Numbered from the stretch's first letter, positions 1-64,000 are shown. The stretch: 64,000 nt of DNA from an uncultured Acidobacteriota bacterium (GCA_963741955.1 CAVUKB010000005.1:736001-800000), one strand, 5' to 3'. Notes: generated by a model not told the origin, from the sequence alone. Made by a program: numbers and translations.

Positions 1-197
1 GGATGGTTGAGCGGATCGTCGGGCGGCGGCTGCGGAGCGAGACGATCAAGAGCGGAAGGATTCCGAAACAGGCCACGGGGTTCTAGCGCCGGGTCGTTCG
101 CGGGGACTTCGTCGCGGGGAACGCTTGGCCGGTCTGGATGCATCGTGCCGCCAGCTGTCCCAGCCGCCAATCCCTCGAGTGCCGTAGGCACGATTGC

Positions 198-1047
198 AAT
201 TGCCCCGGGTGAAGGCGCTCCGCGCCGAAACCCGGGGTTCGCGACGACCGCATTTTCATGTGACCCGTCGCGTCCATCCAGGCGGGCGCGACGCGTGCTC
301 GCAATGACCGGCGTCGAACGAACGAAGCCTCACTGCACGCGGCATGACCGCCGGGCGATCACAAGCACGAAGGGACGTCAGGCGCAGATCCAGGCGGGCG
401 CGACGCGTGCTCGCGATGACCAGCGTCGACCGAACGAGACCTCACTGCACGCGGCGTGACCGCCGGTTAGCATGAGCAGAGAAAGGACGAAGGCCGATTC
501 TCCTGCGCTCGGATCTTGGCCCTCAAGACGATTCCATGACCGCCCTCGGCGTTCTCTACGCCCGATCGCGCTTCCGTCTGCTCGCTTCGAACCGGACCTC
601 GGCGCCATCACCCGTCGATTTCCTTCGGGATCGTGATATCGTTCGCTATATTCAACCGCATCGAACCGTCCGTTCGGAATTTCCCAGCAGGACAGCCTCG
701 GGAGGCGGCGCCGATTCTACGAGGAGTAGAACCCTCGGCTTCTCGCGAATTCCGAGATACTCTCGATCGCATGGCACGACCACTTCGACTCGCGTTTCCC
801 GGCGCGGTCTTTCACGCCACCTCGCGCGGCAATGAACGGAAGCCGATCTTCTGATGCGATGCGGCTTTCTCTCGGGCGGTCTGAGTGGCTCCGGCGGTCA
901 CGCCGCGTGCAGAACATTCTTCAGCGCAGTACCTTCGGCATCTCAGGCACGCGGCGCGCCCGCCTGGATGATCGAGACGGGCAACGAGAATTACCGGACG
1001 CGCGGGTCCCCGGGTTCCGGCGCGGAGCGCCTTCACCCGGGGCAATT
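198..1047. repeat. Long imperfect inverted repeat (arms ~198-354 and ~891-1047) plus a direct duplication (~275-354 / 388-466)
   Basis: AATTGCCCCGGGTGAAGGCGCTCCGCGCCG at 198 is the reverse complement of the block ending at 1047; CATCCAGGCGGGCGCG and CTGCACGCGGC(A/G)TGACCGCCGG recur twice on + and once inverted (947-970, 891-912). Confidence 0.85.
771..854 (+). pseudogene. Truncated N-terminus of a REP-associated tyrosine transposase (RAYT, Y1 HUH / IS200-like)
   Basis: Translates MARPLRLAFPGAVFHATSRGNERKPIF*, the typical RAYT start (MARPLR-x-x-PG-x-x-YHVTSRGN-x-R-x-x-IF). Stop after 27 codons; no HUH motif seen downstream. Confidence 0.75.
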
Positions 1048-1273
1048 CTCAACCGTGCCTCCGGCACTGGGGACCAACGCCGACATCCCGCTCTCGTCAA
1101 AGGTCCGGTCGCACGCGAGTTGAAATGAGGGCGCCTTGCGGGGGACGTGGCGCGGCCGCTACGCGAGCGCCAAGCAGCTCCCCCCGATCGCTGCGATCCT
1201 CCGCCGGCAGCACCGGCTACGTCTCCGATCCATCGCGCGCTGCGAGCGCGAGCTCGCGGACGATCGTCGTGCG

Positions 1274-4200
1274 TCACGACAGTCCCCGCCACGACAGCAC
1301 CCCGAGCCCCGTGCCGAGAAGGAGGGCGACGAGCGCGACCATTCCGAGGAGCGACAGCGCCGGGATCCGCCCGATCATCGCGGGAGCGGCGAGGATCGTC
1401 ACGACTTGCGCGTCCATCGATCCGAGCCCCGACCCGCTGGCCGAGGTGAGGCGGACTTCGAACGAACGGTCGCCGTCGAGTGCGGAGTGTGGTGCAATCG
1501 GGATCTCGATCGTCCGTGAGGTCGCGTCTCCACTCGACCAGACGAAATCCCCTTCGACCGGAGTGAAGTCACGCCCTGGGAGTGCGGTTCCGACCTCAGT
1601 GCGATAGTGGATCGACGCGATTCCATCCGAGCCGCCGTCTCGCCGGACTTCGACCCTGACCGGTCCGGCCGTTCCGGGGATCGTGGTGGAAGCGGCGGTG
1701 AACACGATCGTCCCTGGGGTGAAGACGTCGAGAATCGTGATCGTGAGAGTCTCGTCGCCGTCGCTCGACGGGATCGCCTCCGCGGCAGGATCGGAGCTCT
1801 CGAGATGCAAGGCGAGGGTGAACGACTCGTCGCCTTCCTGAATCGCGTCGGCGATGATCGGAACGGTAATCTTGCGCGCCGTGGCGTCGCCGTCGGACCA
1901 CGATAGCGTCCCTCTCGTGGACATGTAGTCGCTCGCTGCGATCGCGCTTCCATCGGCGGTCGCGTACGAGACGAAGAGGGAGCCGATCGATCCGTCCTGA
2001 CGCTGAACGGTGACCACCGCCGATCCGCTTCGTTCGCCGACCGAGATGGTTGTGGAGGGGAACTGTGCACGTCCGACCGGGATCTCGTATTTCCAGAGCT
2101 CACGCCCGATCTCCTCGGTCGATGCGGCGAACAGAAGCTCGCGACCGATTCGAGCGAGGCTGCCCGGAGAGGAGGAGCCCAGCCCTGGAACGACGTCGGC
2201 GGCAAGGTGGGTTCCATCCGGAGTGCCGTCGGTGACCCACAGCTCGCGCCCCACGCCGTCTGCGGCGGAAAAGTAGACGTGGCGGCCGACTCGGAAGAAA
2301 TCGGAGGGGTCGGAGCTCTCGACTCCCGGTGCGATGTCGGCCAGCAGGAATGTGCCGGCGGCTGAGCCGTCGGTCCGCCAGAGCTCGTTCCCATTCTCGT
2401 CGGTGCGGGCGACGAAGAGCGTGCCGCCGCGCAGTGGCGTGAAGGAGCGGGGCTTCGAGGAGTACGAGCCGGCGCGGATGTCCTTCAGCACGTGGGTCCC
2501 TCCGACCGTTCCGTCGGTGACCCAGAGCTCCTGACCGTGATCCGCATCGGGGGCGCCGAAGAGAACCAGATGGCCGAGCGTTCCGAACTCCGAGAGCATC
2601 CGCCAGAAAGTCGCGCTCAGGTCGGCAGGATCGAATGTGTGGAGAAGGATCGTTCCGTCGTGCGTTCCGTCCGTACGCCAGAGACGGTATGAGTCGCAGA
2701 AGAAGAGAAATGCATCCGAAACGGCGACCGGTTGAGCGGAAACCGACGCGGTGCCGGTGAGCTCGGCGAGCGACCGCGTTCCCGCCGTCGTTCCATCGGT
2801 GATCCACGGTTCGCGCGGCGTCGTATCCGTTGCGGCCCGGAACACCATTATCCCGGGGCTGCCGGGAAAGGGAAAGAAGTGTTCGTCCGTGAACGAGAAT
2901 GGATGGACATTCTCGGGAACTGCGCCGTCCGTCCGCATGATCCAGAGATCGCCGCCGGATTCGTTCCGCAGGAGGAGTCCCGGGAGGAAGGATTGGAGCG
3001 GCTGTAGGTTGAGCTCTTGTCCGGCGCCGTCTCTCACGGCCTCCGTGCCGGCTGCGGTTCCGTCCGTACGGTACGTCACAAATCGAGCTGAGGATGGTGA
3101 GGGATAGGCCGCGAAGTAGGCATGGGTTCCGAACGCGACGAAATGATCGGGGGTCGATGAGAACGGTCCTGAACTGATGTCCGCCAGTCGAGTCGTTCCA
3201 GCCGTCGTCCCGTCGGTCACCCACGGTTCGAATCCCGCGTCCCGGTCATACGCGGCAAAGACGATGCGGTTTCCGATGGCCGTCGGCGAGGTCACGTCGG
3301 AGCTCGCCGCCTCGAGTCCGGATGCAAGCGGATAGGTTCCGGCGGCGGTGCCGTCGCTCCGCCACGGAAGTCCTCCGTTCTCGAACAGAAGGACGCCTGG
3401 CAACGAAGAGAGCGAGGAGGCGGAGACGTCCGCGACCTTCTTCGTCCCGATGGTGGTCCCGTCGGTGTGCCAAAGCTCTCCGGCCACGGTGGAGAAGTAC
3501 ACATCGCTTCCGACCGCGGCGAACTCCAACGGGTGGATGCCGGTGAGGATCCGATGGGTTCCGAGTTCCGTTCCATCGGAGAGCCAGAGGCCGTCCTGCG
3601 ACGACGAATCCTTCGCCGTGAAGTAGAGGCGCCCCCCGACGACCGCGTAAGCGTAGTCGAAGTTGAAGGGACCGTCGGGAGATGTGGAGAGCGGGGCGGT
3701 GCCAGCTCCGGTTCCGTCCGAAATCCACAGCGCCGGTCCGGAATTCGACGCGAACACGAGACGGGTCCCCAGAGCTTGCGGCGCGCGGCAGCAGTAAGAC
3801 GAACTGGACCCGAGATCGAGGACGATCACGGTTCCAGCCGGGGAGCCGTCGGTGACCCAGAGGCGGGTTCCACTCGGCTCGGCGTCGAACAGGAAGAGAC
3901 GGGATCCAACCTTCGTCAGACCAGACAGTGTTGCGGACGTGCCGAAATCGTGGACGAGCACCGTGCCGCCCTCGGTGCCGTCGGACTTCCAGAGCTGCTT
4001 CCCGGTCACGGTGAAGAACAGAGTTCCGTTCAGATCTGTGAGGTGGGAGGGAAACGCGCCTGCACGGCCCGGAAGAATGTCACGAACCAATGTCGTTCCG
4101 TCACGGGTGCCATCGGTCTTCCAGAGCTCGGCCCCGAAGATCTCGTCGATTCCCATGAAGTAGAGAGTCGGCCCCGACACGACGGGAGGCGACGCGATGG

Positions 4201-4672
4201 GCATGTACTGTGACGCGAACGTCCGCACCAGAACCGTGCCGGCAGCGCTGCCGTCGGTCTTCCAGAGAGCGGTTTCCAGATCGGGAGTTGTGACGAAGAA
4301 GTACCCCTCGCCGTTGAAGGCGGTGACCGGACCGTTCTCCGGGTCCCACGAGAGCAGTGCCCCACTCCAACCCGTTCCCGCAATACCCTCGTTGATGTCC
4401 CTTACAATCGATGTCCCGGCGACGGTTCCATCGGTCTTCCAGAGCTCGAATCCCGTCTGGTGTCGCACTCCGCCGAAATAGGCCACATTTGCGACCGGGG
4501 AGTAATACGCACGCATGTCTCCAGTCGAGTTCAGCAGAAGTGTCGTGCTCGTAGTCGACGGGTCGATGTCGCGAACGAGCGTGACGCTCTGGGCCTGAAG
4601 GGACGCAGCGGTGATCGTGAGGACGGCTGCAGCGACGACCTCCGTGACGAATCCGATCCGTGAGACATACAT
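1274..4672 (-). CDS. ELWxxDGT-repeat surface protein with two Calx-beta domains and an IPTL-CTERM-like sorting signal
   Basis: Signal peptide after MYVSRIGF (purine-rich RBS); many ELWKTDGT/LWxSDGT repeats; YATADGSA..DY..GTLSW Calx-beta motifs; C-terminal IPALSLLGMVALVALLLGTGLGVLSWR. Confidence 0.9.
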   Translation of the reverse strand: MYVSRIGFVTEVVAAAVLTITAASLQAQSVTLVRDIDPSTTSTTLLLNSTGDMRAYYSPVANVAYFGGVRHQTGFELWKTDGTVAGTSIVRDINEGIAGTGWSGALLSWDPENGPVTAFNGEGYFFVTTPDLETALWKTDGSAAGTVLVRTFASQYMPIASPPVVSGPTLYFMGIDEIFGAELWKTDGTRDGTTLVRDILPGRAGAFPSHLTDLNGTLFFTVTGKQLWKSDGTEGGTVLVHDFGTSATLSGLTKVGSRLFLFDAEPSGTRLWVTDGSPAGTVIVLDLGSSSSYCCRAPQALGTRLVFASNSGPALWISDGTGAGTAPLSTSPDGPFNFDYAYAVVGGRLYFTAKDSSSQDGLWLSDGTELGTHRILTGIHPLEFAAVGSDVYFSTVAGELWHTDGTTIGTKKVADVSASSLSSLPGVLLFENGGLPWRSDGTAAGTYPLASGLEAASSDVTSPTAIGNRIVFAAYDRDAGFEPWVTDGTTAGTTRLADISSGPFSSTPDHFVAFGTHAYFAAYPSPSSARFVTYRTDGTAAGTEAVRDGAGQELNLQPLQSFLPGLLLRNESGGDLWIMRTDGAVPENVHPFSFTDEHFFPFPGSPGIMVFRAATDTTPREPWITDGTTAGTRSLAELTGTASVSAQPVAVSDAFLFFCDSYRLWRTDGTHDGTILLHTFDPADLSATFWRMLSEFGTLGHLVLFGAPDADHGQELWVTDGTVGGTHVLKDIRAGSYSSKPRSFTPLRGGTLFVARTDENGNELWRTDGSAAGTFLLADIAPGVESSDPSDFFRVGRHVYFSAADGVGRELWVTDGTPDGTHLAADVVPGLGSSSPGSLARIGRELLFAASTEEIGRELWKYEIPVGRAQFPSTTISVGERSGSAVVTVQRQDGSIGSLFVSYATADGSAIAASDYMSTRGTLSWSDGDATARKITVPIIADAIQEGDESFTLALHLESSDPAAEAIPSSDGDETLTITILDVFTPGTIVFTAASTTIPGTAGPVRVEVRRDGGSDGIASIHYRTEVGTALPGRDFTPVEGDFVWSSGDATSRTIEIPIAPHSALDGDRSFEVRLTSASGSGLGSMDAQVVTILAAPAMIGRIPALSLLGMVALVALLLGTGLGVLSWRGLS

Positions 4673-5170
4673 GGAGTCCCCCTTTCTTCGGTGGCTCCCA
4701 GGAGAGCGGGCGGAGCGGTCCCGGAGGTCTGTGAGGTCCATTGTAATGCACGCCAGCGAGACCGGCGGCACTTATGGAGACGGACCCCGTTCCATGGTCA
4801 CACGAGGCCGCCGTCGACCGAGTTCCGTCCGGAGCTCCTGACCCATTGAGCACATTTCGAAGGAGCGGGACATGGCTCCGGGTCCAAGCGCCGATCATCC
4901 GCCGCGCGCACGACGCGGCCGCCTCAAATTCCTCCCCGACGCGGGAGTTTGGAGCATTTCGAGAACTGGACGCATTGCGACTGACGCCGGTGCAGTTCAG
5001 GGTGCGGCGGAATCCTGCAGTGAGGAGCTCATCTGTGGGAATCGTCCGCCTCGCGACATCGGTATCGAGGGGCGTCGTCGGATCCGGCGGATGTCTCTTC
5101 ACGATTACAATGGCGGTGCGCATGGAGAATGCCCGGCTCGGGATTCCCATGCGAATCGCCGGCCGAATGC

Positions 5171-5611
5171 ATGCGACTCTGGTCCATCCATCCTCAGTAC
5201 CTCGACGCGAAGGGCATCGTGGCCCTCTGGCGCGAGGCGCTCCTCGCGCAGGCGGTGCTGCGCGGCGAGACGCGTGGTTATCGCCACCATCCCCAGCTGG
5301 AACGGTTCCGGGCGCACGCGCGTCCGCCTTCGGCCCTCGCGACGTACCTCGCGGAAGTTCACGCGGAGGCGGTACGGCGTGAGTACATGTTCGACGCGAC
5401 AAGGATTGGATCGGGGCGGACGAAGAGAACGATCGCCGTCACGTCGGGACAGATCGACTACGAGTGGCGGCACCTGATGGAGAAGCTCCGCCAACGCGCT
5501 CCGGAGCTCTACCGGAAGTGGCGCCGCGTCGACAGCCCGGAGGTCCATCCACTGTTCGTCATCGTCCCGGGGGACGTCGAATCGTGGGAGCGGATTCAGG
5601 GCTCGGGATAA
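5171..5611 (+). CDS. Pyrimidine dimer DNA glycosylase / T4 endonuclease V-like protein
   Basis: MRLWSIHPQYLDAKGIVALWREALLAQAVL..GY..HPQLERF signature; start set at ATG 5171. Confidence 0.85.
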   Translation: MRLWSIHPQYLDAKGIVALWREALLAQAVLRGETRGYRHHPQLERFRAHARPPSALATYLAEVHAEAVRREYMFDATRIGSGRTKRTIAVTSGQIDYEWRHLMEKLRQRAPELYRKWRRVDSPEVHPLFVIVPGDVESWERIQGSG

Positions 5612-5936
5612 TGCGGCTGATGTTCGCCACTCGGCCACTCGCGCGACCGCATCGTGTCCACCCGTCCTTTGAAGGTCGCCGCTAAACGAACCAGGTTCCG
5701 GTTGGAAGATACTCAGCGCACGAGTCGATTGGGAGAACGGCAAAGTTCACACCGGCTGGAGCGTCAGGAACCGTTTACCAAACTTTTGGAGCCCGGATTC
5801 GCGGATCGAGTTGCGTGAACCGATCGATCGACATTCCGAATGTCGGCTCCGGATCCCTGAAAGTTCGGCCACGACGGGCAAACCTCGAGCCCGCACTCAA
5901 CGAGCCTCGAGTCTCGATCCTCTAGCCTCGAATCTC

Positions 5937-7655
5937 CTAACCTCGAATCTCCAGCATCCGCACCGCGACGACGGTCTGGTCGTCGTACTGCGGCACCTCG
6001 CCGGCGAAGGCGTCGACGGCTCTGACGATCGCATCGCGGATTCCGGCGACCCCGCCAGGGTGGGTGGCGATCACCTCGCGCAGCCGTTCGTTCCCGAACT
6101 CCTCTCCCTCCCGATTCTCCGCTTCAGTGATTCCGTCGCTGTAGAGAATCAGCGCGTCGCCCGGAGAGAGCTTTCGCGACTGCGTCGCATAGATGGTCTG
6201 CGGGAGCATTCCGACCGGAAGCCCGTTCGAGCGGACGTGGTCGATCGACGTGGCAGTGACGAGATACGCGGGGTTATGCCCCGCGTTGACGTATCGCAGC
6301 ATCCCTCGCTCGCGATCGAGAGTGGCGATGATGAGGGTGATGAACTTGCTGTCGGAGGACCAGCGGTGGATGTGGCGATTCAGCTCCGTGGCGATCTCGC
6401 CGAGGTCTCTTCCCTCGTCGAAGAGAAGCTGGAGCGCGGCGTGGAAGGCGGAGACGAGGAGCGCCGCGGGAACGGATTTTCCGGAGACGTCGGCGACGCA
6501 GAACGAAAGCCCGTCCTCGTGCTGGAAGAATGCGTGGTAGTCGCCGCCGAGCTGACGCGCGGGGCGGGAGAAGGCGGCGATCTCGAAGCCGGGGACCGCC
6601 GGGACGGACCGCGGAAGAATGTCGCGCTGAATGGTGACCGCGAGCTCGAGCTCGCGCTCGAGGGCCTGTTTCTCCAGAGCCTCGCGATGGAGACGTGCAT
6701 TCTCGAGGGCGATGGCGACCTGGTTCGCGAATCGCGTGAGGAGCTGGATGTCGCTCTCCTCGAACGGGCCGATCCCGCCGTCCCGCAGCTCGCGATCGCC
6801 GGCGGCGAGAAGTCCGATCACCTGTTCGCCGGTACGGATGGGGAGGGCGACGAAGCTGCTGCAGTCGGGAAAGATGCACGCCGCCGCATCCTCGAACTGG
6901 ATCGGTGTTCCTTCCTTCAGCGATTCCCAGGAGAACGCATCGCTGAGATCCGCGTCGAGGACTTCGGAGCGGACGTCGCCGAACGATTTCTTGAGCTGGA
7001 ATGCGTCGCCCTCACGGAGGTAGAAGGCGGCGCGGCGCGCGTTGAGGAGCGAGAGCGTTCGGATCAGGATCTCGTCGGTCAGTTCGTCGAGGTTGAGAGT
7101 CGAAGCAATCGAGAGTCCGATGTCGTAGAGCGACTCGAGCTCCCAGAGGCGGTACTTGAGCTGGAAGTCACCTTCGCGCAGCTCGCTCGCGAGCCGCTGG
7201 TGTGCGAGGAGCATCCCGAGATAGTTGGACGCTGCTTCGAGCATGTCGACATCGACTTCCGCCGAACCATTTTCGGCCGAACCGAGAGCGAGGAGTCCGA
7301 CGTCGTCCTTCCCGTGTCGAAGAGGGACCAGCATGCGCGCATCGGGGTCGAAGAAACCGGCGGACGAAGGCTGGGCGTCCTCCCGCCCGACGCGGGTGAG
7401 ATCGACGATTCCGCTCGGAAGTGTGAGCTCAGGACGCTCGTCGGACGGCGCGCTGCCGCGTGCGGCCGCGAGCTGGAACTCGCTCCCGGCGGCGCCTCGC
7501 AGGTACACCGCGCCGGAGTCGAACGAGGTGTGACGGAGGAACGCGTCGAGGATCAATCCTCCCTGACGCTCCATCGATTCATCGGCGCGGGTTGCGACCC
7601 GCTCGATCTGACGAAGATCGCGGAGGAGATCGGAAAAGCGATTGCCTGAAAGCAT
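5937..7655 (-). CDS. GAF-domain PP2C/SpoIIE serine phosphatase (RsbU-like)
   Basis: Two GAF-like regions, ALENARL coiled coil, ELELAVTIQRDILP, LGGDY, ADVSGK, NAGHNP, LYSDGITEA, DDQT. Confidence 0.92.
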   Translation of the reverse strand: MLSGNRFSDLLRDLRQIERVATRADESMERQGGLILDAFLRHTSFDSGAVYLRGAAGSEFQLAAARGSAPSDERPELTLPSGIVDLTRVGREDAQPSSAGFFDPDARMLVPLRHGKDDVGLLALGSAENGSAEVDVDMLEAASNYLGMLLAHQRLASELREGDFQLKYRLWELESLYDIGLSIASTLNLDELTDEILIRTLSLLNARRAAFYLREGDAFQLKKSFGDVRSEVLDADLSDAFSWESLKEGTPIQFEDAAACIFPDCSSFVALPIRTGEQVIGLLAAGDRELRDGGIGPFEESDIQLLTRFANQVAIALENARLHREALEKQALERELELAVTIQRDILPRSVPAVPGFEIAAFSRPARQLGGDYHAFFQHEDGLSFCVADVSGKSVPAALLVSAFHAALQLLFDEGRDLGEIATELNRHIHRWSSDSKFITLIIATLDRERGMLRYVNAGHNPAYLVTATSIDHVRSNGLPVGMLPQTIYATQSRKLSPGDALILYSDGITEAENREGEEFGNERLREVIATHPGGVAGIRDAIVRAVDAFAGEVPQYDDQTVVAVRMLEIRG

Positions 7656-7853
7656 GTTCTGAGTATCAATTCTCTCCGCATAGTACGCAACAGCGGGGCG
7701 GGAAGTTCCCGGTCGAGAACGCTATCTCGCGTTACGAACCTGCGTCGAATGTTCGGAATTCTCGGGCTGGCGGAGTCGCGTTCCGAGATGCACGGAATGG
7801 AGATCGACGCGACGGATCGGCGGCTGGTGCCGCCGGAAGCGCCCGGAGCGGCG

Positions 7854-8207
7854 TCAGATCCCGAGCTCGGCGCGCGCGACCTGCTCGTCGGCATAGATCG
7901 GCGCGTACTGCGCGAGACCCATGATCTGGAACGTCTTCTGGATGACCGGAGTGAGGCAGCAGAAGGCGAGGTGTCCGTCCTTCTCCATCATCTTTTCGAT
8001 GATCTCGATCAGGATGCTGATCCCGATGGAGTTGACGATCTTCGTCTCACGGAGATTGAGAAGAAGGGTGTTGACGCCGGAGTCCATCAGCTCATACGCG
8101 CGATTGGCGATCTCCTCGCCTCCTACATTGTTGATGTAGCCCTTGGTGTAGAGGATCGCGGACGCTCCGCTCCGCTCGACCGCAACTTTCAAATCTTCCG
8201 TCGTCAT
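7854..8207 (-). CDS. STAS-domain anti-sigma factor antagonist (RsbV/SpoIIAA-like)
   Basis: 117 aa; LLNL..TKIVNSIGISIL with the conserved phospho-acceptor Ser; FQIMGL. Confidence 0.88.
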   Translation of the reverse strand: MTTEDLKVAVERSGASAILYTKGYINNVGGEEIANRAYELMDSGVNTLLLNLRETKIVNSIGISILIEIIEKMMEKDGHLAFCCLTPVIQKTFQIMGLAQYAPIYADEQVARAELGI

Positions 8208-8650
8208 ATCGAAGTTCTCTCGCCGTACTTCACCATGTGGATGGTGGTTCCTCCCCCACCGGAGACGATCTCGACTTCATCCATGTGTGCTTCGATGATG
8301 CGGAGTCCCCAACCTCGTTTCTGGGGTGCGCCGGCTGCGTGATGCTCGTGGGCTCTGGCTTTTTCCGGATCGAATCCCTGACCGTGATCGGTGATCCAGA
8401 TCTCCATCCTGGTTCCATCACCGTCGGTCGTGCTGCCGAGGAATGTTAGATAGATACGCTGGTCCGCGCAACACGCATGTTCACGGGCGTTGATGCACGC
8501 CTCGATGATCGCGTGCGACATCTCGTCGATCGCGTTCCCGTTCATCCCGAGCTCACGAGCGAGATCGCCCGCAGCTTTCACTGCGGTGATCTCGATATCC
8601 GGGATCATCGGGAGAGTCAGCTCCACCCGCCGCTCGACGGTGTCGTTCAT
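8204..8650 (-). CDS. Anti-sigma factor serine kinase (RsbW/SpoIIAB-like)
   Basis: EACINAREH (N box), ITDHGQGFD (G1), RGWGLRIIEAHMDEV (G2); 4-nt overlap with the STAS gene. Confidence 0.88.
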   Translation of the reverse strand: MNDTVERRVELTLPMIPDIEITAVKAAGDLARELGMNGNAIDEMSHAIIEACINAREHACCADQRIYLTFLGSTTDGDGTRMEIWITDHGQGFDPEKARAHEHHAAGAPQKRGWGLRIIEAHMDEVEIVSGGGGTTIHMVKYGERTSI

Positions 8651-8662
8651 GCTCGAGTCCGC

Positions 8663-8830
8663 CTAGAAGGAGAGAAACAGGGTCGCTGCAACCTTGAGCC
8701 AGTGGGGAATGCCCTGGGTCTGCTCGATTCCGAGAAGAAGGAGTGTGTTGAAGGTGAGCAGCGCCGGAAGGAGGAACGTGGGGCTGATCGCCGCTTCCAT
8801 CCTCGCCTTGGTGTTGACAATGTATCGCAT
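8663..8830 (-). CDS. 55-aa hydrophobic small protein, below the ORF-track length cutoff
   Basis: MRYIVNTKARMEAAISPTFLLPALLTFNTLLLLGIEQTQGIPHWLKVAATLFLSF*; strong SD AGGAGG ~7 nt upstream; lies between a sigma54 promoter and the kinase gene and stops 12 nt before the kinase ATG. Confidence 0.7.
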   Translation of the reverse strand: MRYIVNTKARMEAAISPTFLLPALLTFNTLLLLGIEQTQGIPHWLKVAATLFLSF

Positions 8831-8866
8831 CGCATCCCCTCCTGTTGAATTCCGGGACTCTCAAGA

Positions 8867-8882
8867 GCAATGCGACTGCCAA
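8867..8882 (-). promoter_or_regulatory. sigma54 (-24/-12) promoter
   Basis: Minus strand reads TTGGCAGTCGCATTGC (GG-N10-GC). An AT-rich IHF-like site (ATTCAGAGATTTG, 8921-8933) lies upstream, and the neighbouring gene encodes a sigma54 activator. Confidence 0.8.
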
Positions 8883-9039
8883 CGTTGGCCACACGATTCA
8901 AACCTGTATAACCCCTTTTTATTCAGAGATTTGCACGAAACATCCCGTCAAGTGACGGCGCGAGCTGCCGGGACATTACGCCACATAACGCGCAAGAACC
9001 CGAAGCTGTCAGCAGTAAGTCCATGAAAACAGGTCACTT

Positions 9040-10569
9040 TCAGTGAACATCCCATTTAGGTGCAGTTGTACTTTTTTGACCCAGCTCCTCGCGCCGCCGA
9101 TACAGCGTCTTCCGGTCCACTCCCAGGATCCTCGCCGCCAGCGACATGTTGCCTTTCGTATGTTCCAGCACACGCATGATGTACTCCGCTTCGACGTCGC
9201 GGAGCGGAGGGAACTCGTCTCCCGTCCCGGGGAGATTTCCCGATCCCGCCCCCTGGTCCGGCAGGAGGAGGTCCCCGACGTCAATCACCGGATCGGTGGT
9301 CAGCGCCAGCGCCCCCTCGATCAGATTCTCCAGCTCCCGCACATTCCCGGGAAACGAGTATCGCATCAATTTCTGCAGTGCCTCGGGTGAGATCTTCACC
9401 CCGGCCAGCCCTTCCCTCTTCGAATACTTCTCGAGGAAATGCCGGACCAGCTTCGGAATGTCTTCTCGCCGGTCGCGCAGCGGCGGCAGCACGATCTCCA
9501 CCACCTTGAGCCGGTAGTAGAGATCCTGACGGAACTCGCCCGTCTCGATCATCTCTTCGAGATCGCGATGGGTGGCTGCGAGGATCCGGACGTCCACCGG
9601 AATCCGCCGGCGTCCGCCGACTTTCTCGATCTCCCGTTCCTGAAGAACGCGAAGGAGCTTCGCCTGCAGAGAAGGTGCGATGTCGCCGATCTCGTCGAGG
9701 AAGACCGTCCCTCCCTGGGCGAGCTCGAACTTCCCCGGTCGGGCTTCGACGCCGGTGGCGACGCCTCTCTCGATGCCGAACAGCTCGGACTCGAGGAGCG
9801 TCTCCGGGAGAGCGGCGCAGTTGATCGCCACGAACGGCTTTTCTTTCCGTGGAGAGTTGGAGTGGATCAGCCGCGCGACCATTTCCTTCCCGGTTCCCGA
9901 TTCGCCGCGGATCAGGACGTTGGCGTGGCTGTCGGCGACGCGCACCATCAGGTCCACCACGCGCTGCATCTTCACCGACTCGCCGATCATCATCCGGTCG
10001 CTGTACTCTCGAAGCATCCGCTCACGAAGGGAACGGTTCTCGTCCTCCAGCGTCTCGCGCACGAGGTTCAGGCGATAGAAGTTCCGGGCGTTGTCCACCG
10101 CGGCCGCACCGATCGAGGCGAGCGATTCGAGGAAGCGAAGATCGTCTTCGCCGAACGTGCCGCTGGCCGCGCCTCGCTCTTCCTTCCCCACCATCGCGAT
10201 CGCCCCGACCAGTCGTTCACCTGCAATCATCGGCGCGACGATCGCGGAGCCGGCGCGTCGTCCCAGCATGGCCGGAACGAACGCTTCGAACGAAGTGCGA
10301 CCGGTCAGGACCCGGCGGACGATCTCTTCGTCGAGGATCTCCTTCGGCTCGGGAATGTCGATCCCCACCGTGAACACCTGTGCGATGTGAAGCGCCTCGT
10401 CGAGGGAGAAGACGAATCCGAAGCTCGCATCGAGAATTGCGATGGCGCGCTGCACCATCTCCTCGAGGAGCTGCTCCTCGGGACGGAGCGTGCCGAGTGC
10501 CCGGCTGACGTCGAGGAGAGCCTCGAGCTGCAGCAGTTTCCGTCTGGCCTCGAAATTCGATTGTGCCAT
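9040..10569 (-). CDS. GAF-domain sigma54-dependent transcriptional activator (bEBP, Fis-type HTH)
   Basis: GESGTGKE Walker A, LLESELFG, GVATGV in place of GAFTGA, FLDEIGD, QAKLLRVLQE, FPGNVRELEN, AARILGVDRKTLYRR. Confidence 0.92.
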   Translation of the reverse strand: MAQSNFEARRKLLQLEALLDVSRALGTLRPEEQLLEEMVQRAIAILDASFGFVFSLDEALHIAQVFTVGIDIPEPKEILDEEIVRRVLTGRTSFEAFVPAMLGRRAGSAIVAPMIAGERLVGAIAMVGKEERGAASGTFGEDDLRFLESLASIGAAAVDNARNFYRLNLVRETLEDENRSLRERMLREYSDRMMIGESVKMQRVVDLMVRVADSHANVLIRGESGTGKEMVARLIHSNSPRKEKPFVAINCAALPETLLESELFGIERGVATGVEARPGKFELAQGGTVFLDEIGDIAPSLQAKLLRVLQEREIEKVGGRRRIPVDVRILAATHRDLEEMIETGEFRQDLYYRLKVVEIVLPPLRDRREDIPKLVRHFLEKYSKREGLAGVKISPEALQKLMRYSFPGNVRELENLIEGALALTTDPVIDVGDLLLPDQGAGSGNLPGTGDEFPPLRDVEAEYIMRVLEHTKGNMSLAARILGVDRKTLYRRREELGQKSTTAPKWDVH

Positions 10570-10618
10570 GCAGCGGCGCTCCGGGGCATCGGGTGAATGA
10601 TCCCCGCTCGCCCTCCTC

Positions 10619-11026
10619 TCAACCCTTCCCCATCGCCCGGCGGCATTCACCGAGCAGGATGTCGCAGTTCCATGAGTCGTAGAAGATCGGATCCATCTCG
10701 TAGATCTGCATCAGCCGCCCCGCGGCTCGCTTCCAATCCTTCAGCATCATCTCCGAACGGGCGGCGAAATAAATAGACCGGATCGTCACCGGATCGGGAA
10801 GGTTCTTTGCGGCGATCCCGGAAAAGAGCGTCTGCGCCTCGGAAAAATTGCGGCTGCGATAGGCGCACTGCGCGCGGGTGTAGTCGCTCACCGGACTGCG
10901 ACAGACCATCCGGGCGACCCGGTCCCGGAGAACGGTGGGATGCGGAGCCGGCTCGGCCGCGCTTCCGGACGACGGCACGGCCGCAGAGCAGATCGCCACC
11001 GTCGCGATCACCCACGCCCTCTTCAT
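10619..11026 (-). CDS. Secreted TPR-like small protein
   Basis: Signal peptide MKRAWVIATVAICSAAV; helical YxxA..Y..NFxEA and YFAARSE repeats; start inferred inside a longer ORF. Confidence 0.6.
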   Translation of the reverse strand: MKRAWVIATVAICSAAVPSSGSAAEPAPHPTVLRDRVARMVCRSPVSDYTRAQCAYRSRNFSEAQTLFSGIAAKNLPDPVTIRSIYFAARSEMMLKDWKRAAGRLMQIYEMDPIFYDSWNCDILLGECRRAMGKG

Positions 11027-11152
11027 ACGGAACGCCACGTTGGTAGTTTCCACTCCCGCAGGACAAAGTGCAACTCGGATTTTTTTTCGCCTCTCCCGCA
11101 GGAGTCGCAGCCCTTGCGCGCCGGCGCTTCCCGGCCGACAATCGGAGCTCCG

Positions 11153-12004
11153 ATGGCAGATTCCACCCCTGACCCCAGAATCCTCGGCATTATTGGAGGC
11201 GGTCGCGCGGCCTGGGCGTTCGGTTCCCACTGGCCGCGGGAGCAACTCGGAGGGATCGCGCTGCGCGCCGAGTCGAAGAGCCATCTCCCGGAAATGCTCG
11301 GCACCTCGCGGAAGACGATTCCGGAGCTGACCGGACGCTCGGAGATCGTTCTCGTCGCAGTGAGCGACGACGCCGTGCCCACCGTCGCCGCGGAAGTGGC
11401 GCGCGTCGCAGCCCCGGAACAGATCCTTTTCCACGCGAGCGGCTCACTGACCAGCGACGTCTTCGCCGGGCACGCTCGAGCATTTTCTCTTCATCCGCTC
11501 CGATCCCTTCCGCCGCCGGGCGTTCCGTTCGACTTCTCCGGCACGCTCTTCGTGTTCGAAGGACCTTTGGAAACCGAAGCCGGCGCGAAGGGTCTCGTCG
11601 AGCGCTTCGGCGGGCGCATGCTGAGGATCGAAAAGCAGCAGAAGGCGCTGTATCACGCCGCGGCGGTATACGCGGCCAATTTCACCGGAGCAATGCTGGA
11701 GATCTGTTCCGAGCTCCTCGAGGAGGCAGGCCTTCCTCGAGAGGAACTGACCCCCGACGTGGCGCGGCTCGCAGAATCCGCAATCGCGAACTGGAGCGGG
11801 AGTGCTGCAGGGAAGGGATTCACCGGTCCCGCGATCCGGGGAGATGCGAGCGTCGTCGAACGGCACATCGAGGTCCTCGCTGCGGATCCCGGAAAGCGGG
11901 AGATCTACCGGCTGGTGTCGATGGAGATCCTCCGCTCAGCCATCGCGACCGGCGACCACCTCGAGCTGCAGAAGCTTCTCGATCGGCTCGAGACTCGAGG
12001 CTAG
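11153..12004 (+). CDS. Rossmann-like + DUF2520 domain oxidoreductase
   Basis: GIIGGGRA, LVAVSDDA, HASGS, SLHPL, YHAAAV..AN, TGPAIRGD..V..H motifs. Confidence 0.85.
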   Translation: MADSTPDPRILGIIGGGRAAWAFGSHWPREQLGGIALRAESKSHLPEMLGTSRKTIPELTGRSEIVLVAVSDDAVPTVAAEVARVAAPEQILFHASGSLTSDVFAGHARAFSLHPLRSLPPPGVPFDFSGTLFVFEGPLETEAGAKGLVERFGGRMLRIEKQQKALYHAAAVYAANFTGAMLEICSELLEEAGLPREELTPDVARLAESAIANWSGSAAGKGFTGPAIRGDASVVERHIEVLAADPGKREIYRLVSMEILRSAIATGDHLELQKLLDRLETRG

Positions 12005-12021
12005 AGACTCGAGGCTCGATC

Positions 12022-12105
12022 TTAGATTCTCGATTCTCGATTCTCGATTCTCGATCCCAGATCCTCGATCCTCGATCCTCGATGTCTTTCGATGTCTTTC
12101 GATTT
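12022..12105 (+). repeat. Heptamer tandem array (TTCTCGA/TCCTCGA, TGTCTTTCGA)
   Basis: Directly visible intergenic tandem units. Confidence 0.9.
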
Positions 12106-12106
12106 C

Positions 12107-12136
12107 TTGACCCTTTTTTCGAGCGGATGCTACCAT
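12107..12136 (+). promoter_or_regulatory. Putative sigma70 promoter of the mglA-like gene
   Basis: TTGACC-18 nt-TACCAT with extended TGn, 40 nt before the ATG. Confidence 0.55.
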
Positions 12137-12176
12137 CGCGCTCTGTTATTTTAAAAGAGGCTGGAACCTTCAAAAC

Positions 12177-13427
12177 ATGGTGTTCTTCAATTACGCGACG
12201 ATGCAGATGGCCGCGAAGATCGTTTACTACGGTCCGGGGCTCTGCGGGAAGACGACCAATCTTCACCACATCTATTCGAAGACGTCGCCTCAGGGTCGCG
12301 GTGAGATGGTCAGCCTCGAGACAGAGACGGACCGGACTCTGTTTTTCGATCTCCTCCCGCTCGAAGTCGGTGTGATCGGCGGCTTCAAGACCCGTCTGCA
12401 GCTCTACACGGTTCCGGGACAGGTGTTCTACAACACCACCCGCAAACTGGTGCTCAAAGGAGCGGACGGGATCGTCTTCGTCGCGGACTCACAGCGGGCA
12501 ATGGCGGACGCGAACGTCGAGAGTCTGAAGAACCTCAGAGAGAATCTCAAAGAGATCGGGTTGAATCTCGACGAGATGCCGATGGTGATTCAGCTGAACA
12601 AGCGCGATCTCCCGAACGCGATGCCTCCCGCGGAGATCCTCCGCCTGCTCGATCCCGATGCGCGGTGGGATTCGGTCGAGGCGGTCGCGGTGAAAGGAGA
12701 AGGAGTCTTCGAGACGCTCAAGACGGTCTCGAAGCTCACGCTCCGCACCATCCGCCAGAGGATGGCCGGTGACGATACGGCGCGACCTGCCGCACCACCC
12801 GCTGCCGGCCGTGCGGTGCTGAAGGTCATCTCGGAGTCGTCGCAGGCGCGGCCTCAGGAAGTCTCTCCGGCGCGCACCATCTCGGTGCCGAACCCACTCG
12901 CCTCCCCTCCTCCCCAGGAGACTTCGCCCGCGGGCGCGGCGACGCCGCACGAAGCGAAACCGGCAGCTGACGAACCGCCGATGCACCTGGTCGAAAATGA
13001 AGCGGCGTCCCATGCGGAGTCGGCGACGGCCACGATGGAAGCGGCTCGGCCGGAGCCTGACGTCGACTTCGCACACGAAGAGAAGGAACCGGCCGCAAAG
13101 GAATCCGACGTCAAGCACGTCCGGGTCCGGTCGTCGGTCGACATCATGGCGGAGCTCGAGCAGCTGCGGAAGAAAGCGACCCAGGCCGCACCGCGGTCCA
13201 GACGGGGCGAGGTCGACCTCGATTCGCTCATGCATCCGCGACGCGAGGTGCACAAGAGTTTCCCGGTCCAGGCGGCTCCCGGAACCAGAACGGTGCGCGT
13301 GAGCGTGGCGTTCGAGGACCAGAACGGCGAGACGATCGGACAGGACGAGAGCTCCTGGGCGGTGGACTCATCCGAAGTGGAGACTTTGCTGGTAAACTTG
13401 AAGGCGAATCTCGGTTCCGATTCCTGA
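12177..13427 (+). CDS. mglA: MglA-family small GTPase with a ~220-aa C-terminal extension
   Basis: KIVYYGPGLCGKTTNL, ETDRTLFFD, LYTVPGQVFYN, VADSQ, NKRDLP; then a Pro/Ala/Glu-rich linker and a C-terminal domain. Confidence 0.88.
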   Translation: MVFFNYATMQMAAKIVYYGPGLCGKTTNLHHIYSKTSPQGRGEMVSLETETDRTLFFDLLPLEVGVIGGFKTRLQLYTVPGQVFYNTTRKLVLKGADGIVFVADSQRAMADANVESLKNLRENLKEIGLNLDEMPMVIQLNKRDLPNAMPPAEILRLLDPDARWDSVEAVAVKGEGVFETLKTVSKLTLRTIRQRMAGDDTARPAAPPAAGRAVLKVISESSQARPQEVSPARTISVPNPLASPPPQETSPAGAATPHEAKPAADEPPMHLVENEAASHAESATATMEAARPEPDVDFAHEEKEPAAKESDVKHVRVRSSVDIMAELEQLRKKATQAAPRSRRGEVDLDSLMHPRREVHKSFPVQAAPGTRTVRVSVAFEDQNGETIGQDESSWAVDSSEVETLLVNLKANLGSDS

Positions 13428-13492
13428 GGTCCGTCGATCGACGAAATCATGACCGCTGGCGGGAGCCAGCCGAAACGGGTTGGGGGTGAAGG

Positions 13493-14863
13493 GTGAAAAG
13501 AGCTCGCTGGGTAGTGCTGGCGCTCTCGTGGACGGCGTTCGCCTGTGCGACCGCTCCGGTTTCGACCAGAACCGTACCCCACTCTCCTCCGACACCCTCC
13601 GTTTCCCACGCTGATCTCTCGCCGGACGACATGATCCGCTACCGGAAAGATCTCGAGGACGCATACGAGAGGATCCTCGCGCGTACCGGCGGAACCGCAC
13701 AACCGACGCTCGCCGACGCAGACGCCGCACTCTCGATCGACATCCCGGACCATCGCACCATCAACGGTGCGCTCGACTACTTCTCCACCGATCTGCACGA
13801 CAGCATTCAGGCTTCGCTGTATCGCGCCGCGCGGTACAGGAAGATGATCGATCGGGTGCTCGATCAGGAGCATCTCCCGCGGGGTCTCGCCTATCTTCCG
13901 GTGATCGAGAGCGCGTACATGCCGACGCTCACCTCGCGTGCGGGGGCACGCGGAATCTGGCAGCTGATGCCCGACACCGCACGCGAGCTCGGACTCCGCG
14001 TCGACTGGTGGGTCGACGAACGCTGTGATCCCGAACAGTCGACCCGGGCCGCCGCAGTATACCTTCGCCGTCTCTACGATTCCTTCGGCGACTGGCCGCT
14101 CGTCCTCGCTGCCTACAACGCCGGCCCCGGACGGATTCAGCGCGCACTCGACCAGACCGGATCCTCGACGTTCTGGCAGCTTCTCGATCAGGCTGCGATT
14201 CCGAAGGAGACGCGCGGCTACGTTCCGACCTTCTTCGCCACTCTGCTCATCGTCAGCGATCCCTCCGCGCGGGGATTCGAGCTGATCGACGACGCACCGG
14301 ATCTTCGCCGTCCGGTCACCGTCGAAGGGCCAGTGACTCTCGGCTACGTCGCGTCGGTCGCCGGCAGCGATCCTCGCGATCTGGAGGAGATGAACCCCGC
14401 ACTCCGCCACGGCATCGTCCCTCCCGGCAAGCAGACCATCTTCGTCCCTCCTTCCGCCGTTCCCGCCGTCGCGCAGCAGGCCTCCACACTGCACAACGAC
14501 GACCCGAACCTTCCCGTCGCGACGTTCACCCTCCGCCGCCACGACTCACTCGCATCTCTCGCCCGCCGTCTGAAGGTGAGCCCCCAGGAGATCGTCGCGA
14601 TGAACGGAGGATCCGCTGCTCCCGGCCAGTCGATCTATCTCCCGGTGACCCAGCGCCGCCTCTCCGAGCTTCTCTCCGGGCCTCCCGCCGAGACGCTCTA
14701 CACCGTGACCTCGGGCGACACGCTCTACTCGATCGCCCGGCGGCACGGGCTGAAGGTCGAAGAGCTGATGGACCTCAACCAGCTCGGCGGCTCCACCACG
14801 ATCCATCCGGGCGACCGGCTGCGCGTCACCACCGGCCAGACGCTGACCGCCGGCGCACGCTGA
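13493..14863 (+). CDS. Lytic transglycosylase with LysM domains (MltD-like lipoprotein)
   Basis: Lipobox-like AFAC, VIESAY, GIWQLMP.TA, LAAYNAG, ETRGYV; LysM YTVTSGDTLYSIARR. Confidence 0.9.
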   Translation: MKRARWVVLALSWTAFACATAPVSTRTVPHSPPTPSVSHADLSPDDMIRYRKDLEDAYERILARTGGTAQPTLADADAALSIDIPDHRTINGALDYFSTDLHDSIQASLYRAARYRKMIDRVLDQEHLPRGLAYLPVIESAYMPTLTSRAGARGIWQLMPDTARELGLRVDWWVDERCDPEQSTRAAAVYLRRLYDSFGDWPLVLAAYNAGPGRIQRALDQTGSSTFWQLLDQAAIPKETRGYVPTFFATLLIVSDPSARGFELIDDAPDLRRPVTVEGPVTLGYVASVAGSDPRDLEEMNPALRHGIVPPGKQTIFVPPSAVPAVAQQASTLHNDDPNLPVATFTLRRHDSLASLARRLKVSPQEIVAMNGGSAAPGQSIYLPVTQRRLSELLSGPPAETLYTVTSGDTLYSIARRHGLKVEELMDLNQLGGSTTIHPGDRLRVTTGQTLTAGAR

Positions 14864-14868
14864 AGGCA

Positions 14869-15067
14869 TCTGTTATCTGTTATCTGTTATCTGTTATCGA
14901 TCCTCGATCCTCGATCCTCGATCCTCGATGCCTTTCAGATCCTCGATCCTCGATCCTCGATGCCTTTCAGATCCTCGATCCTCGATCCTCGATGCCTTTC
15001 AGATCCTCGATCCTCGATCCTCGATCCTCGATGCCTTTCAGATCCTCGATGCCTTTCAGATCCTCGA
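14869..15067 (+). repeat. Higher-order tandem array: (TCTGTTA)4 then (TCCTCGA)n runs separated by TGCCTTTCAGA
   Basis: TCCTCGA run lengths 4,3,3,4,1,1; the array ends 17 nt before a TATACT -10 box upstream of ileS. Confidence 0.95.
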
Positions 15068-15163
15068 TAATCCACGCCTCCTTGTATACTCGCGAGCCAT
15101 TCGGCGTGATGAAATGCGCCGGGCTCCCGACGAGGTTCCGCGATTCACGAGGTTGAGAACACG

Positions 15164-17953
15164 ATGGCTGAGAAGAACGACTGGAAAAAAACGCTGAATC
15201 TCCCGCAGACCTCCTTCTCCATGAAGGCGAATCTCCCGCAGAACGAGCCGAAGCGGCTCGAAGAGTGGGAGGCGTCGGACCTCTACGGGCAGATCCGCAG
15301 CCGGTTCGACGGACGTCCGAAGTTCGTCCTGCACGACGGACCACCGTACGCGAACGGGCGGATTCACACCGGCCACGCGCTGAACAAGGTTCTCAAGGAC
15401 TTCGTGGTGAAGTCGCGAACCATGATGGGATTCGACTCCCCGTACGTCCCGGGATGGGACTGTCACGGTCTTCCGATCGAACTGCAGGTGGACAAGGAGC
15501 TCGGAGCGAAGAAGCGCGAGATGGCTCCCGCCGATTTCCGGCGCGTCTGCCGGGAATCCGCCGGCAAGTACATCGACATCCAGCGCGACGAGTTCAAGCG
15601 GCTCGGCGTCTTCGGCGACTGGGCCAATCCGTACGCGACGATGTCCTACCACTACGAAGCGACGATCGCCGAGTCCCTCGGCCGCTTCTTCAAGAGCGGC
15701 AACGTCTTCAAAGGACTCAAACCGGTGCACTGGTGCACCAGCTGCCAGACGGCACTGGCGGAAGCGGAAGTGGAGTACGACGAGCACACCTCGCCGTCGG
15801 TCTACGTCCGGTTTCCCCTCACCGCCGCCACGGCGGAGACGCTCGGTATTCCAGGCGACATCCCCTCGTATGCGGTGATCTGGACCACCACTCCGTGGAC
15901 GCTCCCGGCCAACCTCGCCATTGCGGTGCGTCCTTCGTACGAGTATTCGGTCGTGAAACGTGGAGACGGCTACTTCATCGTCGCCACCGAGCTGCTCGAA
16001 CAGGTCGCTCCGAAGTTCGGGTGGGACGAACCGCACGTGGTCTCGAGCATCAAGGGACGCGCGTTCGACCGGCTCACCTACCGCCATCCCTTCATCGATC
16101 GGGAAGGGATCTTCGTGCTCGGCGAGCACGTGACGCTCGACGCCGGTACCGGTCTGGTCCACACCGCGCCGGGTCATGGTGCCGAGGACTATCTCGTCGG
16201 TCAGGAGTACGGGCTTCCGGTGTTCACTCCGGTGAACCACCGGGGAGAGTTCACCGATGATGTCCCGGAGTGGGAAGGTATTCAGGTCTTCAAGGCGAAT
16301 CAGAGCATCGTCGACAGGATGCAGGAGAACGGATCACTGCTCGCTCACGAGAGGATCAGCCATTCGTACCCTCACTGCTGGCGCTGCAAGAATCCGGTGA
16401 TCTTCCGGGCGACGGAGCAGTGGTTCATCAGCATGGATGACCACGGGCTGCGCGAGGCGGCGATCGAGCAGATCCGAAAGGTGCGCTGGCTTCCCGCCTG
16501 GGGGCGCGAGCGGATCGAAGGGATGGTCGAGAACCGCCCGGACTGGTGCATCTCGCGCCAGCGGTTGTGGGGCGTACCGATCACGGTGCTGTTCTGCGAA
16601 GAGTGCAACGAGACGATCTCCGACCGCGACTTTTTCGACCGGGTGGTCGCGATCTTCGAGAAGGAAGGGGCGGACGCCTGGTTCGAGCGTCCGGCTACCG
16701 ACTTCCTCGCGGAGGGCCGCAGCTGCAGTCAGTGCGGCGGAAGGAACTTCCGGAAGGAGAGCGACATCCTGGACGTCTGGTTCGACTCGGGGTGCTCGCA
16801 CGAAGCGGTGCTCAAAGCGCGTCCCGAGCTGACCTGGCCGGCCGCGATGTACCTCGAGGGGCACGACCAGCATCGCGGCTGGTTCCAGTCATCGCTTCTG
16901 GTCGGAACCGGAATCGAGGGAGCGGCGCCGTACCAGCAGGTGATCACCCACGGGTTCGTCGTCGACGAGAGCGGGCGCAAGATGTCGAAGTCGATCGGCA
17001 ACGTCATCTCGCCCCAGGACCTCATCAAGCACCACGGCGCCGACATCCTCCGGATGTGGGTGGCGATGATCGACTACCGCGACGACATGGCGCTCAGTCC
17101 GGAGATCATCTCGCGGATCGCGGAGGCGTACCGGAAGATCCGGAACACGGCTCGCTATCTTCTGGCCAACCTGAGCGACTTCGATCCGTCGAAGGATGCC
17201 GTTCCTTTCGAGAAGATGACCGATCTCGACCAGTGGGCCGTGGCGCGTGCCGAGGAGACCTTCGCGCGCTGTTTGAAGGCGTACGAAGAATTCGATTTTC
17301 ACGTGGTCTACCACCGGGTGCTCGATCTCTGCACGGTGGACCTCTCCTCGATCTATCTCGACGTCCAGAAGGACACCCTCTACACGGAGGCGGCGGATTC
17401 GCACCTCCGGCGCTCGGCGCAGAGCGCGATGTACGTCATCGTGAAGGGTCTCACCTCGATGATCGCGCCGATCGTCTCCTTCACCGCGGACGAGATCTAC
17501 GCAGCGATCCCGGGCGAGCGTGAAGCTTCGGTCCACCTGACGGAATTTCCGAAGCCCACCGGAGCCTCGTTGCCGGCCGGAAAGCGCGAGACCTGGTCGC
17601 GGCTTCTGGAACTGCGGGAATCGGCGACCAGAGTGCTGGAGAAGTCACGTGCGGCAGGAGTGATCGGACAGTCGCTCGCTGCGGATGTGGTGCTGACCGG
17701 ACGTTTCGACGACTCCTCACTGCGAGCCGGAGTCGACGTCGATCTGGCGAAGCTCTTCATCGTCTCCCACGTCGACGTCGATCACGAGAGCGAAGCCTCC
17801 GATCTGGAGCCGGTCGAGATCGACGGAGTGGGCAAGGTCGGAATCGTGGTGCGGCCGGCGCGAGGCGGAAAGTGTGCCCGTTGCTGGCAGTACCGGGAGG
17901 AAGTGACCGAAGAGGGTCAGATCTGCGCGCGGTGCCGGGCGATCGTCGCCTGA
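15164..17953 (+). CDS. ileS: Isoleucine--tRNA ligase (type 1)
   Basis: [48 protein letters not shown]-terminal CARCW..CARC zinc finger. Confidence 0.98.
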
Positions 17954-18030
17954 ATCGTCTCCTCGTACGATGTTTGCATTTTCATGTGACGGTTCTACAT
18001 TGAGAATACGAACGATGGATGGAGGACGAT

Positions 18031-18390
18031 GTGAAAACGACCACCAGGATTCAGAAATCAGCGAACAAGCTCACGAAAAAGGCAGGAAAGCAGACGCGTA
18101 ACGTGACGAAGAAAGTTTCGAAGGCGATGAAACCGATCGTCCGCGACGTGAAGGACGCCGCCGCTGAAGTTGCAGAGCGTACCCAGAAGACCACCCGGAA
18201 CGTCCGCAAGGCCGCAACTCCGCCACTCCGTAAGGGCGTGAAGAAGGCGAGCCGAACACTCAAGTCCGCATCCAGCGACGCAGGGAAGGACATCTCGAAG
18301 GGGATGAAGAAGGCCGGCAAGACGCTGCAGTCGGCGCTCAAGAAGGCGGCCTCACGCGGCAAGCGGGCGGCAGTGAAAGCGATGAGCTGA
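18031..18390 (+). CDS. Lys/Ala-rich basic small protein (histone-like composition)
   Basis: GTG start after GGAGG; very K/A/T/R-rich with KKA repeats; putative TTGCAT/TACATT promoter upstream. Confidence 0.75.
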   Translation: MKTTTRIQKSANKLTKKAGKQTRNVTKKVSKAMKPIVRDVKDAAAEVAERTQKTTRNVRKAATPPLRKGVKKASRTLKSASSDAGKDISKGMKKAGKTLQSALKKAASRGKRAAVKAMS

Positions 18391-18485
18391 CCGGCAGCTG
18401 GCTGGACCTGATGATCCCGGTTGCACCGGAACGCTCTTTCGGAATCGCGAAGATCCGGAGCGAAAGGTGAAGGTGTCGAATCCGT

Positions 18486-19313
18486 ATGCGCTCCGCCGAT
18501 CTTCATCTCCACACGACCCACTCGGATGGCGTCCGGACGCCATCCGAGGTCATCGATCTCGCGATCGATGCCGGACTCCGGCTCATCGCGATCAGCGATC
18601 ACGACAGTATCGAAGCGTTCGCTGAGATCTCCGCGTACGCGCAGGAGCGCTCACTGACTCTTCTCCCCGGAGTCGAGCTCTCGGCTGGCTACCGCGGTGC
18701 GGACGTCCATCTTCTCGCCTACGGGTTCGATCCCGGGAACGAGCGGATCGGCGAGCGACTGAGAGAGTTCCGGCGGGTGCGCGCATCGAGAGGCGAGGCA
18801 ATGGTCGACCGCTTGCACGAGATCGGAGTCCCGGTCTCGCGCGAGCGCGTGCGTGAGCTCTGCGGGGAGGGAGCAATGGGCCGGCCGCACGTCGCCCGCG
18901 CTCTGGTCGAATCGGGGGCAGTCTCGTCGGTGGAAGAAGCGTTTCAGCGATATCTCGGTCCCGGCTGCGCCGCCTGGGTCGACAAAGCGCGTTTCGAGAT
19001 CGGCGAGGCGGTCGAGCTGATTCACTCCGGCGGAGGCGTCACTTCGCTCGCGCATCCGACGCTGCTCCCCGACCACCGGCGCCTTGTTCCGGAGATTCTC
19101 GATCTCGGAGTCGATGCGATCGAAGTGATCCATCCGGACGTGGACAAGGGATCGCGGCGGCATTACGAGAGTCTTGCCGCACGACGAGGGCTTCTGATGA
19201 CGGGAGGCTCCGACGATCACGGATTCGAGAACCGGAAGACGATCGGGCGCTTCCGGGTTCCGGACGAGCGCATCGCAGAGCTCCTCGAGCGGATCGAACA
19301 TGAGGCGCCATAG
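18486..19313 (+). CDS. PHP-domain phosphoesterase (TrpH/YciV-like)
   Basis: DLHLHTTHSDG, ISDHD, GVELS, GRPHVA, LAHP, TGGSDDHG. Confidence 0.92.
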   Translation: MRSADLHLHTTHSDGVRTPSEVIDLAIDAGLRLIAISDHDSIEAFAEISAYAQERSLTLLPGVELSAGYRGADVHLLAYGFDPGNERIGERLREFRRVRASRGEAMVDRLHEIGVPVSRERVRELCGEGAMGRPHVARALVESGAVSSVEEAFQRYLGPGCAAWVDKARFEIGEAVELIHSGGGVTSLAHPTLLPDHRRLVPEILDLGVDAIEVIHPDVDKGSRRHYESLAARRGLLMTGGSDDHGFENRKTIGRFRVPDERIAELLERIEHEAP

Positions 19314-19355
19314 CGAGCCCGGAACGTTTTCCCTCCCCTCCCCGTTTCCTGACCC

Positions 19356-20300
19356 ATGACCTCCCGGCTCAGTGAGATCTGGACCGATCTGCAGACACTC
19401 GCAGAGGACGAGGGTGCGCTCTTCATCGGTGCGACCGGCTTCCCGGCTGGAGACAACGAGCCATTCGAGCGCTGGCTGGATCGAGGCTTCGAAGCCGGGA
19501 TGCATTACCTGCGGCGACATGCGGTGATCCGGAGAAATCCCGCCGAACGGTTCCCGTGGGCGCGATCGGTCGTCGTGCTGACGTTCCCTTACTCTCCGGA
19601 TCGGCCGGCGGCCGGCGACACCATCGATACGCGCATCGCGCGTTACGCACAGGGTGACGACTACCACCAGGTGCTCGACCTTCTCCTCCGCAAAGTGGAG
19701 TCGAAGATCACCGAGAGGGTACCGGACGCGAAGAGCTGGAGATACGTGGACACCGGTCCCCTGTCCGATCGCGCCGCAGCAACCGCCGCGGGAGCGGGGT
19801 GGATCGGAAAGAACGCGATGCTGATTCACGAGAAGTACGGTTCGTACTTTTTCATCGCCACGCTTCTGACCTCTCTGGAGAACGACATCGAGCCTGATCG
19901 TGTCGCAGACCGTTGCGGGCGCTGCACCCGATGCATCGACGCCTGTCCCACCGAAGCGATCGTTCCGGATCGGATGATCGATTCGAACCGCTGCATCAGT
20001 TACCTGACGATCGAGCATCGGGGTGCGATCGCCCCGGCGCTCGCGACGCAGCGGGAGGGAAATCTCTTCGGATGCGACATCTGCCAGGAGGTCTGCCCCT
20101 GGAACTCGGATGCGCCGCCGGGGCTGTCCGCATTCGAGACCCGGGAGACGTACCGCGCGACTCCTGTGTCGGATCTCCTTCGCCTCGAGCAGGAGGCGTT
20201 CTCGACGCTCTTCCGCAGAAGCGCAGTCAAGCGGGCCAGACGTGACGGAATCATGCGGAATGCGGCACTCATCGCCACCGGAAGTCCGGAATACCCCTGA
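19356..20300 (+). CDS. queG: tRNA epoxyqueuosine(34) reductase
   Basis: IARYAQGDDYH, VDTGP, GWIGKN, CGRCTRCIDACPT, CISYLTIE, GCDICQEVCPWN. Confidence 0.93.
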   Translation: MTSRLSEIWTDLQTLAEDEGALFIGATGFPAGDNEPFERWLDRGFEAGMHYLRRHAVIRRNPAERFPWARSVVVLTFPYSPDRPAAGDTIDTRIARYAQGDDYHQVLDLLLRKVESKITERVPDAKSWRYVDTGPLSDRAAATAAGAGWIGKNAMLIHEKYGSYFFIATLLTSLENDIEPDRVADRCGRCTRCIDACPTEAIVPDRMIDSNRCISYLTIEHRGAIAPALATQREGNLFGCDICQEVCPWNSDAPPGLSAFETRETYRATPVSDLLRLEQEAFSTLFRRSAVKRARRDGIMRNAALIATGSPEYP

Positions 20301-20399
20301 CGTTGTAGTTCTCCCCACAGCCTCCTGTGACCCGAGTCACGGCTCGGTTGCCCGTCGCACTGGAGAATCAATCCAGTTTCGTGCGGCGGAGGAGTTTCC

Positions 20400-21317
20400 A
20401 TGTACAAGATCGTCGACGCCCGTTTCCTTGGACCGGGCGTGAAGCAGTTCGAGATCGTCGCGCCTCGCATCGCGAAGAAGCAGCAGGCGGGGCAGTTCGT
20501 CATCGTGCGTCTCTACGAGAACGGAGAGCGCATTCCTCTCACCATCAAGGGGTCGGACCTCGAGAAGGGAACGATCTTCCTGGTGGTCCAGTCGATCGGA
20601 AAGACGACGAACCTGATGAATTCACTCCAGACGGGTGACTCCATCCTCGACGTCGTCGGACCGCTCGGAAAGCCTTCCGATATCGAGAACTTCGGACGGG
20701 TGGTGGTCATCGGCGGCGGTGTCGGAACCGCGATCGCTCTCCCGACCGCACGCGCGCTTCGCGATGCGGGCAACCACGTCGTCTCGATTCTCGGCGCACG
20801 CACGAAGGAACTCCTCATCCTCGAAGACGAAGTCCGCGCGGTGAGCAGCGAGACCTGGATCATGACCGACGACGGCAGCTACGGCGAACAGGGTCTGGTC
20901 ACGAAGAAGCTCGAACAGCTGATCAACAACGCCCATCCGGTCGACCTGGTCCTCGCGATCGGACCGGTACCGATGATGAAAGCGGTCGCCGATACCACCC
21001 GGGAGGCGGGAATCCGGACCATCGTCAGCCTCAACTCGATCATGGTGGATGGAACCGGGATGTGCGGCGGATGCCGCGTGATCGTCGACGGCAAGAGCGA
21101 GTTCGCCTGTGTCGACGGCCCCGAGTTCGATGCACACCGCGTCGACTTCAAAGTGCTCTCGCAACGCAATGCGATGTACCGGGAGCAGGAACAGCGATCC
21201 CTGGCCTGGTTCCACGAGCACCAGGGCGAAGAGGTCGAAAAAGTCCGAAGCGAATGCCATCGCGAGCAGGCAGCCGAAGAGCTGTCCGCTCTGGGGGAGC
21301 ACGTAACCTATGCCTAA
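20400..21317 (+). CDS. nfnA: FAD/NAD-binding [2Fe-2S] subunit (NfnA/SudB-type)
   Basis: GQFVIVR..GERIPLTI, GPLG, GGGVG, MVDGTGMCGGCR, ACVDGPEFD; overlaps the following large subunit. Confidence 0.85.
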   Translation: MYKIVDARFLGPGVKQFEIVAPRIAKKQQAGQFVIVRLYENGERIPLTIKGSDLEKGTIFLVVQSIGKTTNLMNSLQTGDSILDVVGPLGKPSDIENFGRVVVIGGGVGTAIALPTARALRDAGNHVVSILGARTKELLILEDEVRAVSSETWIMTDDGSYGEQGLVTKKLEQLINNAHPVDLVLAIGPVPMMKAVADTTREAGIRTIVSLNSIMVDGTGMCGGCRVIVDGKSEFACVDGPEFDAHRVDFKVLSQRNAMYREQEQRSLAWFHEHQGEEVEKVRSECHREQAAEELSALGEHVTYA

Positions 21318-22764
21318 CACCGTCCCGAACAAAGAGCGGATGAAGATGCCCCGGCAGCACATGCCGGAGGCCGACCCCGGAATCCGGGCGCACAACTTCG
21401 AGGAAGTGAACCTCGGGTACACTCCGGACCTCGCCAACGTCGAAGCGATCCGTTGCCTCGCCTGCGCGAAACCGACCTGCATCAAGGGATGCCCGGTGGC
21501 GGTCGACGTGAAGGAGTTCGTCCGTCTGATCATCGAAGGTGATTACCTCGGTGCTGCGGCGAAGATCCGCGAGGACAACGCTCTTCCCGCGATCACCGGC
21601 CGGGTCTGTCCGCAGGAAGAACAATGCGAGGGCGACTGCCTGATGTCGAAGAAAGTCGATCCCCTCGCGATCGGCTACCTCGAGCGCTTCGTCGCCGATT
21701 ACGAGCGACGCACCGGAAAGATCGGGATGCCCGCGATCGCTCCTCCCACAGGGAAAAAGGTGGCCATCGTCGGGAGTGGACCGGCGGGGCTGAGCGCCGC
21801 GGGAGACCTGATCCAGAAGGGACACGAGGTCCGGGTGTTCGAGGCACTCCACGAGCTTGGAGGCGTCCTGATCTACGGGATTCCCGAGTTCCGGCTGCCG
21901 AAGGACATCGTCCGCCAGGAAGTGGACGTCCTCCGGAAGATGGGAGTGGTGTTCGAGACGAACGTGGTGGTCGGCAAGACCGTCACCATCGACGAGCTTT
22001 TCAACGAGGAAGGCTACAGCGCGATCTTCGTGGCCACGGGGGCAGGTCTTCCGCAGTTCCTCAACGTCCCGGGCGAGCACCTGAACGGGGTCTACTCGGC
22101 GAACGAGTTCCTCACCCGGGTCAACCTGATGCGCGCATACCGCTTCCCCGAATTCGACGAACCGGTCTACGACTGCAAGGGGAAGGACGTGATCGTGGTC
22201 GGCGGCGGCAACACCGCGATGGATGCGGTGCGCTCGTCACTGCGGCTCGGCGCCAACTCGGCGACCCTGGTTTACCGCCGCAGCGAGACCGAGATGCCGG
22301 CTCGAATCGAAGAGGTCAAGCACGCCAAGGAAGAGGGTGTCGCATTCCGGACTCTCTCCAACCCGGTGGAGTTCATCGGAGACGAGAAGGGATGGCTCCA
22401 GGCGGTGCGCTGCATCGAGATGGAGCTCGGCGAGCCGGACGCCTCTGGTCGCCGCCGCCCGGTGCCGAAGCCCGGCTCGGAGTTCACTCTCCCGGTCTCG
22501 ATGGCGATCATCGCTGCCGGAACGAGCGCGAACCCGCTGGTGCAGTCGACCACGCCCGACCTCGCCACAAACAAGTGGAACTACATCGTCGCCGACGAGG
22601 AATCCATGCGGACCTCGAAGGAGGGCGTCTTCGCCGGCGGAGACATCGTCACCGGCGGCGCGACGGTCATCCTCGCAATGGGCGCCGGACGGAAGGCTGC
22701 GAAGTCCATCCACCAGTACCTCGAGAGCGGCGTGTGGGACGTGGAGCCGAAAACCGAGGCCTGA
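21310..22764 (+). CDS. nfnB: NfnB/SudA-type flavoprotein (often annotated NADPH-dependent glutamate synthase)
   Basis: NFEEVNLGY, RCLAC..C..GCP, GRVCPQEEQCE, GSGPAGL, YGIPEFRLP, GGGNTAMD, AGGDIVTG. Confidence 0.85.
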   Translation: MPNTVPNKERMKMPRQHMPEADPGIRAHNFEEVNLGYTPDLANVEAIRCLACAKPTCIKGCPVAVDVKEFVRLIIEGDYLGAAAKIREDNALPAITGRVCPQEEQCEGDCLMSKKVDPLAIGYLERFVADYERRTGKIGMPAIAPPTGKKVAIVGSGPAGLSAAGDLIQKGHEVRVFEALHELGGVLIYGIPEFRLPKDIVRQEVDVLRKMGVVFETNVVVGKTVTIDELFNEEGYSAIFVATGAGLPQFLNVPGEHLNGVYSANEFLTRVNLMRAYRFPEFDEPVYDCKGKDVIVVGGGNTAMDAVRSSLRLGANSATLVYRRSETEMPARIEEVKHAKEEGVAFRTLSNPVEFIGDEKGWLQAVRCIEMELGEPDASGRRRPVPKPGSEFTLPVSMAIIAAGTSANPLVQSTTPDLATNKWNYIVADEESMRTSKEGVFAGGDIVTGGATVILAMGAGRKAAKSIHQYLESGVWDVEPKTEA

Positions 22765-22810
22765 ATCACATCGATGATCTCTAATCGAGCTTCGAAAATC
22801 TGATTCCATC

Positions 22811-22838
22811 GCCCGGGCTGCACGCCCGGGCTTTTTCT
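22811..22838 (+). terminator. Intrinsic terminator
   Basis: GCCCGGGC-TGCAC-GCCCGGGC stem-loop followed by a T tract after nfnB. Confidence 0.75.
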
Positions 22839-22937
22839 TGTGTCGAGAAGTCGTACCCCGGCTCGTGCCGTACGCGAAGACTTCGTTGCGGGATCTCGAT
22901 CCTTCCCCGACCCCCGACCCCCGATCCCCGATCCCCT

Positions 22938-25889
22938 CTATCTCAGCTGATTCCACTTCATGATCGAGTTGAAGATCAGCGCGTACTCTCCCTGGGTGTT
23001 CGCTCGCCACATCGGGTTGGTGGCGAAGAGGAGGACGTGACCGTTTCCGAGAGGCGAATCGATCACCACCGGCGTTCCGGCGATCTCGTCGCCCCCTTCG
23101 AGCATTCCGGAGAGCAGGAGGTCGCCGCTCTTCTTCGCGAATGAGAGGACGACGCGGGGGCGCTCCTGTTCGGACGGGAGATACGGCTTTGCCCGGTATG
23201 CGGCATCCTCCGGCAGCTGGAATCCTTCCTCGCCGGGGGCCGGCTTCGGTTTTTCCGGTGTCTCTACGAACGGACGTCCCTGCGGCACGTCGGGATCGGT
23301 TTTCGAGCCGCGCCCGCTCGGGCGCGCTTCGTTGCGGTTCCGTCCGCGGAACACACCGACCCGGAAGATGGGCGATCCGCTGAAATGAACCGGCAGCGTT
23401 GCGTCGTATCCGGATGCGATGGGGCTCTTCGGATCGGTGAACGACGCCTTCAGGATCGTCCCCCGTGCTTTCAGACCCTTCGGAGGAACCACGTCGATCC
23501 AGCGAGCCAGCCCGTACTCGACGGCCCACTCCGAGGTGTCGCGGACGGTGATCAGGAGACCGCCTCTCTCCACGAACTTCTGCAGATTCGCCACTCCCGC
23601 GATCCCCAGACCAGGGCGGATGTCGTCGGTCGAGTCGATCACTCCCAGATTCGGGGTCAGGTCACTCTTTTTCCACGGAATGGGCGGTCCCGGAGGCATC
23701 CCGTTCACGATGGTCTGCGGATCCGCTCCCCAGCCGACCGGAGGAAAGACGATCACGTCGTATCGATCGAGGAGACCGGGGTCACGTCCCACGTCCTGCG
23801 TCGAGATCTCGTCGTACGGCACGCCCATTTCGTCGAATGCGTACCGGTACCAACCTTCGTTCTGGGTCCCGATCCAGGTGTGGAGCATCGCGATCCGCGG
23901 CATCTCGAGAGGGCGGCTGGCGACATTCGGCATCGAGCCGACTGCTTCCCAATCGAGATCTAGCCTGCCGAGCTGGGAGGCGATGCGATCGCGATTCGAA
24001 TCGTCGAGCGCGACTGCGACCGTCCCCGCCGGCCAGGTGCGGGTGCGGAGCTTCAGCGGTTCCGTGGTGACCGTGAACGGCGTGTCGTGCAGCGCAAAGC
24101 GGAAGCGCGCGAGATCAGTGTCGGCGACGTTCGCGACCAGAATCGCACCACCCTTCAGCTGCGGCGCCGCGGCGCTCCGGTCTCCGCCCCACGGGTGCAT
24201 CGGGGCGTCGAGCACGGCCGGGTTGACCACCCGCTTGAACTCGAGATTCTTCGTGTAACCGAGCGTCCAACCGGTATCGTCGTAGACCTCCTCTTTTCCC
24301 AGAACGTACTGGGTGTCGAGGAGGGCGTCGGCGTAGCGGCTGTACGGCTGGTCCATCCGGACGACGTAACTTCCTGCCGGGAAGGAGACGCTCTTCGGCT
24401 TCTCGCTCTTTCCGGCATCCTTCCCGTTCTTCCCCTCGCGGTCGTCGGACTCGGACTTCGGCGACGCCGGTGGCCACTCGACGGCGACGGTGAGCGGTTT
24501 CTCGGTCTGCTGGACCTCGATCCCCTGCAACCGGAGAAGGTCGAGCAGCTCGCGCAGCTGTCCCTTCCTCTTCTGATCACCATCGAACACGTACGCTGCC
24601 GGACCTTCGGTTCTCGCCTTCGCCACCGCGCGTTTGCCGAGCGTGTATTCCAGTCGGAGGAAGTGCGTGGGATCGCTCGCCATCGTGTCGAGGGCGAGAA
24701 GGATGCCACTCTCCTGATAGTTCACGTTGTCGCGGAGTGACCAGCGAACTTTCGGCAGCGGCGGATTCGGCCGGAACCACTCCCGCTGGCTCGTCCCCCG
24801 CACCACGCGATCCTGCGTAGACGGTATGGCGTTGCCGAACGTCTCGTAGAAGCGGCCGAGCGCGTTGTGACCGAGTGCGACCCAGAACATGTAGTTCGGC
24901 GCCCATCCGTCGTAGAAGCCGTGAGTCCAGACGCCGGGAAGTCCCTTCTCCGTCAGCACCTGCACTTCGCGGTACGACATGCGCTGCCACTCATTCACGA
25001 TGAGCGGATCGAGCCACGCGTTGTAAGGCCCGGTGCCGGACGAGATGTAGAGGAACGGGATCGACTCGTGGAGATCGTGAACGACCTGTGGATGCCAGTC
25101 GTTGAAGGCCTGCAGGACGTTCCGCGACAGCGCGAGCGCCAGGCCCATCGCATCCCGATTGTTGTCGTGTCCGGCGTAGTGGCCCCAGTAGACGAGCGGA
25201 GGGAGCCCGACATCCTGGTGCTGCTGGTACCAGCGAACCGTATCGACCATCCGGTCACGGCCGTCGACTTCGAGTACCGGCGTGATCAGAGTAATCATGT
25301 TCTTCCGGATGTTCCGGATCATCGGCGAGTCGTCGACCGCGAGACGGTAGACGAGCTCCATCAGCATCTCGGGGCTCCCGGTCTCCGGCGAATGCATCGC
25401 GCCGGTGACGTAGTAGATCGGTTTTCCTTCCCGGATCAGCGCGTCCGCCGCCTGATCCGTCAGTTTCCGCGGATCTGCGAGCCGGCGGGTGATGTCCCTG
25501 TAGCGGTCGAGATTTGCGATGGTCTCCTCGTCGGCGACTGCGACGAGAATCATCTCGCGCCCTTCTTCCGTCTTCCCGATCGGAAAGATCTTCACCCGCG
25601 GCGAGGCTGCCTCGACCGCGCGCAAGTAGCGGTAGACGTCTTCCGCATACGTAAGGTGATCGGGATCGCCAATCGCGTAACCGAGGATCTTTTCGGGAGT
25701 GGGAACACGATCGGACGCCGGAAGATGATCGACGAGATCGGTCATGAACTCCGGTCCGGTGGTGAAGTCGCGAATCTTCTGCGAATACTCCTGATCCCAC
25801 TCCGGATGCTTGTCGATCGGCTCGGCAGCGAACAGAACCACCGGCGCGAGAAAGGCGAGAATGCAGCTGAAGGAAAGCAGACGCTTCAT
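22938..25889 (-). CDS. Secreted M14-family zinc carboxypeptidase with a C-terminal GATase-like domain
   Basis: Signal peptide; GKTEEGR, HSPETGS (HxxE), DNNRD, HDLHES. Confidence 0.85.
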   Translation of the reverse strand: MKRLLSFSCILAFLAPVVLFAAEPIDKHPEWDQEYSQKIRDFTTGPEFMTDLVDHLPASDRVPTPEKILGYAIGDPDHLTYAEDVYRYLRAVEAASPRVKIFPIGKTEEGREMILVAVADEETIANLDRYRDITRRLADPRKLTDQAADALIREGKPIYYVTGAMHSPETGSPEMLMELVYRLAVDDSPMIRNIRKNMITLITPVLEVDGRDRMVDTVRWYQQHQDVGLPPLVYWGHYAGHDNNRDAMGLALALSRNVLQAFNDWHPQVVHDLHESIPFLYISSGTGPYNAWLDPLIVNEWQRMSYREVQVLTEKGLPGVWTHGFYDGWAPNYMFWVALGHNALGRFYETFGNAIPSTQDRVVRGTSQREWFRPNPPLPKVRWSLRDNVNYQESGILLALDTMASDPTHFLRLEYTLGKRAVAKARTEGPAAYVFDGDQKRKGQLRELLDLLRLQGIEVQQTEKPLTVAVEWPPASPKSESDDREGKNGKDAGKSEKPKSVSFPAGSYVVRMDQPYSRYADALLDTQYVLGKEEVYDDTGWTLGYTKNLEFKRVVNPAVLDAPMHPWGGDRSAAAPQLKGGAILVANVADTDLARFRFALHDTPFTVTTEPLKLRTRTWPAGTVAVALDDSNRDRIASQLGRLDLDWEAVGSMPNVASRPLEMPRIAMLHTWIGTQNEGWYRYAFDEMGVPYDEISTQDVGRDPGLLDRYDVIVFPPVGWGADPQTIVNGMPPGPPIPWKKSDLTPNLGVIDSTDDIRPGLGIAGVANLQKFVERGGLLITVRDTSEWAVEYGLARWIDVVPPKGLKARGTILKASFTDPKSPIASGYDATLPVHFSGSPIFRVGVFRGRNRNEARPSGRGSKTDPDVPQGRPFVETPEKPKPAPGEEGFQLPEDAAYRAKPYLPSEQERPRVVLSFAKKSGDLLLSGMLEGGDEIAGTPVVIDSPLGNGHVLLFATNPMWRANTQGEYALIFNSIMKWNQLR

Positions 25890-25958
25890 GAAATCTCCCT
25901 CCGTGACGACCGCAAGCGGACGCGGCGATTCGAAGATCATACTCGATAGGCGAGCGGT

Positions 25959-26037
25959 GAGCGGCGAGCGAACGAAATTCTGTTGGCAGGCTGCGATTCA
26001 GAATTTTCTCTCGAAGATGGCGGTGCTCGAAGAATGA
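25959..26037 (+). repeat. 79-bp dispersed direct repeat, copy 1
   Basis: Aligns with 26830-26908; identical core GCAGGCTGCGATTCAGAATTTTCTC. Confidence 0.85.
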
Positions 26038-26174
26038 TCTTCTTTGCATTCGAAGGAGATGCGCGCGCGGCGGATCCTCTCCACGCCGCGACGAAGCGAT
26101 GTCTGCAGTTTCTTAATGCGCGCCTCTCGCCGCTCTCCGCTCGCAGGCCGGCCGCTGGTACAATCACAAGCATC

Positions 26175-26828
26175 ATGAAGAAGACGAAAATCGGAGTTCT
26201 GGGGAGCGGTGACGTCGGCCAGACCCTCGGCGGTGCGTTCGCGACGCTCGGTCACAACGTGATGATGGGATCGCGCGACCGGAAGAACGAGAAGGCACTC
26301 GGGTGGGCGAATTCCACCGGTGAGAACGCGTCGGTCGGGACTTTCGCTCAGGCGGCGGAGTTCGGTGAGCTGATCGTGCTCGCGACGCTCGGGACGGCGA
26401 CGGAAGCGATCGTCCGCGCCGCGGGAGCGGAGACGTTCGCGGGCAAAACCGTGATCGATGCGACGAACCCCCTGACGTTCTCTCCGAACGGCCCTCCGGG
26501 CCTCTCGGTGGGCTTCGACGATTCGCTCGGCGAGAGAATCCAGCGCCTCGCTCCCGAAGCTCGGGTGGTGAAGGCATTCAACACCGTCGGACATACGCTC
26601 ATGTTCCAGCCGCAGCTCCCCGGCGGTCCTCCGGACATGTTCCTCTGCGGCAACGACGAAGACGCAAAGAAAAGCGTCTCGGAGATCTGCCGCGAGTTCG
26701 GATGGGGTGTGATCGACCTCGGCGGGATCGAAGCATCCCGCTACCTCGAGCCGCTCTGCATGGCCTGGGTGCTTCACGGCATTCGCAGCGGCTCCTGGAC
26801 GCACGCATTCAAGATGCTGCACTCGTGA
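26175..26828 (+). CDS. NADP oxidoreductase, F420-dependent family
   Basis: KIGVLGSGDVG, MGSRD, IDATNP, VVKAFNT, CGND..AK, DLGGI..SR.LE; TGnTACAAT box 10 nt upstream. Confidence 0.9.
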   Translation: MKKTKIGVLGSGDVGQTLGGAFATLGHNVMMGSRDRKNEKALGWANSTGENASVGTFAQAAEFGELIVLATLGTATEAIVRAAGAETFAGKTVIDATNPLTFSPNGPPGLSVGFDDSLGERIQRLAPEARVVKAFNTVGHTLMFQPQLPGGPPDMFLCGNDEDAKKSVSEICREFGWGVIDLGGIEASRYLEPLCMAWVLHGIRSGSWTHAFKMLHS

Positions 26829-26829
26829 G

Positions 26830-26908
26830 GAGCGGCGAGCGGATAAAGTTCTGTTTGCAGGCTGCGATTCAGAATTTTCTCGCGAATATGGCTCTGGGCG
26901 GAGAATGA
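26830..26908 (+). repeat. 79-bp dispersed direct repeat, copy 2
   Basis: Aligns with 25959-26037. Confidence 0.85.
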
Positions 26909-26913
26909 ATTTC

Positions 26914-26955
26914 TCTCGTCTCTCGTCTCTCGTCTCTCGTCTCTCGTCTCTCGTC
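26914..26955 (+). repeat. (TCTCGTC)6 heptamer array
   Basis: Six perfect tandem units. Confidence 0.9.
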
Positions 26956-27060
26956 GCTCGGGTTCTGTCACGAACCTGCAAACGCCATGAGCTCGTGATC
27001 CTGCTCACACTCCACGTTCTGTTCTGGTGCGATCCTCGCTGGCGCAGAAAGGGGCGAATC

Positions 27061-27294
27061 ATGAAACTCAGGTCGTGGCTCGAACGACAGGTCACTCTTC
27101 TCGAGGAGGGAATCCGGAACTCTCCGGTGTTCGATTCGGCCGGTGATCCGGCTCCCGAAGAGTTGCACGAGCTCAAGGTGAAGGCGGTCCTCCACGGATT
27201 TCTTCACGCGCAGCTCGAAGAGCTCGAAGCGAGGAGAATCGGAACGCGACGCGAGGAAGAAGCGATGGACTCACTCCGTGAAGTGGCGGCCTGA
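27061..27294 (+). CDS. Hypothetical 77-aa helical protein
   Basis: AAAGGGG RBS-like sequence; Glu/Leu-rich helical composition; no recognised motif. Confidence 0.6.
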   Translation: MKLRSWLERQVTLLEEGIRNSPVFDSAGDPAPEELHELKVKAVLHGFLHAQLEELEARRIGTRREEEAMDSLREVAA

Positions 27295-27314
27295 CCCTCT
27301 CGTCTCTCGCCCCC

Positions 27315-28364
27315 TCAATATCCCCCTTCCGTCTCCTCCCCGCTCACCTTTCCGCGGAACGATCGATAGACGAACGTGAAATAGCCGATGGCGAGCGCGA
27401 GGCCGATCAGCCACCAGATCGCTCCGACGCGGAGGCTGTAGGCGCCGGTCTTCGCGTTGTGGACGTTCAGGCTGTACTGAGCTCCGGTGCTGGCGTGGAG
27501 GAGATCCGGATACATCGCGAACGCCGCGCCTCCGAGCATCCCCACGATGTACGCCGACGTGGCGAGGAACGTCCCTGCGTCATTGTCGCGATACCTGTAG
27601 TGCGGAATGGCGAGCAGCGCGATGCCCACCATCGCCGGGATGATCCATCCCCACGGCTGGCGGTAGTAGTTCGCGAGCATCTCCGGGCGGATGGAGAGGG
27701 TGGCCACCAGACTCCCGATCGTGAGCAGGACCACTGCGATCCAGGCCACGTTGACCACCCGCTTCGAGCGCGTGCTCACCTCTCCTTCCGTCTTCATCGC
27801 CACGTACGCCGCTCCATGCATGGTCAGCGTCGCCACCGCGACCGCTCCGGTGAGAACCGTGTACCAGTCGAGGATCCCCGCCGTGGGACCGGTGCGGAAC
27901 GTGGTCCAGAGCGGCTCGAAGAAATAGTGCGTTCCATCCAGCGGAACACCGCGTACGACGTTCCCGACCGCCACTCCGAAGAAGAGCGCCAGCATGAAGC
28001 TCGCGCTGGCGAATACGAAGTCGCACGCCGTCCACCATAGAGGGTCCTCGACGTGACTCCTCAGCTCGACGCCGATTCCGCGCAGCATCAGCAGCCAGAG
28101 CACCATCATCAGCGAGAGATAGAACCCGCTGAAGCTCGATGCATAGGCGAGAGGAAATGCGAAGAAGAGCGCGCCTCCCGCAGCGAGGAGCCACACTTCG
28201 TTTCCGTCCCAGACCGGACCGATGGTCCGGATCACCAGCCGGCGCTCTTCAGGAGTCTTCGCCACGAAGGTGACCGCGATACCAGCACCGAGGTCGAAGC
28301 CGTCCAGGAGGACATACGCGGTGATCATGAAGGCGAGAAGGACGTACCAGAGAGTCTCCATCAT
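27315..28364 (-). CDS. cydB: Cytochrome bd ubiquinol oxidase subunit II
   Basis: YVLLDGFDLGAG, IGPVWDGNEVWL, FAFP.AY. Confidence 0.95.
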   Translation of the reverse strand: MMETLWYVLLAFMITAYVLLDGFDLGAGIAVTFVAKTPEERRLVIRTIGPVWDGNEVWLLAAGGALFFAFPLAYASSFSGFYLSLMMVLWLLMLRGIGVELRSHVEDPLWWTACDFVFASASFMLALFFGVAVGNVVRGVPLDGTHYFFEPLWTTFRTGPTAGILDWYTVLTGAVAVATLTMHGAAYVAMKTEGEVSTRSKRVVNVAWIAVVLLTIGSLVATLSIRPEMLANYYRQPWGWIIPAMVGIALLAIPHYRYRDNDAGTFLATSAYIVGMLGGAAFAMYPDLLHASTGAQYSLNVHNAKTGAYSLRVGAIWWLIGLALAIGYFTFVYRSFRGKVSGEETEGGY

Positions 28365-28373
28365 CCTCCTCCT

Positions 28374-29732
<1,359 letters not shown>

Positions 29733-29845
29733 GCGAAGCTGATTTCTCCTTTCGCTCGTTGGAGGCTCGAAGGCTCGAGAAACATACTCTCTCGAGTGCG
29801 AAATCGAAACCCTTCCCGGGATGGATCGCAGCTATTGCGGATCGA

Positions 29846-30028
29846 TTAATGCTCGTCGGGCGGGGTAATCCCAGCTGCCTCTTCTTCGCGGGGCTCCTGC
29901 GGGGCACAGCGAGGACACTCGACCGGCATCTCATCGACGCGGTCGAGGAAGGTCACTCTCACGAGCATGGTGCCGGTGCCGTGGCAATCGGGACAGTCGG
30001 GATCGGGACGCTGCGGCTTTTTCTCCAT
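29846..30028 (-). CDS. Small zinc-finger protein (CxxCxGxG...CxxC)
   Basis: 60 aa containing CPDCHGTG and CPRC; start inferred at MEKKPQ. Confidence 0.6.
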   Translation of the reverse strand: MEKKPQRPDPDCPDCHGTGTMLVRVTFLDRVDEMPVECPRCAPQEPREEEAAGITPPDEH

Positions 30029-30131
30029 GAACGGAACCCCCGATTCATTCCATCGCAGAGAGAGAGGGAACAGAAGGTCAGAGGTCACACGGCCGGGTGA
30101 CTCGGGGAGCCACTCTCGAGCCCGTACCCAG

Positions 30132-30311
30132 CCCGGACTATTTCACGGGACTTCTGCTGCGGAGCGCGATCCGGGCCTGTCTGCGGCGTCAGACGACGAT
30201 CTTGCTCCTCAACGTAGTGCAGCCACTACGCCTCGTCGCAAAATCGCCATCTTCCTTGCATCCAAAGCCCGCCTCGCACTCCTCGCGACGAAATCCCGTG
30301 AATAGTTCGGG
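30132..30311 (-). mobile_element. ~180-bp hairpin MITE/REP-like element, family B (divergent copy)
   Basis: Terminal inverted repeats CCCGGACTATTTCACGGGA / TCCCGTGAATAGTTCGGG; the minus strand shares CGTCGCGAGGAG, TGGATGCAAGG, GCAGACAGGCC and CTCCGCAGCAGA with 45845-46021. Confidence 0.72.
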
Positions 30312-30336
30312 CTCGAGGCTCGGGCTCGATTCTGCG

Positions 30337-30509
30337 TGTCTTTCAGATCCTCGATCCTCGATCCTCGATGTCTTTCAGATCCTCGATCCTCGATCCTCGA
30401 TGTCTTTCAGATCCTCGATCCTCGATGTCTTTCTGATCCTCGATGTCTTTCAGATCCTCGATCCTCGATCCTAGATCTTCGATGCCTTCGATGCCTTCGA
30501 TGCCTTCGA
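30337..30509 (+). repeat. Higher-order tandem array (TCCTCGA)n / TGTCTTTCAGA, ending in (TGCCTTCGA)3
   Basis: Directly visible; same architecture as 14869-15067. Confidence 0.95.
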
Positions 30510-30524
30510 TGCATAATGTCGGCG

Positions 30525-31721
30525 ATGAGAACTCTCTACTTCGACTGTTCGTCCGGCATCGCCGGAGACATGACCATCGCCGCGCTCATCGATGCGGGAG
30601 TCGATGCGGAATCGGTCATTTCCGAGATCCGGAAGCTTCCGTTCGACGGTTACGAGATCCGGGTCTTCCGCGACCGCCGCGCCGGCACGGCCGGCACCCG
30701 CTTCGACGTCGTCGTCTCGGTGGACGAGAAGCGTGCTCATCGAAACTTCCACGATCTCGAAGAGCTGGTCACCGGCCGCGGTCTCGACCCGCGGGTGGAA
30801 GAGGACGCGATCGCCATGTTCCGGCGGATCTGCGAAGTCGAAGGGAAGATTCACGAACAGCCGCTGGAAAAGATCCATCTCCATGAAGTCGGCGCGATCG
30901 ACTCGATCGTGGATATCGTCGGAGCTGCAGTCGCCATCCGGTCGCTCGGATCGTTGGAGATCCGTTCGTCTGCGGTGCACGTCGGGAGCGGCCGGGTGAA
31001 CTGCCGGCACGGTTCGGTCCCGGTTCCCGCTCCGGCCACGGCGGAGCTCCTTCGAGGCATACCCTTCTACCAGCTGGACGTCGAAGGCGAGTTCACGACT
31101 CCCACAGGCGCACTGATCGTTTCCCATTACGCGCGCTCGTTCGGCCCAATGCCGTCCATGCGCGTCGACGCTTTCGGCTACGGCCTCGGCGCGCGCGAGC
31201 ACGCGAAGTTCCCGAATGTTCTGCGCGTCTTTGCCGGCGAGACCGAGACGTCGCTGCAGAGCAGGTCGACCATCGTCTCGATCGAAACCGATATCGACGA
31301 CGCCACATCCGAAGTACTCGGTTATGCGATGGAGAAGCTCTACGAGGCGGGAGCGGTCGAAGTCTTCTTCCAGGCCGCGCAGATGAAGAAGAACCGTCCC
31401 GGAACGCTGCTCCGGGTTCTCTGCCGTCCGGATCGGAAGGATGCCGTGATCGAGACGATCTTTCGCGAGACACCGACGATCGGAGTGCGTTTCACGGAGC
31501 TCGAGCGAGTGGAGCTGGTGCGCGACATCATCACCGTGGAGACGGCGCTCGGGAGCATCCGGATGAAGCGAAGCTCGATCGACGGGACGGCGGTCACGGT
31601 GGCCCCGGAGTTCGAGTCATGTGCGGCGATCGCGCGGGAGCGTGGCATCCCGGTGCGTGAGGTCTTCGCAATCGCTCAGGCGGCGGCGCAGACGATGGGA
31701 CGGGATCGCGAATCACGCTGA
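30525..31721 (+). CDS. larC: Nickel pincer cofactor biosynthesis protein LarC
   Basis: [62 protein letters not shown]. The ORF-track N-terminal extension is repeat-derived. Confidence 0.93.
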
Positions 31722-31785
31722 GGCTTGCCGGTCATGAATTGATCACGGAGATCCGGCCGCGCATCATCTCTGAGGCAGATCCGGG

Positions 31786-33387
31786 CTAGATTCTCTCCCG
31801 CCGCCCTTCCCCTCGCCGTTCGAGCTGCCGCAGCAGCTCGAACGCACGATCGCGCAGAACGCGCTCACGGTCGGTCGCCGCGTGCGGCTCCTTCTCGATC
31901 ACGTCGACCCACGAGTGGATTGCGCGGAAACATTCACCGAGATCCGAAGGGTCGGAGAAGAGACGCTCCGGTGCGAATCCGGCCTCCGAAACGACGCGGT
32001 CGATCTCCCGCCTCAGATCGCGAGGCGAGTCGGACTTCCGGACGATTCCGTCGAGTACGTTCGTGTCGATCCGAGCTCTCTTCCGGCGGAAAAGAACGAG
32101 CACGGCAGCGGTGACGATGACGAACAACGCCGCGATCGCGATCCACAGCCAGCGACGTCTCCGCGAGGGCGACGTCGTTCGGGGGGAAGGTGCTCGAGTA
32201 TCGACCGCTGGAGCTCTGACAACCGGAACGTCGACGCTCCCCGGAGTACATCTGATGCGTTCGACCTTCCCCGTGGCTGGATCGAATCTGGTCAACGCGA
32301 GCGGAGGGATCCGGAGCGGCCCACTCGTCGCGGGAAAGAGGAGATAGCGCCACCGCCGCTCCATCTCGATTCCCTGCGACGCAACCCGGCTTTTCGTTCC
32401 TTGATCCTCGACCTGATGTTCGACATCGAACGAGGCGGGAAACGCCGGAGCAGCCAGCATGCGGAGATTCCCCTCGCCGCGAACCACGAGATCGAACGAC
32501 ACGAGACCCTGATTCGAGACGCGTGGGGTGGAACAGCGCATCGACGCACTTCCGACCAGGTCCGCCGGTTGTGGAAGGTCGCGGACTTCGATCGTGAGCG
32601 GCTTCGACTCGATTCTGTTGCGCTCACCGATTGAAAATCCCATCAGGTCGCCCGGCCCTCCTCCGGTCACCACGTCCGCGGTGATCGGCGGAATGGTCAG
32701 CTCGCCGCTGTGCACCGGATAGAGCGTGGCCCTTCGTACGAGCACCCGGACTGCAGTTCCCGCATCCGTACTCACCGCGCGGGGCACCTCATCCGGGACA
32801 GGGATCTCCTCGACCCAGAAGCCCTGGAGGTCGGGAGTGTCACTCAGATCTGCCGCGCGCATCGGGACGCCCGCCCAGATCCACCAGCTGATCTCGACCG
32901 GCTGCCCGACGTACGCCGAGGTCCGGTCGCTGTGCGCGACGAGAAGGAGTGGTCTGCGGCCATGGAATGCGAGCTCGCGAAGTGCGCGGATCGGATCTCG
33001 CGCATCGATTCGAGGCGCGGGAACGACCGCCACCCGAACCGCGGGAAGAGTCGTCGAATGACCATCCTCCACCAGCCGGACCGGACCGACCACCGCATCT
33101 CCGGCTCCGATCGGGCGTGCGATGTACTGGAAAACGGTGGTATGCGAGAAACCTCCTGTCCCGAACTCCATCCGCGTGCTGCGCGACTCGCCTCCTTCCA
33201 TTCGGAGGTTCTTCAGAGGAACCTGGACGTGATCGAGGTCGGCATACGCTCCATCGAGAGAGACCGTGATGGTCACCGAGCCGTCGATCTCGACCTGTCG
33301 AGGAGTGACTGAGAGCTCGCTGGCCTGGGCAGCGGTGGCGATCAGCAGCGAAAGCAGCACGAGGAGGAATCTACCAGTCGACACCAC
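31786..33387 (-). CDS. BatD-family protein
   Basis: Signal peptide, Ig-like repeats (YVGQPV, G.LTIPP, VRGEGNL, FDPATG), C-terminal TM segment; last gene of the bat operon; start uncertain. Confidence 0.8.
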   Translation of the reverse strand: MVSTGRFLLVLLSLLIATAAQASELSVTPRQVEIDGSVTITVSLDGAYADLDHVQVPLKNLRMEGGESRSTRMEFGTGGFSHTTVFQYIARPIGAGDAVVGPVRLVEDGHSTTLPAVRVAVVPAPRIDARDPIRALRELAFHGRRPLLLVAHSDRTSAYVGQPVEISWWIWAGVPMRAADLSDTPDLQGFWVEEIPVPDEVPRAVSTDAGTAVRVLVRRATLYPVHSGELTIPPITADVVTGGGPGDLMGFSIGERNRIESKPLTIEVRDLPQPADLVGSASMRCSTPRVSNQGLVSFDLVVRGEGNLRMLAAPAFPASFDVEHQVEDQGTKSRVASQGIEMERRWRYLLFPATSGPLRIPPLALTRFDPATGKVERIRCTPGSVDVPVVRAPAVDTRAPSPRTTSPSRRRRWLWIAIAALFVIVTAAVLVLFRRKRARIDTNVLDGIVRKSDSPRDLRREIDRVVSEAGFAPERLFSDPSDLGECFRAIHSWVDVIEKEPHAATDRERVLRDRAFELLRQLERRGEGRRERI

Positions 33388-34036
33388 GGCTCTCCATCGA
33401 CTGTTTGTGCATCCGTTCGAGCTCCTGTTTCTCCTGCTGTTCGGCTGCACGGAGGAGGGCCATTGGATCGGCCTCGCCGGGCCGTTGAGTCTCGTGCGCT
33501 TCTGACGGCCCGTTCTGCGGATTCTCCCGTTGCTGATGACCTGACCCTTGCTTCGGATTCTGCTGGCCTTCCTTCTGCTTCTGCTGTTGCCGTTGCTGCT
33601 GCCGCTTTTTCTGTTCCTCTTTTCTCCGAAGCCGGGCGATTTCCAGATTCCGTTTTGCGGCCGGATTCCGGGGATCGGAGCGAAGCGCCTCTTCGTACTT
33701 CCGGATCGCCTCGTCCCACTTCTTCGAATCGAGGGCCGCGTTCCCCTGGTTGTAGAGCGAGCCGGTGCGAAGCTCGGGATCCTTCAGCGCCTTTCCGAGC
33801 AGCTCGCGCGCCCCGTCGAGATCTCCTGCCGCGGCCTTCGCCGTCCCGAGGTCGAATGCAGTGCGCGACGAGGGGCGGAGACGGTATGCCTCCTCGAACG
33901 CCTTCACCGCCTCGGCGTATCGCTTCTGGCCGTAAAGGGCGATACCCCGACGCGTCGCAGCGTCGGAGTTCGTCCCGTTCCACCACACCGGCGCGGCGAC
34001 CATCGAAAGAGCCAGAACGAGCGATACGAGCTTCAC
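33371..34036 (-). CDS. TPR protein (BatC-like)
   Basis: YNQGNA..AI..YEEALR.DP...AKRNLE, Gln-rich linker, C-terminal DW. Confidence 0.85.
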   Translation of the reverse strand: MKLVSLVLALSMVAAPVWWNGTNSDAATRRGIALYGQKRYAEAVKAFEEAYRLRPSSRTAFDLGTAKAAAGDLDGARELLGKALKDPELRTGSLYNQGNAALDSKKWDEAIRKYEEALRSDPRNPAAKRNLEIARLRRKEEQKKRQQQRQQQKQKEGQQNPKQGSGHQQRENPQNGPSEAHETQRPGEADPMALLRAAEQQEKQELERMHKQSMESRGVDW

Positions 34037-35010
34037 TCGGCACCTCGATTCGCGAGCGACGCGAGACCGAAGAAGAGCATCGCCAGGCCAAGAGGGATCT
34101 GATAGCGCTCGACCGGGAGGCGCTCTTCCCGCGTCGTCTCCCTCGCCGACCGTCCCGAGACGTCACGCAGGAGTGCGTCGATCTCCGGACCTCGAAACGG
34201 ATTGAGAAAGCTCTTTCCGCGCGTCGCAGCGGCGAGTTTCGACATGAATGCTGCATCGGCACGCGTATGCACGATCTCCCCATCCACCTGCAGCGGACCG
34301 CTCGCGGTCGGAATCGTGGCGCCGGCTGCCGTGCCGATGGTCACGGTGAAGATCCGCGCATGTTCCTGGATGGCCTGCCGGATCGCTTCGTCTGCTTCGC
34401 TGCCTCCGCGCTGCTCGCCGTCGCTGATCAGCACGATGTCGCTGGTCACTCCTCCGGCATCTCGGAGGAGACGGAGTGCTCGATCGATTCCCGCCGGAAT
34501 GTTGGAGCCGGCACGCGAGAGCTCACCCGGACCGAGGGATCCGGCCAGGGTCGCCACGGCGTCGTGATCGTCCGTGAGCGGCGAGACGACTTCCGCGTTC
34601 CCTTCGAACACCACCAGCCCGACCTTACCGTCGAAGCGGTCGAGCAGTCGGCGGACGACGGCACGCGCCGCGTCGAGACGCGAGACGCCGACGTCGGCCG
34701 CGGTCATGCTCTGGGACGTGTCGAGGACGATTGCGAGGCTCGCCGCCGAGGAGGGTACCGGTTGAAGGGTGTAGCCGAGGCGTGGCTCTGCGAGAGCGAG
34801 GATGCCGCAGACGAGCGCGAAGGATGCGAGCCATGGACGGAGAACCCGGGCCGGATTCGCTTCGCCGCGGATGCGATCGGAGACGAATCGCTCGGCGAAT
34901 CTTCGCCGTCGACGCTCGTTCCATACCAGGAGCGCAGCGACCGGGACGATCGCGAGAAGCAGCCACGAGAGCTGCGGTTGGGCAAAGGTCAGGCCGGCAA
35001 CCGCATCCAT
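34033..35010 (-). CDS. VWA-domain membrane protein (BatB-like)
   Basis: ALAEPRLG, MIDAS DTSQS, SPLTDD, ISDGE, IGT..G..IP. Confidence 0.88.
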   Translation of the reverse strand: MDAVAGLTFAQPQLSWLLLAIVPVAALLVWNERRRRRFAERFVSDRIRGEANPARVLRPWLASFALVCGILALAEPRLGYTLQPVPSSAASLAIVLDTSQSMTAADVGVSRLDAARAVVRRLLDRFDGKVGLVVFEGNAEVVSPLTDDHDAVATLAGSLGPGELSRAGSNIPAGIDRALRLLRDAGGVTSDIVLISDGEQRGGSEADEAIRQAIQEHARIFTVTIGTAAGATIPTASGPLQVDGEIVHTRADAAFMSKLAAATRGKSFLNPFRGPEIDALLRDVSGRSARETTREERLPVERYQIPLGLAMLFFGLASLANRGAE

Positions 35011-35990
35011 ACCGTTTCTCCCAGGAAGATGGCGAGCGCGATCAGAGCGATCCCTCCTTCCAGTGGCCGATGAAAGAGCTCTTCGACGATCCTCCGTTTC
35101 GGCGCCGAGAGCGGACTCTTTTCCAGCTGGTCGATTCTCGCGAATACGAGGCGCAGAGCACGCGGATCGACGGCACGGAAATATTCGGCGCCGGTCATGG
35201 AGGCGATCTTCCGCAGCATCGACTCGTCGAGGTCAGCCCGGATGAACTGGTACTGCGTCTCGATCTGACCGGTGATCTGGTCCTGAACCTTGATCGGGAT
35301 GGGCACCCGTCCGGTGCTGCCGACGCCGATGGTGTAAATGCGTATGCCGAACTTCGACGCGAGCTCCGCTGCGGTCAACGGATCGATCGAGCCGGAGTTG
35401 TTCACTCCGTCGGTGACGAGGACGATCACTCTGCTCCGGGCTTTCGAGCTTCGCAACCGGTTCACCGCGACAGCGATCGCGTGACCGATTGCCGTGCCGT
35501 CGCCGTTCTCTCCGATGCTCGCTTTGGAGAGGATCTCCCGCGCGACGTTGCGGTCGAACGTGATCGGCACCCTGGTCACGGCACTCGAGCCGAACGTGAC
35601 CACGCCGATCCGATCCGCGGTGCGCCCGTCGATGAACCCGGCGATCAGCTCCTTCGCCACTGCGAAGCGGTTCCGCGGTCGGAAGTCCTCCGCCGCCATG
35701 CTCCCGGAAGAGTCGAGCGCCACCACCACGTCGATTCCGTAGCGCTCGTTCGAGACGACGGTCACCTGCTGCGGCCGCGCCAGTGCGACGGTGAGGAGAA
35801 TCCATCCGCTGATCTCGAGCACGAACGGCACCCACGCCGTACCGGTGACGATTCCGCGACGCGCCCCCGCCACCGTGAGCGAGGAGATGGGAAACGCGGC
35901 GAATCGCTCCTTCCGGTCACGCCAGCGCAATACCACGCGTGCGAGCGGGAGGAGGAGAAGAGCGAACGCCCAGGGTGCGGCCCAGGTCAT
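34989..35990 (-). CDS. VWA-domain membrane protein (BatA-like)
   Basis: ALARPQ, MIDAS DSSGS, DF.P.NR, GTAIG.AI..AVNRL, VTDGVNN.G, IYTIGVG, IDQLEKS. Confidence 0.9.
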   Translation of the reverse strand: MTWAAPWAFALLLLPLARVVLRWRDRKERFAAFPISSLTVAGARRGIVTGTAWVPFVLEISGWILLTVALARPQQVTVVSNERYGIDVVVALDSSGSMAAEDFRPRNRFAVAKELIAGFIDGRTADRIGVVTFGSSAVTRVPITFDRNVAREILSKASIGENGDGTAIGHAIAVAVNRLRSSKARSRVIVLVTDGVNNSGSIDPLTAAELASKFGIRIYTIGVGSTGRVPIPIKVQDQITGQIETQYQFIRADLDESMLRKIASMTGAEYFRAVDPRALRLVFARIDQLEKSPLSAPKRRIVEELFHRPLEGGIALIALAIFLGETVWMRLPA

Positions 35991-36778
35991 GGGGTCACTT
36001 CCTCCTCACCCGGCGGAGGGATCCTCTGAGCCAGAGAGAGTGTGGCCGCAGCCAGCGACTCGAAATCGCGTTCGTGGCTTCCCCACGGCGAAAACTTCGC
36101 AAGGTCGCCGGAAGCGAGAATCCGTTGGACCTGCACCAGGGTCTGCATCTCGACTGCCGCCCGGCGCAACGCATCCACGGTCTCCCGGGTGGTCATCTCC
36201 AGACCTGACCCCGGCACCACCGCCGCGAGGTACTGACGGGCCGCGTCGGCGAGCGCGCCGATCTGCTCTTCACCCGGAGGAAGTGTGCGCGCTCTCTCCA
36301 CGTCCCGCTGCAGCCGGTCGTCCGGCGGAAGGGGCGGTTCGGCCGGCGCCGTCTCGCGCCGTCGAATCACTCCGAGCGCGAGCCATGCCACGATCGCCAG
36401 AAGCGCGGCGCTACCGACCGCAGCCCACAACTTCCATCGTCGAGGAAGCGACACCGGAGGGCTCATCGGTGCGGGGTGCAGATCGTCTTTCGGTTCGAGG
36501 ACCGACCGCACCGGGACGCGCGCCGCGCCGAAGTCTCTCCTGCTGCCATCCGGCATCACCAGCGATCCGCGTACGACGAGGTTGCCGGACTTGAACGTCC
36601 GCACCACCGCGCGGCGACCCGCGACCCGAACCACCTCATAGTCACTCGACCGCTCGAGCTGAAGTCCGCTCGTCCCGGCGGGAAACTCGATACTGATCGG
36701 GTCCCCCACCGTGGGATGGGCCGGCCCATAACGGAACGGCAGCGGCGACGCGGCAAGCAGCAGCAGCAACAGGATCAT
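35987..36778 (-). CDS. Hypothetical membrane protein of the moxR-bat operon
   Basis: Signal peptide, one TM segment, LEMTT.E and DLAKF motifs; overlaps both neighbours. Confidence 0.75.
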   Translation of the reverse strand: MILLLLLLAASPLPFRYGPAHPTVGDPISIEFPAGTSGLQLERSSDYEVVRVAGRRAVVRTFKSGNLVVRGSLVMPDGSRRDFGAARVPVRSVLEPKDDLHPAPMSPPVSLPRRWKLWAAVGSAALLAIVAWLALGVIRRRETAPAEPPLPPDDRLQRDVERARTLPPGEEQIGALADAARQYLAAVVPGSGLEMTTRETVDALRRAAVEMQTLVQVQRILASGDLAKFSPWGSHERDFESLAAATLSLAQRIPPPGEEEVTP

Positions 36779-37671
36779 CGTCGCCTCGGCGATCTTTCCC
36801 GGAAGAATCTCAGAAGGGACTTGTCGTAAGGGACTGCAGTCGAGAGTCCGAGCATGTCGATCCCACTCCGGCGGAAGCGATCCGTCAGCTGGCGCGAACG
36901 GAGGCGGGCGCTCGGGAAGACCCGGTTGGTCCGGAGGTCGACCCGCTGCAACCGTCCCGTCTCCGCATCGACGAGATCGACGATGCCGCGGGAAGGAAAG
37001 CGGCTCTCACGAGGGTCGCTGATGTCGATCGCGACCACGTCGTGCCGCTTGTTCAATCTTCGGAGAGGTGCTTCGAAGTCGATGTCGAGAAAGTCCGAGA
37101 GAAAGATCACCACTGAGCGCTTCACGGAAACATGCTCGACGTATTCGATCAGCTTTCCGAGGTCTGTGCTGCCACCGGGCGAGAGCGCGGACGCCACCGC
37201 CGTGCGGACGCAGATCTCCACGTGAGTTCGCCCACGCTTCGGTGGAAGGTAGTTCCTCACGCTCTCCGCGAACGAGACGAGTCCGACGCGGTCGCCATTC
37301 TGGAGCGCGGCGAACGCGAGCACCGCGGCGAGCTCCACTGCGAGATCGATCTTCCGCCGATCGAGAGATCCGAAGGACATCGAGCCGGAGACGTCGAGCG
37401 CCAGAAGGACCGAAAGGTCCCGCTCTTCGACGAACTGTTTCACATGCGGGATGCCGCTCCGCGCCGTCACATTCCAGTCGATGGTGCGGATGTCATCGCC
37501 CGGCTGGTATTCGCGGACCTGGGAAAATTCGATTCCGCTTCCGTGGAAGGCGGCGTGGTACTGTCCGGCGAATCCTCGTCGAAGGAGTCTGGCCGTGACG
37601 ACCTCGAGCTCGCGCACCCGTCGCAGAGGAACCGGATCGGGGCGGGGTCTTCGACGTCGGAACAATTTCAT
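36775..37671 (-). CDS. DUF58 domain protein
   Basis: GSGIEFSQVREYQPGDDIRTIDWNVTAR, VKQFVEER, DVSGSM, SDF. Confidence 0.93.
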   Translation of the reverse strand: MKLFRRRRPRPDPVPLRRVRELEVVTARLLRRGFAGQYHAAFHGSGIEFSQVREYQPGDDIRTIDWNVTARSGIPHVKQFVEERDLSVLLALDVSGSMSFGSLDRRKIDLAVELAAVLAFAALQNGDRVGLVSFAESVRNYLPPKRGRTHVEICVRTAVASALSPGGSTDLGKLIEYVEHVSVKRSVVIFLSDFLDIDFEAPLRRLNKRHDVVAIDISDPRESRFPSRGIVDLVDAETGRLQRVDLRTNRVFPSARLRSRQLTDRFRRSGIDMLGLSTAVPYDKSLLRFFRERSPRRR

Positions 37672-37687
37672 TTTCGGGAATCGGAGA

Positions 37688-38683
37688 TCATGGAACCGGC
37701 ACTGCGTTGAGGATCTGGTCGATGATCCGGTCCTGGCTCACCTGCTCGGCTGCCGCCTCGTACGTCAGGATCAGACGGTGCCTCAGCACGTCGTGCGCCA
37801 CCGCTTTCACGTCTTCGGGCACCACGAACGCTCTTCCTCGAAGGAATGCTTCGCCCTTCCCGACGTGGGCGAACGCGAGCGTCGCGCGCGGAGACGCACC
37901 GTACGCGACATACGGCGCGAGTCCGGAGAGCCTGAACGCCGACGGATCGCGAGTCGCCCGCACCAGGTCGACGATGTAGCGCGAGATGCGCTCGTCCACG
38001 TGAACCCCGGAGACCAGCCCGGCGAGCTCTCGAATTTCGTCCAGCGACATCACCCGCTCGACCGCCGGCTCGGAGTGTCCGGGGTCGAGATACAGTGCGA
38101 GCATTCTGAGCTCGTCGTCGATGCCCGGATAGCCGACCAGGAGTTTCATCAGAAAACGGTCGACCTGGGCTTCGGGAAGCGAGTAGGTCCCTTCCTGTTC
38201 GATGGGGTTCTGCGTGGCGATGACCACGAACGGCTCGGGGAGAGAATACGACTCGTCTCCGATGGTGACCTGGCGCTCCTGCATCGCTTCGAGGAGCGCG
38301 CTCTGGACCTTCGCCGGGGCGCGGTTGATCTCGTCCGCGAGGACCAGATTCGCGAAGATCGGTCCCAGACGCGGAGAGAAGCTCCCTCCCGCCGGGTCGA
38401 AGATCAGCGTGCCGGTGATGTCCCCGGGAAGGAGATCCGGAGTGAACTGGATACGCTTGAACGAACCGTGGATCGCGGCGGAGAGCGTCTTCACCACCAG
38501 AGTCTTGGCCAGCCCGGGAAGTCCTTCGACCAGAACGTGTCCGTGGACGAGAAGAGCGATGATCAGACGGTCCACCACCTCCTGCTGGCCGACCACGGCA
38601 CGACCAACTTCACGCCGGAGCCGTTCGATCTTCTCGTGTCCTGCGGAGATCTTCTCCTGGATCGCACTCTCTTCGACGGTCAT
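37688..38683 (-). CDS. moxR: MoxR-family AAA+ ATPase
   Basis: EGLPGLAKT, RIQFTPDLLPGD, ADEINRAPAKVQSALLEAMQE, ATQNPIEQEGTY, GASPRA. Confidence 0.95.
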   Translation of the reverse strand: MTVEESAIQEKISAGHEKIERLRREVGRAVVGQQEVVDRLIIALLVHGHVLVEGLPGLAKTLVVKTLSAAIHGSFKRIQFTPDLLPGDITGTLIFDPAGGSFSPRLGPIFANLVLADEINRAPAKVQSALLEAMQERQVTIGDESYSLPEPFVVIATQNPIEQEGTYSLPEAQVDRFLMKLLVGYPGIDDELRMLALYLDPGHSEPAVERVMSLDEIRELAGLVSGVHVDERISRYIVDLVRATRDPSAFRLSGLAPYVAYGASPRATLAFAHVGKGEAFLRGRAFVVPEDVKAVAHDVLRHRLILTYEAAAEQVSQDRIIDQILNAVPVP

Positions 38684-38804
38684 TCCTCTCCTCGCACGTA
38701 TCGTTCTCTCCGGCCCGGGATGCTCCGGCCTCGGATTGCGGCGGGTCGCACCCTGCACGCCGCGTTCGCGGTGTTTCCGATCCCGGGCGAATCCCCGCGG
38801 CGGA

Positions 38805-39122
38805 TCAGCCGACCCAGGAATCGATCCGCTTGCGAAGCTCGCGTTCCGGAACCGCTCCGACCAGGCGGTCGACCGGCTGTCCCTGATGGAACAGGACGAA
38901 GGTCGGGACGCTCATCACGCCGTTCTTCGCTGCAATCCCCGGCTCCTTGTCGATGTCGACGGAGTAGACGTTGATCTTCGTACCGTATTCGTCCGCCAGC
39001 TTCCTGAGCACCGGGAGCATTGCCTTACACGGACCGCACCACTCCGCGCTGAAATCGAGCAGAACCGTTCCGCTCGAGACTTTTTCCTGGTATTCGTTCT
39101 CGCTCAACTCGTGCATCGTCAC
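38805..39122 (-). CDS. trxA: Thioredoxin
   Basis: DFSAEWCGPCK, VMSVPT; 105 aa. Confidence 0.92.
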   Translation of the reverse strand: MTMHELSENEYQEKVSSGTVLLDFSAEWCGPCKAMLPVLRKLADEYGTKINVYSVDIDKEPGIAAKNGVMSVPTFVLFHQGQPVDRLVGAVPERELRKRIDSWVG

Positions 39123-39252
39123 GTATCCTTTTCGACTGGTTTCGTACCCGGAGGTTTCGCGTCGGAGGAATTCCGACTACGCTCCTGCTGGCGTCGTCTG
39201 CAACTTTCCGCCCGGGCGAAGTGTTCCGAGCCACGTTACAGAACCGGAAATC

Positions 39253-40068
39253 GTGAATCAAGTGAATGAGCCAAAGCACCGTCCCAGAAAGAAGTGGGGG
39301 CAGAACTTTCTTCGGAACCAGGGAGCGGTCCGCAAGATCGTGGACGCGCTCGACGCTCCTCCGGACGAGCTCGTACTCGAGATCGGTCCGGGGGAAGGTG
39401 CCCTGACCCGCCGGCTGGCGGAGCTGCGCAATCCGCTTCGAGTGATCGAGATCGATCCCGATCTGGCAGCGAAGATCTCTGCCGAGCTGGGGGCGAGGAT
39501 CGACGTGGTCGAGGGAGACGCGACCACCGTCGATCTTCCGACCGTGCCGTTCACTGCGGTCGGCAACCTCCCCTACAACGTCGGAACGCCGATCCTGCGG
39601 CGCGTGGTCAGGTCGGAGGCACTCCGCCGCGCGGTCTTCATGCTCCAGAAGGAAGTCGCCGACAGGATCACGGCGGCGCCGGGTGAGGAGTCGTACGGAT
39701 TTCTCACCCTGGCCGTACGGATCTACGCCGACGCGAGACGGCTGATGATACTCGAGCCTTCGTCGTTTCACCCGCGGCCGAAGGTGCGAAGCGCGGTGGT
39801 GGTGATCGACCGTCTCGAGCGAAGGCTCGAAACTCCTCCCCAGGAGTTGGAAGGTCTGATCAGCACCTCGTTCCGGATGCCGCGGAAGAAGCTGCTGAAC
39901 AACCTGATCGGATACCGGGAACTCGACCGTACGAGAGCCGCTGCGGCAATCGAGCAGGCGGGACTCCCGCCCGACTGCCGCGCAGATCGAGTTTCACTCG
40001 ATCAGTTCGACCGGCTCGGTTCCGTCATCGCATCGTTCCGCGATGTTTCTCCCCTTCCGCGACCCTGA
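39253..40068 (+). CDS. rsmA: 16S rRNA m6,2A dimethyltransferase
   Basis: KKWGQNFL, LEIGPGEG.LT, GNLPYN, MLQKEVADR, F.PRPKV.S; GTG start approximate. Confidence 0.93.
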   Translation: MNQVNEPKHRPRKKWGQNFLRNQGAVRKIVDALDAPPDELVLEIGPGEGALTRRLAELRNPLRVIEIDPDLAAKISAELGARIDVVEGDATTVDLPTVPFTAVGNLPYNVGTPILRRVVRSEALRRAVFMLQKEVADRITAAPGEESYGFLTLAVRIYADARRLMILEPSSFHPRPKVRSAVVVIDRLERRLETPPQELEGLISTSFRMPRKKLLNNLIGYRELDRTRAAAAIEQAGLPPDCRADRVSLDQFDRLGSVIASFRDVSPLPRP

Positions 40069-41275
40069 TCGCGCCGGTCAGCGCAGCCTTGTCGTTGCCG
40101 TTGTCGAGCAACACGACTGTGGAACCGGTGGCGGTTCCCGGGTCGATCCGGTAGGTCGCCCACATGTAGTTCGTCGCGTACTGAAAATCGGAGATGCGGT
40201 GGAAGCCAGGGTTCGGGATCTCGATGGTGGTCATACCAGGAACCAGACCGTCCCCGCCGACGGCGATCATCACCGTCGACCCGGCCTTTGCGGAGGCCGC
40301 TGCCGCACGGAGATTGATATCGCTGCTTCCGGGCGCGAACACGCCGATCCATCTCGGATTGAGATCGGCCGGAGGGCCGGTGACGTCGATCCGGACGTCC
40401 TGAACCTGACCCCCCTTCGAGGGGAAGCTCCCGACGTCGACGAAGCGCGTGCGGAAGCTTTTCGAGCCGCACGTTCCCCATACGCCCGAGAGGTTGTCCG
40501 CGGCAACGGGACCGTCCAGCGGCTCGGCGTAAACGCGGTAGTTGCCCGGCGGGAGATTCGACAGGTCGAAATGACCATCGGGGCCGGTCAGCGTTGCGGC
40601 GACCGAACGGCCATCCGCGTCGAGCGCGACCACCTGCGCTCCGAAAACAGGAGCGCCGTCTCCGGTCACTTCACCGTGAAGCTGCTCGGCTTCGGCGGCC
40701 ATTGCCGCGTCGGGATAGACCGACCGAATGGCATAGAGGTCGTCACTGTCGAGCGGTGACGCGGCGTCGCGGGTGAGGTACGGAAACATCGCCGAGGAGA
40801 CGACTGCGGAGTGGTCGAGTCCCAGGAAGTGTCCGATCTCGTGCTGCACGACTGCATGCATGTCGTAGCCGGCGACTCCTTCTGGATCGATCTGGATGTC
40901 CGCTTCGGTGATCCGTCCGGAGTCGTCGAACCAGGTCGTGGTGAAGGCGATGAATCCGTTCCCGGCGAAGAGACCGTCTTCGAGTGAGACTGAATTGACG
41001 CCGTCTTTTCCGGCGCTCACGTCGGCAATGGTACCCGCCGCGAAACGAATCTCCGGTGATGCGTCGTGCCATGCGTTGAACGAATCGGTAATGGCTTGCG
41101 ACGAACCGTCGAAGCGAGTCACCAGATCCTGGCTGACTTCGTACTTCAGCGGGAACGCCGTCGTCGCCCAGGAGATCGCTTTCGGCGACCCGTTGATCAT
41201 GTAGGTCAGCCGGGTCGCCGCCTCCGCCGGCGCGGAGAGGAGGATGGCCAGAATGACGGTGGTCAGCGTCCTCAT
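40025..41275 (-). CDS. Secreted matrixin-family (metzincin) metalloprotease with a carboxypeptidase-regulatory-like domain
   Basis: Signal peptide, EADI, HEIGHFLGLDH, Met-turn SAMFP, DG.F..SNLPPG.Y. Confidence 0.87.
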   Translation of the reverse strand: MRTLTTVILAILLSAPAEAATRLTYMINGSPKAISWATTAFPLKYEVSQDLVTRFDGSSQAITDSFNAWHDASPEIRFAAGTIADVSAGKDGVNSVSLEDGLFAGNGFIAFTTTWFDDSGRITEADIQIDPEGVAGYDMHAVVQHEIGHFLGLDHSAVVSSAMFPYLTRDAASPLDSDDLYAIRSVYPDAAMAAEAEQLHGEVTGDGAPVFGAQVVALDADGRSVAATLTGPDGHFDLSNLPPGNYRVYAEPLDGPVAADNLSGVWGTCGSKSFRTRFVDVGSFPSKGGQVQDVRIDVTGPPADLNPRWIGVFAPGSSDINLRAAAASAKAGSTVMIAVGGDGLVPGMTTIEIPNPGFHRISDFQYATNYMWATYRIDPGTATGSTVVLLDNGNDKAALTGAIRVAEGEKHRGTMR

Positions 41276-41838
41276 CGCTGCACCTCCGGCGTGTTGCGGA
41301 TCTCGGAACGGATCGCGTGCTCGAATTCGCCGAGCGTGCGCGCCGGCTCGTCGGCGGCGGCCCGGATGGTGCCGGTCTGCCGGTCGAGCAGCATCAGATC
41401 CGAAGGTACGGGCCGGACCATCTCGTCGCCGCTCGCGCTCGACACGACTCGATAGGCTCCCTGGTCCTGGTAGAGGACCGTCTGACCCAATGCACTTCCG
41501 TGAAGAAACAGTACGTTACGCTCGCCCTCTCCGAAGCTCGGAACCCCTGAGGTGACCTGGTGGAGACCCCCGACCTCGCCGCCCGGCGTCACGACCGTGA
41601 CGACGGATGCGGGAAGGCCCTTGTAGACCTTCTCTACTCGGTAGGTTGACCAGGTAACAATCCAACGACCTGAAGGGTCGAATGCCGAATGCGTGCGGAT
41701 GCACGTGCCCAGTACGATCTGGTCGGCGACGGCGACTTTCTGCTGAAACGAAATCGCGCGCGCCGTAGCAGCAAACAAGCTCGAAGAGAGGGAGAGCGCC
41801 AGCGCGACCATCGTCGCGCAGACGAATCTCTTGGACAT
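41272..41838 (-). CDS. Secreted hypothetical protein coupled to the matrixin gene
   Basis: Signal peptide; AD.IV.G, V..V.KG, PGG.VG, G.PSF..GE..VLFL pattern; 4-nt overlap with the protease start. Confidence 0.8.
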   Translation of the reverse strand: MSKRFVCATMVALALSLSSSLFAATARAISFQQKVAVADQIVLGTCIRTHSAFDPSGRWIVTWSTYRVEKVYKGLPASVVTVVTPGGEVGGLHQVTSGVPSFGEGERNVLFLHGSALGQTVLYQDQGAYRVVSSASGDEMVRPVPSDLMLLDRQTGTIRAAADEPARTLGEFEHAIRSEIRNTPEVQR

Positions 41839-41928
41839 GGCGTCTCTCTCCCACGTTATCGGGACGCTGATGATCGAATGGGAATTTTGTTTGAATGGTC
41901 ATCGCGTCGCTCTCGATGAGTTATTTGA

Positions 41929-41944
41929 GCAACGGGGATGCCAA
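41929..41944 (-). promoter_or_regulatory. sigma54 (-24/-12) promoter of the secreted protein-matrixin operon
   Basis: Minus strand reads TTGGCATCCCCGTTGC (GG-N10-GC), ~90 nt upstream of the ATG at 41838. Confidence 0.72.
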
Positions 41945-42055
41945 GAAGAGGAGGGAGGCGGCCGGGGCGGGAGAGTTCGCTGAAACGTTCAGGTCTGACG
42001 GAGCCGAACGGTAACGAGCCGGCTGGATGGTATCCGGGCCGAGGAGCCTGGCTAG

Positions 42056-42214
42056 GAGTCTGCGCGATAGAAACGCCCGTAGCGAGAAAGCGGAGCAGCG
42101 CGGCCAAATTCGTTCAGATTTGAGGTGCGTGGTGGTGGCTACTCGCCGAAAATCCGGACGGATTTGGACCGCTGATCCGCTTTCGCAGTAGGACAGTTTC
42201 TACCGCGCAGACTC
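42056..42214 (+). mobile_element. 159-bp hairpin MITE-like element, family A
   Basis: TIR GAGTCTGCGCG(A/G)TAGAAAC / GTTTCTACCGCGCAGACTC; flanked by CTAG and CTGG; homologous to 49304-49463 and 46026-46094. Confidence 0.8.
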
Positions 42215-42218
42215 CTGG

Positions 42219-42394
42219 CCTGCATTTCTCACACCGTCTCGGCGCGAGGAGGCGGAGAGCGCCCTGGATGCAAGGCGCGCGCAGCTTCGGCGACGAAGGC
42301 ATAGTGGTGACTAAGTTGAGGAGCCGAAGCTCTGCGCAACGCAGCAGATAGGCCGCTATCCGTCTCCGCAGCAGCGACGGTGTGAGAAAGCGGG
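42219..42394 (+). mobile_element. 176-bp hairpin MITE-like element, family B
   Basis: TIR GCATTTCTCACACCGTC / GACGGTGTGAGAAAGC; flanked by CTGG and CTAG; highly similar to 45845-46021. Confidence 0.8.
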
Positions 42395-42431
42395 CTAGTG
42401 GCCGGGGCTCCTCAACATCCACGACCCGCGA

Positions 42432-42809
42432 TCAGAGCTTGACCGCGACCAGGTCGATCTCGACCGGGGCGCCCATCGGGAGCTGAGCGACACCGACCGT
42501 GCTCCGCGCGGGCTTGTGATCTCCGAAATACTCCGCGTAGATTCCGTTGAGTTTCTGGAACTGACCGAGATCGGTGAGATAGACGGTCGCCTTGACCACG
42601 TCATCGAACGAAGCTCCGGCCGAATCGAGCACGGCCCGGAGATTCTCGAACACGCGCCGGACCAGAGATTCGAATTCACCCTCCACCAGCTTTCCGGTCG
42701 CCGGATCGATCGGGATCTGTCCGGATGTATAGATGGTGTTGCCACGACCGACGGCCTGCGAATAGGGTCCGATCGCGCGAGGCGCGTTTTCCGTTGCGAA
42801 ATATTGCAT
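42432..42809 (-). CDS. ridA: RidA/YjgF-family reactive intermediate deaminase
   Basis: APRAIGPYSQAV, SGQIP, N..Y..YF...KPARS.V.V..LP..VEI. Confidence 0.92.
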   Translation of the reverse strand: MQYFATENAPRAIGPYSQAVGRGNTIYTSGQIPIDPATGKLVEGEFESLVRRVFENLRAVLDSAGASFDDVVKATVYLTDLGQFQKLNGIYAEYFGDHKPARSTVGVAQLPMGAPVEIDLVAVKL

Positions 42810-42912
42810 GAGGAGTTCCCCTTTTGAACGATCTCGGGGGCGAGTATATCTCGCGTTCCGCCGGTTTTACCTTTCGATATAATCAGGTATTCTCTCGTCC
42901 ACAGGAACGCTT

Positions 42913-45192
42913 ATGGATCCCAACGTGACGTATCCCGGAAATCCAGCACTCGCGCCGGAAGTGAAGGACCGCGTTCTTTCCACTTTCAGACAGACCATCG
43001 ATCTCTTCCGTCGTGGAAGTCTCGATGACGTCCGCGCGGGTTGTCAGCTTCTGATGCAGATGGACCCGCTGTTCGTCCCGGCGAAGAAGCTCCTGCAGGC
43101 GACGAGAGACCCCGACTCGGTGAACATCGAAGAGCTCGCTGCGGCGGCCGTATCACCTGCGCTCGAGGCCGAACTTTCGGAAGCGGAGGATGCCCTCCTC
43201 TCCCGAGATTTTGCCCGCGCCCAGCGGATCGCCGCCGGGGTACTTCAGCGCGACCCCGGAAATGGTGGAGCGGCTCGTGTGGCGGAAGAAGCTCGCGAGA
43301 TGATGGAAGCCGAGCCGTTCGTGAAACAGTTCCTTTCGAACGCCCGGAATCATCTGGTGAATGGCGACAGCGGTGCGGCCCTCGCTGCGCTGGAGAAAGT
43401 GAAATCACTCGATCCGAGCCATCCCGAGATCGCAGAGATCGAGACCGAAGCCGCACAGGGGTCCAGCGGCCTCGGCGCAGACGACTTCTCGAATTCTTCG
43501 TTTGGCTTCGTGACGCCGACGTTCGGCGACGCTGCGGATCCCGTTCCTCCGACTCCGGGCCGGAGTGCCGGCGAAGGGGGTGGCGCAGCTGCCAGTGACG
43601 AGAAGGGATTCGGGTTCATTCCCGAAGCGCAGGCCGAGCATGCCGCGGAGATCGACGTCTCCGGATCGAGCGATTCGTTCGTGGTCGATTCCCAACCCGA
43701 TCCTACCGGCACGACCGGTGCGCCGGCCGCCGAGTTCGGATTCAGCTTCGAAGAAGACCATCAACCAGCAGCTCCCTCCGCGTCTTCCGTCGACGCAGCC
43801 GCGAATGGCTTTTCGTTCGAGGACGCCGCGCCGGAGGAACCTGCTGCCCCGAAGGCCCCGGCCGCACCGCTCGACATGATCGGTGAAGCGCACACGTTCG
43901 ATTTCACCATGGCCGCCGTCGAGACTTCGCCGGAAGACCAGGCGAAGATCCGAACCTATCTCGAGGAAGGAGACAAGGCCTTCGAGAAAGGCGAGCTCCT
44001 CGACGCGATCGACGTCTGGTCGAAGATCTTTCTGATCGACGTCACGAATGAAGACGCATCGGCCCGAATAGAGAAAGCGCGAGGACGCCGGCTCGAACAG
44101 GAGTCGAAGGTCGATGCGCTCCTGAGCGAAGGAATACGCGCGTTCGATGGCCACGACCCGAACGGAGCGAAACAGATCTTCCAGCAGGTGATCGATCTCG
44201 ATTCGACGAATCCGACTGCGCTCGATTACCTGGAAAAGATCCAGCAGTCGGGCGGAGCAATTCCGCCCGTCACCACGCCCCCCTCACCGGCGGCGTCGGA
44301 CGCGCTCTTCGCCGACATCAGGGCAGGAGAGGACGAGGCGATCGCGTCGGAGTTCGCTTCGGCTCCGCCGCCACCCCGTTCCGCGGCGAGGCAGCGTCCC
44401 AGCCCAGCCCCAGCTGCGCCGGGAGGGAAAAAGCTCCCGATGCCGCTTCTCGCGGGTGTGGGAGTCGTCATTCTCCTTCTCGCCGGCTGGTTCGGATATC
44501 AGAAATTCGCCACCCCCGGTGGAGATCCGACTGCAGCCCAGACGGAGTCGATGTTTGCAAAGGCCAGGACCATGGCCTCGCAAGGTGATTTCGACGGAGC
44601 AATACGGCTCCTCAGCGGCGTCGCCCCGGACAATGCGAACCACGACCGCGCCCTCGAAATGATCGCCGACTTCAAGAACAAGAAGGAAGCCGCGTCGAGC
44701 ACGATCGGAGGGCGACCTGCCGACCAGGTATTCCGCGAGCTCGTGGAGCAGGGAAAGACGGCCTACCGTTCGCGCGACTTCCTCGCTGCGAAGGAGGCTT
44801 TCGAGAAGGCGAATGCAATTCGGGCTCTCTCCGCGTCTGACCAGCAGTTGTTCCAGGACGCGAGCGGACGAGTCTCGAAGCTCGACAGTGCCAGGGCTCT
44901 TTTCAAGGAAGGGAACTATGAGGGGGCAATCCTCAATCTCGAGACGCTGAAGAAACAGGATCCGGACAATGCGACGATCGATCGCCTGATCACCGACGCG
45001 CATTACAACCTCGGTGTGAAAGCGCTGCAGGACGAGCGTCTCCCCGATGCGATCACCGAATTCGGAAGCGTCCTGGAGGCGAATCCGAACGACCAGACCG
45101 CACGCCGCAGTCGTGATCTTGCGACCCGCTACGACGGACAACCGCGAGACCTCCTCTACAAGATCTACGTGAAGTACCTGCCGATCCGCTGA
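42913..45192 (+). CDS. Bitopic membrane protein with TPR domains and an acidic Phe-rich linker
   Basis: TPR-like helices, long acidic/Phe low-complexity region, TM LLAGVGVVILLLAGWFGY, C-terminal TPRs (HYNLGV); TATAAT at 42878. Confidence 0.85.
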   Translation: MDPNVTYPGNPALAPEVKDRVLSTFRQTIDLFRRGSLDDVRAGCQLLMQMDPLFVPAKKLLQATRDPDSVNIEELAAAAVSPALEAELSEAEDALLSRDFARAQRIAAGVLQRDPGNGGAARVAEEAREMMEAEPFVKQFLSNARNHLVNGDSGAALAALEKVKSLDPSHPEIAEIETEAAQGSSGLGADDFSNSSFGFVTPTFGDAADPVPPTPGRSAGEGGGAAASDEKGFGFIPEAQAEHAAEIDVSGSSDSFVVDSQPDPTGTTGAPAAEFGFSFEEDHQPAAPSASSVDAAANGFSFEDAAPEEPAAPKAPAAPLDMIGEAHTFDFTMAAVETSPEDQAKIRTYLEEGDKAFEKGELLDAIDVWSKIFLIDVTNEDASARIEKARGRRLEQESKVDALLSEGIRAFDGHDPNGAKQIFQQVIDLDSTNPTALDYLEKIQQSGGAIPPVTTPPSPAASDALFADIRAGEDEAIASEFASAPPPPRSAARQRPSPAPAAPGGKKLPMPLLAGVGVVILLLAGWFGYQKFATPGGDPTAAQTESMFAKARTMASQGDFDGAIRLLSGVAPDNANHDRALEMIADFKNKKEAASSTIGGRPADQVFRELVEQGKTAYRSRDFLAAKEAFEKANAIRALSASDQQLFQDASGRVSKLDSARALFKEGNYEGAILNLETLKKQDPDNATIDRLITDAHYNLGVKALQDERLPDAITEFGSVLEANPNDQTARRSRDLATRYDGQPRDLLYKIYVKYLPIR

Positions 45193-45198
45193 GGTGAG

Positions 45199-45729
45199 AT
45201 GACCCCGAATCGATCGACCCCCGAGGGAGGAGAGGTCCGTTTCGAAGAAATGGAGCTCACTCCCGGGCCCTCTCTTCCCGGAATCTCCACGGCGCCGGCC
45301 ACCACGACTCCTACCCGGATCGCATCCCGCTGGCGACGCCTCCTCGCCACCGCGACCGACCTCTCGCTGTTCCTCGCCCTCGCGCTGGCGATGACTCCAC
45401 TGATTCAGCAACGAGGTTCGATCGCTGCGACGTTCCGCGGTGAGGCGCTGGCGATCGCGGGAGTGGTCGGATTTCTTCTCGTCCTCTCCTACTACTACTT
45501 CGTCGGTGGATGGCTGGTGTGGGGAAAGACGGTCGGAGGAGCCATCTTTGATCTCGAGATCGAGCGGGACGAGGGAACGAAGCTCGACATCCGCGCCGCG
45601 AACTGGCGTTGGACGGGACTGATGCTCTCCCTTCTCACTGGCGGGATCGGATTCGCGGTCGGGATTCTCCCCGGTGGCCGCACCCTGGCGGACCGCCTCT
45701 CTCACTCGTGCCCTGTGCGGGCATTCTGA
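45199..45729 (+). CDS. RDD-family membrane protein
   Basis: ASRWRRLLATATD, GKTVG, RTLADRLS. Confidence 0.82.
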   Translation: MTPNRSTPEGGEVRFEEMELTPGPSLPGISTAPATTTPTRIASRWRRLLATATDLSLFLALALAMTPLIQQRGSIAATFRGEALAIAGVVGFLLVLSYYYFVGGWLVWGKTVGGAIFDLEIERDEGTKLDIRAANWRWTGLMLSLLTGGIGFAVGILPGGRTLADRLSHSCPVRAF

Positions 45730-45844
45730 GAGAGCGCACTCTTCGCGACCTCGGGGTTCTCGCACTCTCTCCGCTGCGGAGGCGCCTCCTCCGGGACCGC
45801 TCTCCACATCCTCGCTGCGGAACGGTGCGAGAAGTCCGGGCCGG

Positions 45845-46021
45845 CCCGCATTTCTCACACCATCTCGTCGCGAGGAGGCGGAGAGTGGCCTGGATGCAAG
45901 GCGTGCCTCGCTTCGGCGACGAAGGCATAGTGGTGACTATGTCGAGTCGCCGGAGCGGGGCTCAACGCAGCAGACAGGCCGCTATCCGGCTCCGCAGCAG
46001 AGATGGTGTGAGAAATGCGGG
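45845..46021 (+). mobile_element. 177-bp hairpin element, family B
   Basis: Perfect TIR CCCGCATTTCTCACACCATCTC / GAGATGGTGTGAGAAATGCGGG; flanked by CCGG and CCAG. Confidence 0.82.
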
Positions 46022-46025
46022 CCAG

Positions 46026-46094
46026 GAGTCTGCGCGGTAGAAACGTCCGTAGCGAGAAAGCGGAGCAGCAGGACAGTTTCTACGGCGCAGACTC
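46026..46094 (+). mobile_element. Internally deleted family A element (69 bp)
   Basis: Both TIRs retained; ~90 bp of the interior is missing, with the join at a GCAG microhomology. Confidence 0.78.
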
Positions 46095-46111
46095 CTCGTC
46101 TGCTCATTCCC

Positions 46112-46531
46112 TCAGAACCGCGGGAACCACTGGTACAGAAAGAAGTAGACCAGCACCCCGGTCACCGAGACGTAGCCCCAGATCGGGAGAGTCCAGCGGG
46201 CGAGCCGTCGGTGGAGGGCGAACCTTCCCTTCAAAGCGCGAAAGAGTGTGAATCCCACCAGCGGAACGATCGCAGCGGCGAGGATGGTGTGGGACGTGAG
46301 GATCGAGAAATAGAGGGGGCGGCTCCAGCCGCTTCCGGCGAACTTCGTCACGCCGGCCTGCGAGTGGTAGAGGAGATACGAAACCAGAAAAACGAGCGAA
46401 GTCGCGCAGGCGGCGAGCATCGCCGCGCGGTGGGCCCGGATCGCTCGTCGCCGGATCAGGACGAACCCGCCGACGAGTAACACGGCACTCAGGCCGTTGA
46501 GCGTTGCGTTGAGCGCAGGCCAGGTCTGCAT
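46112..46531 (-). CDS. DUF420 (CtaM-like) membrane protein
   Basis: PALNATLN, HRAAM, FLVSYL.YH, Y..IL.SH..LA, HRRLARWTLPIW.YVSVTGV.VY. Confidence 0.9.
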   Translation of the reverse strand: MQTWPALNATLNGLSAVLLVGGFVLIRRRAIRAHRAAMLAACATSLVFLVSYLLYHSQAGVTKFAGSGWSRPLYFSILTSHTILAAAIVPLVGFTLFRALKGRFALHRRLARWTLPIWGYVSVTGVLVYFFLYQWFPRF

Positions 46532-46535
46532 CGGT

Positions 46536-47162
46536 TCACTTCCCGGCGACCAGGCTGGCGATGTCACGGATCAGCTTCGCCTCCGAATCGTCGGACATGG
46601 AATCATAGTACCCGCGAATCTCTCCCTGTCGATCCGCGAGTACGAATCGCGTGCTGTGGACGATCGGTTGTCCTGCTCCCCCTCCCTGCACGGCGCCGAG
46701 CTTGAAGTCTTTCGAGGACGCGAGATGAATCGCCTCCCGGTCTCCGGTCAGGAACAGCCATCTCGGATCGTCCGCGTGCATGATCCGGGCGTACCGCGTG
46801 AGCACCTTCGGCGTGTCGTAGTCCGGGTCCACGGTGATCGAGACGAACCTGACGTCCGCGGATCCGACCTTCGAAGCGAGCCGCTTCATCGCATTGGTCA
46901 TGATCGGACAGGGACCCCCGCAACGGGTGAAGATGAAATCGTAGACCACGACGGAGCCGCGGAGATCGCGCAGATTCAAACTCTTCCCGTGCCGCGATAC
47001 GAGCGAGAGGTCCGGCACGGGGTAGAGCTGCGGGAGAGGCGGCTGTTGGCGGCAGGAGACCAGCAGCAGGGAAACGAGAACGGCGGAAACGAAAGTCAGT
47101 GCAATGGACTTGCTTTTCATCGGCTTCTTGGGCTTCCTGGGCTTCTTGCCGGAACCGGACAT
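46536..47162 (-). CDS. SCO1/SenC copper chaperone lipoprotein
   Basis: FIFTRCGGPCP, ITVDP..DTP, W.FLTG, HS.RFVL.D; lipobox LVSC; start could be 47120. Confidence 0.9.
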   Translation of the reverse strand: MSGSGKKPRKPKKPMKSKSIALTFVSAVLVSLLLVSCRQQPPLPQLYPVPDLSLVSRHGKSLNLRDLRGSVVVYDFIFTRCGGPCPIMTNAMKRLASKVGSADVRFVSITVDPDYDTPKVLTRYARIMHADDPRWLFLTGDREAIHLASSKDFKLGAVQGGGAGQPIVHSTRFVLADRQGEIRGYYDSMSDDSEAKLIRDIASLVAGK

Positions 47163-47236
47163 CGCGCTCCGGCTCCAGTTCCTGGACGCGCAGGCGCTCG
47201 ATGATTCGGCGCCGCGGTGATCAATCAACGGATCAA

Positions 47237-48100
47237 TCAATGGATGCCGGCGCTGATCACGAGCATCGACATCACGACCACCAGATAGAGATTCGACACG
47301 CCGAACAGCATGCGTGCCGACCGGATACTTCGGGTACGAAGAAACGAAAGTGAAGCGAGCAGCAGCATCGCTCCGACGATGGCGGCACCGACCAGGTAGT
47401 CGAGCCCCGCCACTCGGGCGAGAGTCGGAAGAAGGCTTACCGGAAGGAGCGCGAGCGAGAAGACGAACGCCTGACGGCTGCTGAGCGTCCCGTCGCGATC
47501 GTTCACCGAGATGATCGCGAATCCAGCCCTCCCGTAGTCTTCGCGGTAAAGCCATGCGATGGCGAGAAAGTGCGGGAGCTGCCAGAGAAACATCAGACCG
47601 AACAGGATCCACGCGCCGAGATCCAGATGCCCCACGGCTCCGGCCCAGCCGATCATCGGAGGAATCGCACCCGGAACCGCGCCGATCACCGTGCAGAGAT
47701 CGGTCTTCTGCTTGAGCGGAGTGTAAATGAACAGATAGCTCGCCAGGGTTGCGAACGTCAGGATCGACGCCAGCGGGTTCACCACGAACCAGAGCCAGAC
47801 CACGCCGATCACCGAGATCGCGACCGAGAACCGCAGTGCCGCACGCTCGGTCATCCTGGAGCCCGGCAGAGGGCGTCTACGGGTCCGCTTCATCAGCGAA
47901 TCGAGATGCCTCTCCATGTACTGGTTCAGTGCGTTGGTGCCACCGGCCACCAGGGCCGTTCCGAAGAGAGTGGAAAGGAGGGTCAGGGCATCGAATCCAC
48001 CCGGGCTTGCGATGTAGAAACCGGCCGCAGTGGTGATCAGAATCATCACCACGATGCGCGCTTTCGTCAGTACGAGATAGGCGCCGATGGTCTCTTTCAA
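47237..48100 (-). CDS. ctaB: Protoheme IX farnesyltransferase (heme o synthase)
   Basis: LTKARI, NQ..E..D..M.RT..RPLP, YTPLK, GA.PGAIPP..GW, WQLPHF, YREDY; start uncertain (48100 or 48157). Confidence 0.93.
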   Translation of the reverse strand: MKETIGAYLVLTKARIVVMILITTAAGFYIASPGGFDALTLLSTLFGTALVAGGTNALNQYMERHLDSLMKRTRRRPLPGSRMTERAALRFSVAISVIGVVWLWFVVNPLASILTFATLASYLFIYTPLKQKTDLCTVIGAVPGAIPPMIGWAGAVGHLDLGAWILFGLMFLWQLPHFLAIAWLYREDYGRAGFAIISVNDRDGTLSSRQAFVFSLALLPVSLLPTLARVAGLDYLVGAAIVGAMLLLASLSFLRTRSIRSARMLFGVSNLYLVVVMSMLVISAGIH

Positions 48101-48131
48101 TCCGTTCCTGCTCCCCTCTGTCTCTCTCGGC

Positions 48132-49082
48132 TCAGGCAATGGCCTCTCCCCCTGCAATCACCATCCCGCGCTCTCTCGCCCGGGCGCGCACCACGTGCGC
48201 TGAGAGGGCGAACACGACGGTCGTGGCAAATGTGAGTGCTCCGGTGACGACGTGGAAACTGGTGATGACCGGCTGTTTCGAGCTCCAGACCGTGACCGCT
48301 CCGAGTGAGATCTGGAGAGTCACCAGGACTATGAGGAACGCGTAGATACGCCCGACCCGCCGGTCCGCTCGTCTCAGAATCCATGGCCCCATCGCGTAGA
48401 TCACCAGACCCAGGAGCACGCCCCATGTCCGATGCGCGAAATTCACCGCGATTGCGGTGCTGGTGAAGTCCGGAACCAGGTGTCCGAAAGAGAGTGGGAA
48501 ATCAGGGATGGCCAGCCCTGCGCCGATATGGCGCATCACCGCGCCGATCAGAATCTGCACGTACACCGCGCCGACGAGGAGTTTCCCGATCCCGGCGAGA
48601 TCGAGCGACCCTTCGGCGACATCGCCAGAGAGCCGGAGGTAGAACCGTGAAGTGAAGAAGGCGATGCTGACATTGATCGAAAGAAAGATCTCGGCGAGCC
48701 CGGCGTGGGCGACCGAGATCGAAGGGGGAAGGAGGAACAGGACGGTCAGCCCTCCGAGGAGCCCCTGCGCGACGACCGCGCCTACCGCCGTCCATCCGAG
48801 AATCCGGACCACCCGCTTCGGCTCCCGCATCTGCAGCCACACGGCCTGGACCATGGTCAGAAAGCCGACGCTCGCCGCGATCATCCGATGACCGTGCTCG
48901 TAGAAGATCCCGCCCACCATCGGGGGGAAGACCATACCGAACGACAGCGGCCAGTCCGGGACGGAGAGTCCGGAAGCGGTACTCGTCACCATCGCGCCGG
49001 CGAAGACGAGAAAGAGCGTCGAGAACGCCGTCAGCTTGGTGTAGCGGCGAAGCCAGTCAGGAGTGGCGGGAATCATCGACAT
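48132..49082 (-). CDS. ctaA: Heme A synthase (COX15/CtaA)
   Basis: SGLSVPDWP, EHGHR, QGLLGGLTV, AH, FAHR, Q..LG..TV, FH. Confidence 0.88.
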   Translation of the reverse strand: MSMIPATPDWLRRYTKLTAFSTLFLVFAGAMVTSTASGLSVPDWPLSFGMVFPPMVGGIFYEHGHRMIAASVGFLTMVQAVWLQMREPKRVVRILGWTAVGAVVAQGLLGGLTVLFLLPPSISVAHAGLAEIFLSINVSIAFFTSRFYLRLSGDVAEGSLDLAGIGKLLVGAVYVQILIGAVMRHIGAGLAIPDFPLSFGHLVPDFTSTAIAVNFAHRTWGVLLGLVIYAMGPWILRRADRRVGRIYAFLIVLVTLQISLGAVTVWSSKQPVITSFHVVTGALTFATTVVFALSAHVVRARARERGMVIAGGEAIA

Positions 49083-49303
49083 CAGTTGTAGATCTCGGCA
49101 GCCACAGATCGCATGCGGCCGGGGCGTTTCCCTGTCGCGAGCCTCTTCGCGCCAGGTTCGATCGGGGAGTCGTCTTGTCCTGCAAAGCTCCGGAGAGCGA
49201 TATACCCTTCATAGCCTGCCAAAATTCCCCGGCCGGCCGCGGCGCTTCCGTCACCGCGCCGGCGAGAGTGTCGAAAAGATTCGGATTCGTGCTGCGCTCC
49301 CGG

Positions 49304-49463
49304 GAGTCTGCGCGGTAGAAACTCTCCTGCTGCGAAGGCCGATCGGCGGTCCGGATCCGCCCGGATTTTCGGCGATTAGCCACCGCTACGAGCCTCGGGT
49401 TCCGAACGAATCCGGCCTCGCTGCTCCGCTTTCTCGCTACGGACGTTTCGACCCTGCAGACTC
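49304..49463 (-). mobile_element. 160-bp family A hairpin element, inverted orientation
   Basis: Reverse complement aligns over the full length with 42056-42214; flanked by CCGG and CTGG. Confidence 0.8.
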
Positions 49464-49546
49464 CTGGGCCCGGCTTCTTGCAAGATCCGCACTCATCCCC
49501 CTTCCCGCTGCTTCGGATGAGTACGCGTGATTCCCTTCTGGACACT

Positions 49547-51010
49547 CTACGACCCCCCTTCGCCTGGTTTCATCGCGAAGACGACCCCGAGCGGGCCGGC
49601 CCTCTGAATCGGCTTGATCCTGAACTCACGCGCGAGAACGGCGAATTCGGGAGACTGTATCTCCCCCACCCATACGAAGGAGCCGAGAGATCTCAGAGCC
49701 TCACTCTCCTTGCGGAGATCCCTCGCCGGCTCGACGGCCCGCCACCCCGGATGGTGGGCCTGTGACGCCGGAAACGGGATCACCAACGGATCCCAGGTGC
49801 GATTCTCCAGCATCACCACCTCGAGGTAAACGAGCCCACTGGTGACGATCGGCACGCGAGCGGGAACGTTCTCCCGGACATACAGCGCAGCCGCTTCGTA
49901 GGGATCGGGTGGCGCCGAAGCCTGAGAGAGAATCATCGACGCACAGGCCAGCACCCCGACGGCGGTGGCGGTCCCGAAGAGCACGGCCCGACCCGGCCAT
50001 TTCCACTGAGCCACGCCTTCACCCATCCAGAGAACGAAGGGCACCGTCAGAACGGACTCGAATCGCATCGGGAAGTAGACCGGCTTTCCTGCGAGAGAGA
50101 AGCCGACCACGACCAGCGAGGGAAACAGCACCACCGCCGCGAAGCGCCGGCCGCGGGGACTCGCCAATCCCGCAGCGGCCATCAGCGCAACCACCAGGAT
50201 GGAGATCACACGCAGGACGACCGGCGCATCGAACAGAACGTAGGAGGGATATTTCGCGGCAAACCCGAGTTGTGTCGCGATCGATGCGGCAACCGCCGAT
50301 GGCGAGGCGGGAGCGCCGGCCGCCATCCACGCGATCGCCTCTCGTGGCTGAGACCACGCGAGCCAGAAACCGGGAATGTAGAGAATTCCGGCGGCCACTC
50401 CCGCCACGGCGCCACGCAGCGCCTCCCGCCAGCGGGCTTCCACGGCCGCCATGATCGCCGGCAACGGAAGAAAAAGAACTCCGTAATCGTGCGTCCATGC
50501 CGCGACGAGAAACGCGAGCATCGACAACCAGAGGAAACGCCCCCCGCCGTCGGTCAGCCATCGGTCCGCCGCCAGGACTCCCACTCCCACCAGGCTGAGG
50601 CAAAGTGCATACGCGCGTGCTTCGGTGGTGTAGTAGAAGTTCGCCGGGACGACGACCAGAAGCACTGCTGCGGCGAACCTCCATCTGCCGAGCCACTGGC
50701 CCCGGAGGATCACGAACAGTGGGACCATCCCGACCGCGATCGAGAATGCGCGGAGAGTCTGCACCGGCACTGCGGAAAGCGGAACGAGCAGGTGAGCGAT
50801 GAGATAGTAAAGGGGTGGCCCCGAATCCCGCATCAGCTGCGCGAAGAGCCGCGGGAGCGGCAGCAATGCAGCCCAGACCGTGAACTTCTCGTCGAAGAAC
50901 GGGCGGCGCGCCAGGGCGAACACTCCCCGCAGGAGGAGATCACTGGTGAGGACGGCGATGAAGATCGGGATCCGACGTCGGACGGGTTCGTCGACTGCCG
51001 GAACGTTCAC
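49547..51010 (-). CDS. Polytopic membrane glycosyltransferase (GT-C / GT39-like)
   Basis: FFDE, D.GPPLYY, LR..S, YYTTEARAY; many TM segments. Confidence 0.78.
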   Translation of the reverse strand: MNVPAVDEPVRRRIPIFIAVLTSDLLLRGVFALARRPFFDEKFTVWAALLPLPRLFAQLMRDSGPPLYYLIAHLLVPLSAVPVQTLRAFSIAVGMVPLFVILRGQWLGRWRFAAAVLLVVVPANFYYTTEARAYALCLSLVGVGVLAADRWLTDGGGRFLWLSMLAFLVAAWTHDYGVLFLPLPAIMAAVEARWREALRGAVAGVAAGILYIPGFWLAWSQPREAIAWMAAGAPASPSAVAASIATQLGFAAKYPSYVLFDAPVVLRVISILVVALMAAAGLASPRGRRFAAVVLFPSLVVVGFSLAGKPVYFPMRFESVLTVPFVLWMGEGVAQWKWPGRAVLFGTATAVGVLACASMILSQASAPPDPYEAAALYVRENVPARVPIVTSGLVYLEVVMLENRTWDPLVIPFPASQAHHPGWRAVEPARDLRKESEALRSLGSFVWVGEIQSPEFAVLAREFRIKPIQRAGPLGVVFAMKPGEGGS

Positions 51011-51381
51011 GCAGTGAGGAGCTCCGTGATCGTCTTGATCAGGTGAGAAGACTGGATCGGCTTCGAGATATAGGCATTCGCGCCGAGCGCCAGTCCGCGC
51101 TCGCGATCCTCTTCCGCCCCTTCGGTGGTGATGATGATGATCGGGATCTCTTTCAGCTGTGCGTTCTGGCGCACCAGAGAGACGAGCTTCAGCCCGTCCA
51201 TCACCGGCATGTTGATGTCGGTCAGGATCAGATCGATGTTCTCGCCCGAGAGTTTCTTGAGCGCATCGACACCGTCGACCGCTTCAATGATGCGGGAGTT
51301 CTTGAATCTCTTCAAAGAGAAAGAGATCAACTGCCGCATGGTGGGCGAGTCTTCAACGACCAGAAAAGTGGCATTCTCCAT
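51007..51381 (-). CDS. CheY-like single-domain response regulator
   Basis: VEDS, TDINMP.MDG, ITTE, KP. Confidence 0.93.
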   Translation of the reverse strand: MENATFLVVEDSPTMRQLISFSLKRFKNSRIIEAVDGVDALKKLSGENIDLILTDINMPVMDGLKLVSLVRQNAQLKEIPIIIITTEGAEEDRERGLALGANAYISKPIQSSHLIKTITELLTA

Positions 51382-51396
51382 CCGTCAGGCATCCGT

Positions 51397-52218
51397 TCAA
51401 TTGGTAGTCAGCAGATCGAGGAAGCTCTGGATCGTATTCAGCTTTCGCTCCGACTGCGAGTAAAGCTTCGAAGAGAAGATCGCGGTCGCCGCGTGGGCGG
51501 CGAGAAGCGAAAAGAGCTCGTAGTCGACCGCAGTGAAGGAATCCTTCTGCTGGAGCAGACTGTAGATGACGATCAGCCCGATCACGTGTTCCTTGATCTT
51601 GAGAGGAACGGCGGCGAGAGGGCGGTCGAGGGAGACGTCCCCTCCTTCGATGTCCTGGTTGACGTAATAGCTCTCTCCGGTCTTGGCGACTTCCCCGAGA
51701 ATGCCTTCGCCCAGGCGAATGGTCATCTCCCCGATTCCGCGAAGCTGCTCCGTCCCTTCTGCGGCGATCGCCTTCAGATCGTTCGATTTCTCGTCCAGCA
51801 GGAGGAGGGCGAAGCACTCCGCTCCGACCAGGTTGATGATGATCTCCTGGACGATCTGGATCACTTCCCTGAAATCGAGAGTCGAATGGAGCTGATAACT
51901 CGCGACGTAGAGATTCGCGAGATTGTTGTTCTGCTCTTCGATCTCGACGTAGCGGTGGGCGAAGTCCTTGTTCTCTTCCTCCACTCGCTCGAAGCGCTCC
52001 GTCAGGCGGCGGTTCTCTTCCATCACCTGCTGGAACTGATCGCGAAGGTGCTGCATCTCCTCGATCGTGGCGCTGGAGACCTCGTTCGAGCTCTCCAGCG
52101 AGGCGAGACGATACCGGAGCCGCTGGTTCTCCTTCAGGAGAGCCTCGGTGAATTCTTTCCCCTTGTTGAAGAGCTCGAGGAATTTTTCGGCTTTGCGGTT
52201 GACGTCGTCTGTGCTCAT
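51397..52218 (-). CDS. Coiled-coil + GAF domain protein
   Basis: Long heptad N-terminal region, LYVASYQLHSTLD, GEGI.G.VAKTG, VPLKI, D.ELF..LA.HAA.A. Confidence 0.85.
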   Translation of the reverse strand: MSTDDVNRKAEKFLELFNKGKEFTEALLKENQRLRYRLASLESSNEVSSATIEEMQHLRDQFQQVMEENRRLTERFERVEEENKDFAHRYVEIEEQNNNLANLYVASYQLHSTLDFREVIQIVQEIIINLVGAECFALLLLDEKSNDLKAIAAEGTEQLRGIGEMTIRLGEGILGEVAKTGESYYVNQDIEGGDVSLDRPLAAVPLKIKEHVIGLIVIYSLLQQKDSFTAVDYELFSLLAAHAATAIFSSKLYSQSERKLNTIQSFLDLLTTN

Positions 52219-52270
52219 GCGGACCCGTTGAATCTAACACAACTGCCGAGCTCTAAATAAGCAATTTCTT

Positions 52271-53311
52271 TCATCCCATGCAGATACGATGAATCGCTCC
52301 GGGGATCTCACCGACGGGAAGAACCTCCTCCACCGCGCCGGTACGGATCGCCTCTCCCGGCATCCCGAAGATGATCGCGGTCGATGCCGCCTCGGCGATG
52401 GTCCTTCCCCCGGCTTCGCGGATCCGACGGATCGAATCGGCTCCGTCATCGCCCATTCCGGTCAGGACGATCGCCAGAACCCGGTCGGCACAACTCTCCA
52501 CTGCGCTGGAAAAGAGCCGGTTCACCGACGGTGCATAGAGATCACTGACACTCTTTTCGGAGACGCGGATTCTCAGATCCTCACCACTCCTGACGATCTC
52601 GGTCTGAGATCCCCCCGGCGCGATGTAGACCCATCCCGTCACGAGCGGCTCGCCGTCTTCCGCCTCTTTGACCCGGTAGCTCGCGAGCCGGTTCATTCGC
52701 TCCGCGAACACCCGGGTGAACGTCTGCGGCATGTGCTGGGCGACGACGAACGGTACGGGGATGAGGGGCGTCTGCTGGAAGAGGCTCTGGAGTGCAGGAG
52801 GGCCCCCCGTGGAGGCGCCGATCACCACGAGATCGATGTTCTTGGCCCGGCCGCTGACCATCCGGTCCGACCTCGCCCGGGGAGGCTCTTCCTCGTGAAT
52901 CCGCTTCTGGACGTTCTCCAGCCGGATCTCCGCACATTGCCGGACTTTCGAGAGCAACTCCTCGCCGATCTCTTCGAGCCGCGGCGAGACGCGCCCTCCC
53001 GGCTTCGCGATGAAGTCGACGGCCCCCAGCTCCAGCGCCTTGAACACGCTCCGGTCACTCGCCCGCGACGAAACCGCGATGACCGGGCGAGGGAGGTTCG
53101 CCATCAGCCAGCGGAGAAACGCGAATCCGTCCATCACCGGCATCTCGAGATCGAGCGTGATCACGTCGGGGCGGTAACGGAGCACCTGCTTGATTCCATC
53201 CTCACCGTTGATCGCGGTCGCGACCACCTGAACCTCGCCGCTCGACTCCAGCATCTTGGCCAGAGTGACCCTGTTGTAGGCGGAATCATCGATGACGATG
53301 GCTTTGATCAT
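52271..53311 (-). CDS. cheB: Chemotaxis methylesterase (REC + CheB)
   Basis: TLDLEMP.MDG, GASTGGP, QHMP, PSV, LTGMGDDG, FGMP. Confidence 0.95.
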   Translation of the reverse strand: MIKAIVIDDSAYNRVTLAKMLESSGEVQVVATAINGEDGIKQVLRYRPDVITLDLEMPVMDGFAFLRWLMANLPRPVIAVSSRASDRSVFKALELGAVDFIAKPGGRVSPRLEEIGEELLSKVRQCAEIRLENVQKRIHEEEPPRARSDRMVSGRAKNIDLVVIGASTGGPPALQSLFQQTPLIPVPFVVAQHMPQTFTRVFAERMNRLASYRVKEAEDGEPLVTGWVYIAPGGSQTEIVRSGEDLRIRVSEKSVSDLYAPSVNRLFSSAVESCADRVLAIVLTGMGDDGADSIRRIREAGGRTIAEAASTAIIFGMPGEAIRTGAVEEVLPVGEIPGAIHRICMG

Positions 53312-53481
53312 TCGCAGTCGGGCCCGGGAGCTCCGCCGCTGCGAGGAACGGCAGCTGGTGCGGAGCAAGCCGGGCTCTCCGCGCTGAAGGATATGCAAAA
53401 ACCCCGAAGAATGGGAGAGCGATTACAGGTCGAACGCTGCACGGCGGCGCGGAAAGGAGGATCGGTTCGGTTTTCGGACCG

Positions 53482-54333
53482 TCAGCGCTGGTAGACCATG
53501 TCGTGCTTCAGATGCCGGAGCCGGAAATGCGTCGAGAGGGAGATCAGTGATTCGGAGTGGCCCAGGAGAAGGTAACCGCCGTCCCCCAGACGGTTGTAGA
53601 AGCTGCCGATCACGGCACGCTTGGAGCTCTCGTCGAAATAGATGATCACGTTCCGGCAGAAGATCACGTCCAGCTGACCGAGAAGGGCAACCCGGGATTC
53701 GTCGTACAGGTTCACCCGGCCGAACGAGACCCGATTGCGGATCGAGTCGCCGATTCGCCATGAGGAGTCGGGCTCGCGGGTGAAGTATCGCTCCCGGAGC
53801 TCGGGCGACGTTGCGCGAAATGCATTCTCTCGATAGATGCCTTTGCGCGCCTTTGCGAGGACGAGTTGATTGATGTCACTGGCGAAGATCTCGAACTGAG
53901 CGCGCTCGTAGTATCCCCTCTCGGCAAGGAGCATGGCGATGGTGTACGGCTCTTCACCCGAAGAACAGCCGGCCGACCAGATCCGGATCTTCCGGCTCCC
54001 CTTCTTTTCGATCAGCTCCGGAACGATCTCCTCGATGAAGGCCGAGAGCTGGGCGGGCTCGCGCATGAAATACGTCTCGTTCGTGGTGACCACGTCGAAG
54101 ATCCGGTCCATCTCCGAGTCGGATCTCGGGTCGTACTGCAGAAAGTAGAAGTACTTCTGGAAGGATTCGAAGTTCAGTTCGCGGGCGCGGGCGGAGAGGC
54201 GCTTCTGCAGAAGGTACTTGGAGCTGTCGGCGAACCAGAGACCGCTCTTGCTGTAGATCAGATCCCGCAGCATCCGGAAGACGTCGTCCGGAAGCTCGAG
54301 ATGATGATTCAGGGACAGGTTGAACGAGCTCAT
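53482..54333 (-). CDS. cheR: Chemotaxis methyltransferase
   Basis: TTNETYFMRE, IWSAGCSSGEEPY, DVIFCRNVIIYF, LGHSES. Confidence 0.95.
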   Translation of the reverse strand: MSSFNLSLNHHLELPDDVFRMLRDLIYSKSGLWFADSSKYLLQKRLSARARELNFESFQKYFYFLQYDPRSDSEMDRIFDVVTTNETYFMREPAQLSAFIEEIVPELIEKKGSRKIRIWSAGCSSGEEPYTIAMLLAERGYYERAQFEIFASDINQLVLAKARKGIYRENAFRATSPELRERYFTREPDSSWRIGDSIRNRVSFGRVNLYDESRVALLGQLDVIFCRNVIIYFDESSKRAVIGSFYNRLGDGGYLLLGHSESLISLSTHFRLRHLKHDMVYQR

Positions 54334-54394
54334 GGAACGGTTTCACCGATCTGAAGGATCATCGCCGTTTTCCGCCGAGTGCTCTGGCGGCACA

Positions 54395-56644
54395 TCACGA
54401 ACGCGACTCCCGCTGCGACTGGTCGGCGCCTCTCATCGCCTCGAGGATCGCCGCGATGACCGGCTCGCGCCGGTTGTCGGCTTCCCTCCAGGCCGCCTCG
54501 AGGAGCGAACGATAAATCTCCTTGTGCCGGACGAGCAGATCCGAGACGTCGTCCAGAATCGCCGGGTTGTCGAGTGACTGCAGGAGGAACGGGAACGATT
54601 CCGGCCTCCCGAGTTTGTCGATCGCCTCCACGGCAGAGTGCTGAACGTACGGATCGGGATCGTCGGCAAGAATGTGATGGACCTGATCGAGCACTCGCGT
54701 GTCGCCACGGTTGCCGAGGGCCACGACTGCAGCGGCGCGGAGACGCCAGTCCGGATGCTGGAGCGTCGCGGTCAGGCGCTCGAAGACTTCCTCGCCCGGG
54801 ATGCGCGCGAGTGCCTGGATCGCTGCTCGCCGGATCTCCGGATCTTCGATATCCGCGGCTTCGAGCAGAGCTGGCAGGACTTCTCGGAGCGCGGACTTCC
54901 CGAGCGCTTCGATTGCCGCGATCTTCACCGGAGCGAGATCCTCGCGCAGATGCTGAACGAGATGAGGGACAGCCGCCTGGTGGCGGTATTCGCCGAGTGC
55001 CTGCGCCGCGGCGGTCCTGATCCAGACGTCTCCGTCCTCGAGGGAGCTGAAGAGCGGATCGAGGCCCGTCTCGGGTCGGAGGTGGACGATCGCGTTGATT
55101 GCAGCGAGGCGCACTCCGGTCGACTCGTCGGCGAGGGAGAGGACCAGCTGGGCGGCAAAACGTTCTTCGCTGAATTTCCCCATCAGCGAGATCGCTTTCT
55201 GCCGGATCACCGGGTCCCCGTCCTTCGATGCGAGCAGTAGCTCGTCGTGGTAGCCCTCTCCCTGGATGTTCACGTAGATCGAGAGCGAGTTGAGCTTGAT
55301 GGGGATCGACGACGACGCGAGCAGTTTTCTGATTTTGACCAGAGTGTCGTTCTTGATCTCCGGGAACGCCGCTACGAGGGCGGAGATCGAGTTCACCGCT
55401 GCCTGTTGCGCTCCAACGTCCGCGTCGTCCAGCTCCGCGAGGAGGTAGTCGATCGAGGATGGATCGAGAATCTCACCCAGGGTCTCGATCGCGAGGCGCC
55501 GGATCATCGAGTTCGGATGGTCGAGGAACGAGAGAATGGTCGGAATCGATTCCGCCCCGGCGATCAGGTTCAGCACCCGGAGGAGGAGAGCCGTGACGTC
55601 GTCGTCTTCCGAATTCCTGAGCTTCTGGAGGACCGGGATCGTCGCGTCGCTCCCGTAGTCGATGAGTGCCTCCGCCGCAACTTCGGCCGTCTCCGGGTTC
55701 TCGATGAATTCGAGGAGAACGTCGAGAGCTTCGGCGTCACCCGACCATCCGAGCAGCTTGAGGATGAAGCTTCGTACCTCGCGCTTCGGGGTCGCCCGGA
55801 GATGGTCGATCAGCGGATGCATTTTGGACTTCGGGAATGCTTCCCGGAACCGCTTCTGGATCACTGCCCTTTCCGCGGCCTCCACGATGCGGGGCTTGTC
55901 CGCTTCGGCGATGCGGATCAATGCGCGAAGCGCGGTCAGGTTCAGCTTCTCTTCCTCGTTGATCACCTTCAGGAGGAAATTCACGGTTCCCACGTCGGCG
56001 ATTTTTCCCACCGATTCGAGTACCGGTTTGCGGAGCGACTTTTCGGCATAAAGGGGAAGAATGGACGGGAGGGCGGCCCGATCACCGATCTCGCCGAGCG
56101 CCTCGATCACGTGAAACTTCAGCCACAGGTCGTCCCGCCGGAGAGCACGCAGCAGATCCGGGAGGGAGCGGGGATCACGGTACTTGCCGATCGAGGTGAC
56201 CACCGAAGAGAGCACGTTGACGTCGGTCTCGGTGGCCAGTAGTTTGAGGAGCCGCTCGAGCGCCGCTTCGTTCCGCAGGTCTCCGAGCAGATTGACGAGC
56301 GAGAGCCGGACGTCGACATCGCCCTCCCGCTCCACTCTTGCCAGGACGTGAGGAAGAGCGTCGGCGCCGATGCGGATCAGCGCCTCCGTCGCGGAGTTTC
56401 GCTTCCCGGCATTCTCCGGATCGTGCAGTGCGTCGAGGAGTCCCTCGACCACTCTCGCGGAAGGTTCTCGAAGCAGTCCTTCGATGATGGTTTTCCGGAC
56501 GCGCCAGTCGCGGTCACCGAGCATCTCGAAGATCAGCGGAAGGTCCTCGGGCCCGATCTGTCGAGCGACCTGCTGAGCCGCTTTCTGGCGAAGGTCCGCG
56601 TCGCTGGATCTCGCCTGTTCCAGGAGCTTCTGATCGGTCGTCAT
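54395..56644 (-). CDS. HEAT-repeat protein
   Basis: Many L.D....VR..A..ALG units over 749 aa. Confidence 0.9.
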   Translation of the reverse strand: MTTDQKLLEQARSSDADLRQKAAQQVARQIGPEDLPLIFEMLGDRDWRVRKTIIEGLLREPSARVVEGLLDALHDPENAGKRNSATEALIRIGADALPHVLARVEREGDVDVRLSLVNLLGDLRNEAALERLLKLLATETDVNVLSSVVTSIGKYRDPRSLPDLLRALRRDDLWLKFHVIEALGEIGDRAALPSILPLYAEKSLRKPVLESVGKIADVGTVNFLLKVINEEEKLNLTALRALIRIAEADKPRIVEAAERAVIQKRFREAFPKSKMHPLIDHLRATPKREVRSFILKLLGWSGDAEALDVLLEFIENPETAEVAAEALIDYGSDATIPVLQKLRNSEDDDVTALLLRVLNLIAGAESIPTILSFLDHPNSMIRRLAIETLGEILDPSSIDYLLAELDDADVGAQQAAVNSISALVAAFPEIKNDTLVKIRKLLASSSIPIKLNSLSIYVNIQGEGYHDELLLASKDGDPVIRQKAISLMGKFSEERFAAQLVLSLADESTGVRLAAINAIVHLRPETGLDPLFSSLEDGDVWIRTAAAQALGEYRHQAAVPHLVQHLREDLAPVKIAAIEALGKSALREVLPALLEAADIEDPEIRRAAIQALARIPGEEVFERLTATLQHPDWRLRAAAVVALGNRGDTRVLDQVHHILADDPDPYVQHSAVEAIDKLGRPESFPFLLQSLDNPAILDDVSDLLVRHKEIYRSLLEAAWREADNRREPVIAAILEAMRGADQSQRESRS

Positions 56645-57465
56645 GAGTGTTCGGTGCCGGTTCTCAGACGTTGGAGCTCCTCACGCTTCATCTGGACGAA
56701 CTGCTGAAGAGTCTCGGTGAAGATCTCCGTCGTCTGGCGGACGCGAAGAGGGACGCGGGATTCGTAGTACTGCCGTCCGTCGGCGATCTCGTCGCCGAGT
56801 ACGTCGAAAAAAGTTCCCTCCCGGATTCCTCGCTCCACCTTCTCGTTGTTGTAGATGATGATGTCGGAGAGGATCAGCCGGGCCAGCCTCCGCGCCTCGT
56901 CGATCTCGACCGGCTCGGGATGGAGCGCGGTGGTGGGACGCGCGTCGGGGAAAAGCTTCTCGATGATCCCGCGAAGCTCCCGCGCCGGGATCTGCTCCTC
57001 GATGTATTCGTCCGCTCCATAGAGGTTCGTCGGGTTGGCCCTGAACCGATTGGCCCTGAAAAGTGCGCCGATCAGCACCACCCGGGTCTGCGCGAGCCTG
57101 GGATCGGCTTTGATCTCCTCCGCGATCTCGACTCCGAGCTTCCCCTTCAGATAAACGTTCAGGATCACCAGCGCGGCGCTCCGCTCTCGAACGAATGCCA
57201 GTGCGGCGTCGCCGCTCTCGAAGAACTGCACCTTGAAATTCATCTGCGCGAGCTGATCACCGAGGAACTTTCGAAACTCCCGCGGTTCGTCGGCGATGAC
57301 CGCGATACGTTCCGACGATCCCGAAGCATCGGCGCCCGTCGCAGCGGAAGGTCGCAGCACCATCTGTTTCCCGCACGAAGGACATGCGAGACGGACGGGC
57401 GTAGCGAGAGGCAGTTTCACTGCCGCTCTGAAAATCGCGTTGCATTGCCGGCATTTCAGTTCCAT
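56641..57465 (-). CDS. Zinc-ribbon + pseudo-receiver + RomX-like C-terminal domain protein
   Basis: CRQC...CPSC; REC fold with Asn at the phospho-acceptor site (LVILNVYL); C-terminal ARRLARLILSDIIIYN..K...GI.....F......I..GR..Y.SRV. Confidence 0.8.
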   Translation of the reverse strand: MELKCRQCNAIFRAAVKLPLATPVRLACPSCGKQMVLRPSAATGADASGSSERIAVIADEPREFRKFLGDQLAQMNFKVQFFESGDAALAFVRERSAALVILNVYLKGKLGVEIAEEIKADPRLAQTRVVLIGALFRANRFRANPTNLYGADEYIEEQIPARELRGIIEKLFPDARPTTALHPEPVEIDEARRLARLILSDIIIYNNEKVERGIREGTFFDVLGDEIADGRQYYESRVPLRVRQTTEIFTETLQQFVQMKREELQRLRTGTEHS

Positions 57466-57477
57466 AGGCAGGTGATC

Positions 57478-58341
57478 CTAGAAAGTTAGCACTCGATCCA
57501 GATCGAGAAGTATCGACAGCCTGTCACCGGACTGAAATACCCCGTCGATGTATTCGCTCTGCTCGTTCGCGTTGACCACGGGATGTTTCTCGATCTGCGA
57601 CGGATCGATCTTGATCACCCGCGAGACCCGATCGACGGGGAAGCCGGCAGTTTCGCCTTTCGCCTCCACGACGATGATTCTCACATCGGGATGATCCAGC
57701 GAAGTAACGGGATGTCCGAGCGTCCGGCGTAGATCCAGAATTGTGACGATTGTACCCCTGAGGGAGATGATTCCCATGACGGTGTCCGAGGAATTCGGCA
57801 CCCGGGTCGGAGTGCGCGGCGTGATGATCTCGATGATCCGTTCGAGATCGACGGCGTAATGTTCTCCCGCGAGGTCGAAACTCAGAAGCTGCCGGAGATC
57901 CTCTCCTCCCTCCTCCTGCTGGACGGAGAGGAGCCGCACTTCCTCGACCCTCTGTCCCGCCCCGCGCTTGAACCGCTCCAGACGGGCACCTGCAGTCGCA
58001 GCCGGAAGCCCGCGTTTCGAAGCTGCGGGGGCCGAGGGGGCCTTCTCCTCCCGCACATCGTTCGGAGCCGATCTTGCGGGCTCCGTTTTCGCCAGCGGTC
58101 GCCCTCCCGAATCGTCTCCCGCTCCCGGAGCGTCATCCCCGCCCCCGCGGGCACTCTTCTTTTCGGTGCGCTCGGGCTTCGACTGCGGAGACGCCTTCCG
58201 GGGTTTCGAAGAACGGGGAGGTTTCTGCCGCCTCTCCGTTTCCTCGATCGATTCCGGAGTCTCTTCCCCGCCGTTCGCCTCCTGTGACAGGGCCGCCGCC
58301 TTCTCCTTCGCCTTCCTGCGAATCTTCACCAGATCAACCAT
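57478..58341 (-). CDS. cheW: CheW with a long N-terminal disordered extension
   Basis: F.LAGEHYA, I.EII, TRVP, GIISLRG.IV, VD.V, LLDL. Confidence 0.9.
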   Translation of the reverse strand: MVDLVKIRRKAKEKAAALSQEANGGEETPESIEETERRQKPPRSSKPRKASPQSKPERTEKKSARGGGDDAPGAGDDSGGRPLAKTEPARSAPNDVREEKAPSAPAASKRGLPAATAGARLERFKRGAGQRVEEVRLLSVQQEEGGEDLRQLLSFDLAGEHYAVDLERIIEIITPRTPTRVPNSSDTVMGIISLRGTIVTILDLRRTLGHPVTSLDHPDVRIIVVEAKGETAGFPVDRVSRVIKIDPSQIEKHPVVNANEQSEYIDGVFQSGDRLSILLDLDRVLTF

Positions 58342-58349
58342 GGTTCATC

Positions 58350-59153
58350 TCACCTGATCAGACGGTGTTCCCGCGCCGCCGCACGAACACGATCTGCCTC
58401 CACTGTCGAAGCGTCTTCCCCGAAAGCGTCGAGAAGTGCAGTCGTCGCGATCGTATTGATCAGCCGGGGAATTCCTCCGGTCGCCTCGTGAACCGCCGCC
58501 ACCGCCTCGGGAGTGAACGGATTCGACTCTCCCCCCGCTACACGGATCCGGTGGTCGATGTACTCACTGGTCTGCTCGGGAGTCAGGGGCCCGAGATTGT
58601 AGCGGAGTCCGATCCTCTGGCGCAGCGCGGCGTACGCCTTGTGGTCGAGCCGCGATTCGAGCTCCGGCTGTCCGAGGAGAACCAGAGCCAGAAGGTTCTG
58701 GTCGTCGAGCTGGAAATTGGTCAGGAGTCGGATCTCGTCGAACGTCGCCTTTTTCGGAATGAGCTGCGCCTCGTCGATGATCACCACCGGCTCACGCCCT
58801 TGTTCGTACAACTCGTACAGCGCAGTGTGAATCTGGTCCAGAAGATCGTTGCGGAAACGCTGCGGAACGAGACCCAGTCCCGAAGCGATGGTGCGAAGCA
58901 GCTGAGCAGGGGTCAGGACTGGATTGATGATCAGAACCACCGGATGCGATTCGCCGATCCGGTCGATCAATGCCCGGGAGATGGTCGTCTTTCCCGATCC
59001 CACGTCCCCGGAGAGGAGCGCGAAGTCCTTCTCGTCGACTGCGTACTCCAGCCTCGCGAGAGCTTCCCTGTGTTGTGGGCTCTCGTACAGGTAGGCCGGA
59101 TTCGGCGTTCTGCCGAACGGTGCCTCACGGAATCCGAAGAACTCGTGGTACAT
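58350..59153 (-). CDS. ExeA/GspA-family AAA ATPase (ATPase domain only)
   Basis: MYHEFFGF..PF..TP.P, GDVGSGKT, IIDEAQ, LLGQPEL, LRQRI, GIPRLIN. Confidence 0.9.
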   Translation of the reverse strand: MYHEFFGFREAPFGRTPNPAYLYESPQHREALARLEYAVDEKDFALLSGDVGSGKTTISRALIDRIGESHPVVLIINPVLTPAQLLRTIASGLGLVPQRFRNDLLDQIHTALYELYEQGREPVVIIDEAQLIPKKATFDEIRLLTNFQLDDQNLLALVLLGQPELESRLDHKAYAALRQRIGLRYNLGPLTPEQTSEYIDHRIRVAGGESNPFTPEAVAAVHEATGGIPRLINTIATTALLDAFGEDASTVEADRVRAAAREHRLIR

Positions 59154-59157
59154 GGGC

Positions 59158-61179
59158 TCAGACCGCAGCGGCCCCCCTGCTCCGGACGGTGCGGGCCACA
59201 CTGCCGAAGTTGTCGATCAACGAACCGACGTCGACCACCAGAACGATCTCGTTCTCGCCGATCTCCGTCGCTCCCGCGACTCCCGGGATGGTCTTCAGCC
59301 TCTCGCCGATGGATTTGATCACGATCTCCTGCTGCCGTACGAGCGCGTCGACCAGCAGACCGACCAGCCGCTCGCCCGACCGGGTCACCACCACGAACCA
59401 TTTGCTGTCGGGAGTGTCCGTGCTGCGGCCGTCGTCGACTCCGAATGCGTCCGCGAGCCGGATCAGAGGGAGCGTGAAGTCGCGCAGATTGAATACTTCG
59501 CGCCTCTCGACCGTCCCGATCTCCCGCGCCCGTATCCTCAGCGACTCTTCCACGGAAGTGAGAGGAATGGCGAAGAGATCCTTTCCAACTCGCACCACGA
59601 GGGCCTGGAGAATGGCCAGGGTGATCGGGAGCATCACCCGGAACGTGGATCCCTTTCCCGGTTCGCTCAGCACGTCGATGGATCCCTTCAGGTCCTGGAT
59701 GTTCCGCCGAACCACGTCGAGACCGACACCGCGGCCGGAGATCTCGCTGACTGACGCCGCCGTCGAGAACCCGGGCGCGAAGATCAGCTCTGCGGCTCTC
59801 ATCTGGTCGAACGCATCGCCGGACCCGATCACGCCCTTCTTCGCCGCCGTCTTCCGGATCCGCTCGATGTCGATCCCGCGGCCGTCGTCGGAAACGTCGA
59901 TCACCACCGAGTTCCCCTTCTGATACGCCTGAAGAACGATGCTGCCCTTCGGTGGTTTTCCCGCCGCGATCCTCTCTTCGACCGGCTCGATCCCATGGTC
60001 GATCGCGTTCCGGATGATGTGCATCAGCGGATCAGTCAGCTGGTCGACCATCATCTTGTCGAGCTCCGTGTCTTCACCACGGAGGATCAGCTCGATCTCT
60101 TTCCCGAGCTCCCGCGCCACCTTCCGCACCGTGCGGGAAAGCTTCGAGTAGATCTGTCCCACCGGGACCATCCGGATCTCGATCACCGATTTCTGCAACT
60201 CGTTGAGCCGCCGGTCGAGATTGCGCGAGATCTTGTTCAGTTCCTGGATGCTGCTGCGTCCGCCGCGGGAATCGGAGGTCCGCGCGAGCGTTTCGAGATG
60301 AGCCTTCTCGATCAGAAGCTCGCCAACCACGTTCATCACGTGGTCGAGCTTCCGGATGTCGACCCGGACCGTGTTGGACATCGAACGAAGCGAAAGATCG
60401 TCCTCGACGGTACCCTCTCCTCCGGCGATGGACGGCTCCGTTTTCCGGAGAGAGCTGACCGTCGCCCGTTCGCCGACGAGATCTTCGACACTGGAACGAT
60501 TCAATTCCGTTCCGTACAACAGACGGAAGCCGATCCCTCCTCCTCCCGCCGTATCGACGGAGGGAAGCGTGGAGATCACCTCACCGTGGTCGTTCAGATC
60601 GCCACTGAGCTCCCGAAGACGCTCGTCGAAATCGGTCAGATCGAAGCTCGCTTCCACCGAGAGGACGTTCCGGCCGGAGCGGAGGTTCTCGAGAAGGCGA
60701 TGCTCTTCGTACTCGGTCAGCGACTTCCGCGTCTGGTCGTCGAGATCGATCTGCTCGAGCGGATCGTCATCGACGATCGGCTTCTGGTTCGTCACCAGCT
60801 GATGGATCCGGGTGGTGAGCTTCGGGAGATCGACCAGTGCCGCCAGTTGCGGATCGTAGATTCCGATCACCAGACGGTTGAGTGAATCAACCGCATCGTA
60901 AAGAAGATCGTAGAGCTCCCGGGAGATCTCCAGACGTCCCATCCGGAGCCGGTCGAGCATGTCCTCCAGATTGTGCGAAAGCTCGGAGATCTCCGCGAAG
61001 CCGAGCATCCCGGCCAGACCCTTGAGCGAATGAACGTTCCGGAAGATCTTGTTGATCAGCTCCGGGCGTACGCCCTTTCCCTGCGATTCGAACTCCGACA
61101 GATCTCGAGAGAGGGTATCCAGGAGCTCCTCTGCTTCCGAAGTGAACTCCTGCCTCGCACGATCGTCCTCTTTCGTCAT
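59158..61179 (-). CDS. cheA: Chemotaxis histidine kinase CheA
   Basis: Hpt IFRNVHSLKG, VRVD..KLD, HIIRNAIDHGIE, DDGRG, PGFSTA, SGRGVGLD, C-terminal CheW-like P5 domain. Confidence 0.96.
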   Translation of the reverse strand: MTKEDDRARQEFTSEAEELLDTLSRDLSEFESQGKGVRPELINKIFRNVHSLKGLAGMLGFAEISELSHNLEDMLDRLRMGRLEISRELYDLLYDAVDSLNRLVIGIYDPQLAALVDLPKLTTRIHQLVTNQKPIVDDDPLEQIDLDDQTRKSLTEYEEHRLLENLRSGRNVLSVEASFDLTDFDERLRELSGDLNDHGEVISTLPSVDTAGGGGIGFRLLYGTELNRSSVEDLVGERATVSSLRKTEPSIAGGEGTVEDDLSLRSMSNTVRVDIRKLDHVMNVVGELLIEKAHLETLARTSDSRGGRSSIQELNKISRNLDRRLNELQKSVIEIRMVPVGQIYSKLSRTVRKVARELGKEIELILRGEDTELDKMMVDQLTDPLMHIIRNAIDHGIEPVEERIAAGKPPKGSIVLQAYQKGNSVVIDVSDDGRGIDIERIRKTAAKKGVIGSGDAFDQMRAAELIFAPGFSTAASVSEISGRGVGLDVVRRNIQDLKGSIDVLSEPGKGSTFRVMLPITLAILQALVVRVGKDLFAIPLTSVEESLRIRAREIGTVERREVFNLRDFTLPLIRLADAFGVDDGRSTDTPDSKWFVVVTRSGERLVGLLVDALVRQQEIVIKSIGERLKTIPGVAGATEIGENEIVLVVDVGSLIDNFGSVARTVRSRGAAAV

Positions 61180-61559
61180 CAGGAAGCCACCTTGAGGAGC
61201 TTTCGGAGTTTCTCCTGGAGCTCTTCCGGAGCGAAGGGCTTGACCAGGTACTGTTCCGCCCCGAGTGCCGCCGCCCGTTTGCGATCTTCGTCGCTGCTCT
61301 CGGTGGAGATCACCATGATCGGGATCGAACGGTAGACGGGATGATTCTTGAGGAAACTGACCAGCTCGAGGCCATTGATGTCCGGCATGTTGATGTCGGT
61401 CAGGATCGCGTCGAACTTGTGGTGAGGGAGCGTCTTGAGCGCCTCGAACCCACTCGAAGCCTCGACGATCTCGAGCTCGAACTCCTCGCTCTCCCCCTCG
61501 ATCATCGTCGTCAGATACGCTCTCATCGAAGGCGAGTCTTCTACCACCAATATCTTCAT
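61179..61559 (-). CDS. CheY-like single-domain response regulator
   Basis: VEDS, TDINMPDING, ISTE, KPF. Confidence 0.92.
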   Translation of the reverse strand: MKILVVEDSPSMRAYLTTMIEGESEEFELEIVEASSGFEALKTLPHHKFDAILTDINMPDINGLELVSFLKNHPVYRSIPIMVISTESSDEDRKRAAALGAEQYLVKPFAPEELQEKLRKLLKVAS

Positions 61560-63550
61560 ACCCAGTCCCGACCGCTCATTTTCGAATTCGCGATCAACGC
61601 ATTCTCGAACGCATAGCCGGCCTGAGAGAGAAATATCTCCAGGCCGCTCAGCCCGTCCACCGGCGCATGATGCTCGCCATTGTCTCCGTAAAAGAGCCCG
61701 ATCACCCGCTCGCGGCTGACGATCGGCATCACGACCACTTCGGTCGGCTGGGCCGGACCGAGGCTCCGGATCAACCTCTCGTTCCCCGATGTCCGGCTGA
61801 TCTTCCCGCGATGAATGCTGCGAGTGGTCGCGACGTGGCTCAGTACGGACGGTTCCGCTCCGGAGATTCTAATCGCTCCAGCACGCTGATTCACGTCCTC
61901 GCCCGCGCCGGTGGCCCCGAAACCGCTCAAACCCTCGAATTCGCCCGGCGTGGCGACGAAAATCACCCCCCGGTCGACGTACTCGGCAGCGAGCCGGAGA
62001 ATCGTTGACGAAACCTGATCGAGATCGTTCGGATTCGAGAGCTCGTTGATCAACTGTTTCAGAAGCGAGAATCCCCTCTCGGTGCGCTCCTTCTCCGCCA
62101 TCTCGTAGAACTGCTTTCCCGGTTCCGCCTCGCCATCGACGCTCCTCGAAAAGTGCTCCCACTCCGAGAAAGCCCTCTCCGCGAACAGGACCAGCTCCTC
62201 GGCGAACATCGACAGCTCTTCCTCGAGTCTTCCGGGCTGCAACCGCGCCGGCGAGGGACGGGTCACGTACAGATCGGCGCCTTTCTTCAACAACTCGCTG
62301 CGCCGCCCCAGGTCGCCACTGCGGTCGATCACCACGACCGGCAGACGCCGGTTGCGCTTCTTGATCGTCTCCATCAGATTCAGCGCCGGATCATCCTCTG
62401 CCTCCACGTCGAGCTCGAGGAACGACACGAAGAACTGATTTTCGTGAAACAGCTCGAGCACCGTGCGGTGCACTTCTTCGGGATGACCGTACTGATGGAT
62501 CTGTACCCCGCGGCGGGTGAATGCACGCCGGGCCGCGACCCGGACCATCGGATCTCTTTCGAACAACACCACCGCTCTGGCGACATCACCAGCACCTTCC
62601 GGCGAAGCCACACGGAACAGGCTGCGCGAATCGGAAGGCGCCACCGGAGCTTCCTGCAGGACGTCGGGAACGGAAGGAATCGCCGCCGGCTCCCGCGGGA
62701 GCTCCGGTTCGTCCTCCGGCGCCGATTCGAGCGCTCCGCTCAGCTCCGAGCTGACCAGAGACTCGAGATCGGCCGGTGCGGGCTCCTCACCGGCAAGATC
62801 GAACGGCTCATTCTCCTCGGACGGCTCCAGATCGAACGGACCACGCTCGGCCGGCACGGCGCCTTCGGCTTCCGCCGGGCTCTGCGCGAGCGAAGCGAGA
62901 TCCTGCAGGGACAAGGCGGGCTGCGAAGGAGTGCCCCCCGGCGACTCCGGGTCCGGCGCAGCTTCGCGCCGTGACGGTGGCGGTGGGGCGGTGGGTTCCT
63001 TCGTCCCTCTCAGCAATGCCTTCCCCGCCTTCATGCTCTCTTCGAGACCGCGAAGGGGCTTGAGCTTCTCTCCTTCCGCGCCGCCGAGGATCCGTTGCGG
63101 CTCGATTCCTCCCTCGCGGAAGATCGCATCCGGGTCGTATTCGATGTCCGGAACACCGACCGAATCACTGAGAATGAAGTTGAATTCTCCTTCGCGGCTG
63201 TCGACCAGTGGCCGAACGACGGCCAGCACCCGCTGATGAATGATCTCGGCGAGTCGTTCTTCATCGAGGAGATGGAGCTCCAGTGCGGCACGACCGGTCG
63301 CCACGCCCGATTCCTCGGCCTGGCGGAGCATCGGGAGGGAGCTCGCCGGCACGAGCTCGTTCTGCTCGAGATACGTGAGGAGGCTCGGACTTTCGGGTGA
63401 GGAGGCATTGACGACGAGGCCGTGCCTGAACAGAACGGTGTATCTTCCCGCCGCATCGATGATCTCGAGAATCCCGGTCCGGCGACTGAGAAACACGATC
63501 TGAACGATGTCGGTCAGAGAAAGATCTTCCAGCCGTCCGAGGAGGCTCAA
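61556..63550 (-). CDS. DUF4388 + degenerate receiver + GAF multidomain protein
   Basis: MSL.G.LEDLSL.DI.Q..TG.L and EGEF.F (DUF4388/PATAN-like), acidic linker, REC-like region lacking the canonical Asp, C-terminal GAF (VIGLFYGDN, QAG.A.EN). Confidence 0.85.
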   Translation of the reverse strand: MSLLGRLEDLSLTDIVQIVFLSRRTGILEIIDAAGRYTVLFRHGLVVNASSPESPSLLTYLEQNELVPASSLPMLRQAEESGVATGRAALELHLLDEERLAEIIHQRVLAVVRPLVDSREGEFNFILSDSVGVPDIEYDPDAIFREGGIEPQRILGGAEGEKLKPLRGLEESMKAGKALLRGTKEPTAPPPPSRREAAPDPESPGGTPSQPALSLQDLASLAQSPAEAEGAVPAERGPFDLEPSEENEPFDLAGEEPAPADLESLVSSELSGALESAPEDEPELPREPAAIPSVPDVLQEAPVAPSDSRSLFRVASPEGAGDVARAVVLFERDPMVRVAARRAFTRRGVQIHQYGHPEEVHRTVLELFHENQFFVSFLELDVEAEDDPALNLMETIKKRNRRLPVVVIDRSGDLGRRSELLKKGADLYVTRPSPARLQPGRLEEELSMFAEELVLFAERAFSEWEHFSRSVDGEAEPGKQFYEMAEKERTERGFSLLKQLINELSNPNDLDQVSSTILRLAAEYVDRGVIFVATPGEFEGLSGFGATGAGEDVNQRAGAIRISGAEPSVLSHVATTRSIHRGKISRTSGNERLIRSLGPAQPTEVVVMPIVSRERVIGLFYGDNGEHHAPVDGLSGLEIFLSQAGYAFENALIANSKMSGRDWV

Positions 63551-63641
63551 TCGGTTATCCTCTCGTCTCCAAAATCATACGACGTGACCTGCGATACGAC
63601 GACCTACGGCCTCCCGTTGCCGTCGGCGAAGTCGCGGGCGG

Positions 63642-64000
63642 TCAGCGGCGGCGTTCAGCAGCATCGTCTGATGCCTGCTGGAGATTGTAACGTTTCAGGA
63701 TGCCGTCGAGAATGCCGTTGATGAACTGAGACGATTTCTGAGTGCCGAACTTCTTCGCGATCTCGATCGCTTCGTCGATGATCACGAGTTTCGGCGTGTC
63801 CGGTTCGTTCATGAATTCGTAGACCGACATTCGGATGATGTTTCGATCGACGGTGGCCATCCGCGAGAGCCGCCAGTTGTCGGCCTGCCTGGTGATCATT
63901 CCGTCGATCTGCTCGAGGCTGGAGACGGTTCCTTCGAAGAGCTTCACCGCGAAATCGCGCGTGGAGGTGCGGGCCTTGTGCAGATCTTCGAACGTCGTGA
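63642..64000 (-). CDS. nusB: Transcription antitermination factor NusB (5' end outside window)
   Basis: NWRLSRMATVDRNIIR, P...IIDEAIEIAKKFG...S..FINGILD. Confidence 0.93.
   Translation of the reverse strand, partial: TTFEDLHKARTSTRDFAVKLFEGTVSSLEQIDGMITRQADNWRLSRMATVDRNIIRMSVYEFMNEPDTPKLVIIDEAIEIAKKFGTQKSSQFINGILDGILKRYNLQQASDDAAERRR

Follow-up and report, generated by a model that had tools for sequence, protein, structure and literature searches.

Eleven genes at 51007-63550 on the minus strand of the window, i.e., the whole stretch of 64,000 nucleotides analysed, form one chemosensory operon, which includes cheA, cheW, cheR, and cheB, contains no MCP gene, and runs in the order PATAN-REC-GAF protein, CheY, CheA, AAA ATPase, CheW, P0001, HEAT protein, CheR, CheB, GAF protein, and CheY (Table 1). 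The gene under study, P0001, was recovered exactly as delimited in a preceding sequence-only reading of this DNA, and the C-terminal string quoted there corresponds to residues 190-238. The reading frame truly begins with the ATG at 57465, with M1 kept together with C5 and C8 in 32/32 homologues; a public gene call begins at residue 16 and thus truncates the zinc ribbon. The ATG of the HEAT gene overlaps the P0001 stop codon (ATGA).

Table 1. Features of the window, with positions counted from its first nucleotide
Feature	Position	Strand	Basis or remark
MglA-like GTPase with 216-aa C-terminal extension	12177..13427	+	first 200 aa 61% identical to the canonical MglA of the genome
Second CheY	51007-51381	-	conserved downstream
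Coiled-coil GAF protein	51397-52218	-	conserved downstream
CheB	52271-53398	-	conserved downstream
CheR	53482-54333	-	conserved downstream
HEAT-repeat protein, 749 aa	54395..56644	-	HEAT_2 E 7.9e-88
Gene P0001 (Zn-ribbon / pseudo-receiver / RomX-like protein, 274 aa)	56641..57465	-	open reading frame
RomX-like domain, residues 185-274	56644..56913	-	homology to PDB 8zna
Helix-1 motif, residues 190-205, with R193, R196, D201	56851..56898	-	ungapped RomX alignment
Pseudo-receiver, residues 53-171	56953..57309	-	PF00072 and structure matches
Arg-rich loop, residues 134-152, in place of receiver helix alpha4	57010..57066	-	sequence conservation and AF2
Asn103 codon, phospho-acceptor position	57157..57159	-	alignment and AF2
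Zinc ribbon, residues 1-38, CxxC...CxxC	57352..57465	-	C5, C8, C28, C31 invariant (32/32 close relatives)
CheW with 150-aa low-complexity N-terminus	57478..58341	-	Pfam CheW E 6.7e-34; 12-bp gap to P0001 gene
P-loop ATPase (AAA_22) between CheA and CheW	58350..59201	-	PF13401 E 3.8e-21
CheA	59158..61179	-	sole genome match above Pfam cut-off; H-kinase_dim 66.5 bits
CheY, 126 aa	61179..61559	-	kept upstream of CheA
PATAN (DUF4388) - receiver-like - GAF protein, first operon gene	61556..63550	-	DUF4388 E 9.9e-17, Response_reg E 4e-4, GAF E 5e-3

CheW was located upstream of the che-type P0001 homologue in 78/80 genome loci and HEAT directly downstream in 76/80 (39/40 and 37/40, respectively, for metagenome loci 6 kb or longer), and the AAA_22 ATPase was present in 73/80 loci. 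The whole operon was kept in seven of twelve hand-picked loci of other families at 31-39% identity, with HEAT directly downstream in 7/7, and the gene order is shared by Thermoanaerobaculia and seven other acidobacterial genomes. Genome-wide, one further H-kinase_dim match (22.4 bits) stayed under the Pfam cut-off, three MCP genes, all outside the operon, and 10 T2SSE ATPases were detected, and FlhA had no match. No other clear Che pathway is present in this bacterium, which lacks a flagellum and has type IV pilus ATPases. The PATAN domain, found here in the first gene product, has been reported near mglA and mglB genes (PMC4316618).

The zinc ribbon, recognised as part of the fusion in the sequence-only reading, was borne out by its four invariant cysteines and forms four short strands in the AF2 model (pLDDT ~95). 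Pfam matches to it were under cut-off in P0001 (Zn_ribbon_8, E 4.9e-4; Zn_ribbon_4, E 2e-3), and Zn_ribbon_4/8 matches were strong in 35/132 distant relatives scanned. Against the GltJ-type zinc ribbon (ZnR; PDB 7zok), which recruits MglB, the 50-aa N-terminus of P0001 yielded E 0.86 (GltJ/AgmX ZnR, 7zok_A), a comparison for which zinc ribbons are too short, and 7zok was absent from the family-profile matches at E <= 1e-5. The adjoining domain was placed in the receiver fold by PF00072 (Response_reg, residues 56-168, E 1e-9, 39 bits at a cut-off of 30.2) and by matches of the AF2 model to DivK 1m5t (VIA; Z 18.0, rmsd 2.4 over 121 residues) and 1m5u (Foldseek; E 6e-8), and fold searches of the whole model (Foldseek vs PDB; VIA) had receiver domains only among the matches listed. 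Asparagine does occupy the phospho-site, as had been noted: the AF2 model has strand beta3 (99-103) ending in N103, and the corresponding alignment column holds Asp in 39/50 distant family members. As Glu157 and Gly133 likewise replace the conserved Lys and Thr/Ser, the domain is a pseudo-receiver. Asn was found at this site in 32/32 close relatives and in 6/7 che-operon orthologues from other families, and since the receiver is degenerate throughout the che-operon lineage, phosphotransfer via P0001 cannot be the route. Most distant Zn-receiver-RomX-like members, in contrast, retain the phospho-site; the position of the conserved Lys is Lys or Arg in 34/50 distant family members and the receivers of such members are closer to canonical regulators (E ~1e-17 vs 4e-11), so a phospho-switch may hold elsewhere in the family. 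Scans of genome contigs and metagenomes returned close Thermoanaerobaculia orthologues only, and the distant Asp-bearing relatives, from Geobacteraceae and Nitrospirae, lie outside them. The Arg-rich loop was modelled without a helix (pLDDT 63-68); residues 131-152 are invariant in 32/32 close relatives, and variants of the loop motif are retained in distant ones.

On sequence grounds, true homology links the C-terminal domain to RomX, which upholds the likeness put forward in the sequence-only reading. Against 8zna_A, i.e., RomX of Myxococcus xanthus, the RomR partner in the MglA polarity module, the 90-aa domain by itself matched at E 8e-12 (runner-up E 0.33), a 21-sequence domain profile at E 8.7e-27 (runner-up E 1.8e-4), and a distant-family profile at E 5e-26. 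The homology covers the whole ~80-residue helical domain, with domain residues 6-84 aligned to RomX 8-86 (79 residues, ungapped), and three helices were modelled at pLDDT > 90 (186-216, 219-237, 240-269). R11, R14, and D19 of RomX, reported to be necessary for MglA-GTP binding or exchange (10.1101/2024.02.20.581209), align to R193, R196, and D201, all three of which are invariant in 32/32 close relatives and show the highest conservation of any position among 50 distant ones (R in 46, R in 48, and D in 50, respectively). On the side facing RomR, RomX Trp87 is replaced by Thr269 and Leu75/Arg76 by Gln/Met in the ungapped alignment; with W87 lost, the RomR-type contact is not retained. Of the domain's surfaces, the MglA face on helix 1 is conserved best, and helix 3 is variable among che-operon orthologues. 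RomX is a stand-alone protein of ~90 aa, whereas the P0001 version is the C-terminal domain of a longer protein in a che operon; this genome has two RomX-like domains only, each C-terminal within a larger protein, and no stand-alone RomX. The family extends to Geobacteraceae and Nitrospirae, judged by source-given names.

Five MglA paralogues are encoded in the genome. The MglA homologue that the sequence-only reading had placed ~43 kb away is real (Table 1), and its C-terminal extension has no Pfam match. A conserved linkage between this neighbour and P0001, however, was rejected: homologues of the two genes were on one contig in 0/5 same-family or same-order genomes, and MglA or MglB was encoded within 10 kb of the P0001 gene in 0/92 genome loci. 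Across 201 acidobacterial genomes, a RomX-like domain and MglA occurred together in 143, RomX-like only in 8, MglA only in 6, and neither in 44, and the genomes with a che-type protein had three to five MglA matches in 13/13 cases. Two of the MglA-less genomes (8/151 RomX-like-bearing genomes, with the MglA profile at E 1e-3) are single-contig genomes; in the four of the eight that were inspected, the RomX-like domain is confined to the other subtype, a GAF-like protein in which Glu replaces Asp at the D19 position. Natural fusions were also found, with Ras/Arf domains in 3/132 scanned family members; the P0185 fusion opens with 191 aa that share 53% identity with the MglA of this genome, and two RomX-like repeats follow.

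A multimer model, a check that the sequence-only reading had suggested with the GTPase at 12177, was run with the canonical MglA of this genome, GTP, Mg, and the RomX-like domain. The predicted complex had an ipSAE of 0.64 (runs 0.64, 0.68, 0.59) against 0.01 for the best of three controls, where the mark for ipSAE had been passed in calibration by 58/80 solved complexes and 2/110 mismatched pairs; own alignments were supplied, and ligands were included here, unlike in calibration. The runs share at least 90% of contacts, with a partner pLDDT of at least 87. The modelled interface comprises residues 21-22, 51-53, 82-84, 108-109, 111-112, and 115 of MglA and domain residues 9-22, 45-46, and 49 on the RomX-like side, including R193, R196, and D201, with D201 abutting the P-loop and switch II. 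The same interface was proposed for RomX in 10.1101/2024.02.20.581209, where crystals of the MglA-RomX complex were not obtained and the published model has RomX in contact with the P-loop, the switches, and helix residues 108-115 of MglA. The RomX-like domain of P0001 is predicted by modelling to be an MglA-GTP binder.

We favour a reading to which we give an even chance, namely that P0001 serves an MCP-less chemosensory system as an accessory subunit that cannot be phosphorylated, and that its RomX-like domain binds MglA-GTP and so physically couples the Che complex to the MglA polarity switch. It draws on the homology, the conservation of residues and operon, the phyletic co-occurrence, and the modelled interface, all of which are shown here. 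Helix 1 of the three-helix domain, with R193, R196, and D201, would grip a GTP-loaded MglA-family GTPase, as reported for Myxococcus RomX. Retention of P0001 on the Che machinery would fall to the zinc ribbon together with the pseudo-receiver and its invariant Arg-rich loop, and the likeliest anchor is the HEAT-repeat protein, to which P0001 is translationally coupled. The outcome would be a phosphorylation-independent physical coupling between the Che signalling complex and the MglA polarity switch, in which either the Che complex may be placed at the pole by MglA-GTP, or MglA-GTP may be captured by the complex beside its phospho-outputs (two CheYs and the PATAN protein). Actual binding, the paralogue bound, the anchor, and the direction of information flow are what we infer in this proposal.

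In the strongest competing reading, which we regard as fairly unlikely, the RomX-like bundle makes no contact with MglA; it would serve the receiver in cis, or else Che components (HEAT protein, CheA, ATPase), as a helical module for docking or regulation, and P0001 would be a scaffold of the Che system. The domain family comprises 1426 clusters at E <= 1e-3 with many architectures, so a generic helical adaptor role is possible; receivers are the commonest fusion partner (70/132 family members scanned), and helix 3 of RomX binds the RomR receiver (10.1101/2024.02.20.581209). The eight RomX-like genomes without MglA, the lack of mglA or mglB gene linkage in the 92 loci, and the tight coupling to the HEAT gene point in the same direction. 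Set against this are the better conservation of helix 1 than of helix 3, the score of the complex model relative to its controls, the natural MglA-RomX-like fusions, the strong phyletic co-occurrence of the two families, and the restriction of the four inspected MglA-less genomes to the Glu-variant subtype. Less probable again, and in our view unlikely, is that the RomX-like domain is a GEF, i.e., that the exchange factor built into the Che operon loads MglA with GTP, specifically the paralogue 43 kb away. Exchange of mant-GMPPNP on MglA was stimulated by RomX alone and lost in D19A and R11A/R14A (10.1101/2024.02.20.581209); all three residues are conserved in P0001, and the predicted position of D201 against the P-loop and switch II would suit such a role. 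According to a second preprint, however, RomRX is an effector that binds only MglA-GTP and is not a GEF (10.1101/2024.10.31.621274), binding was seen only with GTP in 10.1101/2024.02.20.581209 too, which is unusual for a GEF, no RomR-like partner came to light in searches not aimed at RomR, and the 43-kb linkage is unconserved. Of the built-in MglA-binding/GEF module put forward in the sequence-only reading, the binding half thus stands as a prediction, backed by RomX homology, contact residues, a conserved che operon, and a modelled complex that passed its controls, and the GEF half is unsupported because the exchange activity of RomRX is itself disputed. That P0001 is a phosphorylatable CheY-like regulator with a RomX-like output, so that phosphorylation by CheA would directly switch MglA binding, is highly improbable and was rejected on Asn103, Gly133, and Glu157 and their conservation, even though most distant members keep the Asp and the Lys/Arg and have receivers nearer to canonical regulators.

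A functional parallel to the coupling of P0001 to MglA that we favour is Frz of M. xanthus, a surface-associated, non-flagellar Che-type pathway likewise coupled to the MglA switch (PMC3441718, PMC10329633). In Frz, the link to MglA/MglB/RomR-RomX is made by response regulators that are phosphorylated and whose genes stand apart from those for polarity, whereas here the MglA-binding-type domain is encoded within the operon, on a protein without the usual phosphorylation site. The pseudo-receiver of FrzS (M. xanthus) exemplifies a receiver fold that serves protein binding within the MglA network, and FrzS receiver structures were among the matches (2gkg, E 1.9e-6; Z 15.7), but the P0001 receiver is no nearer to FrzS than to ordinary receivers such as DivK, and the rest of the architecture differs. 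In gene content, the operon resembles the beta-group MCP-less clusters, e.g., Esn of G. sulfurreducens, in which mcp is absent and an ATPase lies between cheA and cheW (PMC2577667; PMC5585712), with GSU2220 as CheW, GSU2221 as ATPase, and GSU2222 as CheA in cluster 5 / Esn (PMC5585712). Within this group, the M. xanthus cluster is presumably Che8, where MXAN_4754 and MXAN_4755 lie between cheW8a and cheR8 and are unlisted among the Che proteins (PMC3945109); the likeness to G. sulfurreducens cluster 5 and M. xanthus Che8 is one of gene names and order only. An acidobacterial homologue, P0045, was given the Geobacter-style name cheY40H-3 by its depositor. The phenotype described for Esn is electrode colonisation, and the available parts of these sources report no MglA link.

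The zinc-ribbon/receiver/RomX-like architecture itself has been noted before, by Chakraborty and Gayathri, whose Zn-finger, receiver, and RomX-like-fold regulators (e.g., A0A2N6E6P0, Desulfuromonas sp.) have the same three parts as P0001 (10.1101/2024.02.20.581209); they appear in a Foldseek survey listing without function or gene context, and a chemotaxis or chemosensory operon goes unmentioned in the available part of that 2024 preprint. The chemosensory context of the architecture was not found in print, the supplementary tables S1 and S2 of the RomX preprint and those of PMC4316618 and PMC2577667 aside. Literature searches returned nothing joining RomX with Acidobacteria and nothing on cheY40H; GSU2221 was found in one table, and GSU2218 and GSU2219 were not found.

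The host is a soil acidobacterium without flagella, and P0001, encoded in its sole chemotaxis-type operon, probably ties a sensing pathway physically to an MglA polarity GTPase. Little is known of how non-flagellar Che-type pathways reach their targets, or of how MglA-type GTPases are regulated beyond Myxococcus, and the contact proposed here between R193, R196, and D201 and MglA residues 108-115 plus the switch regions offers a residue-level hypothesis in a system conserved across a major soil phylum. More tentatively, and at clearly less than an even chance, we suggest a chemosensory array with its own MglA-GTP docking subunit, which would work by direct contact instead of phosphotransfer and may sit in the deltaproteobacterial beta-group clusters too. 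If the subunit is also present in Geobacter Esn and M. xanthus Che8, the output of these clusters, whose general function was unknown in a 2008 survey, would be polarity or pilus control via MglA. Presence of the module in the beta-group clusters of Geobacter and Myxococcus would make the proposal testable in genetically tractable organisms; the proposal would also bear on the dispute over RomX-type domains as exchange factors or effectors.

The C-terminal domain of the RomX-like protein, for which the sequence-only reading had claimed kinship with Myxococcus RomX, aligned without gaps to the RomX chain of 8zna at an E-value of 8e-12, and a 21-member profile of the domain matched RomX at 8.7e-27; on this evidence from sequence the homology is secure. 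The coordinates and the minus-strand frame of the gene were likewise exact. The ATG at 57465, conserved in 32/32 aligned homologues, is the true start, since every homologue keeps the first CxxC. The public gene call (P0002, 259 aa) starts at an internal GTG at residue 16, leaves out window positions 57421-57465, and therefore cuts the zinc ribbon and loses the first CxxC. Pfam zinc-ribbon models scored below cut-off in the RomX-like protein and strongly in distant relatives (35/132). The receiver superposed on the DivK structure with a Z-score of 18.0 and an rmsd of 2.4 over 121 residues. An AF2 model built on a 74-row alignment (mean pLDDT 89.9, pTM 0.60) placed the C-terminal helices at residues 186-216, 219-237, and 240-269.

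Features of the RomX-like protein, its operon, and the extended MglA paralogues of the source genome
Feature	Position	Strand	Description
Operon gene 1			PATAN(DUF4388)-receiver-like-GAF
Operon gene 2			CheY
Operon gene 3			CheA
Operon gene 4	58350-59201	minus	AAA_22 P-loop ATPase
Operon gene 5			CheW
Operon gene 6	56641-57465	minus	RomX-like protein; ORF, 274 aa, three parts
Zinc ribbon	residues 1-38		Cys C5, C8, C28, C31 all invariant
Receiver fold	residues 53-171		PF00072, 39 bits (cut-off 30.2)
Arg-rich loop	residues 134-152; 57010-57066	minus	19 residues, replaces receiver helix alpha4
RomX-like domain	residues 185-274		without Pfam family; matches PDB 8zna 'RomX'
Operon gene 7			HEAT-repeat protein, 749 aa
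Operon gene 8			CheR
Operon gene 9			CheB
Operon gene 10			coiled-coil GAF protein
Operon gene 11			CheY
Extended MglA paralogue	C5:748177
Extended MglA paralogue	C4:453135
Extended MglA paralogue	C13:112952
Extended MglA paralogue	C7:426923

The proposed chemosensory context was borne out by CheY, CheA, CheW, CheR, and CheB in the same operon, which spans 11 genes and 12.5 kb on the minus strand and has no MCP gene among the 11. The stop codon of the RomX-like protein gene overlaps the start of the HEAT gene (ATGA). Scanning of genome contigs gave 105 relatives confirmed by tblastn. The top 80, every one labelled Thermoanaerobaculia or Acidobacteriota, were retained; among these best 80 of 105 loci, CheW was upstream in 78/80, HEAT downstream in 76/80, the ATPase present in 73/80, CheR in 67/80, and CheA in 63/80, with many loci ending at contig edges. 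Metagenome loci of at least 6 kb (40 of 80) were scored in the same terms (CheW 39/40, HEAT 37/40, CheR 36/40, ATPase 34/40, CheA 30/40). The position of the AAA_22 ATPase was fixed between cheA and cheW. Twelve loci of other acidobacterial families were chosen by open-frame size around the RomX-like match. Seven (G022, G040, G056, G104, G004, G068, and G077) had the same operon order and a RomX-like protein of 31-39% identity, with the ATPase match absent in G077 and the zinc ribbon absent from the G022 and G004 orthologues; two held a similar protein (~26% identity) with che genes absent nearby, and in three the match was confined to the RomX-like domain.

Helix 1 of RomX is reported to bind MglA-GTP, and the substitutions R11A/R14A and D19A to abolish binding or exchange (10.1101/2024.02.20.581209). 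These three residues align with R193, R196, and D201, which were invariant in close relatives and the best-conserved positions in distant ones (R in 46/50, R in 48/50, and D in 50/50, respectively). Compared with M. xanthus RomX, the helix-1 MglA-contact residues are kept; the helix-3 residues reported at the interface with the RomR receiver are not (Trp87 aligns with Thr269), and helix 3 varied among orthologues.

Canonical MglA of the source genome (21-row alignment) was modelled with GTP and Mg against the RomX-like domain (21-row alignment), giving a score of 0.64 (runs 0.64, 0.68, and 0.59) and 0.01 for the best control; 58/80 solved complexes and 2/110 mismatched pairs reach 0.64, counts that are only rough here because the calibration lacked riding ligands and user alignments. 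At least 90% of contacts agreed between runs, and partner pLDDT was at least 87. The modelled interface joined MglA 21-22, 51-53, 82-84, and 108-115 with domain residues 9-22, including R193, R196, and D201, in agreement with the AlphaFold and mutagenesis picture for M. xanthus RomX in the preprint, which states that crystals of the MglA-RomX complex were not obtained (10.1101/2024.02.20.581209). The model supports, at the level of a prediction, binding of the domain to MglA. Three natural fusions (P0140, P0145, and P0185) carry an MglA-type P-loop at their start followed by two to three RomX-like repeats with the helix-1 motif, and the first 191 aa of P0185 are 53% identical to MglA of the source genome. 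Several computational lines, independent of one another, speak for the predicted MglA binding.

The reported Asn at the receiver phospho-site proved to be Asn103, which closes strand beta3. Asp is found at this position in 39/50 distant relatives; the Asn was kept in 32/32 close relatives and in 6/7 same-operon orthologues from other acidobacterial families. The Thr/Ser position is occupied by Gly133 and the Lys position by Glu157, and the receiver is dead. The Arg-rich loop lies within a stretch (131-152) invariant in 32/32 close relatives and is recognisable in distant ones; since it is invariant and modelled with low confidence, it fits a candidate binding motif.

The domain family is large, with 1426 clusters passing E <= 1e-3 and 185 passing E <= 1e-10, in stand-alone, single C-terminal, and tandem forms of up to five repeats; among the best 132 matches, a receiver was found in 70, Zn_ribbon_4 in 35, and a Ras/Arf domain in three. 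In metagenomic proteins P0122-P0128 (600-1000 aa), a zinc ribbon and a receiver are followed by three to five tandem RomX-like domains. In 201 acidobacterial genomes, the RomX-like profile matched 151 and MglA 149, with both in 143 (140/198 without the unpublished genomes G023, G048, and G145, all of the class with both), RomX-like only in 8, MglA only in 6, and neither in 44, which is read as a pattern and not a statistic because kin are not independent. The 8 RomX-like-only genomes, two of them single contigs, had no MglA match even by profile at E 1e-3. Four of these were inspected and held solely a GAF-linked subtype with Glu for Asp at the D19 position; this is apparently the subtype that is widespread in the phylum, and it occurs in MglA-less genomes.

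The source genome (5.4 Mb, 99.1% complete) has only two RomX-like domains. The second, at C6:34839-36219 (loci L002, L091, and L128; E 5.3e-10 to 8ZNA), has Glu at the D19 position and forms the C-terminus of a protein in which it follows a GAF-like domain and a Pro-rich linker. The coding sequence of this protein changes reading frame inside the Pro-rich region, owing either to a true frameshift or to a mistake in the assembly; relatives in G067 (453 aa) and G039 (527 aa) are in one open frame. One CheA was above the Pfam cut-off, in the operon, with one further borderline match, and all three MCP genes were outside the operon. One of these (C10:415225-422382) is located ~5 kb upstream of a PilB-type and a PilT-type ATPase gene that adjoin each other, and could provide the receptor for a pathway linked to pili. 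The genome encodes ten T2SSE-family ATPases, and FlhA was not found in it.

Five MglA-like GTPases were found, and only the canonical one (194 aa) has an MglB neighbour, just upstream. The other four, including the gene at 12177-13427, carry low-complexity, acidic or Pro-rich C-terminal extensions of at least 200 aa; that of the 12177 copy, which was searched, had no Pfam match. Same-heptamer tandem arrays (CTCGATC / TCGATCC, up to ~18 copies, some of them arranged in a 32-bp unit) at 11985-12108 and 14897-15068 flank the two-gene unit of this gene and the ORF at 13493-14863. The link drawn earlier to this GTPase, ~43 kb from the RomX-like protein gene, was not supported: orthologues lay on different contigs in 5/5 same-family or same-order genomes, and MglA or MglB occurred within 10 kb of the RomX-like protein gene in 0/92 genome loci. 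The proposed exchange-factor (GEF) role is likewise unsupported and unsafe, as Dinet et al. report RomRX as an effector of MglA-GTP and not a GEF (10.1101/2024.10.31.621274).

The architecture of Zn-finger, receiver, and RomX-like fold has been noted, with neither function nor gene context, in the RomX preprint, whose text has 'chemotaxis' 0 times and 'chemosensory' once, in the introduction (10.1101/2024.02.20.581209). Literature searches on RomX-like domains, RomX in Acidobacteria, cheY40H, and GSU genes found no published report of a RomX-like domain within a che operon. MCP-less 'beta-group' che clusters are described for Geobacter and myxobacteria including M. xanthus (PMC2577667); PMC3945109 leads us to infer Che8 as the member in M. 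xanthus. The G. sulfurreducens order CheA (GSU2222), ATPase (GSU2221), CheW (GSU2220) equals that of the present operon, and mutants of this Esn cluster fail in electrode colonisation (PMC5585712). One acidobacterial homologue of the RomX-like protein bears the depositor's name cheY40H-3. Orthology to the Geobacter and M. xanthus clusters, resting on gene order and names, may serve as a lead.

The PATAN protein of the operon also points towards the MglA switch. PATAN genes have been reported near mglA and mglB (PMC4316618), and PATAN regulators bind the Synechocystis pilus motor (10.1101/2021.06.11.447907). The RomX-like protein is most likely a phosphorylation-independent adaptor; its anchor, the MglA paralogue bound, and the direction of information flow are what we infer. 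Zinc ribbon and pseudo-receiver would anchor it to the Che machinery, most likely to the translationally coupled HEAT protein, and helix 1 of the RomX-like domain would capture MglA-GTP. The only clear Che pathway of this bacterium would thereby be placed at, or influenced by, the MglA polarity switch.
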